From Lytechinus pictus (Eukaryota): DNA of 64,000 nucleotides. Both the position numbers and the translations under genes were made by a program. The DNA lies in assembly GCF_037042905.1 (NCBI RefSeq), contig NC_087250.1:27468001-27532000 (forward strand), given 5' to 3'. Below the pieces are notes generated by a model. That model had not been told where the DNA came from, made no database searches, and worked only from the letters and a program-made list of their open reading frames with translations. Positions 1 through 64,000 of this stretch are shown piece after piece. Within the stretch, counting starts at the first letter, position 1. Every line of letters starts with the position of its first letter.

Positions 1-948
1 TTCTCCCTGGGACAGGAGCAGCAGCCTTAGAAAATGAGACAAGCTCGTCAGTGCTCTGAACTAAGTTTATTAGTTTCGACTGAGGTACAAAAATCGAGCG
101 TGATGGTGAATCGATGAGGAATCCTAAGTAAAGAATTCTACTAGATGGGTTCCAAGCAAGCACACTTTGCTTCATTGGGAACGAAACCGCTGCGCCGGAT
201 AGTTTGCCTTACTACTGCCAAATTTGCTAAAGCGGATTCATAAGACGTTGAAATGATGAGGCCGTCATCAATATACATGTAAGCAATTATACCATGTGAA
301 CGCCAGTGGTACACTAGTGGCCTTGTCAATTTAGTGAACAAATAACATGCGTTGTTGAGCCCAAAAGGCAGTACAGTGAATACATAATAACGTACTACGG
401 AATCAGAATGGGTCCAAGAAAACCCTAAAAATTGCTGGTGGGGGGGAAATATGTCGACATGGTGATAGCCGGACTTTAAATCAAATGAGAAATAAAATTG
501 CTCGGAACCAAGCACTTGCGCAATATGAGTGAGATCTTCATATTTAAATTTAGATTGAGCAACGAACTGATTTGTGTGACGTAAATCCAAAACTAGGCAT
601 ATTTTTTTTGCCTTCGGCAACGGTTAGAGGGTTACAGCAATAAGGGCGTTGCTTTACTTCTACTGCACATCTGTTTTGTATCAATTCAGAGATGGCACTT
701 TCAACAAAATCTGGGTGATCCAAACTGGACTTGTTATTCTTGCTATAAAATGGGGGAGGTACTTTATCAAAGGGGATTTTATAACCGTACTCGATAATAT
801 CGCAAACAAACTTGGAAGCTTTTAATTCACTTTTCCAGAATGCTAAACATTCTCTCAATTTACCTTGCACGCCTGAAGGCGGGTCGAGAGATGAGGCGGG
901 TGGGGCACTAGAAGGGGGCCTTTGATGGCTGTTGCTGGTTGACGGCAC
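1..948 (-). pseudogene. DIRS-type reverse transcriptase, frameshifted at ~605 (A8 run) and ~150
   Basis: ORFs 550-948 and 141-620 join as ..NPLTVAEGKK/ICLVLDLRH..; after EP the frame continues RILYLGFLIDS. Confidence 0.85.
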
Positions 949-1698
949 TTAATTCTAGCGGCTCGCAGAGCGGGGCAGTTGGGGCGGACGTGACCGGCGA
1001 TGCCACACTGGAAGCAGATGCGGGTTTCAGGACGGTAGGGGTTGAAGCGACGAAAAGTCCCAGGCATAATGCGAGGAGGTACAGAAGAGCGGGGGGCCCG
1101 GAAGGGGGGCTGAATCTTTGACTTTTTGGCTGTTTCGGCCCTTTTGGTGGCTGCAGCCTTCTCCGCCTGAAAATAAATCGCATATGAAAAAATTAACAAT
1201 GCATGAAGAAATGCACAGTGGTATAAAACGCAGTCAAATATTGCTAAAATTCGTATGAAAAATTTGATATATTTTGTTAAAAATAAAATATTCTGGAATT
1301 AAAAACATATTACCTTTCTGAGACGTTTTTCGTCATCGGAATTCTCCGCGAGGTCGTCTGCGATATACTCTTTGACTGTGGCCCAGCCCAAACGGGAGCG
1401 GTCTGCCAGGCGAATCAGTTTCTGCCTCTGAGTAAGGAGGGCGGATGCCTCGAGTAGACGCTCCTTTGCGGCCTCGATATCGATATCCTCCAGCGAATGT
1501 AGAGCGTCGTCAATGCACTAAAAAAAATTTTTGGGCGTGGTCGTATTGCTGCTTGTTTCCCTCACTCTTGAAGGAGGGGGAGCTTTCGGGCTTGGCAGAT
1601 TTCCGGGAGGCAGAGTCCACCTTTCGTTGAAGAGCCTGGATGGCTTGTAAAATGTTGTGAGACGTGGCTGGGCCGGGCGTGGTCTCGTCCACGTCCAT
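855..1698 (-). pseudogene. DIRS-type gag (ATG 1698), frameshift near 1520-1530, putative phase-0 intron 1167-1313
   Basis: MDVDET...FKSEGNKQQY / CIDDALHSLE...EKRLRK|gtaata...ttttcag|AEKAAATKR...CCHC. Confidence 0.75.
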
Positions 1699-2859
1699 GC
1701 CGCTATCTTGACGGGAAAAATACGGTAGCAGGACTCGTAGAGAAAATCTGGAGCTGGTTTCCAAACGTGCGCGAGCTAATAATGCTGAGCCGAGAATGGA
1801 AAAGATATGCGTGTTAGCGCAACGAGAAAACTCGAAATACGCAGTTACGTAAGAAACACAAAAGGAACACCTTGCGTTGGATACCGAAAAGAAATTCCAC
1901 TTCTGATGACCAAAAAGTATAAATATTATTCTCTGATTCTGTACTCCCGAGTTCAGGTTCAGTTGTCTTAGCCACGCGTTGTTTACTACTGCGCGCACGG
2001 TGTACGTGATTATTGCATGGAGATGTATTCGGCGTATTCCGTGTGGTGTAGGGCCTATACACCGTTCATGCGCTGCACGTATACGTATATGCACCGGTAT
2101 GCACACATTATTCATCCCTGGATTTGGCTTCTTAAAATGAGATAAGCATGATTTACCGTGAAAATTGACGGAGCTAAATATTAATCAATCAATATGAATT
2201 TTATATGTATGAAAGCTTACATGTTACATATATATCCCTGTCTGGGAACGAGGATTTCCAAATCTAACGCAAAACGCGCTGCTGCCAGGTTGAACATCGT
2301 ATACCAAAATCCAATCGAGCACAGTGCGACCAATTAATGGATATTGTGCATGATAAGAACAAAAAAGTTAATTGCATTGTAAAGTTTAACCTAAAAGTGA
2401 CGAAGGTTTTTTTTCAAGAATGGGCATGATTTTACATGTAATGAAAAGGAAATGTTCTCTTCTTCTTCTTATATCTAGGACGAGGATATTGTACCACCTT
2501 TCAATTTTTGATAGGAGAGGAAAGAGTATAAAGAGTTGATATATATGCATCCTAAATTAAAATAGACAATCGTGCGCAGTGCGACTAATCAATTAACGTA
2601 GATTATGCGTGCATGATAAGTACAAAAAAGTTCATTGGATTGTAAAGTTTGACCTAAAAAACACGGCGGTTTTTTTCAACCAATCAGGTTGAACCTTATA
2701 TCACAAGAAAGAGTTACAACCTGTCTATCTGATAGTCTTTGAACTGAGACATTTTGATACGAAAGTCAGACGCTGTAAGAGTTAGACGCAGTGCAAAAAG
2801 TGCTTCTCTCACACAAAAACACGAGAAACTGTGTATTTTCAGTCAAAAAACACGGTTGT

Positions 2860-4917
2860 TTTTTTAGAGAGTAAAAAAGGGGCCTAAGCTTTCGATCCTA
2901 GCAGAATCTTCGTCGGAGGCAAAATGACAAACATATAAAGTGGAACAACCATAATATAGACCACAGACAAGCTACAGCAACACTAGAAACAAGGAGACAA
3001 AAGGGGCATAAGTGAGTAGAGAAGACCAATCAGGTTAGTGAAGGGGATGAAAGAAAAGGAGTAGGCAGACACAAAGGGAAGTTAGTGTAAGTAAGGCCAG
3101 TAAAAGACCTCAAGCCAAGAGGGATTAAGATAATGAGGCAGGCAACATCAAACAGGATCTGGAACAAAACAGTGATATAGAGGGTATGAGGAAGAGATGA
3201 ATAACAAGATAATTAGTGAGAGGTGGGTCAAACAGGTTACAAAGAAAGGCATAATAAACTGGTGCATATAAGAGTGGGGAAAAAAAGGAAAAGAATGGGG
3301 AACAACTGGTAATGTGCAAAAGACATATAAGTATATATATGATAAAGCATTAAACAAACTAAGAGAAGAAGGTAAGTGTAAATATGTAACTATAAGTGAT
3401 ATGTATATAAATATATCCAAAAAAGAAATGTATATGAAAAAATATAAATACACATATGGTGTAACTGATATTGTAATCCGCTAGGTGTGACAGGAAAAAA
3501 CATAAGACTATATATATAGTAGGGGAAAAAAAACAAAAAAAACAACAACCTGTATTTGTGAAAAAGAGGAAGCAAATTGCCTAAAAAGGTAAAAGCAAAT
3601 ATAGAAGAGAGGGGGTGTATTATGAAGAAACCATAGTATACATGTAAATAAGCAAATGTGGTAAATCTAAAAGAGGTGAGTGGAGAAAAAAAAAATATAT
3701 ATAATAATTATTATGTCGCCTGAATAAGGAAGGAAAAGTGGGAGGAAAGTAGAGGAAGAAACTATAATGTATCTATTCAAAAGAGCTGAGGGGAAAAAAT
3801 TATATGTATATATAAATTGAAAGTGGATAGGAAAGAAAAATCAGTCGTTCCCCTCTTGGATGTTCAGGCCATGAGGTTGGGTGGTGCGAAGTCGTCTCAT
3901 CCAGAGCTTCTCTCTGCTAGTACGGACTGAGTCAGGACGGTACCTATAGATTCGATGCCCTGTAGCATCATGTCAGTGATGGAGTGGTTGGGGAGGTTAA
4001 AATGGCGGCCAACTGGAGTGTCCAGCTTTGCTGTGTTGACGGTGGATCTGTGCCCGTAGAATCGTTTCTTGAGTGTGGTCTTGGTTTCCCCTATGTATTG
4101 TACCCTACAAACTCTGCAAGTGATGAGATATACAACATTAGTGGTAGTGCATGTGATGTTGCCCTTGATTTGGTGAGACAGGCTGGTGGAGTTGCTGGTG
4201 AAAGTGTCGCCCTCGTGAAGAAGGTGTATTTCACATATATGATGCACCTGTTGCTGGTGCATTTGAAGGTGCCATGCTGTATATGGGAGAAGAATGGTTA
4301 GTGAGGGAGGGTACTTCAGCACGAACAATGAGGTCCCTGAGATTCGGTGGGCGTCGGTATGCTAGAAGGGGAGTATCGGGAACGGCCTAGCCTGTTGGAG
4401 ACGATCAGAAGTGTGTAAAATGTGGTGGTTATCACAAAGGATTTTGCGGAGAGGGGGTAGATTGGGATGGAAGGTGGTCACAAGCGGTATTCTGTCGGTA
4501 GTCTCCTTGTCACTTTTAGGTTTGAGAACTTCAGATCTGGGGAGAGAACGAACTTTGTTAATTGCCAGTTGGACTGCCCTGGCCCCGTGGCCCCTGGCAC
4601 AGAGATGTTTCTGCAAATTCCTGGCATGGAAGGAAAAATCAGGGTCCTCGGAGCAGATACGGCGAAGTCTGAGGCCGGCTTGACTGCAAGCGATGCCGGT
4701 TTTGCAGTGACGGGGGTGGCAGCTGGATGAGTGGAGGTACTGGTGGGTATCTTTGGGTTTAGAGTATAGGGTATATAGTGGTGATACTGTTAGACTTTTT
4801 CTGGACTGTGACATCAAGGAAGTGGGTTTCCTGTTGGGAGAAATCAGAAGTGAATTTGATGGTCCTGTGGAAAGAATTGATGTGGTCAATGAATGTATGG
4901 AGGCTATCTTCATCCCT
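2860..4917 (-). mobile_element. 5'-truncated Penelope-like retroelement (RT C-terminus + GIY-YIG endonuclease + long 3' region), frameshifted
   Basis: YSKPKDTHQYLHSSSCHPRHCK..LRLRRICS, DRIPLVTTFHPNL; GIY-YIG NVVYLITCRVCRVQYIGETK..LKKRFYGH; C-terminal REKLWMRRLRTTQPHGLN ending at stop 3841-3843. Confidence 0.9.
2882..2920 (-). ncRNA. Minimal type I hammerhead ribozyme motif (variant core) at the 3' end of the Penelope element
   Basis: Minus strand GCCU CCGACGA A GAUUC-UGCUA-GGAUC GAAA GCUU AGGC: stem I GCCU/AGGC, stem II hairpin, GAAA, palindromic stem III; core is CCGACGA rather than CUGANGA. Confidence 0.7.
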
Positions 4918-5109
4918 GTTTTTTTAATCAGAATATAAAATGACAGATATCATGAGATGTAGAACAAGTCTAAGATTAAAAAACCGTTTGAACCCGTGAA
5001 AAATCTCGAGCGGTTTTTGAGATATGAGTTAAAAGAGCCGAAAATGGGTATATTTTGTCAAGTTTTTTACGCCGGAATAGGGGATTTGCCACGGTGCGCG
5101 TTAAGTGAA

Positions 5110-5531
5110 CACACCAAGATCTGTGATGTCACACACGTACAACTCCCTCATTACTTAGTACTTATTTCACTGATATTCTCACTTTTATAGACTCTATCAC
5201 AAGGTGAGGTGTTCTCTTTATGAGAGGACAAGTACAGAGGTTTCACGACATTATATCATTGATGAATCGTTTGTCATATGATTAGAATAAGCAAAAAGAG
5301 ATGTTTTGGGGTATATTTTCAGCGTCCAAAAGGGGAGAGTTGTTCATCTGTGACATCATAGATCTTGGTCGCATTGCCAATGGGAGGATCTCCATAGCAT
5401 TAGTGATCTCGACATTCAAATGCTCATAACTCTTCTATTGCTAGTCCTATTTTACTCAAACTTTTGTTGATATTCTTTGATTTTTCTGCTTTCACAAAAG
5501 CTAACTTGCTCCAAGAGTTTCATTCTCCTTT
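5110..5531 (+). mobile_element. Partial copy of the Kolobok-like MITE at 5716-6298
   Basis: Near-identical to 5885-6298, including the right end ..gtttcattctcct. Confidence 0.75.
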
Positions 5532-5715
5532 ATTTCAATCAATGTACTTATTGGTCGCTAGAGATGAGCCACAAGTTCTGCTATCCTTAGCCGGTCAGTA
5601 ACATTTTCTCACGTTTTAGCATTTGACTTCGAGAAAATATTGAATGCTTGAATTTGAAGAAGGGAAAAGGAGGTTACAATTCTCCGATTTAAAATTCAAA
5701 GTCCAACATTATTAA

Positions 5716-6298
5716 AGGAGAATGAAACCCTTGAAACCAGCTGAATCCATATCAAAGAGAAAAATCAAAGAAACATATTGTTGAAAGTTTGAGGAAGATT
5801 AAATGAATAATAAGAAAGTTATGAGCATTTGAATATTGAGATCACTAGTGCCATGTAGATCCTCCCATCGGCAATGCGACCAAGATCCGTGATATCACAC
5901 ACGTACAACTCCCTCATTACTTTAGTACTTATTTCACTTATATTCTCACTTTTATAGAGTCTATCACAAGGTGAGGTGTTCTCTGTATGAGATGACAAGT
6001 ACAGAGGTTTCACAACATTATATCATTGATGAATCGTTTGTCATATGATTAGAATGAGCAAAAAGAGATGTTTTGGGGTATATTTTCAGTGTCCAAATGG
6101 GAGAGTTGTACGTGTGTGACATCACAGATCTTGGTCGCATTGCCAATGGGAGGATCTCCATAGCATTAGTGATCTCGACATTCAAATGCTCATAACTCTT
6201 TTATTGCTAGTCCTATTTTACTCAAAGTTTTGTTGATCTTATTCTTTGATTTTTCTGCTTTCACAAAAGCTAACTTGCTCCAAGAGTTTCATTCTCCT
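5716..6298. mobile_element. Kolobok-like MITE
   Basis: TTAA TSD on both sides; TIR AGGAGAATGAAAC / GTTTCATTCTCCT; long internal inverted symmetry. Confidence 0.8.
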
Positions 6299-6995
6299 TT
6301 AAGGTACTGAGTGAGTAAATTATAGTAAAATGGAGTGAGGTAAGGCCTTAGTCGTTGGTAATAAAGGCAAGTCCCACATATTCATATTTGTGTAAGTTAA
6401 TTTGTAACAAATGACGGATAGTGTACTTAAATGGAGCTGGAGATATAGAAAGTGAAATGGGAATTAGCCTACGTCATGACTAGAGTGAAAAGAGGGAAAT
6501 AAACAAGAGATGGCAGTAGATCTACAGCGATTCCACTCATTATATTTGCATGAAAGGAGGTGTTGAAAGTGTGAGGCCGGGCGGGAGAAGTGCCCATTGC
6601 AAAATAAAAATTTCGGACACTTGACTGGTCTTCATTTTATTAATTGGACCAAAACAAAAATATATAATCATTCATTGAATCAAATAAAAATCATGTCTAT
6701 TTCTGAAGTACAAATGTTGAATATTAATGTCATTAAAAAAAAGAATTGAAAAAATATGACCAGTAGATCATGTAGATCTAAACCGTAAACGGAAATTATT
6801 TACTTATCATCTCATCAGCTCAGTGGCAAATTGTCCATAGTCTGGAGTGTTGCACCCATGGGTACATTACCGCCGCCGCCGTGCACAGGATAACCACTGG
6901 CACGGCACTTGCAATGCCTTTTAGTGCGGTTTCTTTTAAACTAGCGATAGCTAAAGATTTTATGTATAAAGATAAGCTTTGGATATGAAACTTAC

Positions 6996-7055
6996 CAAAC
7001 GATATGAAGCCAATTTCAATTCCTCTCTGTCTTTCTGGTACTTTATATCAAACAT
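6996..7055 (-). CDS. Candidate first coding exon of an unidentified gene divergent from MTRF1L (MFDIKYQKDREELKLASYRL)
   Basis: AAAAATG start context, 20 open codons, then perfect donor TTG|GTAAGT; adjacent CpG-richer promoter-like region; downstream exons not found. Confidence 0.35.
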
Positions 7056-7139
7056 TTTTCTTGATGTTGAAGCAGGCCTGCAGCCGATTCGCTGGTTTAC
7101 TCTATACGCACTGAGAGGGCGCGCGATATTATTTAATAA

Positions 7140-7330
7140 ACTTGCTTGTTTCCGCTTGTTTCCGTCGTTTACGTTAGATCAGCTGTACTACTGGTTGCGT
7201 TCTAGGCGCTCCGCATTTTTTCGCTGTTCAGCATTATTTTATGATGTAGCGCCATCAGCGATTATACGTGAGATGCCTGTTGATTTTTTACTCTGCGCGC
7301 TGACGTCACACTGGATGAACAGGATATTAA
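7140..7330. promoter_or_regulatory. CpG-richer promoter-like segment with full CRE (TGACGTCA 7301-7308) and ETS-like TTCCG motifs
   Basis: Motif content and position between divergent candidate genes. Confidence 0.3.
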
Positions 7331-9585
7331 TTAGCTGCGGGTATGAGCTGATTTTTCTCATCTTCTGCACTTAAACTGCAGATCCGATGCGTTATTTCAT
7401 GAAGCTAAAAAATGGAATTATTCCATGGACCATTAAAAAAAAAAAATATCTACAATTTCAAAATACTTTACTCTGCAGTGCTGCCAAAAATCACGAATAT
7501 TACCCCGAGTTTGAATAAATGGGAGAGTGGTTTTGTTTATTTCTTCACATAGATACAAAGCATTGGGTGCATTTTTGGTGTTTCAAAAAGCACATTTGCT
7601 CTAATAAAAATGCTGATAGTTTAAAAACAAGCACATGAACCCCTATTTTTTAATGTTTGTACCTCTTAGGTATACCTTCCTCTGCAACTCTGCAAATTTT
7701 GGTGAAAATGACATGGATTTTGAATAAAGTGCAGCATTTATTGTACGTTTGTAGTTTGTTACTGAAATTTCACATTTTTTAGATTGGGATTTTGTTATCT
7801 CTTACGTCATTTTTAAGAACTGACAGTGCTGTTAAACTTAAAATTGCAAACAAATAGCACTATGAATAGATTCTCCATTCTAACGATACAATTATTAACT
7901 CTCTTGCGAAATTTGATGACCTTTTCACGTATTTTGACTGAGTAATAGAGAATTAAACTCATTGTAGTAATCTTGGACGGTCTAAAAATGCCAAATTCTT
8001 TTGAATGCGCAATTCTTAAGAACATCAATTTGGGTGAACTTTGAAGCTCTATAGCAAAAAATCAAGCACATGGACCTATGTTAATTTTTGCATATTTCGA
8101 GTATTAAGGTTCTAAAGTATCTATGTGCAAAGTTTGGTGAAAATGACATGGATTTCACTTTAACTGTGGAATAAATTTAGTACACTGTAAAGATTTAGGC
8201 GTGTTTCATATTCACACATTCTTGGTGATGAATGAAAACGTCAAAGTTCATTATGAAATGACATGCGTTGTGCGAGGTTAGTACAACTAACCTCGCATGC
8301 TTGTGTGAGTGGGAGTGTTGGGACTGTAAACAATGCCGGATAGATCTGGACCATTTCTGCACAGCGATTTGGAGATCGCTGATTGGTCAATCATGTCATG
8401 ACTACGTGGTCGCCAAAATAATTACTTCGGACCGCGTACGGAAGTATCGATAGCGGTAACGATATCCTGTCACATTGTATACGGTCTTGGTTCGTGATCG
8501 GATCGCTCCAGCTCAGTGTAGGCCTATTGATAGAATATTATCAAGACGCTGCAATTTATTTTATGCATATTCAAGCGACGCTCCAAAAGGCAGTGGCTGG
8601 ATGACGTAATTTAATAAGGGTCTTTGTTCTGAAAACGAGCGTACACTCTTCAACAGCACGCATTTCCCATTCAGTCGGCAGAAATGTTGGATGTTTTGGA
8701 GAGTGCCATATTAGAAAGGGTGTCAAATTTTCCGCCGTGGGGAACTCCCGTGGTGGCCATTCCAGTTTTTCTTGCGATAGATTGAACAAGTGCGAGCGCG
8801 GCAGCGATATTTCTGGTGGAAATCACTTCCCCCTTATGAGATTGTCTGTCTTGAAAAGAATAAAGATTTACCATCATCTTCATTTTACAGTCACCATGAT
8901 CTCCAAAAGAGTGGAGGTATCACCTAAGAGAGAAAGAGAGAGTGATCTCATTGTCAAAAAATTTACAAGCAAAGTGTATCATTATCATGTTCTAGATAGA
9001 TGACACAATATTATTTTAACTCTTAGCCCACCACGAACACCCTCCTGCGCCGCATTAATTTCAAGTGCAACCTTTAGAGGGGTTTAGCATGGACTCTGCT
9101 AATACAGCTCACTTAAGCTTTTGTTTGGTTTAGTGTAAAGAAAAACTTTGCGATGCACTCATCACTAATTTGTGTATGAACAATAGACTAATTGCACTTG
9201 GTTTGTATTGTAAATTTATTTATTTATTTATTTATTCATGCATGTTCACAATATACAATGTAAAAGAATACACAGATAATGTATAAATATATATATATGA
9301 AAACACAAGTAAATAATGAACAAAGGTGTTACAACATAAGCTAAAAGCTTGATTGGTTGAAGCACCTTTAAACTGGTTTTGCATCCAAGAAAACAAAATA
9401 AAAATGTAAGAATAAGGAAGAGAGGAAATAGAATGTGGCTTGAATCTAACTTGGCTGTCTGCTCTCTGTGACTAGTTGAACAATGCAGGCAGAGTTAATA
9501 ATCTTTTTGTTTAATTCTTTCTTCCCACCTTTCCTCAGAAGGATGTGTACCAAAGATTTACTCGAAGGAGTATTGTTTGCAGAAG

Positions 9586-10173
9586 ATGAATAGCATGATT
9601 CAAAGAACAACAAGACTTGTTTCATCTTGTAGACTTCAACTACAGGTGTTTGCAGCATGTCACAGTCACTCGCATACAGCAAGGCATAGTGTGTTTCACT
9701 TTCCTAGTCTAAAAACACATGGAGGAGAGGCTAATGTTTTGCTTAATGGCAGAGTTTTTAAACGGAATCTGTCAGCATTATCACAACGTAGATCAGAGTC
9801 AGACATTTGTAAACTCCAAAGAGCTCTTTGCAGGAATTTGAAACAAAGCTCGTCATTGCTATGTCAGATGAACCAAGTTAATTGCATATGTGTCGGTCCA
9901 AGGAGATTCAAGGATAGTAGACAGATGTTGAATAGACCGGTACATCATCATTTCTCAACAATAGCTTTATATTCTGTACTGAATGTTTGCCGCAAGAGAA
10001 GATATAACCAGTCTGCAGTCACTAGTGCCTTCACATGTTGCAGAGTTCAAAGGTATGGATCCAGTGCTGTTGGAAATGAGACCGGTGATCCCCTCTCACC
10101 TAAGAGCCCACAGTTCAGATGCTACATGGATCATCTGAGAAATGAGCACCAGGCCATCTCAGATAGACTTCAG
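9586..10173 (+). CDS. MTRF1L: MTRF1L coding exon 1 (basic, presequence-like N-terminus)
   Basis: Open frame ending CAG|GTTAGT, phase 0 matches the next exon. Confidence 0.7.
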
Positions 10174-13100
10174 GTTAGTACCATTCTCTTTCCTGCAGTA
10201 GTATTGAGAGGAATCTAACATTTTATTTACCTGTTCAGGGATCTGTTTCATTAAACTTGTTTTAAACAAATCTGCAAAGCTAATGAAATCCTTCAATGTG
10301 ATTGGCTGGTAGTAAATTTGTTATTGAAATGGTTCATTATAATAAGTCTAAGTCATGGGACAGAGACCCGTTTCCACAAGCAGTTGTAAACATTAGTGCA
10401 ACATGCGTACAAACCTTGATTGTGATTGGTTGCTGAGCCATGTTTAAATTCAAATTCAAATATATTCAACACTCATCATAAAAACACATTATAATATTAT
10501 AGAAGTAGAACATAAAGGGAGATGAATATAAGATATAGAATGACAAAACACAAGGTATAAACATAATGAGAGTCTCAGGGTTAGCAGAAAGGAGGAGATT
10601 CCTTATATAATTGCTACCCCCAACAAAATCCTAAAATTGAAAGTGGTAGATGTACATAAAAAATACTACACATAAGAAACTACACTGAGGTCGTTCAATC
10701 CCCGATCGAGTCATACCAAAGACTTGCAAAAATTGCGACCTTCTGCCTTCTTTTAGGCGCAGAATTTAGATTGGAGAAGGGTAATAATAACATTATTATG
10801 CCCACTGGTAAAGTAGTTTCCTAACTGAAGTGGCTACTCTAGGTAAATAAAACATTATTAATATTACTTATTATAGATATAAGATACAGCAGTTATATTT
10901 TCCCTTTTGTTTTGTTTGTTTTAATAGGGAGGGGAGCCGTTGTCAGACTCTAAACAGAAGGAGCTCCGGGGATCCAGGATGGAGCTTGGTGAGATCCTTG
11001 AGAAATGGAACGAACTGATATCAATGGAAGAAGAGATCAATGAAATTCAGCATCTTATCCAAGGTATGTAGTGGTCTTGATTTAAATGTGATTTTAGAAA
11101 AATATGAAAAATAAGGATAAATTTGTGATATCAGCTGGCATTCTGATAGCTAAAACTAACAGTGATTTTAGTCAATGCTTCTGTGGAATGCAAGTGTTCA
11201 TATCCTCCTGCAGTACACGTATCCATGACAGCTTATTTCCAATCGTCAAATTGCAAACTCGTCTACTATCGTTTGGTCTACCATCAGTTAGTCCACTCAC
11301 CAAATGGTCTACTTTCATTTTAATAGTCTAATGCCATTCTGTCTAATAACCAGTTGGTCCAATAGCCATATACCATTTGGTCTAATTGGACTAAGTGTTA
11401 AATTGTGCAAAGTGAATGAAAGTAATATGGATACTAGACCAACTGGTTATGAGACGAAATGGTCATAGATGAAATGGTGATTAGGTGAAGTGATGATTGG
11501 ACTATTTTTGTTTAATGGACCAAATGGTTGTTAGACGAAATGTTGATGGATGGAATGGCATTAGACTAAATGAAAGACCATGTGGTGAGTGGACGAGTTG
11601 GCAAATACCATAATAGTAACTTTTATGCAATGGGGCACTGATCTTCTTTGCGACCATTTTCTCCTGACTCATTGGAAGTTTTTTAATAGGGCCGTCTGCA
11701 CCAGCCCGAGTTTTCAAATTAGTGCGCGATTTCTGATCCGGTAAATTATCCCGATCTGAAAAATCTCGAAATTATTTGTAATGGAGACGCAATTTCGCTG
11801 GATTAATTTCGATATTGCAATCCCAAGTCAACTTGGGATTATTTGCAAAATAGTGCGCTATTTTCCGAATTATCTCGCTAATGTGCATGTGCAGGTGCAG
11901 ACGCACTCGGGATTATTTATTCATGGCGTCATACCATAATGAGTCGATGCCTTGCTCGAGCAAGAATCGCTCTTCTTGGGATAGTGGACACAGGGTTTCT
12001 TGAATCTCGAGATTAATCACAAAGAGGGCCGATTGGGCTAAAATCTTGAGATTAAGGAAACTCTGGCTTGTGCAGCACTGCCTATTGAGATTGCATTATA
12101 TGCACATCTCATGCTTGAGTGAACCCTGAATATTCTGTTAATCATTAGATGGTCATGATAAAGAGATGCAGGATCTAGCTTTGTCTGAGAAGGATCAACT
12201 TCAGGATAGGATTGAAGATGTATCACAAGAGGTAAGACCAAGAAAATCTCAATAGGCTCATTTTTGTCTCACCTGCATAGCAGAGTGAGACTATAGGCGC
12301 CGCTTTTCCGACGGCGACGGCGGCGTCAACACCAAATCTTAACCTGAGGTTAAGTTTTTGAAATGACAGCATAACTTAGAAAGTATATGGACCTAGTTCA
12401 TGAAACTTGGCCATAAGGTTAATCAAGTATTACTGAACATCCTGCCTGAGTTTCATGTCACATGACCAAGGTCAAAGGTCATTTAGGGTCAATGAACTTA
12501 GACCATGTTGGGGGAATCAACATCAAAATCTTAACCTAAGGTTAAGTTTTTGAAATGTCATCATAACTTAGAAAATATATGGACCTAGTTCATGAAACTT
12601 ATACATAAGATTAATCAAGTATCACTGAACATCCTGCATGAGTTTCACGTCACATGACCAAGGTCAAAGGTCATTTAGGGTCAATGAACTTTGGCCGAAT
12701 TGGGGGTATCTGTTGAATTACCATCATAACTTTGAAAGTTTAAGGATCTGATTCATGAAACTTGGACATAATAGTAATCAAGTATTACTGAACATCCTGT
12801 GCAAGTTTCAGGTCACATGATCAAGGTCAAAGGTCATTTAGGGTCAATGAACTTTGGCCAAATTGGGGTATTTGTTGAATTACAGCCATAAATTTGAAAG
12901 TGTGTTGGTGTAGTTCATAAAACTTGGACATAATAGTAATCAAGTATCACTGAACATCCTGTGCGAGTTTCAGGTCACATGATCAAGGTCAAAGGTCATG
13001 TAAGGTCAAAGAACTTTGGCCACGTTGGGGGTATTTGTTGAATTGCCATCATATCTCTATAAGTGTATTGGTCTAGTTCATAAAACGTGGAAATAAGAGT

Positions 13101-16100
13101 AACCAAGTATCACTGAACATCTTGTGCGAGTTATAGTAGTTTTCAAAATCAGCACTGCTGCTATATTGAATCGCGTGATGCAGGTGAGACGGCCAGAGGC
13201 ATTCCACTTGTTATCTCAGCCATTGTTTTTATGATGAGCTATTTTAAAAGAAGTGATGTTTATTTCTGGCTGCTCTTAAACTATCATTACGTAATGAATA
13301 ATTCTGTAAAGTTCGAAATTGCCTTCTATTGAGTTGTAAAGCAGTTTTTTAACTGAATCGAATTACCCTCATTTTTTTTTACTGATCAATAAAACGTGAA
13401 ATAAGTAAATAATTACCTTTGTTTTGAAGTGAAATTATTGACATTAATTTATTTGGGATGGAAATAGTCCATTAAGATAATTTTTTAGCAATTCGTATGG
13501 TCAAATTTACATTTTGCTTTGATATATACAATATGAATTTATTCTGACCTGATTTGGCAGATGCTAATTATCATTTAATATTGTCATACAATTCAAATAC
13601 TGTTTCAAGGGAGAGGGCCTTCAGTACACAAGGTATTGATAGGCTGCACATTCAGACCCTTATTTACTGGAGTGAAGTGTTTGCACCACAGATGTGGGGC
13701 CAGTTTCATAAAGAGTTACAACTGCTGTAACTTTGCCATTATGGCAACTACCATGGTTACCTTGACTTTGATTGGCTGCTGAGCCATGTTATCATGGTAG
13801 TTGCCATTATGGTAAAGTTACTGCAGTTGTAACTCTTTATGAAACAGGCCCTAGCATTTAATCTTGTCTGATCCATTAAAAGTGAAAAAAGTGCCCTAGA
13901 TGCTGTAACGCAAATCTTTCAATTGAACTTGGACCGATTTTCATGCCTTATTGCATATATGTTGTGATCATTATAACAGCAATCAAGCCAGCAAATCTAT
14001 TGTATGGTAGGGGGTCCTAAAGCTACGCGGGTCCTAAAGCTACGCACCACTCCAATGCGCATGCAGTTTCAATTGCAAAATGCGCACTCTGTGTGTGTGG
14101 AGCTAGTGACTGCAGTGTGACGAACGATTCCTAATCAGTTTTGGTACAGAGGCTGCAATAAATCGCTAAATACAGAGAAAACCAGCGACTGTTTGGAATT
14201 TTGGAGTTATATTCACTTTGATTTCATATTTTCCTATAAGAATATGAACATTATTTAGAAGTTTAGAGACAGGAAATACTTTTTCTTTGCATGATAAATT
14301 GAGTGCGTAGCTTTAGGACCCCTCTATATCGGGCGGCGAAATCAAGAGGTGTTCGGAAAACACGGCGGGATTTTCGTATTAGTGAGTTTTGTGATATTTT
14401 CTTTTTGGTTATGAATCTTTACAATATTTAACACAAATTTGTGAAAGATGATTTGTTAGAATATTAAAATTGGCATAGTTTTTATCGTTTGTAAACAAAG
14501 TGCGTAGCTTTAGGTCCCCCCATCATATACTCTGCGCTATGCCATTTGCTCTGATGAGAATGGCTCTGCTCTAAATTCCACATACTAATCGATGGACCAT
14601 CTTCAACCCTGGGTTTAACACTATACCATATCCTAACATACATCCCATTGCAACCATAACCCTACATCTGAGATAAAATTAAGCCCAGAGCAATTGTTGC
14701 AGGAGTTGTGTCACTGCATAATCAAGCCATAAATATGATCATGATCATTTGACCAGCGATCAAGCTAGCAAATCTGAGCTCCATTGCATCAAAGTTTGTA
14801 GTGTTGTTGAAATAACATAAGAGCCAATGTAGACAACAGATATATGAGATTCAGTCTTGACTCTCTGAGTCCAGTTTAATGTCTGATTCAATGTTGTACA
14901 TTTAGGTGTGGCTTCACTCAAGCACGATAGTGCAATTCAATAGCTCAAATTAAACATGTAATATTACAATGTATGCAGTAAATAACCAGGTGGTGACCTG
15001 AATATCTTAACTGTTAATGCACAACATTACTTTGAATAAATTATAGTTGCATCAATAATTGTATACACAACATTGTTACCATCATGGTAACTTTACCTTC
15101 CAATGGTAAATTGCAGGTAATCCTTGATTTTGATTGGCTGTTGGTCGTTGTTACCATGGTAGTTACCATTGGATGACAAAGAAATCATAATACTTTTTAT
15201 GCAACGGGGCCCCAGTGTCTGATCAAAGGTTTGTGTGACAGTCCATTCCATCTAATTTCTTTTGTCTTTCCTCTATAGTTGGTTGACCTTCTAATGTCAT
15301 CCGAAGAGACTGATGATAATGATGTCATAATGGAGTTTTCAGCAGGAGTGGGAGGTCAAGAAGCTATGCTGTTTGCCTCTGATATGTTTGACATGTATCA
15401 ACGATATGCAGATTACAGACGTTGGTCCTTTACAATCCTCGAGTACTTTACCTCAGATATAGGTTAGTAAAAGTCGTATTGTTTGGAACTGGAAAAATGT
15501 TGATGAAACGCTCCCCTGTGATAAAGGAGTCTTTGTTATGTGTGAGTAGCATGATCATCATGGTATGTTATTTTGTTGACTCTGAGACGATAGCTCTTTT
15601 CTGTCCTTGATATTTTCCTCGGGTATCATATTGCAAAGCGTGTTCAGATCTTTTAAAACCAATTGACTGATTGCAAACAAAATCGGTAAATGGACTGACT
15701 AATCAAGACCAATGTTACTTGTGCATTTTGTTCAACATACTAACCAGGAACCAATCAGAAGTGTTCTTTTATATTTACAGGTACTTTTTTTTCTTTTGAT
15801 CCCCTTTCCTTTCTCTCTCCATATATCTCTTGATCCTGGCAATATGCAAGAATGTACGAATGTAGTCTTGGAAGTTTTCATTATACCTAAGATCAATGGT
15901 ATACAGTATACAGGATATGTTTAAACATTGTACCGTAAAGTGTAATTAATGAAATGTATACTTGTTTTTGTAGTTGTGTAATTCCCATTCATTTCAGTTT
16001 GTTAACTAATGTGGATAATTTAAATTAATACCATTTATCTACATGTATCGATCTATTCATCTATCAATGCCTGATCTTTTCAAATCAGTTTATCTGGATA

Positions 16101-19100
16101 AAGCAGTTTCTATTACCGAAGAGACCACCCTGTCTAAAAAAATAGATAAATCAGTTACTTCAATTTTTTTTCCTAGGTGGATTAAGGCATGCTACCGTTA
16201 GTATCACCGGTGATCAAGCTTATCGTCTTCTAAGACAGGAGGCTGGCGTCCATCGTGTTCAGAGGGTACCAAAGACAGAGAGACAAGGGCGTATACATAC
16301 AAGCACCATGTCAATAGCGGTACTTCCACAACCTAAAGAGGTATAAACCAAGGGCGTTTACATACTATTTCCATGTCTGTAGTGGTACTACCACAACATA
16401 AAGAGGTACAAAAACAAGGGCGTATATAAACAAGTACCATGTCAATAGCGGTACTACCACAACCCAAATAGGTATAAACCAAAGGCGTATACATACTAGT
16501 ACCATGTCAGTAGCGGTACTACCACAACCCAAAGAGGTATAAACCAAAGGCGTATACATACTAGTACCATGTCAGTAGCGGTAATACCACAACCTAAAGA
16601 GATATAAACCAAGGGCGTATACATACTAGTACCATGTCAATAGCGGTACTACCACAACCCAAAGAGGTATAAACCAAAGGCGTATAAATACTAGTACCAT
16701 GTCAATAGCGGTACTACCACAACCTAAAGAGATATAAACCAAGGGCGTATACATACTAGTACCATGTCAATAGCGGTACTACCACAACCCAAAGAGGTAT
16801 AAACCAAAGGCATATAAATACCAGTACCATGTCAATAACGGTACTACCACAACCCAAAGAGATATAAACCAAGGGCGTATACATACTAGTACCATGTCAA
16901 TAGCGGTACTACCACAACCCAAAGAGGTATAAACCAAAGGCATATAAATACCAGTACCATGTCAATAACGGTACTACCACAACCTAAAGAGATATAAACC
17001 AAGGGGGTATACATACTTGTACTATGTCAATAGCCGTACTACCACAACCCAAAGAGATATAAACCAAGGGCGTATACATACTAGTACCATGTCAATAACG
17101 GTACTACCACAACCTAAAGAGATATAAACAAAGGGCGTATACATACTAGTACCATGTCGATAGCGGTACTACCACAACCCAAAGAGGTATAAACCAAAGG
17201 CGTATACATACTAGTACCATGTCAATAGCGGTACTACCACAACCTAAAGAGATATAAACCAAAGGCGTATACATACTAGTACCATGTCAATAGCGGTACT
17301 ACCACAACCTAAAGAGATATAAACCAAGGGCGTATACATACTAGTACCATGTCTAAAGCGGTACTACCACAACCTAAAGAGGTATAAACCAAAGGCGTAT
17401 ACATACAAGCACCATGTCAATAGCGGTACTACCACAACCTAAAGAGGTATAAACCAAGGGGGTATACATACTTGTACTATGTCAATAGCGGTACTACCAC
17501 AACCCAAAGTGATATAAACCAAGGGGGTATACATACAAGCACCATGTCTATAGCGGTACTACCACAACCCAAAGAGATATAAACCAAAGGTGTATACATA
17601 CAAGCACCATGTCTATAGCGGTACTACCACAACCCAAAGAGGTATAAACCAAAGGCGTATACATACTAGTACCATGTCGATAGCGGTACTACCACAACCC
17701 AAAGAGGTATAAACCAAAGGCGTATACATACTAGTACCATGTCAATAGCGGTACTACCACAACCTAAAGAGATATAAACCAAAGGCGTATACATACTAGT
17801 ACCATGTCAATAGCGGTACTACCACAACCTAAAGAGATATAAACCAAGGGCGTATACATACTAGTACCATGTCTAAAGCGGTACTACCACAACCTAAAGA
17901 GGTATAAACCAAAGGCGTATACATACAAGCACCATGTCAATAGCGGTACTACCACAACCTAAAGAGGTATAAACCAAGGGGGTATACATACTTGTACTAT
18001 GTCAATAGCGGTACTACCACAACCCAAAGTGATATAAACCAAGGGGGTATACATACAAGCACCATGTCTATAGCGGTACTACCACAACCCAAAGAGATAT
18101 AAACCAAAGGTGTATACATACAAGCACCATGTCTATAGCGGTACTACCACAACCCAAAGAGGTATAAACCAAAGGCGTATACATACTAGTACCATGTCAA
18201 TAGCGGTACTACCACAACCCAAAGAGATATAAACCAAGGGCGTATACATACAAGCACCATGTCAATAGCGGTACTACCACAACCCAAAGAGATATAAACC
18301 AAAGGCGTATACATACAAGCACCATGTCTATAGCGGTACTACCACAACCCAAAGAGGTAAAAAACCAAGGGTGTATTTATACTAGTATTATATCTATAGC
18401 ATTACTGCCAAAATCTAAAGAGATGCAACCTAACAAGCACCATTTCTATAATGGTACTACCACAGCCTAAACAGGTGCAACTTTCCACAAACATAAAATA
18501 TTTGAGAATGTTGGTAAAATAGCTTCATAATGTTTTGAAAACTTTTTAGAACACTCTGAAATCATTTTGTGTTTGCTTAATACCCACCTCACTATTGTTT
18601 GTCTTATTGGTTAAAAGTTTTAGTTATCTTGCATTTCAATCTGTAGCAAGTAGGAAGTATTGTGACATCACTGTCATAGCATTAGTTTGCCTCTCCCCTT
18701 GTTAGCTACAGTATATACCTGTGCAGCTTAGAATACATGTAGTTATTGGCTAATTCTATGAAGTAAAAAATACCAGCCATGACTTGAAAATAAAAATAAA
18801 ACTCTAATACCTTGGTCACATTTGCTCTATGGCAGCCATACGGCAAGTAAAGAACAGCTTTTTAATCATTTTTTTTTACCAGCTACATAGGTGATGTGAA
18901 TAAAAATGAATAAAATGGCTGTTTTCGACTCGCCGTACGGCTGCCGTAGAGCAAATCTGACTGAGGTACTAGTATTAGTTTCATATTCCTGTTGCATGGC
19001 CTGAATACATAAAATGGATGTGTTTGGATTACTATAAATAATAAATTGTTCTAATTTCTGTTTTGGGCATAAAATTTTGTATTCCTTTCATTCTGAATTT

Positions 19101-22100
19101 TTACTCTTTTAACTTAGATTGATCTGAAACTGGACCCTAAAGATCTGAGGATTGAAACAAAGAAAGCTAGCGGAGCAGGAGGTCAGCATGTGAATACAAC
19201 GGACAGTGCTGTTAGAATTACCCATATACCAACAGGTATTATATATCTACTACAGACAGTGCTGTTAGAATCACTCATATACCAACATGTATTATATATC
19301 TACTACAGACAGTGCTGTTAGAATCACTCATATACCAACATGTATTATATATCTACTACAGACAGTGCTGTTAGAATCACTCATATACCAACAGGTATTA
19401 TATATCTACTACAGACAGGTATTATATATACATGTGGGGGTTTTCTGCCCCTAAGACTACGGTGCGTCCCCGAAAAAACTATACACTTTTGAAATAGCTG
19501 CCAAATAAAAAGTATATAACTTCGGGGGGAAAGACTTATATATATGGAAAGCCAATAAAGTCATCAAATGACATCAAAATGTTGGAAAACTATTCATGCT
19601 TGAGTAAGCACTACCCACTTAAACAGAGGGTATGAGAATTAGGGTGGGCAGGAATTAGCCTTTCGGTTTCTTTCAGTTTTTGAGAGGCGAGTCCCTTGGA
19701 ACTTGCAAACTTGAGGGTGTTGTGATGAATTAATGGTCATTCATTATCAATTTAAATTGTTAGAGCAAATTTCATGAATTATCAAATTGAAATTCCATGC
19801 ATGAGTGAGCGCGAATTGCAAATCTTTAGTGCAGCATTTTAACTTTACAATGTGGGTCTCAGCAGTGTGTTGATTGGAGTCAGGAGAATAGGGGTAAGAA
19901 GTGACTTCAGTGGGTGAAGTAAGCTGATGGACCTACAGGTCCGTCCCCCCCCCCTCCTGTTGAGAGTGAGACTGATTGCTATTACATGTACGCATTAAGT
20001 GCAGAGCGGACTGTCAATTTGATAATAAATTCTGAAAATTAGGTCATCAACTTTTACCTATCAATCATTTAATCAACAATCTGTTAGTAAATCAACTCAA
20101 TCAATGTGATCAATCAAATATTCATCTTTTTCAATAAATTATCATTCAAACATTCAGCTTTTTCAATAAATCTTTTCATTAATCATCATAATTAGTCAAA
20201 TTCTTAATAATCATTCAATGGAAAAGAAAGACCCATCAACCATAATTCACTTGGCATTTAAGTTTTAAATACCATCAAGGAGAGAGAAAGGGGGTGGAGG
20301 GCAGGCATGAGTACATGACATGTAATTTGTAAGAGAACACAAAGAAGAATGCCCCTTTAACCCAGTTTTACCATATCTCACCCCCTTGCATGTAACAGGT
20401 ACCATCACATTACTCTGACTCTCACAACCACACTTGCTAAGATCCACATAATAAACTAAAAATGCTACACTAAAATTACAATTCCTGTTTACTCATGCAT
20501 TACATTTCAATTTAGTAACTCATCAAATTTGCTTAAGAAACCAAAACTGATCTCAATTCATCAGTAATTTAGCATAACACCCTTAACTTTGCAAGTTTCA
20601 AAGAACTCACCTCTAAAAAAAAGTGGAAGGCTAATTCCTGCTCACCCTAGCAAATGCTAGCCTCTTAGGAGGGGTGAAAGGGGTAGAGAGGGGGGGGGGG
20701 GGGTTAAGTGTTCTGTTGACCCATATCCCGTCAACCTACTTCCCCCACCTAAGACCCATCCCTATTCTGACTTCCATGAACACATTGCTGAGATCCACTT
20801 GAAAAAGTGAAAAATTGTATTTCATGTTCACTCATGCATTAAATTTCAATTTAATAATTCTTGAAATTTGCTCTCAAAAGTAAAAACCTAAACTGATAAT
20901 GCTTGATCATTGATTTATCAAAACACCCTCAACACTGCAGCACGTTTGGTCACCCTATCCAAAAAACATGTTCATATCACACCCATTCTGAAATCTCTAC
21001 ATTGGTTAAAGGTCAACGATCGCATCATCTTCAAAATCCTTCTCCTTGTATTCCATGCAATTAACGGCTCTGCTCCACAGTACAATATTAATCTAATCAA
21101 CAAATACACTCCTGTCAGGTCCCTACATTCATCCAACTCTGGTTCCCTAGTTATTCCCAAATCCGTTAAGACATGGGGGTTCAAGCTTTTGCTCATGCTG
21201 GCCCTGTTCTCTGGAATGATCTTCCCCTGGATATCCGAGAATGCACTTCTATCGACACATTTAAACGTTACCTTAAGACTCGTCTATTCAATGATTCTTA
21301 CTCTTAATTGTTCCTGAATCTATTACTATTATATTTGTACTTTTTCTCTTTCTTTCTTTCACTGCGCCTTGTGCACTCTGCCGAGTGGATTCGGCGCATT
21401 ACAAATCACATATATTATTATTATTATAAAAGAAAGGTCTGATGAAACACATGACCACCATCCCATGTTATCAATATTTTTTTAACGATACAGTCCTTTA
21501 TATCAAACGTTAGAAGTTATCTTTATGAATCTTGAATATTTGGTGCATTATACATTATTTTGTCTGGGGTTTGTCAGGTTTGCTTTTATTTTGTTCAATG
21601 CTATGTTAATTATTGTTTTGCATCTTATGTCTTGTTTTAATTTTCAATCTTACTTCTTTTTAAGTTATTTTTTTTTAGGATCAAATGGAAGGACAGGTAT
21701 ATTTTGTAAATATCACTGAAATGGGCTACCCTTCATTGAAAAAATTGTTTTGATTTTCACTTATTTTATTTGTGATTTTAATATGGAAAGTAAAAAAACC
21801 AAACAAACAATCAAAAACTAGGTGAGAGAAGTAGATGTGAACAATTGAGCATATAAGCAATCAAATTCAAGTTGCAGCATCTTCAACAAGTCTTTGACAA
21901 AAGATATATATTTTACTTCTTTCTTATGCCTATTTAGTTCAATTTTGTTTTGATCTTGAATAAGGTATCTCGGCTGAAAGTCAACAAGAGCGTTCCCAAC
22001 ACAAGAATCGTTCGATTGCCATGACGATGCTACAGACTCGAATCTACAACCGGATCCTTGAAGACCAGACCAACTCTGAAAGATCGATGCGTCGTTCACA

Positions 22101-22326
22101 GGTGGGCACAAGAGGGCGCTCTGAAAAGATTCGTACTTATAATTACCAGCAAGATAGGATCACGGACCATCGGATCAGTCGTAGTATCCATGGAGTAATG
22201 GAGTATCTACTAGGATCTGAACACTTAGATGAAATGATGGTTAGTTGTATGGAAGGCGAGGAGTGTCAGAATATACAAGAAAGAATCCTAGAAGTTTATG
22301 ATATGAGCAAAGAGAACTCAAGATAG
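9586..22326 (+). CDS. MTRF1L: Mitochondrial peptide chain release factor 1-like; coding exons 9586-10173, 10928-11063, 12149-12231, 15279-15462, 16177-16340, 19118-19235, 21965-22326 (~544 aa if the first ATG is used)
   Basis: All six introns are GT-AG and phases join in frame; motifs [20 protein letters not shown] (PxT), [55 protein letters not shown]. Start codon uncertain. Confidence 0.93.
10689..10875 (+). mobile_element. 5'-truncated tRNA-derived SINE-like fragment
   Basis: B-box-like GTTCAATCCCC, ends AATAAA + (ATT)n-like tail. Confidence 0.4.
10928..11063 (+). CDS. MTRF1L: MTRF1L coding exon 2
   Basis: Polypyrimidine tract + [33 protein letters not shown]. Confidence 0.85.
12149..12231 (+). 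CDS. MTRF1L: MTRF1L coding exon 3
   Basis: [37 protein letters not shown]; supplies the required phase 1 to 0 change. Confidence 0.85.
12261..13212 (+). mobile_element. Non-autonomous Helentron-like (HINE) element with ~5 internal 162-192 bp tandem repeats
   Basis: T-rich ends, asymmetric subterminal IRs GTCTCACCTGCA / TGCAGGTGAGAC, GC microsatellite near the 5' end; near-identical copy at 23113-24079. Confidence 0.75.
13696..13851. mobile_element. Short palindromic MITE (Harbinger-like GGGCC ends); relatives near 10237, 15070-15213, 27333
   Basis: GGGCCAGTTTCATAAAGAGTTACAAC / GTTGTAACTCTTTATGAAACAGGCCC. Confidence 0.6.
14004..14526. mobile_element. MITE with repeated GGTCCTAAAGCTACGC terminal motifs
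   Basis: Motif occurs twice at left and inverted at ~14303 and ~14500; TA flanks. Confidence 0.55.
15279..15462 (+). CDS. MTRF1L: MTRF1L coding exon 4
   Basis: [27 protein letters not shown]. Confidence 0.92.
16177..16340 (+). CDS. MTRF1L: MTRF1L coding exon 5 (PKT motif)
   Basis: [40 protein letters not shown]|gtataa. Confidence 0.93.
16284..18480 (+). repeat. 65-bp tandem array (~34 units) derived from the last 57 nt of MTRF1L exon 5 plus the first 8 nt of the intron
   Basis: Unit CAAGGGCGTATACATACAAGCACCATGTCAATAGCGGTACTTCCACAACCTAAAGAG|GTATAAAC; the first unit is the exon itself. Confidence 0.97.
18809..18967. mobile_element. Short palindromic MITE
   Basis: CCTTGGTCACATTTGCTCTATGGCAGCC / GGCTGCCGTAGAGCAAATCTGACTGAGG. 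Confidence 0.55.
19118..19235 (+). CDS. MTRF1L: MTRF1L coding exon 6 (GGQ motif)
   Basis: [39 protein letters not shown]. Confidence 0.93.
19196..19430 (+). repeat. 53-bp tandem array (4 units + partial) derived from the 3' end of MTRF1L exon 6 plus donor site
   Basis: GACAGTGCTGTTAGAAT at 19202, 19255, 19308, 19361. Confidence 0.95.
19460..20900. mobile_element. Tc1/mariner-like non-autonomous element with internal inverted blocks; same family at 63711-64000
   Basis: TA|CGGTGCGTCCC..AAAAAACTATACACTTTTGAA left end matches TA|CAGTGCGTCTC.. at 63711; right end not clear. Confidence 0.55.
20925..21427 (+). mobile_element. 3' fragment of an L2/CR1-group LINE
   Basis: [40 protein letters not shown], typical ORF2 C-terminus; 3' stem-loop and (TAT)n tail. 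Confidence 0.85.
21965..22326 (+). CDS. MTRF1L: MTRF1L last coding exon
   Basis: [40 protein letters not shown]. Confidence 0.9.
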
Positions 22327-22425
22327 GATCACGGACCATCAGATCACTCATAGTATCAATGGAGTATCTACTAGGATCTGAACTCATAGGTGAGATGATG
22401 GTTAGTTGTATGGAAGGCGAGGAGT
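22150..22425 (+). repeat. Partial tandem duplication (169-bp period) of the MTRF1L last exon, spanning the stop codon
   Basis: CAAGATAGGATCACGGACCATC..GTTAGTTGTATGGAAGGCGAGGAGT at 22150 and 22319. Confidence 0.92.
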
Positions 22426-23081
22426 TGGAAGGGGGAGGGGTCACTGTTACTAGCAGGTAGACCTAATGGTCGTATACAGACTTCCCCAGAATTTCTCTAT
22501 TGATTTGCCCATCTTACAGTACCCTAAACAAATCCCTAAACTAAATGATGTCTCAAATGTTGTATTGTAATGAAAATGTGAAGCTTATACCCTTTCCATG
22601 AAATTTTATACCCTTTTTACTGGATGTGCTGATATTGCCTGGCCGTTGAAAACAAGACATTTTACTTGTTATTTTAAATGTGCATTGTGGGCAACTTACT
22701 TTTTGTAGTTGTCCTATATTGAACAAATTTACTTGAAATTAAAGCATCTTCAAAATGAATATTCTCTGTAGTTTTTCTTTGATTCCTTGTTTTATACATT
22801 ATTTTCATCTATTTCGTCTCAAACATTATTATAATCACAAAATTATTAGATCGATTTTAGAATCAATTATTCTTTTTATTTGTACATGAAATTTCTAGAA
22901 ATTTTCTTGCGGTACAAAAGAATTGGTCTCTTATGATTTGAAAGAAGGAATTAAAAAAAGAAACCAAACAGATTGTGCGCCAAATGAATCCAGTTGAAAC
23001 CTGTTTATCATCATTAACCTTCTGTCAGGGAAAAAATTTAATAGATTTAATTCCTTTGATTAGACATATGTTCTGACTTAG

Positions 23082-24750
23082 CCCTAATAAGACTAGGGGG
23101 CCCTCCTTGACATTTTTGTCTCACCTGCATAGCAGAGTGAGACTATAGGCGCCGCTTTTCCGACGGCGACGGCGGCGGCGGCGACGGCGGCGTCAACACC
23201 AAATCTTAACCTGAGGTTAAGTTTTTGAAATGACAGCATAACTTAGAAAGTATATGGACCTAGTTCATGAAACTTGGCCATAAGGTTAATCAAGTATTAC
23301 TGAACATCCTGCCTGAGTTTCATGTCACATGACCAAGGTCAAAGGTCATTTAGGGTCAATGAACTTAGACCATGTTGGGGGAATCAACATCAAAATCTTA
23401 ACCTCAGGTTAAGTTTTTGAAATTTCATCATAACTTAGAAAATATATGGACCTAGTTCATGAAACTTATACATAAGGTTAATCAAGTATCACTGAACATC
23501 CTGCTCGAGTTTCACATCACATGACCAAGGTCAAAGGTCATTTAGGGTCAATGAACTTTGGCCGAATTGGGGGTATCTGTTGAATTACCATCATAACTTT
23601 GAAAGTTTATGGATCTGATTCATGAAACTTGGACATAATAGTAATCAAGTATTACTGAACATCCTGTGCAAGTTTCAGGTCACATGATCAAGGTCAAAGG
23701 TCATTTAGGGTCAATGAACTTTGGCCAAATTGGGGTATTTGTTGAATTACAGCCATAAATTTGAAAGTGTGTTGGTCTAGTTCATAAAACTTGGACATAA
23801 TAGTAATCAAGTATTACTGAACATCCTGTGCGAGTTTCAGGTCACATGATCAAGGTCAAAGGTCATGTAAGGTCAAAGAACTTTGGCCACGTTGGGGGTA
23901 TTTGTTGAATTGCCATCATATCTCTATAAGTGTATTGGTCTAGTTCATAAAACGTGGAAATAAGAGTAACCAAGTATCACTGAACATCTTGTGCGAGTTA
24001 TAGTAGTTTTCAAAATCAGCACTGCTGCTATATTGAATCGCGTGATGCAGGTGAGACGGCCAGAGGCATTCCACTTGTTGGGATAAATCTGCCGCACAAA
24101 TTTTTTTGACCGCGTCGTTCGCTGAATTTTTTACTTTCAAGTCTCGCGCAACTTTTGACACCAAAATTGCAACCCCCGGGTACGTGGTTCCAAAATTAGG
24201 CAACATTTTGTAAGTGCATGCAGACACAAAATTTCTCGAAAACATGAATTTGTGTACAAATCCAATGGAAATAGTATTTTGAGCCAAAATTCATGAATGT
24301 ATCATTATTTTTCCTTTTACTGCTTAAAATCAATTAATTTCATCTTGTCTATGGTAACAATAAAAAACTAAAAGTCGAAAAACAAAGAAATACATAAGAA
24401 ATTTAGAATACAATAAAACATATACGAAATAAATGTGATGTTGATTTTTTTGCAATAAATTTGATCAGATTCCTATAAAGAGTCTGTGAAACAATATTTA
24501 GCATTTTAGGGTCAGTATTTAGTTAATTAGAGCAAACAGTTGATTTTACGCATAAATTAGCCTAATTATTTAGCAATGAGATTTTTCTCAGAATTTGATC
24601 TCATAGTTTTATAGATTATGCCATGGGTAACGCGCGTGCCAATTTTCGTTGCGATAGCGTGATTGACGGCCGAGATCATAAGGGGGGCTGAATCAGCCCC
24701 CCCCCCCCCCCAGTCTTCTTAGTCGTCGAAATGGCCCAGTCTTTTTAGGG
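23082..24750. mobile_element. piggyBac-like MITE carrying a nested HINE
   Basis: TTAG|CCCTAATAAGACTAGG ... CCCAGTCTTTTTAGGG|TTAA. Confidence 0.7.
23113..24079 (+). mobile_element. Second copy of the Helentron-like (HINE) element
   Basis: Near-identical to 12261-13212 with a longer GGC microsatellite. Confidence 0.75.
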
Positions 24751-25382
24751 TTAAAGATAGTTCATGTGTTGGAAATATTTCGACCCCGGTTATGGTTTGT
24801 ACATTTGTGTTAGGAATATTAATTAAATCCCAGTCAGGTTGATGCCATATTTTATACAAGTGTTGGAAATATCAGTCTTTAATGCACAGGAAGTTCTCTT
24901 TTGTAACAGGAATATTTTACTTCATATGCTTTATGCACTCATCTATTCTTAACATTTTTATGAGTGCTTTCCTAGTTACGATAGGGTATAATAGGCAGTT
25001 GATTTGAGTTTATCAGGGAGATAAGAACCACCTAAAGCTAATACAGACCATAGATCTCCGTTTAGGCAGTAAATGTTATCTGAGGGAGTCCACGTCGGTG
25101 ACGAGACTACGAGCCCAGCTGCCGCCCGGTTCTCCATCGACATGCTATTCATGTCAATATCCGGGGCTCGATCTCATCCGTAATCGTCAAAGTCCTATCT
25201 GAGGGGCATCGCCATCTGCAGAGCCCAGGGGACCGACTACCGGGGGCCAAGTGGAGCAACGCAGACGGACAATGATTCTTCTTTATTCTGCCTAAGTTAA
25301 GTTATATTTATTTGTGATCATTTCCATATCCATATATATCATGAATGTTTATTTTCTGAAACAAACCGAAATCAGAGAAATG

Positions 25383-28300
25383 GTGGATGTATCATCATTA
25401 ACCTTCAAACTATTAAACTTAAACAGTTAAAATGACTTATCTGTTTGGATGGTCTTGAAGACTGCCTAATAAAGGTGGGGGGGGGGGGGTTATGATGCAT
25501 ACACCCCCATGGTGGACGTATCATACCCCCCCCCTCCCCCTCGCTACATATCAGCATCAAAATTTGGCACACCTCTTAGTTCACATTTCTCACGTGAAGT
25601 AAAAGACTTTACATAGGCCTATATTGTAAATAAAAATAAACATCAAAAGTTTGTTTCATCCAAATTGAAATAATTGCACATATTTTTTGTTTGAATATCA
25701 GCAACTAATTCACTTGTTTGACTTGTTCAAATTAATAATTGTCTTCTTTTCAGTGTCACCAAGTCAACATTAATTCTTGATGAATCGTGTAATGCAGGCG
25801 AGACCTGCCAGGGGGGCGTTCCTCTTATTAATTATTTGTACAAAAATGTTTGCTTTTTCAGATCACAGCAGTTTATGCGATGGCAATTTGATTTATCTGT
25901 CAGTATTAGCTTTTGATCTTTTATATGATTCATAGCTTATGTAAACATGGTAAAACAGAGATAACTCATTTCAAGAGGCCTTCACATACATGTATGAGGA
26001 GGTCGGACATACATACACTATGGAATAGCTCTTTCTTTCTTTCTTTCTTTCTTCTTTGATTCTTTCTTTATTCCTTCCTCCTTCCTTCCTCATCCTCCTT
26101 CTTCTTCTTCTTCTGTATTCCATTTCCTTACCTCCTTTTAATTTCTTTATTTCTTTCCCTACATCAAAATCACAAATATTGAAAATTACAAGATACTAAC
26201 AGAGAGGAGAAGGAGATTTGCATAACATATCTTAAGAATTATTATGTTCCTAAAAATGCAATATCCTGGTAACCTAATGGAAGAAGGAAAAGCTCGAGGC
26301 TGTCCCAAGCATCCCTGGCGACGGACTTTCTTCAAAGACTTAGAGTGGACCCATATCTTTGTACCAATCCCTTGGAGGTTAAAGCGGTCACAGATAATGA
26401 TAGATTGTTGCCTATAAATGCACTACACAGGAGGGACTAAGTGGAAAGTAAAAAAAATAGGAGTATTTCTGCATCTGATATCCCCTCCCGACCTCCTATT
26501 GGTGCCTAATGTGGTCCAAAGTATCACTATTCATATTTAGTAGTTTATTTGATATTCTGATATCATAAAAACAAATATTAAAATTGCTCTGAAACAGATC
26601 AGATAATGACAGTTATAAGTGCTGTTAAAATTTTCAGATAGAGTCTGCTGACTACATGCATACATCCCCACTGTGGATGTATCATAATTAACCTTCAAAC
26701 TATTGAATTTAAAACAACTTTGCTGTTTGGATGGTCATGAAGACTGCCCAATGGAAGGAGGGGGGGGGGGGGTTATGATGCATATATCCCCACGGTGGAT
26801 GTATCATCACACCCCCCCCCCCCTTTCACCAAAAAAAATTGGCACACCTCTCAGTTCACATAGCGTGTAGTAAAAGACTGTACATAGGCCTATATTGTAA
26901 ATAAAAAATAAAGATCAAAATTGAAATAACTGCACATATCTGCTTTTTTAATATCAGCAACTAATTTACTTGTTTGACTTGTTCAAATTAATAATTGTCT
27001 TCTTTTCAGTGTCACCAAGTCAACATTAATTCTTGATTGAATCGTGTAATGCAGGCGAGACCTGTCAGGGGGGCGTTCCTCTTGTTAATAATTTGTCAAC
27101 TTGAGGTTGTTTGTTTTTTCATATCAGATCACATCAGTTCACGCGATGGCGCTTTCATTTATCTGTCAGTATTAGCTTTTGATCTTTTATATGATTCATA
27201 GCTTATGTAAACATGGTAAAACAGAGATAACTCATTTCAAGAGGCCTTCACATAATGCAGAGGTTGGACATACATACACTATGGAATAGCTCTTTTGTTG
27301 ATTCATCGCTATCATAAATTGAATCTACACCAGGGGGCCGTTTCATAAAGCTGTTTGTAAGTTAAGAGCGACGTTAAGGACAACTGGTGATCCTTTCTTA
27401 CGCGCTAAACCATCTCCAATGAATATACCATTTACCACAATAAAGGATCACCAGTCGTAGCAAGTAAGATATCTTGAGAGGGGTGGGGCAAAATGAGTGA
27501 CAATTCTTTCTCTTTAAAGGGGAATGAAACCTTTGGAATAAGTAGGCTTGTGTCGAAACAGAAAAATAAGAGGATAAGAAGAAAAATCAGACAAATAATG
27601 AGAAAGTTATGAGCATTTGAATATTGCAATCAATAATGCTATGGAGATCCTCCCATTGGCAATGCGACAAGGATGTGTGATGTCTCATGTGAACAACTTT
27701 CCCTTTGATAGACTATAAAATACCCTCAAAATGTCTCTTTCTGCTTTTTCTTGTGGTGATACAAACTCTTTATCCATGATGTATTCTTTAAAAATCTGTA
27801 TTACATGCCCTCCTATATAAAAAGAACACATGATCTACTGATAGATGAGATAAAAGAGGCAATTTAAGTGAAATATATACTAAAGTATTGGGGAGAGTTG
27901 TTCACAAGTGACATCACACATCTTTGTCGCATTGCCAATTTGAGGATCTCCATAGCATTAGTGATCGCAATATTCAAATGCTCATAACTTTCTCATTATT
28001 TGTCCGATTTTTCTCAAACTTTTGTTGATCTGTTTCTTTGATTTGTCTGTTTCCACACAAGCTATCGTGTTCCAAAGGTTTCATTCTCCTTTAATGAATA
28101 ATATATCTAGTCTAAACCTACCTTCTTGTCCGTTTCTTTTTTCTTTCTTTCTTTCTCTCTCTCTCTCTTTATTTATTTCTTTTGTTCTTTCTTTCCTTCC
28201 TTCTCCTCCTCCCTCTTCTTCTTCTTTTTCTTCTCCTCCACCTTCTCCTTCTGTATTCCATTTCCTTACTCCCCCTTTAATTTCTTTATTTCTTTCCCTA

Positions 28301-28840
28301 CCTGAAAATCATAAATATTGAAAAATTACAAGAATAAAATTATATGCAGTTAAATGATAAACCTCTTAGACTAACCGAGAGGAGGAGACTTGCAAAACAT
28401 GTCTCAAGAATTATATGTTCTTAAAAATGCAATATCCTGGTAACCTAATGGAAGAAGGAAAAGCTCGAGGCTGTCCCAAGCATCCCTGGCAACGGACTTT
28501 CTTCAAAGACTTAGAGTTGACCCATATCTTTATACCAATCTGTTGGAGGTTAAAGCGGTCACAGATAATGATAGCTTGTTGCCTATAAATGCACTACACA
28601 GGAGGGACTAAGTGGTAAGTAAAAAAAAAACAGGAGTAATTCTGCACCTGATATCCCCTCCCTACCTCCCATTGGCGCCTAATGCGGTCCAAAGTATCAC
28701 TATTCATATTTAGTAGTTTATTTGATATTATGATACGAATGCTATTTGCTCATCAGCATCATATCATAAAAACAAATATTAAAATTTCTCTGATCAGATA
28801 AGGAAAGCTATAAGTGTTGTTAAAATTGTCAGATAGAGTC
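25383..28840 (+). repeat. Local tandem duplication of a ~1.29 kb unit (25383-26645; 26673-28840, the latter interrupted by MITEs at ~27295-28110)
   Basis: Shared blocks such as GCAATATCCTGGTAACCTAATGGAAGAAGG (26258, 28429) and CAGTGTCACCAAGTCAACATT (25751, 27007). Confidence 0.85.
27518..28090. mobile_element. Kolobok-like MITE related to 5716-6298; partial relative at ~31241-31610
   Basis: TTAA TSD; AGGGGAATGAAACCTTTGGAA / TTCCAAAGGTTTCATTCTCCT. Confidence 0.8.
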
Positions 28841-29241
28841 ATATTCTGTTTCTGGCAAATTGGGATCTGAATCTGATTCTGCAGTTCTTCATTTGAAGTC
28901 TAGGTGTAAACATTCAGATTTTAAACGATTGTGAACAGGTAATGTAACTTCTAAATTTTAAAATGATCCATCTTAAAATAGTAATTTGTAGTTATAATGG
29001 GATGGGAGATGATTATGTAATGCTGAAACACAAGGTACATTAGCTAAAGTAGTTTTTTTTTCATTATCAAGTTTATCTTTTGCATTAATGTTGACATGTA
29101 TGAGAAGGTGCATGGGTAAGTTACATAACTTATTTCTTGCCATTGAAGCTTATTTTAATTTCATTTCTTCTGAAGCTTTTAACCTCACATCTCTTACATT
29201 TTTACTTTTTCCAGAGCTAAACAATCATCAGACATCACATC

Positions 29242-30894
29242 ATGGCATCAAGATTTCCAGAAGGAAACCAACTTCAACTCCGACCGAGAAAAGGTCATGA
29301 CATGAAATGGTCATGTGACAAGCATGGTGAGCCAATCAAATTTTACTGTAAGAAACACAAAATTCCTATATGTCATCCATGCGCTACCAAAGATCACAGT
29401 CAGAAACCATGTGAGCTAGACGACATCGAGGATGTCATCTTCGAAAGGAGGAGACAGCTAGATGAAAAACGGCCAAAATTTCAAGGACTTCACAAACAAT
29501 TGGAAGCCCTCAGCACGAAAATAAAGACTGTGTCAACGTCTGGAAGTACTCATCTTCGGACAATTAACAACAACATTCAAGATTCATATCACGACAAGAT
29601 CGAATCTGTTGGAGAAAAGGAGAACAGGATGATTAGGGTTATTAACGAGGAGGCAGATGAGGAAATAAGACTAGTAAATGAGAAGAGAGAAAAACGGATC
29701 AAGGATTGCAACACCGAGAGAGAAAATGAGCGACAAATCATCAAAGACAAAGAAGCAAAACTTCTAGCAGATGCAAAGAAAATCAGCGAAGTCGTTTCTA
29801 AGAAGATCAAAGATCTGACTGATAAGAATCAGCATGTAATAAACACTGTAAAGAACATTGAATCAACCATCACACGTATAAACCAACATGATGAAACATT
29901 GGTAAATGAAGCTCCTCAAGTACTTGCATCTATTGATGAAAATTTAAGTTTGAATGTTCATCAAGATGTTAGCGTCTGTCTTGACCGAATACAGAGTGAA
30001 GTTGAGAGAGTGGAGTTTGTAGAGGGGGAAGTAGGTGGAGAATACTGTGGTAGAATTGGTGGGTATATCGGTAAATGGGAACTTGTCAAGTCAATTCACA
30101 TTCCATCGGTTGTTAATAACCCGTGTGTGAATTGTTTAGTCAGTGATGATGAGATATGTGTGCGAGACGTAGGTAACAATGGCATGTATATTACAAACAT
30201 CAACACTCAACACACAGAGAAAGTCATTGATGAAGGTGTGTGGATTACATCATGTGCGCTCATAGACAGTAACGTAATAGTATGTGGTAAGGAGACAGGT
30301 GATCGCACGGGTGACAGGTTGAATGGATGCATCACTCTCTATGACAGACAATGGAGCGTGATTAGAGACATCAGCATACCAAGGAATAGAGGCAGTAATG
30401 GTGTGTATGTTGATGTTGACAGGGATGGGATGATCATCGCTGCTCAGTTCGATCAGTCTAATATCTACGTCATCAATCCTGCTGATGATAAGATAGTAAA
30501 CACTATTACGATGCAGGGTAAGAAGGTGTGGGATGAGATACAAGCCTTGTCATCAGGTGATATCGTTGTGAAGACAGGTGATGATGAATTCACTGTCATC
30601 TCACGATCAGGAGAAGAGAAGGCTGTCATACACTGTGATGAGTGGTACGGCCCACAGTGTCGCGTTGACAAACTGACAGACACACTCTACATCGCGTACT
30701 GGGATGGAGCGCGTAATACCATCGCAGTTGATCAGGCGTCACGTGATGGTATCATCCAGGCAAGGAGGATCGTGGAATACGAGCAATCAGATCGCACTAA
30801 CTGGGTCAGCCCTTGTATCGTTACTCCTACTGGTAACTTTATAGGGTGTGATGGAGACAAACTTCTTATCTACAAGAAGACATACATCTTGTAA
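29242..30894 (+). CDS. B-box zinc finger / coiled-coil / beta-propeller-like (NHL-type) protein, RING-less TRIM-like, 550 aa, single coding exon
   Basis: CDKHGEPIKFYCKKHKIPICHPCATKDH B-box2 pattern, long charged helical region, beta-strand repeats (GVYVDVDRDGMIIAA..IYVIN); acceptor at 29214, upstream donor at 28938, AATAAA near 31063. Confidence 0.85.
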   Translation: MASRFPEGNQLQLRPRKGHDMKWSCDKHGEPIKFYCKKHKIPICHPCATKDHSQKPCELDDIEDVIFERRRQLDEKRPKFQGLHKQLEALSTKIKTVSTSGSTHLRTINNNIQDSYHDKIESVGEKENRMIRVINEEADEEIRLVNEKREKRIKDCNTERENERQIIKDKEAKLLADAKKISEVVSKKIKDLTDKNQHVINTVKNIESTITRINQHDETLVNEAPQVLASIDENLSLNVHQDVSVCLDRIQSEVERVEFVEGEVGGEYCGRIGGYIGKWELVKSIHIPSVVNNPCVNCLVSDDEICVRDVGNNGMYITNINTQHTEKVIDEGVWITSCALIDSNVIVCGKETGDRTGDRLNGCITLYDRQWSVIRDISIPRNRGSNGVYVDVDRDGMIIAAQFDQSNIYVINPADDKIVNTITMQGKKVWDEIQALSSGDIVVKTGDDEFTVISRSGEEKAVIHCDEWYGPQCRVDKLTDTLYIAYWDGARNTIAVDQASRDGIIQARRIVEYEQSDRTNWVSPCIVTPTGNFIGCDGDKLLIYKKTYIL

Positions 30895-32569
30895 ATCATC
30901 TAGACTATCAAAGGAATGATATCGGATTTGTAAGAGAAATATAGACCAGAGATTTGTTTTCACTTTTATTTTTATTTCAATTTACATCCTTCAAGCTCTA
31001 TGTACGTAACTACATTCATATACGCATGGTCACGGTGTTTAATGTTGTATCAATCCATATTAAATAAAAAGCGGTCGTTTATATTTATCTGTCTAGATTA
31101 GGTATGTAATGGATATCCTCAGATCCAAATAAATAGTTTACTCGTAACATGAACAAAATAAATACAAATGTGTTAACGAATTGCCTACTTGAACCAGATA
31201 GTTACTGTAGAGTCTTTCAAATGACCGAGTTCAGTATTAAAGGGGAATGAATTCTTTGGAATAGGTAGGCTTTGGTCGAAACAGAAAAGTAAAAAAAAAA
31301 CAGATCAACGAAAGTTTTAGAAAAATGGGACAAGCAATGAGAAAGTTTTGAGCATTCGAATATTGCAATCCTCCAATTGGCAATGCAACAAGGATTTGTG
31401 ATGAACAAATTTCCCTTTGATGGACTATAAAATACCCCAAAATGTATCTCGTTGCTCTTTCTTATGGTGATACAAACTCTTTATCCATGATTTAAAAATC
31501 TGTATTACAAGCCCTCCTATAGAAAGAACACGTGATCTAGTGATACATGTGATAAAAGAGGTAATTTAAGTGAAATATATACAAAAAAAAGTCATGGGGA
31601 GAGTTGCTGATTACTATATAATTGTTTCCCCACATGACATTATCATCTTTCACATTGGCTACCTGACTAGAGAATCTAAAGTAACAATCATATGGAAATG
31701 AAACAAAAATAGTAATGATAGTTATTTGTACTGACGTAATGTAATGATGTGTGTGCGCCCACTACGTTAAGTAATGTTCATCAACATCATGAAATTATGT
31801 CAAATTAATTTCATTATAAAGATCATATGAAAATAAAAACATCCGATAGTTGATCGTACCGCGCTGTAAATAAATAAAGCAGGAACATATATATCAGACA
31901 GAATTAGATAACTTGTCAAATAACTGCACATAATGTAGCTTTTGTTCGCGGTTTCATGTTAAAATAGTATTCAACTCAATTCAATTCATTTGTTTATTTC
32001 GTTTGCATTTTAAATTGTGTTTAGTGTGTAAACTTGAAGTCTATTCCAGAGGCATTAGCTAAAGTGAATATTTTTTAGATGAAAATGGTTGTATTCTTCT
32101 GATCATAATTTATTTACATTGTGTGGTTATTCTTATACATCTACCCCCCCCTCTCTCTTTTAACCCCTAAATTACCCCCTTGTACTGTGTAATACGACAC
32201 GGATATCCATGTTGCTGCAATAAGTTGTATATAAATCATTATTGTCTAGGGTGTGTTGTTTTAAGGTAGGAGTATATCATTTTTCAAAAGAAAAAAATCC
32301 AACCGAATTTATTCTTACAATAATCACCTTTGTACAGGTTAAGTTTAGCTAGGGTTTATGCTTTATTTCAACTATAAATTCAATTGCCCGTTATTGTCTA
32401 TATAGTATAGGTTATTGAAAGTTCGTTCCTAAAAATGGAACGGGATATAGTGCTATATGTCTACATTTTCATCCGGTGATATGTCAGATCTAACGATTTT
32501 TCTTGTTTTTGATTGGCTGAGAAGCGCTGTTACTATGGGTAATGTCAAATGAAACGCTTGACAATCCAA

Positions 32570-34720
32570 ACTTCTTTTTTTTTTTTGCTCAATATTTGTT
32601 GTTTGATCTTATACAGCTAATTACAATTTTCTTCATACAACTAGGAAAACTAATGTACATAATGAACATTTATATTATGATATAACATGTATAATGTGAT
32701 GATGTTAGTATCTATTATTTCAAGTGTATATTGCAAGATGAGTAGAAACTATACTTTTTGTTTTTAAAATAATATATTTTCATTATAATTTGTTGTGAAT
32801 TACTAACACTATTGAATAGAAAAAAAAAACCGTTTGTTGATGTATATTACTTAAATCGAGACGAAATTATTCTTACCTACTTGAGAGCTGAAAATAGTCA
32901 AGTGAAAATAGTTCGGAAATATCTTTCTGTATTAATGTATTTAGTAAATTTCGAGAAATGTTTGCCAATGCAATATAAAGTGCGTCCCACAAAAAAACAA
33001 ACCGAAATTTATCGATGATTTATCATAACTTAATCACAAATAAAATAGACAAATGACCTATCATTGTAAAGCTTAGAATCTTCTCTTTCATCTGCAATTA
33101 CTTACATTATTTTTTATTCACGCATGAGTGAGTAAAAACAATTTGAAGAGGGGATACTAAAAAGTCATTTGGCGGGCTGTATCTGGATCTCAAAAAAGAA
33201 AACCGCATTTTGAAAAAGTTCAATATCTGCTCTTTAATTTGATACCTCAATTACAGAAAATGGTCAAGAAATAACAAAGTTCTGGTTATTTGAAATAAGG
33301 TTTGAATTTCAATAATTTCATAAAATGAAGAGGTTTTACAGGCTAGCGTTCAAAATCACTCGACACTCCGTTTTGTTGACTATCAGCCATGCATTAATTC
33401 TTTTGTTAACTATGCGATAGCTTCTGTGGGAAACCGGTGAAAACACGTTTATTTAATGAAATTATGGAAATACAAGCATTGTTTCGAGGGAACATAACTT
33501 TTTTATTTCTTGACCATTTTTTGTGATTAAGGTATCAAATAAAAGAGCAGATATTGAACCTTTTAGGCATGTGATTCTCGTTTTAAAATTCAGATACCCC
33601 CCGCCAAATGAGTTTTTGGTATCCTTTCTTCATATTGTTTTTGCTCACTCATGTGTAAATAAAAAATAATCTCAGTAATATCAGATGAAAGAGGAGATCC
33701 TAGATTTACATTGATAGGTCATTTGTCTATTGTATTTATGATTAAGTTATGATAAATCATCGCTAAATGTCGGTTTCGTTTTTTGTGGGACGCACTGTAT
33801 AGTGATATACAAATTGCTGATCTAATTATCAACCGATCGGAAGAATATCTAAGATTTTAAATTGATCAAAAATACATGGTGTATTTTGAAGTTATTATCA
33901 TAGTTATGAAGAGGATGTTCTTAATACACAAATAATCACGTACTATATAATCAAGAAATTTTGTCAGCATAAATGAAAATAAATGTCAAACAAAATACCG
34001 ACTTTGCTCAATATATGATGTTTAATATATACAGCTGATTATAATTCGCTTCATAAAACTTGGAAAACTATTGTACATAACATGCATAATGAACATTATT
34101 ATGATATAATGTATATCATGATATCTATTATTTTCAAGTGTATATTGAATGATGAGTAGAAAGTATACGTTTGCTTTTGATATAATATATTTTTGTTATA
34201 CTTTGTTGTGAATTACTAGGAAAAAAAGCAAAATTATTGTTGTTGGATAGACTTAAATCAAGACGAAATTAATCTTAAATACTTGAGAGCTGAAAATAGT
34301 CATATGAAAATAGTTAGGAAATATCTTTCTTTACTGTGGGTTAATGTATTTAGTACATTTCGAGAAAGGTTTGCCAATGCAATATATACATGATATACCG
34401 GTAGTTGTATACAAATTACTGATCAAAACACCAATTATCAACCGATCTAACTATATCTTCACTATGGGTTATCTACGACATTTCGAGAAAAGCTTACCAA
34501 TCCACAATGAGTTGTATGCACATTACTCATCTAAAAACCAAGTATCAACCGATCTGAATAAATGCTTAATATTTTTAAACTGATCGAAATCTTTGCAGTT
34601 TTTTTTTTGAGGTCATTATCATGGTGATGGGGAGGGTGATTTTAATGCACAAACAATCATGTAATGTTATAATCAAATAATTTTGTCAGCATAAACGAAA
34701 TTAAATGTAAAAAACCCGAC
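32570..34720 (+). repeat. Diverged local tandem duplication (~0.6-0.7 kb unit); first copy interrupted by a Tc1-like MITE
   Basis: TACTTGAGAGCTGAAAATAGTCA at 32878 and 34280, plus other shared blocks. Confidence 0.75.
32978..33797. mobile_element. Tc1/mariner-like foldback MITE
   Basis: TA TSD; (C/A)AGTGCGTCCCACAAAAAA termini; nearly the whole length is inverted; the paralogous site at ~34385 is empty. Confidence 0.85.
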
Positions 34721-34789
34721 TCTATATGCAGTTCATATTAGTGATTTACAAATGATTTTATTGGGCATGTAGGACTGATGGTAACAGAC

Positions 34790-35210
34790 GAAGGGGGGGG
34801 GGGGGGGAATGAGAAGATAAAGGGAAAAGAGAGGGGTGGGAAAGTGGAGGGGAGTGAGAGATTAAAAAAATGGAGAGACGAGGGAAGTAAAGATGGAAAA
34901 AATATAGAGAAAAATATATATATGAAAATAAAAGGATAAAGAGACGGAAAGGAAAGGGAAAGAACAGATGAGAGAGAGGGGGAGGGGGGGGGAGAGAAAG
35001 ATAGAAGAAGGGGAGAGAAAAGAATGGAGAGACAGTGAGAATAAAGACTGAGAAAGAGCGAGAGAGAGAGAAGTGGAGGAGTGAGAAGGAGAAATGGAGA
35101 GACAAGGTGAATACAGATGGAATAAGAGAGAGAGAAAGAGAGAAGAAGAAGAAGAACTACCGAGAGACAAGGGATGATAGAGAGAGATTGGGGGGAAGGG
35201 GACGGGGTGA
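34790..35210 (+). repeat. Purine-rich (GA) low-complexity tract
   Basis: Composition. Confidence 0.8.
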
Positions 35211-35557
35211 ATTTGTATTTGAGTTTGTATTTGTATTTTCCTTTCTTATATAGGAAACAAAGAAACATTACATTACAAAGTGAAATACATCACAAACCAT
35301 GTCAATCATAAAAATTCATAACAAAATTGAAGAAAGGATGAATTTGAATTCCGTATAGATAGATCTGGCTTCGTCGAAATTAAGTAAAAGGAAACATAAC
35401 TGAGGGGCTTGCCAAGAACGAATGAATTTAAGAGATTTAAAAAAAAATCATAGAAAAGAGTTAGAGAGAGAAAGAGGGGGGGGGGGAACAATCAGAACGC
35501 TACTTTTTTGCTTCACTGGGAAATTTTGTACGATTAAATAATATTAAATTATATTAA

Positions 35558-36180
35558 AGGGATGGTCCAGGCTGAAAATGTTCATAATAACTAAATAGAG
35601 TAAAATCCACAAAGCCAAATGCCGAAAATTTAATTAAAATCGGATAACAAATAAGGAAGTTATTGAATTTTAATTTGTCTAATTTTAAACATTTTGTGAA
35701 AACATTTATTTGCATATGGTCATGATTATTCATTAGGTGGGCTGATGATGTCACATCTCCACTTTCCTTGTTCTTATGTTATTACATGAAATCATACACG
35801 TTTCATTTCTTCATACATGTGCAAATGATGTGTCTCTATTACGATAAAATAGGTTGCAGCAATAAATAACTAATGCACTTGATCAGTTGCCATCCAATTG
35901 TTTTAGCTCTTGGTAGAAAAAGTTTAATAAATCTAATTTCATATAATACAATACAAAAGAACTGGCGGGGATATGACTTCATCAGCCTACCTCATGAATA
36001 TTCATAAAGACATGCCTAGAACAGTAGAACTCAGTGTTTCACCGGAATGATAATGCAAATCTTTAAAATTCAAATAACTTCGTTATTTTCTACCCGATTT
36101 TGATCACATTTTTAGCATATTGCTTTTTGAATTTTATTCTTTTTATTGAGATTTGAATATCTCCAGCCTGGACCATCCCT
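35558..36180. mobile_element. Kolobok-like MITE (second family)
   Basis: TTAA|AGGGATGGTCCAGGCTG ... CAGCCTGGACCATCCCT|TTAA. Confidence 0.85.
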
Positions 36181-39100
36181 TTAAATGTGACCATTGTGCT
36201 ACTTCTAAAAATTCAAAGAACTACGCCACTGTCATATTAAAATTATGTTCAACGCTTCACCAAAATAATATATCAAAATATAATAACACAACACAAGAAA
36301 TACATTTAATTATAAAATTATAAAGAAGATTATGGCAATGGCAATTAATGAAAGTTAAATGTATATCTAACACAAAATAATGTATACACTGACAGAGCAA
36401 CGCACGTTGCTTATTGAATCACCCATTGAAAGTGAATTTCTTCTTCTTTAGAAACCACCCAGTAATGGCTTCCATAAAGTGACAGTGATCTGAAGTCGGG
36501 TATCATCTATCGGGAATCCACCTTCATGTCTATCCATTATACGTCAAAAGATGGCGCTCTTTCATGTCTACATTACACACACATTGAAGCACTTGATGAA
36601 GATGTGATTTCTGACATTAATAATATCAGTCATATCGAAAACTTGTATGCAGTGTACCGGACATGTAAAAACATAGCAGACGACGTTTGCAGACCTCGCG
36701 ATCATCGTATGACTAGTGGTGCGGAATGTTCCATTGCGGCTTTATGGGGGAAATAGCATTACAGAGGGATAAAATGTATACACAGATAATGTTTCAGCGT
36801 TGATTCGCAATATTTTTAGTCAATTTTCATGAATTATCGTTCTTTGAATATTAAAACATCATTATACAATGAAAGAAATAAGCAAAACTTAATTTTCAGA
36901 CTTAGCTATGCAGTGGTAAGCTAGGATGCACCCCTCGTATACATAATGGACCCGTCACGAGTGTAGGTTTGCTCTTCGGACATCACTATCACAAAGAAAA
37001 TCTCCTCTGATTTGATGATAAAAGTGCCCTATTTCCTTATTAACCAATCTCCATGGTTCTTTCATGAGTATTTGCCTTACAATGTGCCCTTTATTGTAAT
37101 CTGGGCGGAAATTCATGATACCACCACCCACCGATGTGACGACGGAAATAATCCACCCGGGTACTATAAAAATGTCCCCCAAACCCATTATCCCAATACA
37201 TATTCCTGACTATGGATGGTTTCTAGTGATTTTAATGTAATAAAGTGCCATATTTCCCACCAATTGAATGTAAAAAACACTATGGTCATCTGATAGAAGA
37301 AGTTGTTACCATTCATTTCAGGGGGGCGGAAATTCTATCTGAATCAACGCTTGTCCTTGATACACATTTGTTTGTGAAAAAAGGGTATAATGCAAGGGAA
37401 TTCTGCGTGTTATAAGGGTGCGCGCGTGCAGCGAGGACCTTCTGTCCGCTAGTTTTCCATATGTGAAATCAGAAGTCCTAGCAGTCTACATTGAAGCTGA
37501 AATGAAACGATTGATTTCTGTAATGTCAATACGCTAAAGATGCACTCCCTCACTCCTCACTTTTTTTCCTTGCACAGATCAAATATGCAACTAAATAGCT
37601 CATGAAATAAATTCGATGAGATTGAGGAATACCCCCCCCCCCCCCCCCCCCATTGCCCAATTGGCAAGCATACACTGTTACTTTACAAACATGCATGTCA
37701 GGTCAAAATTTTTATGCAAAAGGAAGATCAAATGAAATATTTTTAAACTGAGAATGTAGTCTTCCATTATAATCGTTGGAGGAATCATGTCGGGTTTTTT
37801 TTGGTGAGGCACCGATCCCTTAGATATGCCAAATAAGCTGGAGGTTTCGTGTTGAGATAGAAAGGCCAACGCAAAAAGCAGGGTAAAAACATGGTGTTGT
37901 GATCATGTATCAAGATGCTCAAAGCTACTCGTCACAGGCTGAAAATAATATAGAGTGATACTCACTTACCAAAATTCTGAAAATTTTCATTAAAATATGA
38001 TTACAAAATACTGCTGTTAGTGTATTTTAATGGGCTTGTGATATCACGTCCAGTGCCATAGAAAGGACTTTTCAAATAGCGGGTGCTGGGGGATTCGTAA
38101 AAAAAAAATTGTTAACTAGATGATGCCCGAGGGGATTTCGGTAACTAAAAAAAAAGAAGCAAAAAAAAAAAATAATAATAATAAATAAATAAATAAATAA
38201 ATAAATAAATATATAAATAAATAAATAAGTTTCTGCTGCCAAATGTTCCTCTATTTCAATCATTTTTTTTTCTTGTCAACTTGATGGCAATGGAGTGCTT
38301 CCTATGTGATAGCATACGCAACACCCTCTGAAAAATCATGAGGGGTGCTTCCGCATTCACCCCAGTACCCCCGCTTCATATTTTATTAAGTTATTAGATT
38401 AAATCATATTCCTCTACTATCTGAAGACATGTTTGCATGATAAATATATTACACATTTAGTCAGTAGTCAATTCATGTTTTCCGTTCTTGGTGGACGAAA
38501 TTTGACGAAATATAATTTTCCAAAAAAAAGAGAAAACAGAATAAGTGCGGATTAGTCTGCAGGCACAGACCCTGATTAGAACTTCGACCAACCAGTGTGC
38601 CTCCACGCAAAGACTAGCACATACAAAACTTGCTGTTCCAAGATAACCTTCAGTACACAAGGCATATAAGTAGGCTGCACATTTAGACCCTTAACTCGAG
38701 TGAAGGGTTTGCCCAGCAGACTAAGTGCGGATAGACGTCATCAATTTGTTCATTGTATATTCATGAAGACATGCAGAGGCCCGTCTCATCAGAACAATGA
38801 AAGTGCTTAAAATATCAAAAATCTATCATTTCTTATCCGGTTTCAATGACATTGTCAGTATTTTAATTGTCTAATTTTACTTTTTCTATTCAAATCATAT
38901 TATATCCAAGCCTAGAGTACCCCCTCTAAGCTTCCTTTCTTAGGCACGTCAACCCACATGAAATAATAATATTTGTTGACAACGAAACTACATAATTTTT
39001 ATCATGTCATCTCTGCCTTCCAGAAGGTGTACGTTTTTCATTGAATCACATGGATCCTTTTAATTTATACAGTCTTTTATATATCTATATAATACACTGA

Positions 39101-39825
39101 AATATGAAGAGTTAATGGACGAGGTGTAATGTTTAATACTTAATTCTTATATTGCCCCCTTTCCTGTCCAAACGACGGTGTAATATTCGCAACAATCACC
39201 CTCATGAACATTTGGTATTTGCATACTATACCAGCATGCTGACAATCACCATGTAGAAGCATGCTCATTATAACTGTAACGTTAAATATTTTTTAAATGA
39301 TATGTTATTTTTCCTGTTTAACCATCCTTGTGATCCCATACAGAGTGTTGTACATATGAAGAGTTTAGTTACAAAAGGGGTTAGGTCCACTATGGACCAT
39401 TTCGAGAAAAAAAACATGTTTTTTATTCTCACTTATGTAATGTTATGTTGGTGGAATGACACTGTATATCACTGAGATGGACACGTGACTGATTGAACTC
39501 TCAAATAACAAGTTTATTAACAACCACTTAGCAACCACGCGCATGCGTAAACATATATCATAACCAGGGCCGTAGCTGGAGGGGGGGGTATGGGGGTGTG
39601 ACACCCCCCCCCCCCCAACATTCATGGCAGTCGGCAAAATCATGCTGTACCAGTTGGCAAAATGGAGGATAGGGGAAAAAGAAAGAGGGAAAGAAAGGAA
39701 GAGAAAAAAGAAAGAAGGAGAGAGGGGAGAGAAAGAAAAAGAAAGAAAGAAAGAGAGAGAGAGAGGGGGAGAAAGGGGGGGGGGGGAGAGAAAGTGAGAT
39801 AGAAAGAAAGAAAGAAAGAAAGAAA

Positions 39826-40052
39826 TAATAATAATGATAATAATAGGCATTTATATAGCGCCATCTATCTAGAAATATTCTATTCCGAGGCGCGTTGTTA
39901 TTATTATTATCACCCCGGCTTTAGCTCGATCTGCCTTTCAGCGCTCATGCATTCAAGGAATTAATCCTGCCAGGTACCCATTCACCTCACCTGGATCGAG
40001 TGCAGCACAATGTGGATAAATTTCTTGCTGAAGGAAATTACGCCATGGCTGG
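39826..40052 (-). mobile_element. 3' fragment of the SINE family seen at 44881-45167
   Basis: Shared CACCTGG.TCGAGTGCAGCACAATGTGGAT.AATTTCTTGC.GAAGGAAATTACGCCATGG. Confidence 0.75.
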
Positions 40053-40055
40053 GAT

Positions 40056-40184
<129 letters not shown>

Positions 40185-43090
40185 GAAGGAAGAAAAAAAA
40201 AGGAAAGAAAAATAGGGGTACTAACTACGAAGAAGGTTACGACTTTTAGAGTAAAGACAACCAGTTGGCAAATCCAAGTCCATGTAGCCAGGCTTAGAGC
40301 CCTACTAGTCAGGAAAATACAAAGGACAAAACAGATGGAGCTATAATAACACACAAAGTAAGCCCCCGGTCCTCCCCCAATATAATTGAGTTTGCAAATT
40401 ATACCACAATTATTGACGATTTAACAAACACATTAGTTTTGTAAAATTAGAAGCAAGACTAGGTAAATAAATATGGGGTGGGATGAATTTCCAAGGTTTA
40501 AGTTGAATAATCAAAGCCAAAGTATAGTTGGCAAATTATAAAGTGGGCCTATTAAAGTGGCAGAACACTATACGCTCTACCAGTCAGCAAAGTAATATAC
40601 AAGTACTGCCCCGTTTCAGATCTGAAAATAACAGAACTAAAGACTTAAAAAACTGGTAACTCTTCAGTTGGCAAATTCATGAAGACAAGTCTACAACTTG
40701 TAGACTTGTCTACAAGTTTGCAGTTGGCAAAAAACACAAAAATGTTCTAAGTTATTTTTACTAAATTCTGTCGCCGAAGATTTTTTTTTTATTTATGGTG
40801 TCAGAATGTGCTTGGGGTGGGGATGGGTGGGAGTGGGGGCAGGTTGGAGTTGCATCATTCCTGGTGCTCTTATTGTCTGACTAATGAGATATATAGTCCT
40901 GTTGTATTTTAAGTCCATATTAAGATTATGCACCAAATTATCTCCTCGCACTTCAAGTTATTATTGTTTTATGTAGTGCCATATGCTTTTTTCATGACTA
41001 TATACTTAAAGTGATTGCCCCCTTTTAAGGCCTTAATAAAACATTTCCAGTCTGTGCTTACGTCCGCATTGGTGTGGACCGATATAGATACAAGGCTGGT
41101 GTTAAATCAACACTGGCGTTTTTGCAGTGCACGAATTCCTAAAGACAGTCCTTAAAATGTCCCTTTTTCTGATCTAATTATAACAAATTTTCAGCTCGCG
41201 CTTCGCGCTCGCATCACTTAATTAGTGAAATAGTAAATTCCTACAAACAAGCCATACAATGCCCCTCTTCAGGTCCGAATTCCAAAAATTGTCAGCTCGC
41301 GCTTCTCGCCCGCAATATTTCATTAGTGAAATACGTATCATGTTCATGATTACAATGACCACAAAAAGTGCTTCATGTACTAGTGTAATTCTTACAAATC
41401 AGCAAGCGCTTGGCGCTCGCATTAGATGACTATGATGAGATACGTACGCACTTCATAAATTCCAAAAGATAGTCCTTAAAATGTCCCTTTTTATGGTTAA
41501 GTTATACAAAAAAAATCAGCTCGCGCTTCGCGCTCGCATTGTTTTGTGAGACAGGTACGTATCACGATTACAAAACTTTGCTTATAATGTCCCTTTTTAG
41601 GACTGAATATCAAACATTTTCAGCTCGCGCTTCGCGCTCGCATTATTTGATTACTAAGATACATATCCGTTTAATGGCACAGTCCTTAAAATGTCTCTAT
41701 TAGGTCAGTATACCTGGCAATTGAGCGCGCTTCGCGCGCCCACTTAATGACTCAAAATTTTTGCTGATGCCCCCCCCCAAAAAAAAAATGCCGTGACCTA
41801 CGGTACGCCACTGTTAGCAGTAGCACTCTTGACATTTTAGTTGAGACATCTTGCACAGAAGGTCAATTAAAAATTAACAAATCTTTGATTTTGATATTAT
41901 TAATGCATATAGGGCATTATACTGCAAGTTAGCAACTACGGCACACTAGCCTTTCTATTTTGATCCAAAATGTTTATTTTTACAGTGCAAGTATCTTTGT
42001 ATATCTTTGTATAATTTACCTTAAAGTATTCACCAAATGCCACTAATTCAATTCTAGAAATTCAAAATCTTTTAGCATGTGATTATTGTAGGGGGGCACA
42101 TCCCCCATCAGACTCCCCCTGTGCTCACGTTGGTGCTGTCACGCCAAATTTAGTTGGCAAATTTAGCTGGTACACCCCCCCAACAAAATGCTTCTGGCTA
42201 CGGCCCTGATCATAACATGACAACTTAGTGCAATATTCTTATGAGAAACTAAATTATCATGATATACTACTCTATCATGTGAACATAAAATTGGTTATAA
42301 AAGAAATCTACCTGCCTTCATTTTTTTTCTATATATTCTTTTAAAAATCATAATTGTGGACCTACCCTCTTTTGCAACTAAACTGAAATGAATCCAATCT
42401 ATTTTGACTAAAGAAGTGATTGTTTCATTGCCACTTTTATTCACGTTTTCATGAAAATTTCAAATTTTCTTTGTTTTCATTAGAGCAACAAAAAATTTAG
42501 AGGTTTTGAGACAGAAAACAATAAAATTTATGAAAAATGGACCTAACCCCTTTTGACAAATGAGCTCTTCAGAAGAGTTTGTTTGCATAAGGGGTTAGGT
42601 CCACTCCAAAAAAAAAAAAAATCATTTTTTAAATTCTTCCATATTGCAGTATTCTTATGCGAAACTAAATTTTAATGATACCCTACCATGATAACATAAA
42701 ATTTGGTATAAAAGAAATCTACCTGTCTTCATCTTTTTTATGATATTTTTTTCCAAAAAAAAAATCTGTATGGACCTAACCCCTTTTGAAAAAAAGAGTA
42801 ATTTTTCTTTGCCATTTTAGTTCGATTTTTAATAGGAATTTCAACTTTTCTTTGGTATCATCTTATAGAGCTACTAAAAATCTACACATTGAGACATAAA
42901 AATCAAATTTGATGAAAAATGGACCTAACCCATTTTCCATGTGAGCTCTTCATATACATCGGAAGTGATCGACGGAAATATGTAAATGAATGTTCAAGTT
43001 GAAAGTGAAAGTTGTTCATTCTAGGGACTGATACAGGATGTAAAACTGCATGTTCAAAACTTGTAGATTATAGTCGCATTCATCCACAAA

Positions 43091-43127
43091 ATGAACAGAG
43101 ACAAAGGGTGTGAACTTGAAATTATCG
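43091..43127 (+). CDS. Candidate first coding exon (MNRDKGCELEII) of an unidentified gene
   Basis: ACAAAATG context, perfect donor G|GTAAGT, upstream CGGAAGTG and GAAAGTGAAAGT motifs; no downstream exon found. Confidence 0.25.
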
Positions 43128-44880
43128 GTAAGTTTTGATAATTAGGAATACCCTAATCCGTATTTTCTTTTCATTTTCCGTATTGATAAACTGGAGAACA
43201 TGTAAGCTAATACTACATAATCCTGAATCATTTCATATGAATTTATAGGCCTACTTTATTAACACTTGGGATACGAGAAATTTCCTAGTCAATAGAAAAT
43301 CGAATCTAAACATAATCTTGCTGTAGCCTATAATATTGACACTATAAATGTAAGAGGTGAGAGAATTCAAAATATAAGTATGATAAGAGATGAAGAAGGA
43401 CAATTTTATTAGGACTCAAACATAGAGATAATGAGGGTGACTCTTGCACGTGGTAAACGAATGCGGTGCAAGACATAATTTTCGTTCTCGCTGATGTATG
43501 ACGTTATATGATAATATAGCACCCCCCCCCGGATTAAAACCTATGGTTATGCACGTGATCAGGAAATTACAAAGAAACATGTTTGGAAGTCTCAAACTTT
43601 TCGTCGTTGTTGTTCTTCCTTGGAACCATAGTAGAATATAAAGTTCACTATCAAACCGTATTCATAAAAAACAAGTAAAGATTGTTTTTGTCTTGTCAAT
43701 CTGAGACACTACACTCAAAGCAAAATATACAAAATTAGAAGAGATGTATTGTCTATCAACCTGATAATTGTAAACTGATGTTACATACATATTTTGAACA
43801 TGCAACCAGCTAACTGTGACACCTCATCCCTCTCTTTCCTCTCTCTCTCTTTCTCTTTCCTGTATCACTATAATCAATAGCATGTAAAAGAGAGAGCTCT
43901 GGGGCTAGGCCCACCCCAAAAGTTCAAGCACCAAGATAAAATTGAGAAAGAGAAAGAAAGGAAAGGAATAGGTGTGAATTATATACACATAAATTTGTCT
44001 CAATCTATCACAAAATAGGATTAGAGTGTCTTCTTTTGCTCGATCTCTTTAATCATTTTTATCTTTTGGACAATGTTTGGCCCCCTCATCTTTTGTTGGT
44101 TCATCACGGCATTGACACAAGACTTTTTAAATTTGACAAAAGTTTCCGAAACTGTGATCAAATTAACAATTTTTGTTCTAATATCATTCAGACTAAAAAT
44201 ATTCCTTCTGGATAAAAATGAAGGGAAATTTTAAAACTAATCTGCATTTGTAATAATTCTTTTCTGTATTATCATAATAGTACAAAACAATTGAATTATA
44301 TTGGATGGTTCAGAACGGAATATCAGAGTTATTTCAATAGTTTTGTATAGTAGCCTGGTATGCGGAGGATATCAGTCCTTTGTTCAATGTGCTCTCATAT
44401 TGAACAGACAACTGATTCAGACAAAAATAAACATTAAAAATGCATCGCTAAAATCATGGACCCTTGTAGGGTCCATGCTAAAACACTATGTAGATTACAA
44501 TCCTTGATATCAGTATTAATAGTATATAACCATTATTGTCAAAGTCATGGTCAGTTATTAAATGTTATTATCATGTACAACATTATTATCATTCTTATTA
44601 TAGTTATGGTGATTTAGATTTTTCGTTATCATAAATGGTGACAATTATAATAATAATAATAAAGTAGGTGGCCCTAATGGTACTATTATTATGGTAATAT
44701 TCACCATCAACGTTATCTAACATACACAATAATAAAACATTTAAGTTTTATGCAGAAAATCTATAGAAAGTTCAAATTAAAAAAATGAAAATGCCTTGAA
44801 ATTTCAAGGCTCAAAATCCTCAAGGCCAAGGCTTGACAGTCCTAGGCCAAGGCTTCGAAAAAGTTGGCCTTAAGGCGCTT

Positions 44881-45167
44881 TGATAATAATAATAATAATA
44901 ATACCAATATGCTTATATAGCGCATATCACTGCCTAATGCGTCCCTATGCGCTTAATTGGATATTATTACCCTGGCTTTAGCCTCGCAGCCTTTTACAGC
45001 GCGATGGCATTTAAAGGAGTAAATTCCTGCCATTTATCTCACCTGGGTCGAGTGCAGCACAATGTGGATGAATTTCTTGCCGAAGGAAATTACGCCATGG
45101 TTGGGATTCGAACCGACGACCCTCTGTTTTAAAGTCCGAAGACTAATCCACTGGGCCACAACGCTCC
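44881..45167 (-). mobile_element. Full-length tRNA-derived SINE
   Basis: A box TGGCCCAGTGG, B box GGTTCGAATCC, (ATT)n tail. Confidence 0.85.
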
Positions 45168-47252
45168 ACATGGCCATGGTCGAATATCAAGGCACTATAA
45201 CACTAGTTCTTGATTACAAAAAATGCTTCTATACTTTCCAAATTTTAGGTCAAGGTATCATTTTTTCAGCTTGCGTTTTGTGCTCGCTTCAATAAAGTTT
45301 AGATGTCCGTTTACCAATCCCATTTTAAAAGTCAGAAAAAAAAAATCACAGCTCTCTCTCTCTCTTCTCGCTTGTATCAGAAGTTTAGTAAGACATTTAT
45401 TTTGTTCACAGTTAGAAAAAGGTGCTAAAAAATGTCAAGGTTAAAACTCGGAAAATAAAAAAATTCAGCTCGCGCTTTGCGCTCACGTATTTTGTGTACT
45501 TAGATACCTATCCTCTTAAGGGTAACAAAAGATTAATTTCCTATTGTTTAGTTGGAAAATTAAAATTTCAAGCTTATGCTTCGCGCTTGTATTAATATTG
45601 TTTGATTAAATACATATCATGTTTATGTTTACAAAAGTGTTTTATTGCTCACATTGATTGGTACATGTAGGATATGTATTCTTCTCATGTGTTACATGGA
45701 AACCTTCATTAACAGGTAGCTTTTCAGATCAATATAGTAACATTTTCAACTCCCGCTCGCAATATCCTCTACATTAGCCACTGTAAAACTGTTATTATTA
45801 ACTGCCTTTTTAGATTAGTGTATTGAAATTTTGGCTCGCGCTTCGCGCTCCCATTAATTATTTAGTTACATACGCATATTGTTCATGATAATTTAACAAC
45901 TGCTCAGAATATATCACTATACATGAAATATAAAATAAAAATAGCTCGCGCTTTGTGCTCGCGTTATTTCTTAATGCCTTATCCTGCTATCTTGTGTGGA
46001 ACACCAAATCTGAAATGAATTAAAACTTCAGTCTTTCGAGAGGAATACCCCTAAAAATTAGCTCTTGGCAGCTAATCGGAATAAAAATATATTTGTTTCT
46101 GCCAATCATTATTATTGTAAGATAATGTGTTCTTTCCCCGGATAACAAAAAGTTATTATTACATACGCATATTGTTCATGAACAAAAAAAAACAACTGCT
46201 CAGAATATCAAAGTTTATATCACTATACATGAAATATAAAAAAAAAATAGCTCGCGCTTTGTGCTCGCGTTATTTCTTAATGCCTTATTCTACTATCTTG
46301 TGTGGACGCACAAACCTGAGATGTAGTTAAAACTTCGGTCTTTTGAGAGAAATACCCCCTAAAAATTAGATCATGGCGGCCAATCGGAAAAAAAAAATAA
46401 TTTGTTTCTGCCGATCATTATTATTGTAAGATATGTGCTCTATTCCCCGGATAACAAAAAAAAAATATTAAGCTCTTGCTTTACCTTTAGATTCCCATCA
46501 TCCATTAGTGAGATAAGTATATCCTCTCAACAATTTTCATGCCTCTTAAAAAGTGTTCAAAGGTTTCCACTTCTGGTCACTATAATAAGATTTTCACCTT
46601 GGGCTTTGGACTCGCATCAATCATAAAATTAAGATACACAAATTGTTCTTTATTTTAAAAACGTGCTTAAACTGTCCAATTTTCAGATGGGAATATGAAA
46701 ATATCCCAGCTCGCACCTCCTGATTGTATGGCTTAATTAATCATGCTTAAAAATTTCAATTTTCAGTATAGATTATAAAAAAAAAATCAGCTCACGCTTG
46801 GCACTCGCATCAATTGTTTTTATTATAAAGGCATCTTATCTTGAATGATTATACGCGACCGCAAAGCGTGAGCTGCATTTTTTTTAATTCTAACCTGAAA
46901 AACGAAAATGATCTTTTTCTTAATATAGAAAATTTCTGCTCGCAATTCGCGCTCACTTTTTTTTTGTATTTATCCCTTGTAAGATACCTTACCGTGTTTT
47001 TGAGAATAAATATCATAATTTATTTAACTTCGTTTGGTTTCTACAAAACATATTTATTTTGGTGCCCCCTACAAATGTTCAAACAGCCCCCCCTCCCAGC
47101 TGAATTAAGTCTCAGATACGCCATTGCCTTCAATATTACATTACTTCCAAGATATGTTATCAATAATATTTCTCACCTCCCGCTTACACAATTCTAGGCC
47201 TACTCTGATAAAAAAATACATGAAATTGAAACCCCCAAATACTTGAAACACG

Positions 47253-47437
47253 TGTCATATCAGGGAGGGGAGCTTAAGAAAATACCCTTCCTGGTATGAC
47301 TATCACAACAACTCCATCAACAATACAAAACAGAAACAAACGGAAAATGAGGCAAAATTCATAAAATTACCTTAAAACTTATTTTATTACGCAAAGGCGC
47401 CCTCTTGCGCTGACAAGAATCGCACATGTACATGACA
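47253..47437 (-). repeat. 3' LTR (PPT AAGGGGGGAGGTA at 47438-47450)
   Basis: Direct repeat of 53536-53720. Confidence 0.95.
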
Positions 47438-48221
47438 TACCTCCCCCCTTAAAAGAAGAAAGTTATAGCAATTTAACTTTCTTTCATTTTAAAGGAGCAT
47501 GTTGAAATAGCATAACATTATAACGCTCAGAAGAACGAGGAATATGAAAACTAAAAAAATTCATTCAAGTGTATAGTCAAGACGTAGCATCATAAACATT
47601 TACAAAAAGAGATGCAGAAAACTTCAATCAATAACAAGTTGGTTTTACCTTAGGAATTCCAATATCACTTAAAAAAAAACATATGCCAATACAACAAGGT
47701 GACTTAACTCTGCAAGACTCTTGTCTTTTTATATACATACATATAAAACCTTTCTATAGCAACATGAGCTATTTAATCATAAAAAAATAAAATAAAATGC
47801 AAGAACTTTGATCCAGCTTCATGTTTACAAATGCAGAACCTGAAAAGAGAGAAAAAATAAATAAATGAAGAGAGTAAGAGTTAGAATATGTAGATTTGTT
47901 AGAACAGAATGAATTGTTCCATGTAATTGATAAAACGATTTCGTCATTAAAAGATAGTTGTTAATAAATTGTTAGAGACATTCATTTCAAAACATTGCTT
48001 GACCACCTGGATGTTGGAGTAAAAAGAAGAAAATCACCTTTTTTTTTTAAATTGTTATTATTGTTAGTGTTATTTGTTTTCTTTTAATATTTTTATGTGA
48101 ATAATAGTTAACGACCGGTTTGCAGCTTTCCGGTTATGTTTTTTTGTTTTTATTTTTTTATTATTATTGTTTTGTTTGTTGTTTCTAAGGAGGTTATTCG
48201 GCAATTGACTGTTAGATTTGC

Positions 48222-50078
48222 CTAAACTCTAGAAAGTGCATCCGCAATAACATTGTCATTTCCCTTGATATGAGTCACGTTCAGCCCATAAGGCTGAAGA
48301 AACAGACTCCAACGGAACAATCTCTGGTTCTTGTTCCTAAACCTTTCGAGGAAGGTTAGTGGATTGTGATCCGTGAAAACGGTCACATCAGGGCAGCTAC
48401 TCAAATACACATCAAAGTGTTGAACTGCCAGCACCAGACCTAGGCACTCCTTCTCTATCGTAGAGTATCTTTGCTGGTGTACATCAAGCTTCTTCGAAAA
48501 GTAGCTCACGGGTTTCATGAAACCCTCTTCATCCAACTGAAGGAGAACTGCACCAACTCCTACCTCACTTGCATCAGTGGCCAGTAGGAACGGATGCTCA
48601 AAGTTAGGAGCCTGCAATACAGGCTTTGAGATAAGAACAGCTTTCAATTTCTGAAAGGCAATCTCACATGGTTTGGTCCAATCAAACTTGGTCCCCTTCT
48701 TGAGAAGATCTGTAAGAGAAATAGCAATGTCACTGAAATTCGGAACAAACTTGCGGTAAAACCCACACATGCCCAGAAACCTCATCACCTCCCTCTTTGT
48801 GGAAGGGGCAGGGAAATCCACAATAGCTTGGATCTTTGCCTCTCGTGGGGCAACGCGTCCATGCCCTACTACATGAACCAAGTAAGATACTGTTGCCTGC
48901 GCAAACTCACACTTGGACAAATTCACAACAAGTCCTGCCTTGGTCAATCTGACAAACACATCTCTCAAGCAAGTTAGATGATCTGACCAGGTATCACTAA
49001 CTACTAGAATATCATCAAGATATACTACAACATTGTCCAGTCCGGCAATTACACAATTCATGAGCCGTTGAAATGTTGCTGGAGCATTCCTCATGCCAAA
49101 TGGCATAACCCGACACTGGAATAACCCCTGTGGGGTCACAAATGCAGAGATTTCTTTAGCCCTCTCTGTTAATGGCACCTGCCAATAACCTTTCATCAGA
49201 TCCAGCTTTGTGATATACCTTGCATTACCAATCTGATCAATGCAATCCTCAATACGAGGTAGAGGAAATGAGTCAGGTTTTGTTACAGCATTGACTTTCC
49301 TGTAGTCAATGCAAAAACGCTGACTCCCATCTGGTTTTGGAACAAGAACTACAGGTGAACTCCAGCAGCTCTGACTAGGCTCAATGACACCGCATGCAAG
49401 CATATACTCAAGTTCCTTCCGCACCTGGCTCTTCTTTCTTGGATTCAAACGGTAGGGATGTTGTTTAATAGGCAGATGATCGCCTACATCAACATCATGA
49501 ATAGCCTCTCCGGTATATCCCAACTTATCTCCACATACTTCAGGGTAATCAAGAAGTATTTGCACTACATCCTGCTGTTCAAAATCTGATAGATGACCCA
49601 ATATCTTTGAGGGATCAGCCATCACCTGTGAGTTATTCACCTTTCCAGACATCCCTTCACCAATCTCCGCTTCCACCGGGATTTCAAGTTCTGCAGGAAT
49701 ATGTTCTGCTGCCTTTTCACAAACAACAGCGTCTGTCGCCACCTCGTCACGATCATAATACTTCTTCAGCATATTAATATGGCAAACCCTCTTTGTTTTT
49801 CTCCTGTCTGGAGTACTCACAAGATAGGTTTCTTTACCCAAGTTCTTCTCTACCACATATGGACCACTGAACTTTGCTCTAAGAGGTTCACCCTGGATGG
49901 GCAGTAACACAAGGACTTTGCTACCAGGCTCGAATGAGCGAGGTTCTGCCTTCTTATCTGCCCGGGCTTTCATTGCACCTTGAGACAACCTCAAATGTTC
50001 CCCCGCGAGTTCACACGCCCTCAAGAGTCGTTCACGAAATTGTGACACAATCAAGCACATTCCCACTCTCCATCCCAA
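48222..50078 (-). CDS. pol C-terminal part: integrase tail (GPY), reverse transcriptase, RNase H
   Basis: FSGPYVV, WSSPVVLVPKPDGSQRFCIDYRKVN, LDLMKGYWQV, MPFG, YLDD, TDAS, EKECL, TDHNPL, ADALSR. Confidence 0.93.
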   Translation of the reverse strand: MGWRVGMCLIVSQFRERLLRACELAGEHLRLSQGAMKARADKKAEPRSFEPGSKVLVLLPIQGEPLRAKFSGPYVVEKNLGKETYLVSTPDRRKTKRVCHINMLKKYYDRDEVATDAVVCEKAAEHIPAELEIPVEAEIGEGMSGKVNNSQVMADPSKILGHLSDFEQQDVVQILLDYPEVCGDKLGYTGEAIHDVDVGDHLPIKQHPYRLNPRKKSQVRKELEYMLACGVIEPSQSCWSSPVVLVPKPDGSQRFCIDYRKVNAVTKPDSFPLPRIEDCIDQIGNARYITKLDLMKGYWQVPLTERAKEISAFVTPQGLFQCRVMPFGMRNAPATFQRLMNCVIAGLDNVVVYLDDILVVSDTWSDHLTCLRDVFVRLTKAGLVVNLSKCEFAQATVSYLVHVVGHGRVAPREAKIQAIVDFPAPSTKREVMRFLGMCGFYRKFVPNFSDIAISLTDLLKKGTKFDWTKPCEIAFQKLKAVLISKPVLQAPNFEHPFLLATDASEVGVGAVLLQLDEEGFMKPVSYFSKKLDVHQQRYSTIEKECLGLVLAVQHFDVYLSSCPDVTVFTDHNPLTFLERFRNKNQRLFRWSLFLQPYGLNVTHIKGNDNVIADALSRV

Positions 50079-52818
50079 AATCTGACAACATATGCTCCTT
50101 CACTACCTTGAGAGGACCTCTTGGCTCATGGCCAAACACAAGCTCAAATGGGGTGAATCCCGTAGATTCATTTGGAGTATCACGAGAGGCAAATAGGAGG
50201 AAAGGAATGCCCTTTTCCCAGTCTCCAGAGTTCTCAGAGCAGTAAGACTTGATCATTGTCTTTAAGGTCTGATGGTATCTCTCAAGGGCACCCTGCGACT
50301 GTGGGTGGTAAGGTGATGAGTTTACCTGCTTGATTCCTAATTGATGCATCACCTCCTGGAATACACTAGACGTGAAATTAGAGCCCCGATCTGACTGGAT
50401 GTCTTGAGGGAGTCCATAGCGTGTGAAGAACACCAAGAGGGCATCAATAACCGTCTTAGCCTTAATGTTCCTCAACGGAAAAGCTTCTGGAAAACGTGTG
50501 GTGGAATCCATGAGAGTAAGCAAGTATTGATAACCTGCCTTGGTTTTCGACAAAGGGCCAACACAATCTATCAATACACGGCTAAATGGTTCAGGAAAAA
50601 CAGGAATTGGAATAAGTGGGGCTGGTTTGATGTGATGTTGTGGCTTGCCCACCACCTGACAGACATGACATGACTTACAATACTCAGATACGCACTTCCT
50701 GAGACCAGGCCAGTAGAAATGAGCCCTAATCCTGGCCACTGTCTTCCTCACACCTAGATGTCCAGCAAGGGGAATATCATAAGCTAACCTTAGAATCTCT
50801 GCTCGATACTGGGGCGGGACAACAATCTGATCTACCGCAACCCAATCTTCATCAGCTGGGCGACCAGGAGGACACCATTTTCGCATCAACACACCAGACT
50901 TGATGTAATAACACTGTGAGACCTTCTCAGCCTCCTCTGCTGTCAAAGCAACATGATACAAACCCTTCAAGTCTGCAGCTGACTGTTGGGCTGCAATCAA
51001 GGCAGGCTGGCTGAAAACAGTCCTATCATCACCAGTCTGACTATTCATTCTCTCACTCAGATCTCTGAAAATTGTATCCCCTAAATCTATGTCACCACCA
51101 TTTTCAACCTCTCTCTCATCTCGCCCTGCCATAGCCTGCGCTCTGGTAACCGCACACGATGGAAAAATACCTGGGATAGCCGTTTTCATAGCCTCTGTCT
51201 TGGAATCCACTACCGGCATGTCACTCAACACAGTAGATGGCTGCACCTTACCCCCAGCCAAATCATTGCCAAGCAGCATTGTGATTCCCTTCATAGGCAA
51301 TCGAGAAACAACGCCAACTGTCACTCGCCCAGAAACCAGCCCACTACAAAGTTCTACATCATATAGAGGAACAGATTTGAAACCCTCATTCACATCTTGG
51401 ATCAGAACTCTCATGCCTGTGAAACTAGATTCAATGGATGACTCATCAGCAATTAATAGTGTCTGAACAGAGCCAGTATCTCTCAAAATCACAACAGGAA
51501 ATTCCTCTCCATCAACAGTGAACTTCACCGTGCCATCAGAAATAAATTCCTTGTATCCTTCATCCACCCCATCACGAAACGTCTGCTTTACCCCATCACC
51601 ACACACAGGGTCTCCTACACAAACCGTAGCCGGCCGAACAAAACCGCTGGCCTGGACTTTATTCTGACCAGTATTCTTGTCCTTTAGTTTCTGACAGTGA
51701 GAAATAAGGTGCCCATCCTTCTTACAGTATGCACAAAACAACCTGCCCTCTGGTCTAACACCATTAGACTGGCTACCACCACTCAACTTACTCTTCGGCG
51801 ACTTTGACCTCTCCATTTCCTTATGTAACGTCTCGGACCTACTCCAACCAAAACCACTCGCTAACGGACTAGAAGGTTGGAGCTGCGATGCGCTACTTCT
51901 ATGTGACAACTCATACCCATCTGCCAACATTGCAGCATTTCTGACACTAACAACAGCATGATCATTCATGTACGTTTTAACATCACGGGACATGCATCTT
52001 GTGAACTCATCAATCAAAACAACCTCACGCAGTGATTCATATGTCGTCTCAATTCTCAGAGACCGGATCCATCTATCAAATGCGACCTCTTTTCGACGTG
52101 CAAACTCAACACAAGTCTCTGCAGAATCCCTCTTGAGATCACGAAACATCTGACGGTATGCCTCTGGGACTAGCTCAAACGCCTGAAGGATGGCATCTTT
52201 CATTTTCCAATAGTCAAAAGCGTGATCATAGCTCAATGCAGACACGACAGAATGTGCCTTGCCTGAAATTACTTGCTGAATGAGCAATGCCCAGTCACTT
52301 TCAGGCCATTCCATTTTCCTGGCTACTCTCTCAAACAAAAGAAAGAACGAGTCTAAATCAGTCTCATCATACCTTGGAATAAGCTTTACCCTGGCAGAGA
52401 ACCCAGCTTCCATTGACCTTTTCTCTCTCTCACCCAACTGCCCACTCTGAGACACAATTTCACTATGCCGCATCATCTCAAACTCCAGTCGCTTTCTTTC
52501 CATTTCCCTCTCATGCTCAGCAGCTCTCAGCCTATCTCTTCTTTCTTCTAGTTCAATACGGGCCAGTGCAAGCCGTACTTCATCACTGTCAAGTTTAGTT
52601 CTGTCATCACAATCATTATCAGAATCACCACTCATACTTTCAGGTATCAATTCCGCACGGGCCGCAATAGCAGAAAATAACTCTGCCTTAGTCTTCAAAT
52701 CCGAAAGATCTAGCGACATTTTCTGTCCAACCGCTATCAGATCATCTTTACGCAGCTGACGCAAGCGAACGAGTGTAAGGTCTGCCTCTAAAAACGTATC
52801 TACATTAAACTGTGCCAT
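50032..52818 (-). CDS. gag (SCAN-like capsid CTD, CCHC), protease, integrase
   Basis: PEAYRQMFR.., CAYCKKDGHLISHC, LRDTGS, GHLG..CHVC, IDCVGP, SDRGSNF, SSPYHPQSQGALER. Confidence 0.93.
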   Translation of the reverse strand: MAQFNVDTFLEADLTLVRLRQLRKDDLIAVGQKMSLDLSDLKTKAELFSAIAARAELIPESMSGDSDNDCDDRTKLDSDEVRLALARIELEERRDRLRAAEHEREMERKRLEFEMMRHSEIVSQSGQLGEREKRSMEAGFSARVKLIPRYDETDLDSFFLLFERVARKMEWPESDWALLIQQVISGKAHSVVSALSYDHAFDYWKMKDAILQAFELVPEAYRQMFRDLKRDSAETCVEFARRKEVAFDRWIRSLRIETTYESLREVVLIDEFTRCMSRDVKTYMNDHAVVSVRNAAMLADGYELSHRSSASQLQPSSPLASGFGWSRSETLHKEMERSKSPKSKLSGGSQSNGVRPEGRLFCAYCKKDGHLISHCQKLKDKNTGQNKVQASGFVRPATVCVGDPVCGDGVKQTFRDGVDEGYKEFISDGTVKFTVDGEEFPVVILRDTGSVQTLLIADESSIESSFTGMRVLIQDVNEGFKSVPLYDVELCSGLVSGRVTVGVVSRLPMKGITMLLGNDLAGGKVQPSTVLSDMPVVDSKTEAMKTAIPGIFPSCAVTRAQAMAGRDEREVENGGDIDLGDTIFRDLSERMNSQTGDDRTVFSQPALIAAQQSAADLKGLYHVALTAEEAEKVSQCYYIKSGVLMRKWCPPGRPADEDWVAVDQIVVPPQYRAEILRLAYDIPLAGHLGVRKTVARIRAHFYWPGLRKCVSEYCKSCHVCQVVGKPQHHIKPAPLIPIPVFPEPFSRVLIDCVGPLSKTKAGYQYLLTLMDSTTRFPEAFPLRNIKAKTVIDALLVFFTRYGLPQDIQSDRGSNFTSSVFQEVMHQLGIKQVNSSPYHPQSQGALERYHQTLKTMIKSYCSENSGDWEKGIPFLLFASRDTPNESTGFTPFELVFGHEPRGPLKVVKEHMLSDFGMESGNVLDCVTIS

Positions 52819-53515
52819 ATTTCTCTATCCAGTAAATTGACGGAAAAAAAAGAAGAATGAAAGAAAAGAAACAAGTATTTAGGAGATCTAACAACAGTAT
52901 GTCTAAAAAAAAATCATTAAAATGTCATGCGCCCATGCCACGGACCAGGCTATGTCACACGCGTTTCAGTTTTGAAACCATATGTTCAGGTCTAATGTCA
53001 AAATAGTATGACCTAGTCTAAGAGACAAAAAAAAAAAGGTCACATCAAAAACTCCTCTATTCTAAGAGTCTAACTCTAACGTTAAGGCTCTAGAATGGCA
53101 TAGGACCTAGACTGACTCAAGAATCAAGGATAGGTCTAAATCATCAAAGTAGACAACGTTACGAAATGTCCTTGCCGGCCAAACTCATCCAGGCAATGAA
53201 CAGAGCAGAATCGCGACGAAAAATGTCCTGGAAAGTGCAGAAAAATGCACAGTATTGACAGTAAGAATATTAAATAGCACCAGCCAACGACTGCAGTACA
53301 AGCTATTTAATAAATAGACCTAAATCCTGAAATCGAGACCACAAACAACGCCTACGCTACATGTAACTTAGTACAGAAGTAGCCGAGACAAGCAAGCAGT
53401 AGGCAAATGCCAAAGCAGAGAAAACCCCGACATCAAATTAGATACGTGGGACAATAACGTAAACAAAAGCGAGATCGGACACAACCCGAGCAAGAAAAAT
53501 GGCTTGTAAAATTAT

Positions 53516-53533
53516 ATTTCGGACAAGCCCCCA
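53516..53533 (-). other. Primer binding site, tRNA-Pro-like
   Basis: TGGGGGCTTGTCCGAAAT 2 nt after the 5' LTR; resembles the tRNA-Pro PBS TGGGGGCTCGTCCGGGAT. Confidence 0.8.
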
Positions 53534-53535
53534 TA

Positions 53536-53720
53536 TGTCATATCAGGGAGGGGAGCTTAAGAAAATACCCTTCCTGGTATGACTATCACAACAACTCCAT
53601 CAACAATACAAAACAGAAACAAACGGAAAATGAGGCAAAATTCATAAAATTACCTTAAAACTTCTTTTATTACGCAAAGGCGCCCTCTTGCGCTGACAAG
53701 AATCGCACATGTACATGACA
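53536..53720 (-). repeat. 5' LTR
   Basis: Direct repeat of 47253-47437. Confidence 0.95.
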
Positions 53721-53792
53721 CACAAATTACTCGCGCTTCGCGCTCGCATTTATTATTTTTGAAGAAAAAATGATATTACATATATATATATG

Positions 53793-54865
53793 GATTTGGA
53801 GGGCGCAATTCATCTTCGCTGGATAAGGTCACGACCGTTCCCGGAGAGTGATTAAACCCTCTATTTCTAACGTTTTTGGATATATATTTTGAGAAAGGAC
53901 TAGTGGAATCTGAGGTAAATATAGTGACATAACATATATATCTATTTGGAAACTGGATGTTGTTGCATGGTCTTGATATTTTGAGATTCCAACTTTGATG
54001 TTAACGCCCAGGCTATTTTTGAAAGATGGCGGCCTACGCAGAAAAAGCCCGGTTTAAACCTCCAATAGACTCAACTGACATTAAACCGATGTTTGTGAAA
54101 CACAAGGACATCCCCTCTAGTAGATCGGAGGTTTATGGCGTTCATATCTGACGTCCCAAGACGCCCGTATAGAGCTCATCACAAAAGGCATGAATGTTAG
54201 GAATGTCAATATCGCAGTATACGATAAAAATCCATTCCTAAATGATGGAATGGATGGATGTATTCGCCTCATAATTAAGGACATACCCCTGTCAGCCCAT
54301 GACTCCTTGATTTGTGACGAACTAGAGATGAGGAAATATAAAACTGTTGGGAAACCCACCTACCAACGGCTCCGTGTTGACGGGCAGTTGACAGACTGTC
54401 TAACCGGAGATAGGACTGTTTACATCCAGCAACCATCCCAACCCCTCCCTCGTTTCATGACCTTCGGCCTCTTCAAAGGGAGAATCTTCCACCCAGGGCA
54501 AATCACAACCAACACAAGCAAGGTGGTAGTATGCTCCAACTGCTTGAACGAAGGGCACCATCGTTCAAGTTGCATTAACCCGGTTGTGTGCTGCAGTTGT
54601 AAACAACCCGGGCACATTCAGCGTGATTGCAGCTATACGACCAGGCCCACCTCGCAACAACAGGCTGACAACACCCGCACAGCAGATATCACCCCCGATG
54701 CCCAGGCGACAATTGAACAGTTCATCGCGTCCAAGCGAAATGCAGCTACACCCGTCACCGAACAGACGCATCACCCTGACGACCCCATACCTATGGAACC
54801 GAAGATTACGCGATCTAAAAGCAGCCGCCAATCGCAACAAAAGAATGCGTCGTCATCCAGAATCA
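53793..54865 (+). mobile_element. 5' portion of an L1/Tx1-like LINE: 5' UTR + damaged ORF1 (ATG 54026) with two CCHC knuckles; ORF2 absent
   Basis: IGGLWRSYL..YDKNPF..IKDIPLS..LTDCLTGDR.., CSNCLNEGHHRSSC, CCSCKQPGHIQRDC; begins after a (TA)n tract. Confidence 0.7.
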
Positions 54866-55419
54866 GGGTACTAATGGATAATTCGTTTTTCAATCCTGAT
54901 TTTCGTAGAGCAAAAACGGAAGTCAACCTCATGGATTGGTCTTTGAAAACACAAAAACGAAATCACAACGAGAAAAACCCCGTTGTGATTTCATTTTTGG
55001 AGATCAAAAACAGAAGAATGAAATCAGAAATACTTTTGGTCCTCTCTGATACCTCATTCTATACCTGTGTTTGTTATATATTAAAAACAAAATCAGAACA
55101 CGCTTTCTACCCCGTGATTCTGTTTGGAAAAACGCAGACAGCGAAAACGAAATCGGGTAGTTCGCTTTCCACTTCCTGCTCTCAGATTTCGTCTTTCGCA
55201 CAGCCAACAGCCATCACACGTGCACGCAGTGCAGTGCATGCATGATACGACCACGTGCAACAAAAATTCACTTTAACATGGCTTTTTCCAGCGTTTTCGG
55301 ACCTTCGCAGACAGTGGCGTAGCTAGGATTTTTTTCCCGGGGGGGGGGGGGGGGGGGACTGGGGGTCCTTGCTTTTTCAGGGGGGGGGGGCACCGGCCAT
55401 TTTTTGCGGTGTGTGTGTA

Positions 55420-56520
55420 ATAAAGTAATTTTTCAAGGGGCCCCCAGGGATATCCCGACGGCCTAGCCAGGGTAACCACGTATCCTAACTTGTAGAACTC
55501 GACTCGGGCAACCAGGTAAACACTAGCTTGACCCGGTACATGCACATTTAGGGGGCTCAAATTAACAAAACTAAAGGGAATAAAGGGCTATTTATCGCAT
55601 TTTTTAAATTAAAATAAAGTATTTTTTCAAGGGGCCCCCAGGGATATCCCGACGGCCTAGCCAGGGTAACCACGTATCCTAACTTGTAGAACTTGACTCG
55701 GGCGATCAGATAAAAACTGACTTGACCCGGCGCATGCACATTTAGGGGGCTAAAATTAACAAAATTAAAGGGAATAAAGGGCTATTTATCGCATTTTTAA
55801 AATTAAAATAAAGTAGATTTTCAAGGGGCCCCCAGGGATATCCCGACGGCCTAGCCAGGGCAACCACGTACCCTAACTTGTAGAACTCGACTCGGGCAAC
55901 CAGATAAACACTGATTTGATCCGGCGCATGCACATTTAGGGGGCTCAAATTAACAAAATTAAAGGGAATAAAGGGCTATTTATCGCATTTTTAAAATTAA
56001 AATAAAGTATTTTTTCAAGGGGCCCCGAGGGATATCCCGACGGCCTAGCCAGGGTAACCACGTATCCTAACTTGTAGAACTCGACTCGGGCAACCAGATA
56101 AACACTAGCATGACCCGGCGCGTGCACATTTATGGGGCTTAAATTAACAAAATTAAAGGGAATAAAGGGCTATTTATCGCATTTTTAAAATTAAAATAAA
56201 GTATTTTTCAAGGGGCCCCCAGGGATATCCCGACGGCCTAGCCAGGGTAACCACGTATCCTAATTTGTAGAACTCGACTCGGGCAACTAGGTAAACACTA
56301 GCTTGACCCGGTGCATGCACATTTAGGGGGCTCAAATTAACAAAAGTAAAGGGAATAAAGGGATATTTATCGCATTTTTAAAATTAAAATTATTTTTTCA
56401 AGGGGCCCCCAGGGATATCCCGACGGCCTAGCCAGGGTAACCACGTACCCTAACTTGGAGAACTCGACTCGGGCAACCAGATAAACACTAGCTTGACCCG
56501 GCGCATGCACATTTAGGGGG
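55420..56520 (-). repeat. 194-bp satellite array, ~5.7 units
   Basis: Periodic GGGATATCCCGACGGCCTAGCCAGGG. Confidence 0.95.
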
Positions 56521-57751
56521 CAACTGGTTAAAGCATCTCATGAGCAGATCTTATTCATATATTATACTCAGTCCTAAATCCTCCGCCAATAAAATAGTTC
56601 CGAAAGCTGAGTGACACCTGTATTTTTCTTTTATTTGCACAAAATATGTTCAATGGTTGCCCATTCTCTGTTTCTAGAATCAGTCTAATCATTATACATA
56701 TTCTTTTTTGTAATCAACTTACAAATTAAAAAAATGAGAATGGGTTGGGTCGAATGAATATCTTCAGCCTTCTGTTGTAGATCGTCATCTCTTGGAGAAA
56801 AGATGGGGGCGTATATCGATAGAAAACGTATTGTCAAAATATAAAATATGAGTATAAAGCTCCTCAAATCTTCGAATAATTCTCATGAGACATTTTCTTT
56901 TGCACGTGTAGCCTTCAATTCAATTAATTAGCAACTTAATATAATATGTGATGTATGTACCCGCGATTTGATTAAAAAAAAAATGGCCATCTGCAATGTT
57001 TAAAAATATCACGAGGTTCTGGGGGCTCCGCCCCAGACCAGTGGCGCCACCGAATGGGGAGTCCCCAGTGAGTTGCCCCCCCCCCCCGAAATTTGAAGAA
57101 ACAAAATGTATAGTAAACGTTGTCATATTACTCCAAAAAAAAATTTGTTCTTTAAATTTTAAAAATATTCTCATCCATTCACCGTTAGCATTTAGGTCCC
57201 AACAATTTTGGTCACTAACATAAATCTTTCAGGCCATTATATAAAATTCAAAATGTAGCTCGCGATACGCGCTCGCAGTTATTAATGATTATCTGTTCAC
57301 ATGGGGCTTAAAAATCAAATGTTATTAGAGTTTTCATTATTTGTTTTAGCGAGATACATATCCTGCGTATTCATAATTTCCATAGAGGATTTATTTTCTG
57401 CGAATTAGATAGCCATTCATTTTATAATTTAAAAAAAGCTTAGAACGGCCAGGTATCATCCCGGATATCAAAAATTTTCAGCTCACGCTTCGCGCTCGCA
57501 TTATTCATTTGGTGAGATATCATCTTCATGACCGAATTAATGCAAACAGCTGATTCTTAACAGTTCCCTTTTTAAATCAGTAGGGACTGCATTTGCAATA
57601 AAATTAGCTCGCGCTTCTCGCTCGATTTTTTTTTTAAAATGTGTGCCACCCCCCGGCCCCAAAATGTGTGTTTGCCTCCTCCTAGGTTAAAAACCCTAGT
57701 ACCGTCATTGCCCCGGACCCGAACCGCATAGCACTGCCCCCCCCCCCCCCC

Positions 57752-57787
<36 letters not shown>

Positions 57788-58257
57788 CTACAACCGAGAA
57801 AAAAAAATTATAAAAGGAAAGAAAGAAAAGGAAGAGGAAAGATATGTCATTTTCTGCATACCATGTCAAAATCAATCTCAAAATTGAAGGTGATTTTTAT
57901 TCTCGCTCGCTTCGCTCGCTGGAGACTTATTATTAAGCAAATTTTTGCTGCGTGCGCCATGGTGTGCCCCCTCTATTTTGTTCTTATCTCGCATTGAGCT
58001 TCGCACTAATGCTCGGGGCATAATCATAAAATATCCTGTTCATACAATGATATGACACCTCCGTTCTCCCTTCTCTTTCTCTCCCTTTCGCTTCTCTCTC
58101 TTCTATTTTGTCTTCTCTCTTTCCTTGTTGTTTTTTACTCTACCCATCGGCAGCACTAAGGGATGGGGGGAAAAGTCAGGACCGTGGTTCCCCATGCTTG
58201 AAAAAGCCCGTATTCCTTTACTTTTGTTAATTTTAGCCCCCATAATGAGCATGCAAC

Positions 58258-59498
58258 CAGTTGCGTAACAGGCGGGGGGGGGGGGGGGGCAAGCTGCCCC
58301 CTTCCCCCTGGCGGAGTTCACCGTGAAAATGTTAAGAAAAAAAAACCGGGAAAAGGAAAAAATAAGGGGAGAAAGAATGAAAGGGAAAGGAAAAGGAAAG
58401 GGAAAAAGATGAAAGGGGGAAAAGGGAGGGGAATAGAAAAGGGTAAGGGAAAATAAAACTAAGAAAAAAAAGGGAAAACGGAAAGAATTTGGAAAAAGGA
58501 AGGAAAGAAGAACATGTGAGGAAGAACAATTTTCCCAGATATACACATACATTAGCATGATTAGTAAGACAGGGAAATGAATTAAAGATGACAAAAAGGC
58601 AAACAAAAGCGGGAAATTAAGGTAGAATGGAATGAGGCAAAATCTAAATTGGAAAATAAAAAAAAAGGGACAAGATGAGCTGCTGAGGATTGAAGATAAC
58701 GAGAGGGAAAAAAGATGGATGGTATATAGCATAATTTCGTATGAAAGTCTATTATAAACTTGCTAAATATCCAAAGCTACCGGGGGCTCTGTCCAAGAGT
58801 CAAGACCCCGTGCAGTGGAGGCTCTTAACTTGTAACTTTTAAAGGGCTCTATAACGGGCCCCTATATGGACCCTTCCTGCATTAACCTTTGCGTTGAAGC
58901 ACTGGCGTACGGGGGGGGGGGGATTGGTTCCACAGCCAAGGGGAAATAAAAGAATATGAAGGAGGCAGCGAAATGAGATGAATGAAATAAAAAAAATATA
59001 AGACATGATATTTGCTGTGATGTAAAAGTCTATCACACAATTCAATTTTATTTCAAAAGGCCATTTTTCTTCTGGCTCGTTTCGCTCGCTGCCGACTTTT
59101 TACAAATTTTCCCACATTTGCTATGGTAGACCCCCTCAAAATATTTAGATGATTACGGTACACAACTGCAGCACTGAATTTATGTGTAGTGTGGAAGCTA
59201 TATAAATATACACGCAATTTGATTAAAATTAGTGGCCATCTGTAAGGTTTAAAATGGCTTTAATATCAACAGGTTCCGGGGCTCTACCCCGGACCCCACT
59301 CATTTTTGCCATTAAAATGTCAAAAATTTTGCTCGAACGCTCCGCTCGCTCGCATAAATATATATTTTTGTCCGGTACTCCATAATATCGCCCCCTCAAA
59401 ATTTGTGCCTAATGACTCCATTGCCTGCTTGATGATGTGACCGGGAAATTCTTGGTTCTTGCCCCCCCCCCCAGCCACCGACCCCTGTTACGCCACTG
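58258..59498. mobile_element. hAT-like non-autonomous element inserted into a satellite unit, 8-bp TSD CATGCAAC
   Basis: CAGTTGCGTAACAGG / CCTGTTACGCCACTG; flanks rejoin into a 194-bp monomer. Confidence 0.85.
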
Positions 59499-62400
59499 CA
59501 TGCAACGGGTCAAGCTAATGTGTATCTGGTTGCCCGAGTCGAGTTCTACAAGTTAGGATACATGGTTACCCTGGCTAGGCCGTTGGAATATCCCTGGGGG
59601 CCCCTTGAAAAAATACTTTATTTTAATTTTTAAAATGCGATAAATAGCCCTTTATTCCCTTTAATTTTGTTAATTTGAGCCCCCTAAATGTGCATGCGCC
59701 GGATCAAATCAGTGTTTATCTGGTTGCCCGAGTCGAGTTCTACAAGTTAGGGTACGTGGTTGCCCTGGCTAGGCCGTCGGGATATCCCTGGGGGCCCCTT
59801 GAAAATTTACTTTATTTTAATTTAAAAAATGCGATAAATAGCCCTTTATTCCCTTTAATTTTGTTAATTTTAGCCCCCTAAATGTGCATGCACCGGGGCA
59901 AGTCAGTTTTTATCTGATCGCCCGAGTCAAGTTCTACAATTTAGGATACGTGGTTACCCTGGCTAGGCCGTCGGGATATCCCTGGGGGCCCCTTGAAAAA
60001 ATACTTTATTTTAATTTTAAAAATGCGATAAATAGCCCTTTATTCCCTTTAATTTTGTTAATTTTAGCCCCCTAAATGTGCATGCGCCGGGTCAAATCAG
60101 TTTTTATCTGATCGCCCAAGTCAAGTTCTACAAGTTAGGATACGTGGTTACCCTGGCTAGGCCGTCGGGATATCCCTGGGGGCCCCGTGAAAAAATACTT
60201 TATTTTAATTTTAAAAATGCGATAAATAGCCCTTTATTCCCTTTAATTTTGTTAATTTTAGCCCCCTAAATGTGCATGCGCCGGGTCAAATAAGTTTTTA
60301 TCTGATCGCCCGAGTCAAGTTCTACAAGTTAGGATACGTGGTTACCCTGGCTAGGCCGTCAGGATATCCCTGGGGGCCCCTTGAAAAAATACTTTATTTT
60401 AATTCTAAAAATGCGATAAATATCCCTTTATTCCCTTTAATTTTGTTAATTTGAGCCCCCTAAATGTGCATGCGCCGGGTCAAATCAGTGTTTATCTGGT
60501 TGCCCGAGTCGAGTTCTACAAGTTAGGATACGTGGTTACCCTGGCTAGGCTGTCGGGATATCCCTGGGGGCCCCTTAAAAATTTACTTTATTTTAATTTA
60601 AAAAATGCGATAAATAGCCCTTTATTCCCTTTAATTTTTTAATTTGAGCCCCCTTAATGTGCATGCACCGGGTCAAGTCAGTGTTTATCTGGTTTCCCGT
60701 GTCGAGCTCTACAAGTTAGGGTACGTGGTTACCCTGGCTAGGCCGTCGGGATATCCCTGGTGGCCCCTTGAAAAATTACTTTATTTTAATTTTAAAAATG
60801 CGATAAATAGCCCTTTATTCCCTTTAATTTTGTTAAATTTAGCCCTCTAAATGTGCATGCGCCGGGTCAAGTCAGTGTTTACCTGGTTGCCCGAGTCCAT
60901 TTCTACAAGTTAGGATACATGGTTACCCTGGCTAGGCTGTTGGAATATCCCTGGGGGCCCCTTGAAAAAATACTTTATTTTAATTTTAAAAATGCGATAA
61001 ATAGCCCTTTATTCCCTTTAATTTTGTTAATTTGAGCCCCCTAAATGTGCATGCGCCGGATCAAATCAGTGTTTATCTGGTTGCCCGAGTCGAGTTCTAC
61101 AAGTTAGGGTACGTGGTTGCCCTGGCTAGGCCGTCGGGATATCCCTGGGGGCCCCTTGAAAATTTACTTTATTTTAATTTTAAAAATGCGATAAATAGCC
61201 CTTTATTCCCTTTAATTTTGTTAATTTGAGCCCCCTAAATGTGCATGCGCCGGGTCAAATCAGTGTTTATCTGGTTGCCCGAGTCGAGTTCTACAAGTTA
61301 GGATACGTGGTTACCCTGGCTAGGCTGTCGGGATATCCCTGGGGGCCCCTTAAAAATTTACTTTATTTTAATTTAAAAAATGCGATAAATAGCCCTTTAT
61401 TCCCTTTAATTTTTTAATTTGAGCCCCCTTAATGTGCATGCACCGGGTCAAGTCAGTGTTTATCTGGTTTCCCGTGTCGAGCTCTACAAGTTAGGGTACG
61501 TGGTTACCCTGGCTAGGCCGTCGGGATATCCCTGGTGGCCCCTTGAAAAATTACTTTATTTTAATTAAAAAAATGCGATAAATAGCCCTTTATTCCCTTT
61601 AATTTTGTTAAATTTAGCCCTCTAAATGTGCATGCGCCGGGTCAAGTCAGTGTTTACCTGGTTGCCCGAGTCGATTTCTACAAGTTAGGATACATGGTTA
61701 CCCTGGCTAGGCTGTTGGAATATCCCTGGGGGCCCCTTGAAAAAATACTTTATTTTAATTTTAAAAATGCGATAAATAGCCCTTTATTCCCTTTAATTTT
61801 GTTAATTTGAGCCCCCTAAATGTGCATGCGCCGGATCAAATCAGTGTTTATCTGGTTGCCCGAGTCGAGTTCTACAAGTTAGGGTACGTGGTTGCCCTGG
61901 CTAGGCCGTCGGGATATCCCTGGGGGCCCCTTGAAAATTTACTTTATTTTAATTTAAAAAATGCGATAAATAGCCCTTTATTCCCTTTAATTTTGTTAAT
62001 TTTAGCCCCCTAAATGTGCATGCGCCGGGTCAAGTCAGTTTTTATCTGATCGCCCGAGTCAAGTTCTACAAGTTAGGATACGTGGTTACCCTGGCTAGGC
62101 CGTCGGGATATCCCTGGGGCCCCTTGAAAAAATACTTTATTTTAATTTAAAAAATGCGATAAATAGCCCTTTATTCCCTTTAATTTTGTTAATTTTAGCC
62201 CCCTAAATGTGCATGCGCCGGGTCAAATCAGTTTTTATCTGATCGCCCGAGTCAAGTTCTATAAGTTAGGATACGTGGTTACCCTGGCTAGGCCGTCAGG
62301 ATATCCCTGGGGGCCCCTTGAAAAAATACTTTATTTAAATCATCTAAAAATGCGATAAATATCCCTTTATTCCCTTTAATTTTGTTTAATTTGAGCCCCC

Positions 62401-62533
62401 TAAATGTGCATGCGCCGGGTCAAATCAGTGTTTAACTGGTTGCCCGTGTCGAGCTCTACAAGTTAGGGTACGTGGTTACCCTGGCTAGGCCGTCGGGATA
62501 TCCCTGGGGCGCCCCTTGAAAAATTACTTTATT
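59499..62533 (+). repeat. 194-bp satellite array, ~15.6 units, with a 4-unit (775 bp) higher-order duplication
   Basis: 194-bp period; variant patterns at 60451/61226 and 60853/61628 recur. Confidence 0.95.
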
Positions 62534-62710
62534 ACACACACACCGCCAAAAATGGCCGGTGCCCCCCCTGAAAAAGCAAGGACCCCCCATTGCCCCCCCT
62601 CCGGGGGGGGGGGGGAATCCTAGCTACGCCACTGTCTGTGAAGATCCGAAAACGCTGGAAATTAAAAGCTACGGAGCCCGAGAGGGGACATGCATTAACA
62701 TTTTTTTTTT

Positions 62711-63196
62711 AATAAGTCGTTCCCACCACTTATAAGTCGTTCCCACCACTTATAAGTCGTTCCCACCACTTATAAGTCGTTACCACCACTTATAAGTCGT
62801 TCCCACCTCTTATAAGTCGTTCCCACCACTTATAAGTCGTTCCCACCACTTATAAGTCGTTCCCACCACTTATAAGTCGTTCCCACCACTTATAAGTCGT
62901 TCCCACCACTTATAAGTCGTTACCACCACTTATAAGTCGTTCCCACCACTTATAAGTCGTTCCCACCACTTATAAGTCGTTACCACCACTTATAAGTCGT
63001 TCCCACCACTTATAAGTCGTTCCCACCACTTATAAGTCGTTCCCACCACTTATAAGTCGTTCCCACCACTTATAAGTCGTTACCACCACTTATAAGTCGT
63101 TCCCACCACTTATAAGTCGTTCCCACCACTTATAAGTCGTTACCACCACTTATAAGTCGTTCCCACCACTTATAAGTCGTTCCCACCACTTATAAG
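62711..63196 (+). repeat. 20-bp minisatellite (TATAAGTCGTTCCCACCACT) x ~24
   Basis: Near-perfect units with a recurrent C>A variant. Confidence 0.98.
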
Positions 63197-63308
63197 CCGG
63201 TTAGCCATCGCCGGCGAGCTCCTCCTTCAGCGCTTAGCCATCCGAATGTATGCAGCTTGATTGTTTTGAAGCTAGCTAGGGCTTGGCCTTGGCTTGAGTA
63301 GCCTTAAG

Positions 63309-63362
63309 GGCTTGGTGATAATGTGAAATATTGATATCAATATTTCACATTATCACCAAGCC
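63309..63362. repeat. Perfect 54-bp spacerless palindrome
   Basis: GGCTTGGTGATAATGTGAAATATTGAT|ATCAATATTTCACATTATCACCAAGCC. Confidence 0.95.
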
Positions 63363-63710
63363 TTGAGTGACGTAGGCCTATAGCTCTAGACACAAAAATC
63401 CGTCTGTTCTCCTCAGAACAGATTTTTCTGTCTAGCCTAGCCGACGCTAGTTCGGAATCGTATCTAGATTTGACCCATAACTCCGGCGTGGAGACATCCT
63501 ACTAAAACATACCCAAAATCAAGAGTAGGCCCATAATAATTATTTTCTTAATTAAAAATACCTCACTAAACATTTATATACCGTGGTCATATCTACCAAT
63601 CTCTTCTTAATATCATGATTAATCAACCTCGATCCATATATAGGGAGAGAGTTGGATCAAGAGAGGAATCGAGAGAAGGGGGGGGGGGGAGGGGGGTCCT
63701 GTTATAACTA

Positions 63711-64000
63711 CAGTGCGTCTCAAAAAAACTATACACTTTTGAAAGGGCTACCAAACAAAAGATATGTCACTTTGGGGGAATATACCTACATATATGGAAA
63801 GCCAATGAAGTCAACTTTCAGATGACACCAAAAAGTTGGAAAACTATTCATGCTTGAGTGAGCACTACCCATTAAACAAAGGGTATGAAAATTAGGGATT
63901 GGCAGGAATTAGCCTTTCAATTTCTGTCAGTTTTTGAGAGGCGAGTCCCTCGGAACTTGTTAACTTAAATTAATTTAATTTAAATTAATGGTCATTTATG
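63711..64000 (+). mobile_element. Left end of a Tc1/mariner-like element (family of 19460)
   Basis: TA|CAGTGCGTCTCAAAAAAACTATACACTTTTGAA and colinear similarity with 19460-19740. Confidence 0.7.

Follow-up and report, generated by a model that had tools for sequence, protein, structure and literature searches.

The closest described counterparts of the repeats reported here are the amphioxus 'mirages', in which exon-intron boundaries of Adh3, BflGb6, BflGb9 and PGBD5 are copied in tandem. In the accessible parts of the two reports (PMC3087553, PMC3902484), mirage units are tens to about 160 bp long, vary in copy number and form a homogenised core with diverged edges, splicing is normal, and more than one exon per gene can be affected, as in PGBD5. 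In human F7, the first unit of a 37-bp VNTR in intron 7 spans the donor and is followed by identical pseudo-donors, and the most upstream donor is used; the accessible text, which cites similar repeats in CBS intron 13, LMNB2, PDGF and 6-16, gives 4 exon bases per unit and 5-9 copies (PMC1557585). Exon-intron boundary repeats are also found in genes of human segmental duplications, where, according to the available part of the article, they are variable minisatellites that differ between recent paralogues and often create introns or alternative transcripts (PMC2812944). Microhomology-mediated duplication is a general source of tandem repeats, which is described, in the sections at hand, as a step from one to two copies at short shared words with rare later expansion and which is not specific for splice sites (PMC13167724). 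Exchange between an exon and its downstream duplicate is known from newt Nav1.4, in which exons 26a and 26b undergo gene conversion; both are whole and expressed and lie 180 kb apart (available text of bioRxiv 10.1101/2021.03.25.437018).

The MTRF1L gene of the echinoderm Lytechinus pictus lies in a 64,000-nucleotide window of contig NC_087250.1, the whole stretch of DNA that was analysed (Table 1). Splicing of the window sequence joins seven coding exons and yields a 544-aa protein, whose residues 181-544 are identical to P0124, peptide chain release factor 1-like, mitochondrial [Lytechinus pictus], and which contains Pfam PCRF and RF-1 domains; the gene identity and exon numbering given in an earlier note on this DNA therefore hold. 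Two exon ends, those of exons 5 and 6, are copied together with their donors head-to-tail into the next intron, which is an already known kind of arrangement. In both arrays, A and B, the unit includes the exon-intron boundary and the real exon is the edge unit. The likeness to mirages extends to unit length, variable copy number, normal splicing, the involvement of more than one exon and, in array A, a homogenised core with diverged edges. Older exon-edge duplicates were sought at exons 1-4 at two score thresholds, and none was found.

Table 1. Features of the MTRF1L locus, in window positions.
Feature	Position	Strand	Remark
Coding exons 1-4	9539-10173, 10928-11063, 12149-12231, 15279-15462 (span 9539..15462)	+	
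Coding exon 5	16177..16340	+	AG/GT boundaries, open spliced frame; last ~57 nt are array A unit 1
Array A, 65-bp minisatellite	16284..18480	+	each of the 34 units combines the exon 5 tail with the first bases of the intron
Coding exon 6, GGQ motif	19118..19235	+	tail is array B unit 1; used donor follows 19235
Array B, 53-bp minisatellite	19195..19394	+	units contain the exon 6 tail and donor; one is in the exon, three are intronic
24-nt remnant ending in a further donor copy	19395..19429	+	present in all five gene copies
Last coding exon (exon 7)	21965..22326	+	stop TAG 22324-22326
Coding original of exon 7 duplicate	22150..22264	+	
Single decayed duplicate, 3' UTR	22319..22425	+	begins at an 8-nt word also present in the stop-codon region

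The exon 5 tail and donor had been counted as about 34 repeats of 65 bp, which is confirmed by TRF (16284-18424, period 65, 32.9 copies, 91% matches) and by our own unit split into 34 units, the final two of which are degenerate. Edge units of array A are diverged, whereas core units differ from their own consensus at 2.6-3.6 positions per 65, and one 8-unit (520-bp) block is repeated. The donor position reads GT in 17 of the 34 units and AT in the other 17. Array B likewise agrees with the four 53-bp repeats described before (TRF: 19195-19418, period 53, 4.2 copies); in its units 2 and 3 the last exon position is T rather than G, and the remnant that follows may represent a 53-bp unit from which 29 nt were deleted between two ACAG words. 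RNA reads joining 19235 to 21965, whose paralogue of origin is indistinguishable, number 14 and 34 in two runs, and one contig of a related organism supports the same joint. RNA depth over the intronic units of array B is 0.69 and 1.02, compared with 14.9 and 30.7 in the bin that includes the end of the exon, and no alternative exon 6 donor joint is present among the joints listed. The mRNA uses the authentic first donor of exon 6, as in F7, with minor use of later donors possible among 95 further joints. The assertion that the functional exon is the most 5' unit is thus borne out by RNA reads for exon 6, while for exon 5 conservation and the RefSeq models suggest that the first array A unit is the functional exon end; the exon 5/exon 6 junction reads identically across all echinoid models covering it. 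Tandem exon duplication with alternative or mutually exclusive exons was ruled out, as the units comprise only exon tails and depth is near 1 over array B; AG sites in one inspected array A unit have no pyrimidine tract.

Exon 7 is different. In place of the array with a 169-bp period that had been proposed to run across the stop, there is one partial 115-bp duplicate, which lacks a donor or any other splice site and starts at the stop codon, and is therefore unlike the tandem amplification in arrays A and B. Alignment of 22150-22264 with 22319-22425 covers 115 columns at 87% identity with an 8-nt gap; the repeat is absent from the TRF list, and six of the seven substitutions in the duplicate are non-synonymous, one being synonymous. 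The duplicate is covered by sense RNA reads and is also found on a contig of a related organism. It was considered as the source of a new stop codon, which is ruled out by the S. purpuratus protein ending at the same column. Of the three amplified exon ends in the earlier note, two hence stand as donor arrays and the third is a stop-codon duplicate, a weaker pattern than the one proposed, in a window that was itself selected for the pattern.

The contig carries five MTRF1L copies (A-E), which the first reading of the sequence overlooked and whose loci diverge by 2.9-4.9%, each with its own unit variants and higher-order patterns; copy E is devoid of exon 3. As assembled, copies A to E hold 13, 34, 9, 47 and 100 units of array A (TRF copy numbers 11.3, 32.9, 7.3, 45.2 and 98.3) and 1, 4, 3, 5 and 1 units of array B, so that unit number ranges among the paralogues from 9 to 100 at exon 5 and from 1 to 5 at exon 6, and all five share the anchoring and the terminal array units. 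The Adh3 mirage is reportedly unstable in length in somatic cells. As in human segmental duplications, these are variable minisatellites that differ between recent paralogues, but the MTRF1L protein is unchanged in the intact copies; unlike the amphioxus mirages, they occur in an echinoderm and in five paralogues of one gene. The donor GT is kept in 9/13, 17/34, 8/9, 23/47 and 98/100 units of array A in copies A to E, after removal of one spurious terminal row in each of copies A, C and E. Selection against pseudo-donors is ruled out by this retention, the intact copy C being among the highest. With donor repeats numbering from 9 to 100, the five near-identical copies constitute a natural experiment on first-donor choice versus array length.

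It is likely, in our judgement, that the arrays are exon-anchored minisatellites of the mirage or F7 type, which arise by microhomology duplication, are spared by selection when they grow in the 3' direction and exchange sequence with the exon under the filter of exon function. The first event would be the duplication, at a microhomology, of a small segment spanning an exon end, as anywhere in the genome. Junction words may fit this step: 8 nt are directly seen at exon 7, no clear word is seen at exon 5, and a 5-nt word is deduced at exon 6 for a presumed ancestor with a single copy, in line with the transition from one to two copies described for such duplications. The duplicate would survive with the intact exon and first donor in front of it and the first donor still in use, since later donors would yield premature stops. 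In each of the five gene copies, read-through of the exon 5 donor runs into a stop as its second codon, and an array can therefore persist only if splicing continues at the first donor, which upholds the idea in the earlier note that arrays are tolerated downstream of an intact exon; the same dependence is known for F7 and the amphioxus mirages. Exon 6 read-through stops inside array B in copies B, C and D. Once present, the duplicate can grow and shrink like a VNTR, as the unit numbers of the five copies show. The exon, as the indispensable unit kept clean by selection, would reseed the array. Contraction or conversion would sometimes move bases of an intronic unit into the exon, and a working gene copy would retain only harmless exon changes. 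The arrays would have no function of their own and the arrangement is probably neutral; the exon 7 duplicate would represent the first step alone, decaying in the 3' UTR.

Array-type bases are present in three of the ten exon tails (exons 5 and 6 of five copies). In copies A and E, the exon 6 tail has such bases and is followed by the 24-nt remnant only; the divergent second and third units of array A are missing from copy E, whose exon 5 has the CTA codon of the array. The exon 6 base of copy E, which encodes Thr at a site that is Ile in 119 of 124 motif-bearing proteins, is also found in both intronic array B units of copy C. The core consensus of array A differs from the exon at no non-synonymous site in copies A, B and D and at one in E, versus 5-8 in the old edge units. 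The three tails look as if contraction had placed an intronic unit into the exon; however, the tails of copies A and E could in part be retained ancestral states. As in newt Nav1.4, an exon would exchange with a downstream duplicate, but the MTRF1L partner is an untranslated intronic repeat. In contrast to F7, MTRF1L units include 41-57 exon bases, in up to 100 copies, and whole codons can therefore pass between array and exon. Neither array-to-exon replacement nor the synonymous bias discussed below is described in the accessible parts of the mirage reports (PMC3087553, PMC3902484), and a literature search, which took in little subscription literature and no supplements, returned neither an echinoderm mirage nor a report of array-to-exon replacement. 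The five copies also allow a direct test of exchange between intronic repeats and exons; if it takes place, exon ends beside arrays mutate by a route that is ignored by dN/dS and variant calling.

Alternatively, transcription-, splicing- or nucleosome-linked repair might favour the formation of short duplications at the exon ends of this lineage, a mutational bias that we regard as unlikely. In favour of it, three consecutive exons are affected, two by donor arrays and one by a duplicate at the stop region. An unbiased sample of 54 of the 132 Pkinase matches, namely all whose open frame did not exceed 150 aa, was analysed with 500-base flanks; exon boundaries were predicted by a crude matrix, so that some are perhaps wrong, and one exon only came from this contig. 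Boundary-spanning copies occurred at 2 of 108 kinase exon boundaries versus 0.67 expected (P 0.15; 95% interval 0.2-6.5%), a point estimate of 1.9% of boundaries against 0.6% of intronic control points which, the sample being small, is compatible with a several-fold enrichment. The repeat detector returned no arrays in 54 base-shuffled loci, and the observed arrays are thus not due to chance. Against the bias, the rate of repeats not anchored at exons in the window is 1.6%, transposon-borne satellites counted. With 2 of 12 internal boundaries, MTRF1L exceeds the sampled 2 of 108 at a Fisher P of 0.049, before allowing for the choice of the window, and an additional cause may be required for the local clustering of arrays. 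The distance between the gene and the end of the contig is 1.03 Mb, and human subtelomeres are enriched in VNTRs according to the available part of PMC7608644. Furthermore, a first unit that is undeletable would keep anchored arrays recognisable for longer without any bias at birth. The targeting by transcription- or splicing-coupled repair proposed earlier thus finds no support at this low power, and the junctions seem to fit ordinary microhomology duplication.

A second alternative concerns the array units themselves. All six majority differences between array and exon are synonymous (4/4 in array A, 2/2 founder differences in array B), compared with about 0.25 expected for random change, and in either of the other frames each of the array A differences would be non-synonymous; these are six sites examined after a lead in paralogues that are not independent. 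Minor array variants are synonymous in 8 of 41 cases, which is neutral. Non-synonymous and stop alleles make up 41-56% of units in the exon-3-less copy E against at most 17% in the long arrays of the intact copies B and D. It is tempting to speculate that the exon acts as master and reseeds the intronic copies, and that collapse returns intronic bases to the coding sequence often enough for selection to keep the units coding-compatible; this is a tentative reading that we consider rather improbable. If it held at about 2% of exon boundaries, coding change at sea urchin exon ends would have a sizeable source that has gone unrecognised. Indirect selection on the units, in which damaging variants break alleles upon collapse into the exon, is less probable still: exon reseeding plus a single synonymous conversion tract would suffice, the exact exon peptide is encoded by only 14/29 core units in copy B and 12/41 in copy D, and the exon 7 duplicate shows no such bias.

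Regulation by the repeated donors, whereby some transcripts would enter nonsense-mediated decay or yield a longer in-frame isoform, is highly improbable. The RefSeq isoform P0126 uses a donor 24 nt downstream of exon 6 and thereby gains an 8-residue insertion, 13 of the 34 array A units share the 9-base donor of the exon, and both anchoring donors score low under the crude matrix (0.1 and 1.1, against a lower quartile of 2.6 for 54 kinase donors). However, P0126 belongs to copy E with its missing exon 3, unit number varies about elevenfold, GT retention ranges without pattern from 23/47 to 98/100, and neither the joints listed nor the depth over array B point to use of later donors. That the arrays are assembly artefacts is hardly conceivable: although the order and unit counts of array A derive solely from the assembly, the five copies differ in unit number at both exons and each locus carries its own unit variants and higher-order patterns at 2.9-4.9% divergence, P0131, an older RefSeq model, enters array B, and the exon 7 duplicate recurs in a related organism.

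Donor repeats of this kind can also mislead annotation, as illustrated by P0131, which runs on into array B.

At two exon ends of MTRF1L in the window, the tandem amplification described in the earlier note is present; however, the third of the repeats listed there is of a different kind. Array A originates in exon 5, has a period of 65 bp and consists of 32.9 copies according to TRF or of 34 units when split manually, 17 of which keep the GT. Array B originates in exon 6 with a period of 53 bp and comprises the exon unit and three intronic units, directly followed by a 24-nt remnant with one further donor. The feature at exon 7 is a single 115-column duplicate (87% identity, 169-base offset), which starts at the stop codon; the gene thus carries donor arrays at two exons and an ordinary duplicate at a third. 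A search of exons 1 to 4 of the window gene revealed no similar edge repeats. The seven coding exons are spliced to a class I release factor of 544 amino acids, whose residues 181-544 are identical to P0124, the L. pictus database protein peptide chain release factor 1-like, mitochondrial. In the database, the last exon matches L. pictus MTRF1L best, with other echinoids next. The window (G000:C6:27468001-27532000) is on a 28.5-Mb contig whose end lies 1.03 Mb beyond the gene.

In a protein search of the genome, MTRF1L was found in five copies, at 27.0-27.9 Mb (copies A to E; the window gene is copy B), and two orphan 3' fragments came up at about 26.1 and 26.3 Mb. The fragments (L036 and L037; C6 26.13 and 26.30 Mb, minus strand) comprise the exon 7 end and duplicate along with DNA downstream of them; identity to the window is about 82%. 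Among the members listed for the protein cluster, one is from L. variegatus. Divergence among the five copies, with array A excluded from the alignment, is 2.9-4.9%; long open frames are kept in copies A to D, and copy E is without exon 3. Copies A, B, C, D and E possess 13, 34, 9, 47 and 100 units of array A and 1, 4, 3, 5 and 1 units of array B, respectively, and all five have the exon 7 duplicate, which is longest in copy D and also occurs on one DNA contig from a related organism. Since they are common to the gene copies, both arrays and the duplicate are older than the gene amplification; to judge from the assembled copies, array lengths changed after it. Assembly error, for which a check had been proposed, is argued against by copy-specific variants and higher-order patterns in the arrays, as far as sequence can tell. 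At window positions 22277, 22287 and 22304, most RNA reads show alleles that few or none of the assembled copies have (22304 C in 20/30 and 36/56 reads), so that alleles or copy content vary between animals.

In copies A and E, a single exon 6 unit precedes the 24-nt remnant, which can be read as an array B unit with an internal deletion; both copies therefore probably once had more units. In intron 6 of copy A (L031), the collapsed array B is interrupted by 1,306 bp of inserted DNA, which has inverted ends and shows a target duplication of 6 bases. Array bases are present in the exon 6 tails of copies A and E, and the tail of copy E carries an Ile-to-Thr change that copy C has in its two intronic units. 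Among 124 motif-bearing proteins, 119 have Ile at this site, three Leu and two Thr, the latter both being copy E's own. Exon 5 of copy E carries the CTA codon of array A, and copy E is without the two diverged units that follow exon 5 in copies A to D. We infer candidate array-to-exon replacements in three of the ten exon tails; part of the array-like bases could be ancestral states. Searches of the open-access literature gave no description of such replacement. With its series of paralogues and its signs of exchange between exon and array, the locus is a useful test case.

Variants of array A were scored over the exon-derived 51 nt, leaving out units with more than nine differences. Twelve of the 45 distinct alleles are synonymous, near the expected proportion of 0.24-0.26; these include all four alleles that reach at least 50% in at least three copies and eight of the remaining 41. 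In array B, the two founder differences are likewise synonymous. The core consensus of array A still encodes the exon peptide in copies A, B and D, whereas edge units hold 5-8 amino-acid-changing differences, and a freely drifting core of their age should hold a similar number. The simplest account is that the exon reseeds the array, with synonymous transfer back now and then. A bolder explanation is that indirect selection on the units keeps them coding-compatible. The arrays are probably neutral. The exon 7 duplicate shows neutral decay (1/7 differences synonymous), and the two kinase duplicates listed in the table are intermediate (5/8 and 4/7).

In two RNA runs from the same species, of which about 6% each was read, the first exon 6 donor was joined to exon 7 in 14 and 34 reads, and depth over the intronic units of array B was 0.69 and 1.02 compared with 14.9 and 30.7 in the exon-end bin. 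This joint is among those listed, a further 95 joints lie beyond the listing, and reads are pooled across paralogues, so rare use of other exon 6 donors may occur; RefSeq models alternative exon 6 donor use for copy E. Read-through of exon 5 runs into a stop in the second codon, before the GGQ motif, and use of later array A donors would thus be harmful. For the donor-spanning VNTR in human F7 intron 7, the upstream donor has been shown to be chosen first (PMC1557585), which matches the choice supported by reads at exon 6 and predicted at exon 5. Arrays A and B are real, and their arrangement is already of known type: in the features compared, they agree with the F7-type VNTR (PMC1557585) and with amphioxus mirages, minisatellites of tandem exon-intron boundary copies (PMC3087553, PMC3902484), but the exon 7 duplicate does not. 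Searches of the open-access literature gave no echinoderm mirage.

The earlier note suggested a process that targets or tolerates exon/donor junctions. Among 54 of 132 kinase-domain matches, picked by frame length, blind to repeats and with 500-base flanks, edge duplications occur at 2 of 108 predicted boundaries (interval 0.2-6.5%), one acceptor-side and one donor-side, versus 0.67 expected from the rate of 0.62% at sliding intronic control points (P = 0.15). At 1.85% per boundary, the chance of at least two in 12 is 0.02, which means that many genes per genome would resemble this one by chance. The sampled boundaries are compatible with enrichment as well as with none. The tolerance idea fits, whereas targeting is unsupported.

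Coordinates of the gene cluster, the kinase duplications and further elements in the window
Feature	Position	Strand or orientation	Remarks
MTRF1L cluster	G000:C6:26.99-27.90 Mb (L031-L045)	same strand	0.1-0.5 Mb apart
Kinase acceptor-side duplication	L056:383-583	coding orientation	period 140
Kinase donor-side duplication	L098:617-916	coding orientation	period 190
Reverse-transcriptase and GIY-YIG fragments	141-623 and 3897-4361	-	domain matches
970-bp element, internal 192- and 163-bp repeats	12259-13212 and 23111-24079		two copies, 97.5% identity
557-aa open frame, B-box zinc finger	29221-30894	+	domain match
LTR retrotransposon	47253-53723	-	188-bp terminal repeats, 98.9% identity
194-bp satellite	55419-56521 and 59497-62533	opposite orientation	two blocks, about 92% alike

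One copy of the 970-bp element lies just past the exon 3 donor, the other 3' of MTRF1L. The B-box frame is presumably TRIM-like, and we take the reverse-transcriptase and GIY-YIG fragments to be Penelope-like. The LTR retrotransposon encodes reverse transcriptase, RNase H, integrase and a SCAN domain across two frames.

Follow-up and report, generated by a model that had tools for sequence, protein, structure and literature searches.

Two minisatellites spanning exon-intron boundaries of an MTRF1L-like release-factor gene, and silent differences that selection on the exons may largely explain

Two consecutive exons of a release-factor gene in 64,000 nucleotides of Lytechinus pictus DNA (the whole stretch analyzed, hereafter the window) run on into tandem arrays whose first unit is the end of the exon itself. 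A preliminary description of this sequence had claimed that the intronic copies differ from the exons almost only at synonymous positions. On balance we favor, with moderate confidence, an explanation in which these are two ordinary boundary-spanning minisatellites, and in which their silent look comes from change on the exon side together with exchange of sequence between exon and array. The pattern of silent differences is mostly as exon-side selection predicts and is ordinary overall, and no new mechanism is needed to account for it.

The limits of exons 4, 5, 6, and 7 were placed from the sequence and its open reading frames, and the junction between exons 6 and 7 was confirmed by RNA. The four exons are:

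15279..15462, forward strand: exon 4, PCRF domain; open frame, Pfam PCRF E=1.6e-18, boundaries read from the sequence.
16177..16340, forward strand: exon 5, end of the PCRF domain and PKT motif; open frame, Pfam PCRF E=8.3e-20, 7nqh_BL E=9.5e-22.
19118..19235, forward strand: exon 6, GGQ motif and start of the RF-1 domain; open frame, Pfam RF-1 E=2.8e-16, RNA joint from 19235 to 21965.
21965..22326, forward strand: exon 7, remaining RF-1 domain and stop codon; open frame, Pfam RF-1, 7nqh_BL E=2.6e-25, acceptor taken from the RNA joint.

The translations of these exons match the Pfam PCRF and RF-1 domains, and SGAGGQHVN is present in the frame of exon 6. The best solved chain was 7nqh_BL, "release factor 1-like, mitochondrial" (MTRF1L), whilst MTRF1 scored more weakly in the same solved-chain search (9e-14 against 9.5e-22 for exon 5, and 1.4e-23 against 2.6e-25 for exon 7). 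Judged by these similarities, the gene is predicted to encode a class I mitochondrial release factor that resembles MTRF1L more closely than it does MTRF1 or bacterial RF1. Exon 5 also carries the PKT motif, which we take to be typical of MTRF1L. A protein atlas search of the gene returned the RF-1 family only.

Both arrays begin inside an exon and extend across its 5' splice site, and the second is flanked by a short direct repeat:

16284..18430, forward strand: 65-bp minisatellite, from TRF and unit parsing; unit 0 (exon), 31 good copies and one degenerate copy, then a partial copy to about 18476.
19207..19418, forward strand: 53-bp array of four whole units, from TRF, laid out in the phase TGCTG...GACAG.
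19196..19206, forward strand: 5' member of an imperfect direct repeat, the 3' member of which ends every 53-bp unit (for example 19249-19259); the same pair occurs in the single-unit gene copies E and A.

TRF reported a 65-bp period over 16284-18424 (32.9 copies, 91% matches) and a 53-bp period over 19195-19418 (4.2 copies, 96% matches). The 65-bp unit is made up of the last 57 nt of exon 5 (16284-16340 in unit 0, which spans 16284-16348 and so contains the exon end at 16340) and eight intron bases with the 5' splice site, the GT at +1/+2 being retained in 15 of the 31 window copies. In the 53-bp array, unit 0 (19207-19259) holds the last 29 nt of exon 6 and 24 nt of intron, with the exon end at 19235 inside it. 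Units 1-3 of this array are intronic, have pseudo-donors at 19289, 19342, and 19395, and are followed by a further GTATTATA at 19419.

At exon 6 the preliminary description had read the letters correctly. Positions 19196-19234 are ACA ACG GAC AGT GCT GTT AGA ATT ACC CAT ATA CCA ACA, the three intronic copies at offsets of 53, 106, and 159 nt read ACT ACA ... ATC ACT, and exon and copies differ at four positions (19198, 19201, 19219, and 19222), every one of which is a third position and silent. The first two of these are best set apart. ACT ACA GAC AG is the 3' end of each 53-bp unit and is found at the same position behind the single unit of copies E and A, so it is better read as one half of an imperfect direct repeat than as a mutated exon copy. 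The pair that flanks the unit (ACGGACAG / ACAGACAG) is better read as a repeat of the kind that seeds tandem duplication. Because 19198 and 19201 lie within it, the secure post-duplication differences are ATT/ATC (19219) and ACC/ACT (19222) alone. By our own arithmetic the chance that two of two are silent is about 0.05 and that four of four are silent about 0.003, figures which use the exon-5 ratio (40 of the 171 possible changes in the exon-5 stretch are silent, or 23%) as a stand-in rather than an exon-6 count.

The whole gene region is present in five copies on the same 28.5-Mb contig of the 812-Mb assembly, and the number of units varies widely between them; this variation is among five paralogs, not among individuals. 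The copies are:

Copy A, at about 27.004 Mb: 10 array copies at exon 5, 1 unit at exon 6.
Copy B (the window), at about 27.484 Mb: 31 array copies (plus 1 degenerate) at exon 5, 4 units at exon 6.
Copy C, at about 27.636 Mb: 6 array copies at exon 5, 3 units at exon 6.
Copy D, at about 27.778 Mb: 44 array copies at exon 5, 5 units at exon 6.
Copy E, at about 27.887 Mb: 97 array copies at exon 5, 1 unit at exon 6.

In each of the five copies exons 4-7 (828 nt) keep an open frame. With a pN/pS of 0.03-0.23, and with third positions making up 14 of the 21 variable sites, these exons are under purifying selection. Within the arrays, the interiors have higher-order repeats and widely differing lengths. 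The first three 65-bp units, which are diverged, are common to copies A-D, and the degenerate terminal units are common to all five copies. This sharing of edge units makes the arrays older than the gene copies. The exon-6 unit of copy A contains an insertion of about 1.3 kb, and exon 3 of copy E was not found in the 20 kb fetched. The five gene copies could in part be assembly duplicates. Own-genome probes with 33000-34200 and 50000-51200 found further local duplicates and transposon copies but gave no limits for the duplicated block.

Several of the letters found in the arrays are also found in exons. Exon 5 has CTT in copies A-D and CTA in copy E, and CTA is present in all 188 units of the five arrays. 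In exon 6, copies B, C, and D have ATT ACC, copy A has ATC ACT, and copy E has ACC ACT, whilst the units of the exon-6 arrays carry ATC ACT in copies B and D and ACC ACT in copy C. At position 19219, RNA carries C in 13 of the 21 reads of X21 (organism A), in all 15 reads of X24 (organism B, a related label, about 1-5% diverged in the contigs shown), and in one spliced X1 contig. ATC is an expressed exon state, and the sole state seen in X24. Among the DNA contigs at 19219 there may be some from array units.

The preliminary description had asked whether repeat haplotypes occur as real exon alleles, and they do, in paralogs A and E and in spliced RNA. Its wider proposal, that the arrays preserve the exon in an ancestral state or as another allele, or else exchange sequence with it, stands for CTA, ATC ACT, ACC ACT, and ATC, all of which occur as exon states, but not for the 65-bp states ACT, AGT, CCC, and TCT, which had no exon carrier among the five paralogs. 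As array states are exon states in paralogs and in RNA, some of the differences are silent changes that belong to the exon, the side under selection. With CTA in every array unit and in the exon of the outlying copy E, the simplest reading of CTT is a silent exon-side change; among the five commonest 65-bp states, CTA alone has direct evidence for such an origin. The silent differences thus have one source in silent change within the working exon and probably a second in swapping between the exon and its copies.

It is the single-unit copies that point to swapping. The single unit of copy A has the exon-type ACA ACG in its 5' part, then the array-type ATC ACT, and that of copy E is built alike but with ACC ACT, the type of C's array, which includes the replacement I>T. 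Both look like exon/array chimeras, and exactly such chimeras would result if unit 0 and a later unit recombined unequally and the array collapsed. Alternatively, the two copies may keep the original state. The history of the copies bears on this choice. In the exon 4-5 block copy E is 5.3-6.2% from the other copies, which are 0.3-2.6% apart, and upstream A is the sister of C (0.3% apart), whereas in the exon 7 block E is 0.45-0.65% from A-C, and at site 19171 A goes with B. No clean paralog tree for copies A and E could be obtained, given that the blocks disagree, that 19171 groups A and B, and that a 3-kb upstream block aligned poorly. On such a mosaic tree, collapse in A and E looks the same as retention of an older single-unit state, and although we infer collapse, this is a preferred reading of the layout. 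Copy A has ATC in its exon whereas the array of its sister C has ACC. At exon 5 there is no sign that exon and array exchanged sequence recently, as unit 1, which adjoins the exon, is the most diverged unit in copies A-D and is conserved across those copies.

The explanation that we favor joins these observations as follows. Each array would have been born by tandem duplication from inside the exon across the 5' splice site, the extra units being intronic and not spliced in, and the arrays would grow and shrink by unequal exchange. Purifying selection on the exon would mean that post-duplication changes on the exon side are silent; the derived exon states would then include CTT (exon 5) and ATT (exon 6), with the arrays holding the older letter, and it is in this way that we infer the direction of change at each site. 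A short array would in addition trade sequence with the exon, and a collapse to one unit would leave an exon whose 3' part came from an array unit. Array states and exon alleles would be drawn from one selection-filtered pool, which is the presumed origin also of ACT, AGT, CCC, and TCT, whilst younger mutations in a long array would fall on all codon positions.

Two familiar patterns come close to this one. Between a gene and its pseudogene, silent differences are in excess, since the branch under selection adds no others. The dead copies here are unlike those of gene/pseudogene pairs in that they are tandem units touching the exon and able to recombine with it. Under the concerted evolution of tandem arrays, interiors are homogenized and edge units are degenerate and stable. 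The present arrays resemble this in having diverged edge units (1-3 and the last two) common to A-D, and differ from it in that one edge unit is a working exon kept in place by selection.

How far the arrays are silent was assessed by codon position. The common variants of the 65-bp array were as described beforehand (ACT in 20, AGT in 23, CTA in 31, CCC in 18, and TCT in 8 of the 31 window copies), and so was the replacement variant GGG>AGG, which is present in 16 of the 31. Each distinct exonic state was then counted once. The window array has 29 such states (13/6/10 over codon positions 1/2/3), of which 9 are silent and the other 20 replacing. The five paralogous arrays together (188 units) have 49, spread 18/14/17, of which 13 are silent (27%, against 23% expected, P=0.35); of those confined to a single paralog, 5 of 20 are silent. 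The preliminary description had itself named an even spread over codon positions per independent mutation as an outcome that would speak against its proposal, and an even spread is what was found. Its statement that copies differ almost only synonymously is borne out by the four silent differences at exon 6 and by the commonest 65-bp states, but it fails for the distinct states.

An internal control was available in a further copy of exon sequence within the gene:

22319..22426, forward strand: non-coding copy of part of exon 7 (of 22150-22265), lying in the 3'UTR.

This copy has seven substitutions, spread 1/5/1 over codon positions 1/2/3 and one of them silent, and an 8-nt gap. In the 65-bp array, unit 1 shows four silent and four replacing differences from exon 5. 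The premise that copies avoid replacement changes had therefore to be dropped, with 36 of the 49 states replacing and with many replacements in both unit 1 and the 3'UTR copy. In this gene, codon position makes no difference to how non-coding exon copies mutate. A mutation bias toward third positions was excluded by the 18/14/17 spread of the distinct states, and a silent-only rule for all exon copies was rejected on the evidence of the 3'UTR copy, of unit 1 of the 65-bp array, and of its penultimate degenerate and terminal partial units.

If codon position is irrelevant to how distinct states arise, the silent look might simply be an accident of small numbers, in which old variants that happened to be at third positions were amplified together with the arrays. 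We regard this as unlikely, yet it is the strongest of the competing accounts. The 53-bp array has two secure differences only, the distinct states are without a silent excess, as given above, and the observation was picked for its oddness out of many windows. When copy number was compared between silent and replacing states by a rank test, the pooled result was p=0.098, or 0.18 without CTA, and in copy E variants that replace a residue or create a stop are present in 54, 46, and 40 of the 97 array units. Against chance stands the ranking of the states by copy number. The five commonest are all silent (CTA in 188, AGT in 162, CCC in 142, ACT in 141, and TCT in 87 of the 188 units), whilst the next four are not (M>K in 54, a stop in 53, G>R in 51, and Q>H in 40). 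Five silent draws from 13 of 49 would occur with a chance of about 7e-4, by our own arithmetic and with a threshold set after seeing the data. Six of the ten states with at least 20 copies are silent (P=0.014), and silent states are commoner than replacing ones within each array (rank test, p 0.002-0.03), although these tests share old variants and are not independent. The two differences with direct evidence for an origin on the exon side also speak against it. There remains a silent excess among the oldest, commonest 65-bp variants that is small, post-hoc, and so far without explanation.

Selection could also act on the arrays indirectly. Exchange would bring array units into the exon position, where units with replacements would be purged, whilst those with silent variants would be free to spread. 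This would suit copies A and E, which resemble exon/array chimeras, the exon of E having the I>T that is an array state of C, and it would suit the higher copy number of silent states in five of the five arrays. Replacement states, though, are not in deficit (36 of 49, in line with expectation), the unit that adjoins exon 5, unit 1, has kept its four replacements in place since before the split of A-D, and the array of copy E carries replacement and stop variants at high frequency; as an account of the whole pattern we hold it to be improbable, and more so than chance. A related claim, that units of short arrays are not fully neutral, since swapping with the exon extends selection on the protein into the intron and lets silent variants alone become common, seems to us doubtful too. 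Were it true, exchange could carry array-born replacements into an essential gene, as with I>T in the GGQ exon of copy E, and a fossil of an early short-array phase would survive in the oldest 65-bp variants.

The question of whether the copies are themselves coding was approached through RNA placed on 18480-22400, a range that takes in exons 6 and 7 and the array between them. The sole exon-6 joint listed runs from 19235 to 21965 (GT..AG), with 14 reads in X21, 10 in X24, and one X1 contig, and no joint from 19289, 19342, or 19395 was found among the 15 joints listed, of 81. RNA depth was 0.67 and 0.21 in the bin of the 53-bp array compared with 18.5 and 7.4 in the exon bin. At exon 6 the first donor is used, and the downstream donors and 33-nt pseudo-exons are silent at the visible level, which rules out the 53-bp units as cassette exons there. 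That the copies are coding, with pseudo-exons or downstream donors used in some transcripts and selected directly, is therefore very improbable despite the fact that a 53-bp unit could supply a 33-nt in-frame cassette flanked by AG and GT (...CTACAG/ACAG...CAG/GT) repeating 11 residues, as these depths and joints are joined by a 65-bp unit that is not a multiple of three, by GTA TAA in frame after exon 5, and by a T as last exon base in two of the three window copies of the 53-bp unit.

Arrays of this kind have been described before. The 37-bp VNTR in intron 7 of human F7 has a first monomer that spans the boundary of exon 7 and intron 7, and the most upstream donor alone is used (PMC1557585); further boundary-spanning cases named there are IFI6/6-16 intron 2, CBS intron 13, LMNB2, and PDGF intron 4 (Borensztajn et al., 2006, PMC1557585). 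The loci described here belong to this known class of minisatellites spanning an exon-intron boundary, and they show its defining features where these were examined. As in the F7 type, the array runs head to tail from a first unit that includes the end of the exon with its authentic 5' splice site, further copies of the donor follow in the intron, the number of copies varies (here among paralogs), and the most upstream donor is used (here at exon 6). The differences from the F7 type are several. Exon sequence makes up 4 of 37 nt in F7, but 57 of 65 nt and 29-33 of 53 nt in the present units, and it is this richness in exon that allows codon positions to be scored at all. Here the arrays also lie on two consecutive exons of one gene, the gene is present in five copies with 6-97 extra units at exon 5 and 0-4 at exon 6, and GT has been lost in half of the 65-bp units of copies B and D. 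A word search of the literature, which was not exhaustive, found no report of codon-position bias in boundary-spanning minisatellites.

Boundary-spanning minisatellites serve as natural models of 5' splice-site choice. To these the locus adds a gene in which two consecutive exons carry arrays of unusually exon-rich units, and which is present in five copies that differ greatly in array length. This allows codon positions to be read in dead units and the trade of sequence between exon and array to be watched. It also holds a warning for annotation, as such arrays mimic exons and donors.

The whole MTRF1L-like mitochondrial release-factor gene is present in five copies within 0.9 Mb of the Lytechinus pictus contig (G000:C6, ~27.00-27.90 Mb, loci L021-L028), here called A to E in order of position, copy B being that of the window. 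This five-copy block lies close to the end of that contig, which is 28.5 Mb long. A probe taken from window positions 33000-34200 found seven local copies, with a spacing unlike that of the gene copies. The gene region is either a complex segmental duplication block or, in part, an assembly duplication. The features of the window considered here were as follows.

9500-22430, release-factor gene region, window copy
12326-13132, composite tandem array with periods of 192 and 163 bp, first occurrence, inside the gene beside exon 3
22319-22426, third partial exon copy (exon 7 codons), just 3' of the stop codon
23193-23999, second occurrence of this composite array, downstream of the gene
55419-56521 and 59497-62533, 194-bp satellite in two oppositely oriented blocks (5.7 and 15.6 copies)
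62712-63196, 20-bp array of 24 copies, after the 194-bp satellite blocks

In the 65-bp array, which repeats the end of exon 5 with its 5' splice site inside the intron, position +1 of the donor (window 16341 and its homologues in the units) has A in place of G in 16 of the 31 units of copy B. The same change was seen in 23/44 units of copy D, 3/10 of copy A and 1/97 of copy E, and in none of the six units of copy C. In two gene copies (B and D) one pseudo-donor in two is dead, and in E nearly all are intact. For copy E itself (L027 and L028), no match to exon 3 was detected within the 20 kb examined, and an I>T replacement adjoins the GGQ loop. Copy E may be a defective copy, despite exons 4-7 being open.

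In copy A (L021 and L022), the one 53-bp unit, which spans the end of exon 6, is interrupted by an insertion of ~1.3 kb directly after the first 15 intron bases. Around window 19135-19396, contig depth in sequencing run X3, which bears a related label (organism B), was ~3,400-4,700 over the 53-bp unit compared with ~30-65 over unique exon bins. The unit seems to be far more amplified in organism B, or present elsewhere in its genome.

The partial copy of exon 7 was found in all five gene copies, as second tblastn hits. Replacements formed the majority of changes in that of the window, with two at CpG.

Just upstream of exon 6 lies a short element with inverted-repeat arms (window 18742-19003). 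Its read depth was very high, the summed word depth reaching 288,548 in X3, and joints on the opposite strand were observed at 18887/18911. The element resembles an abundant repeat of MITE-like type.
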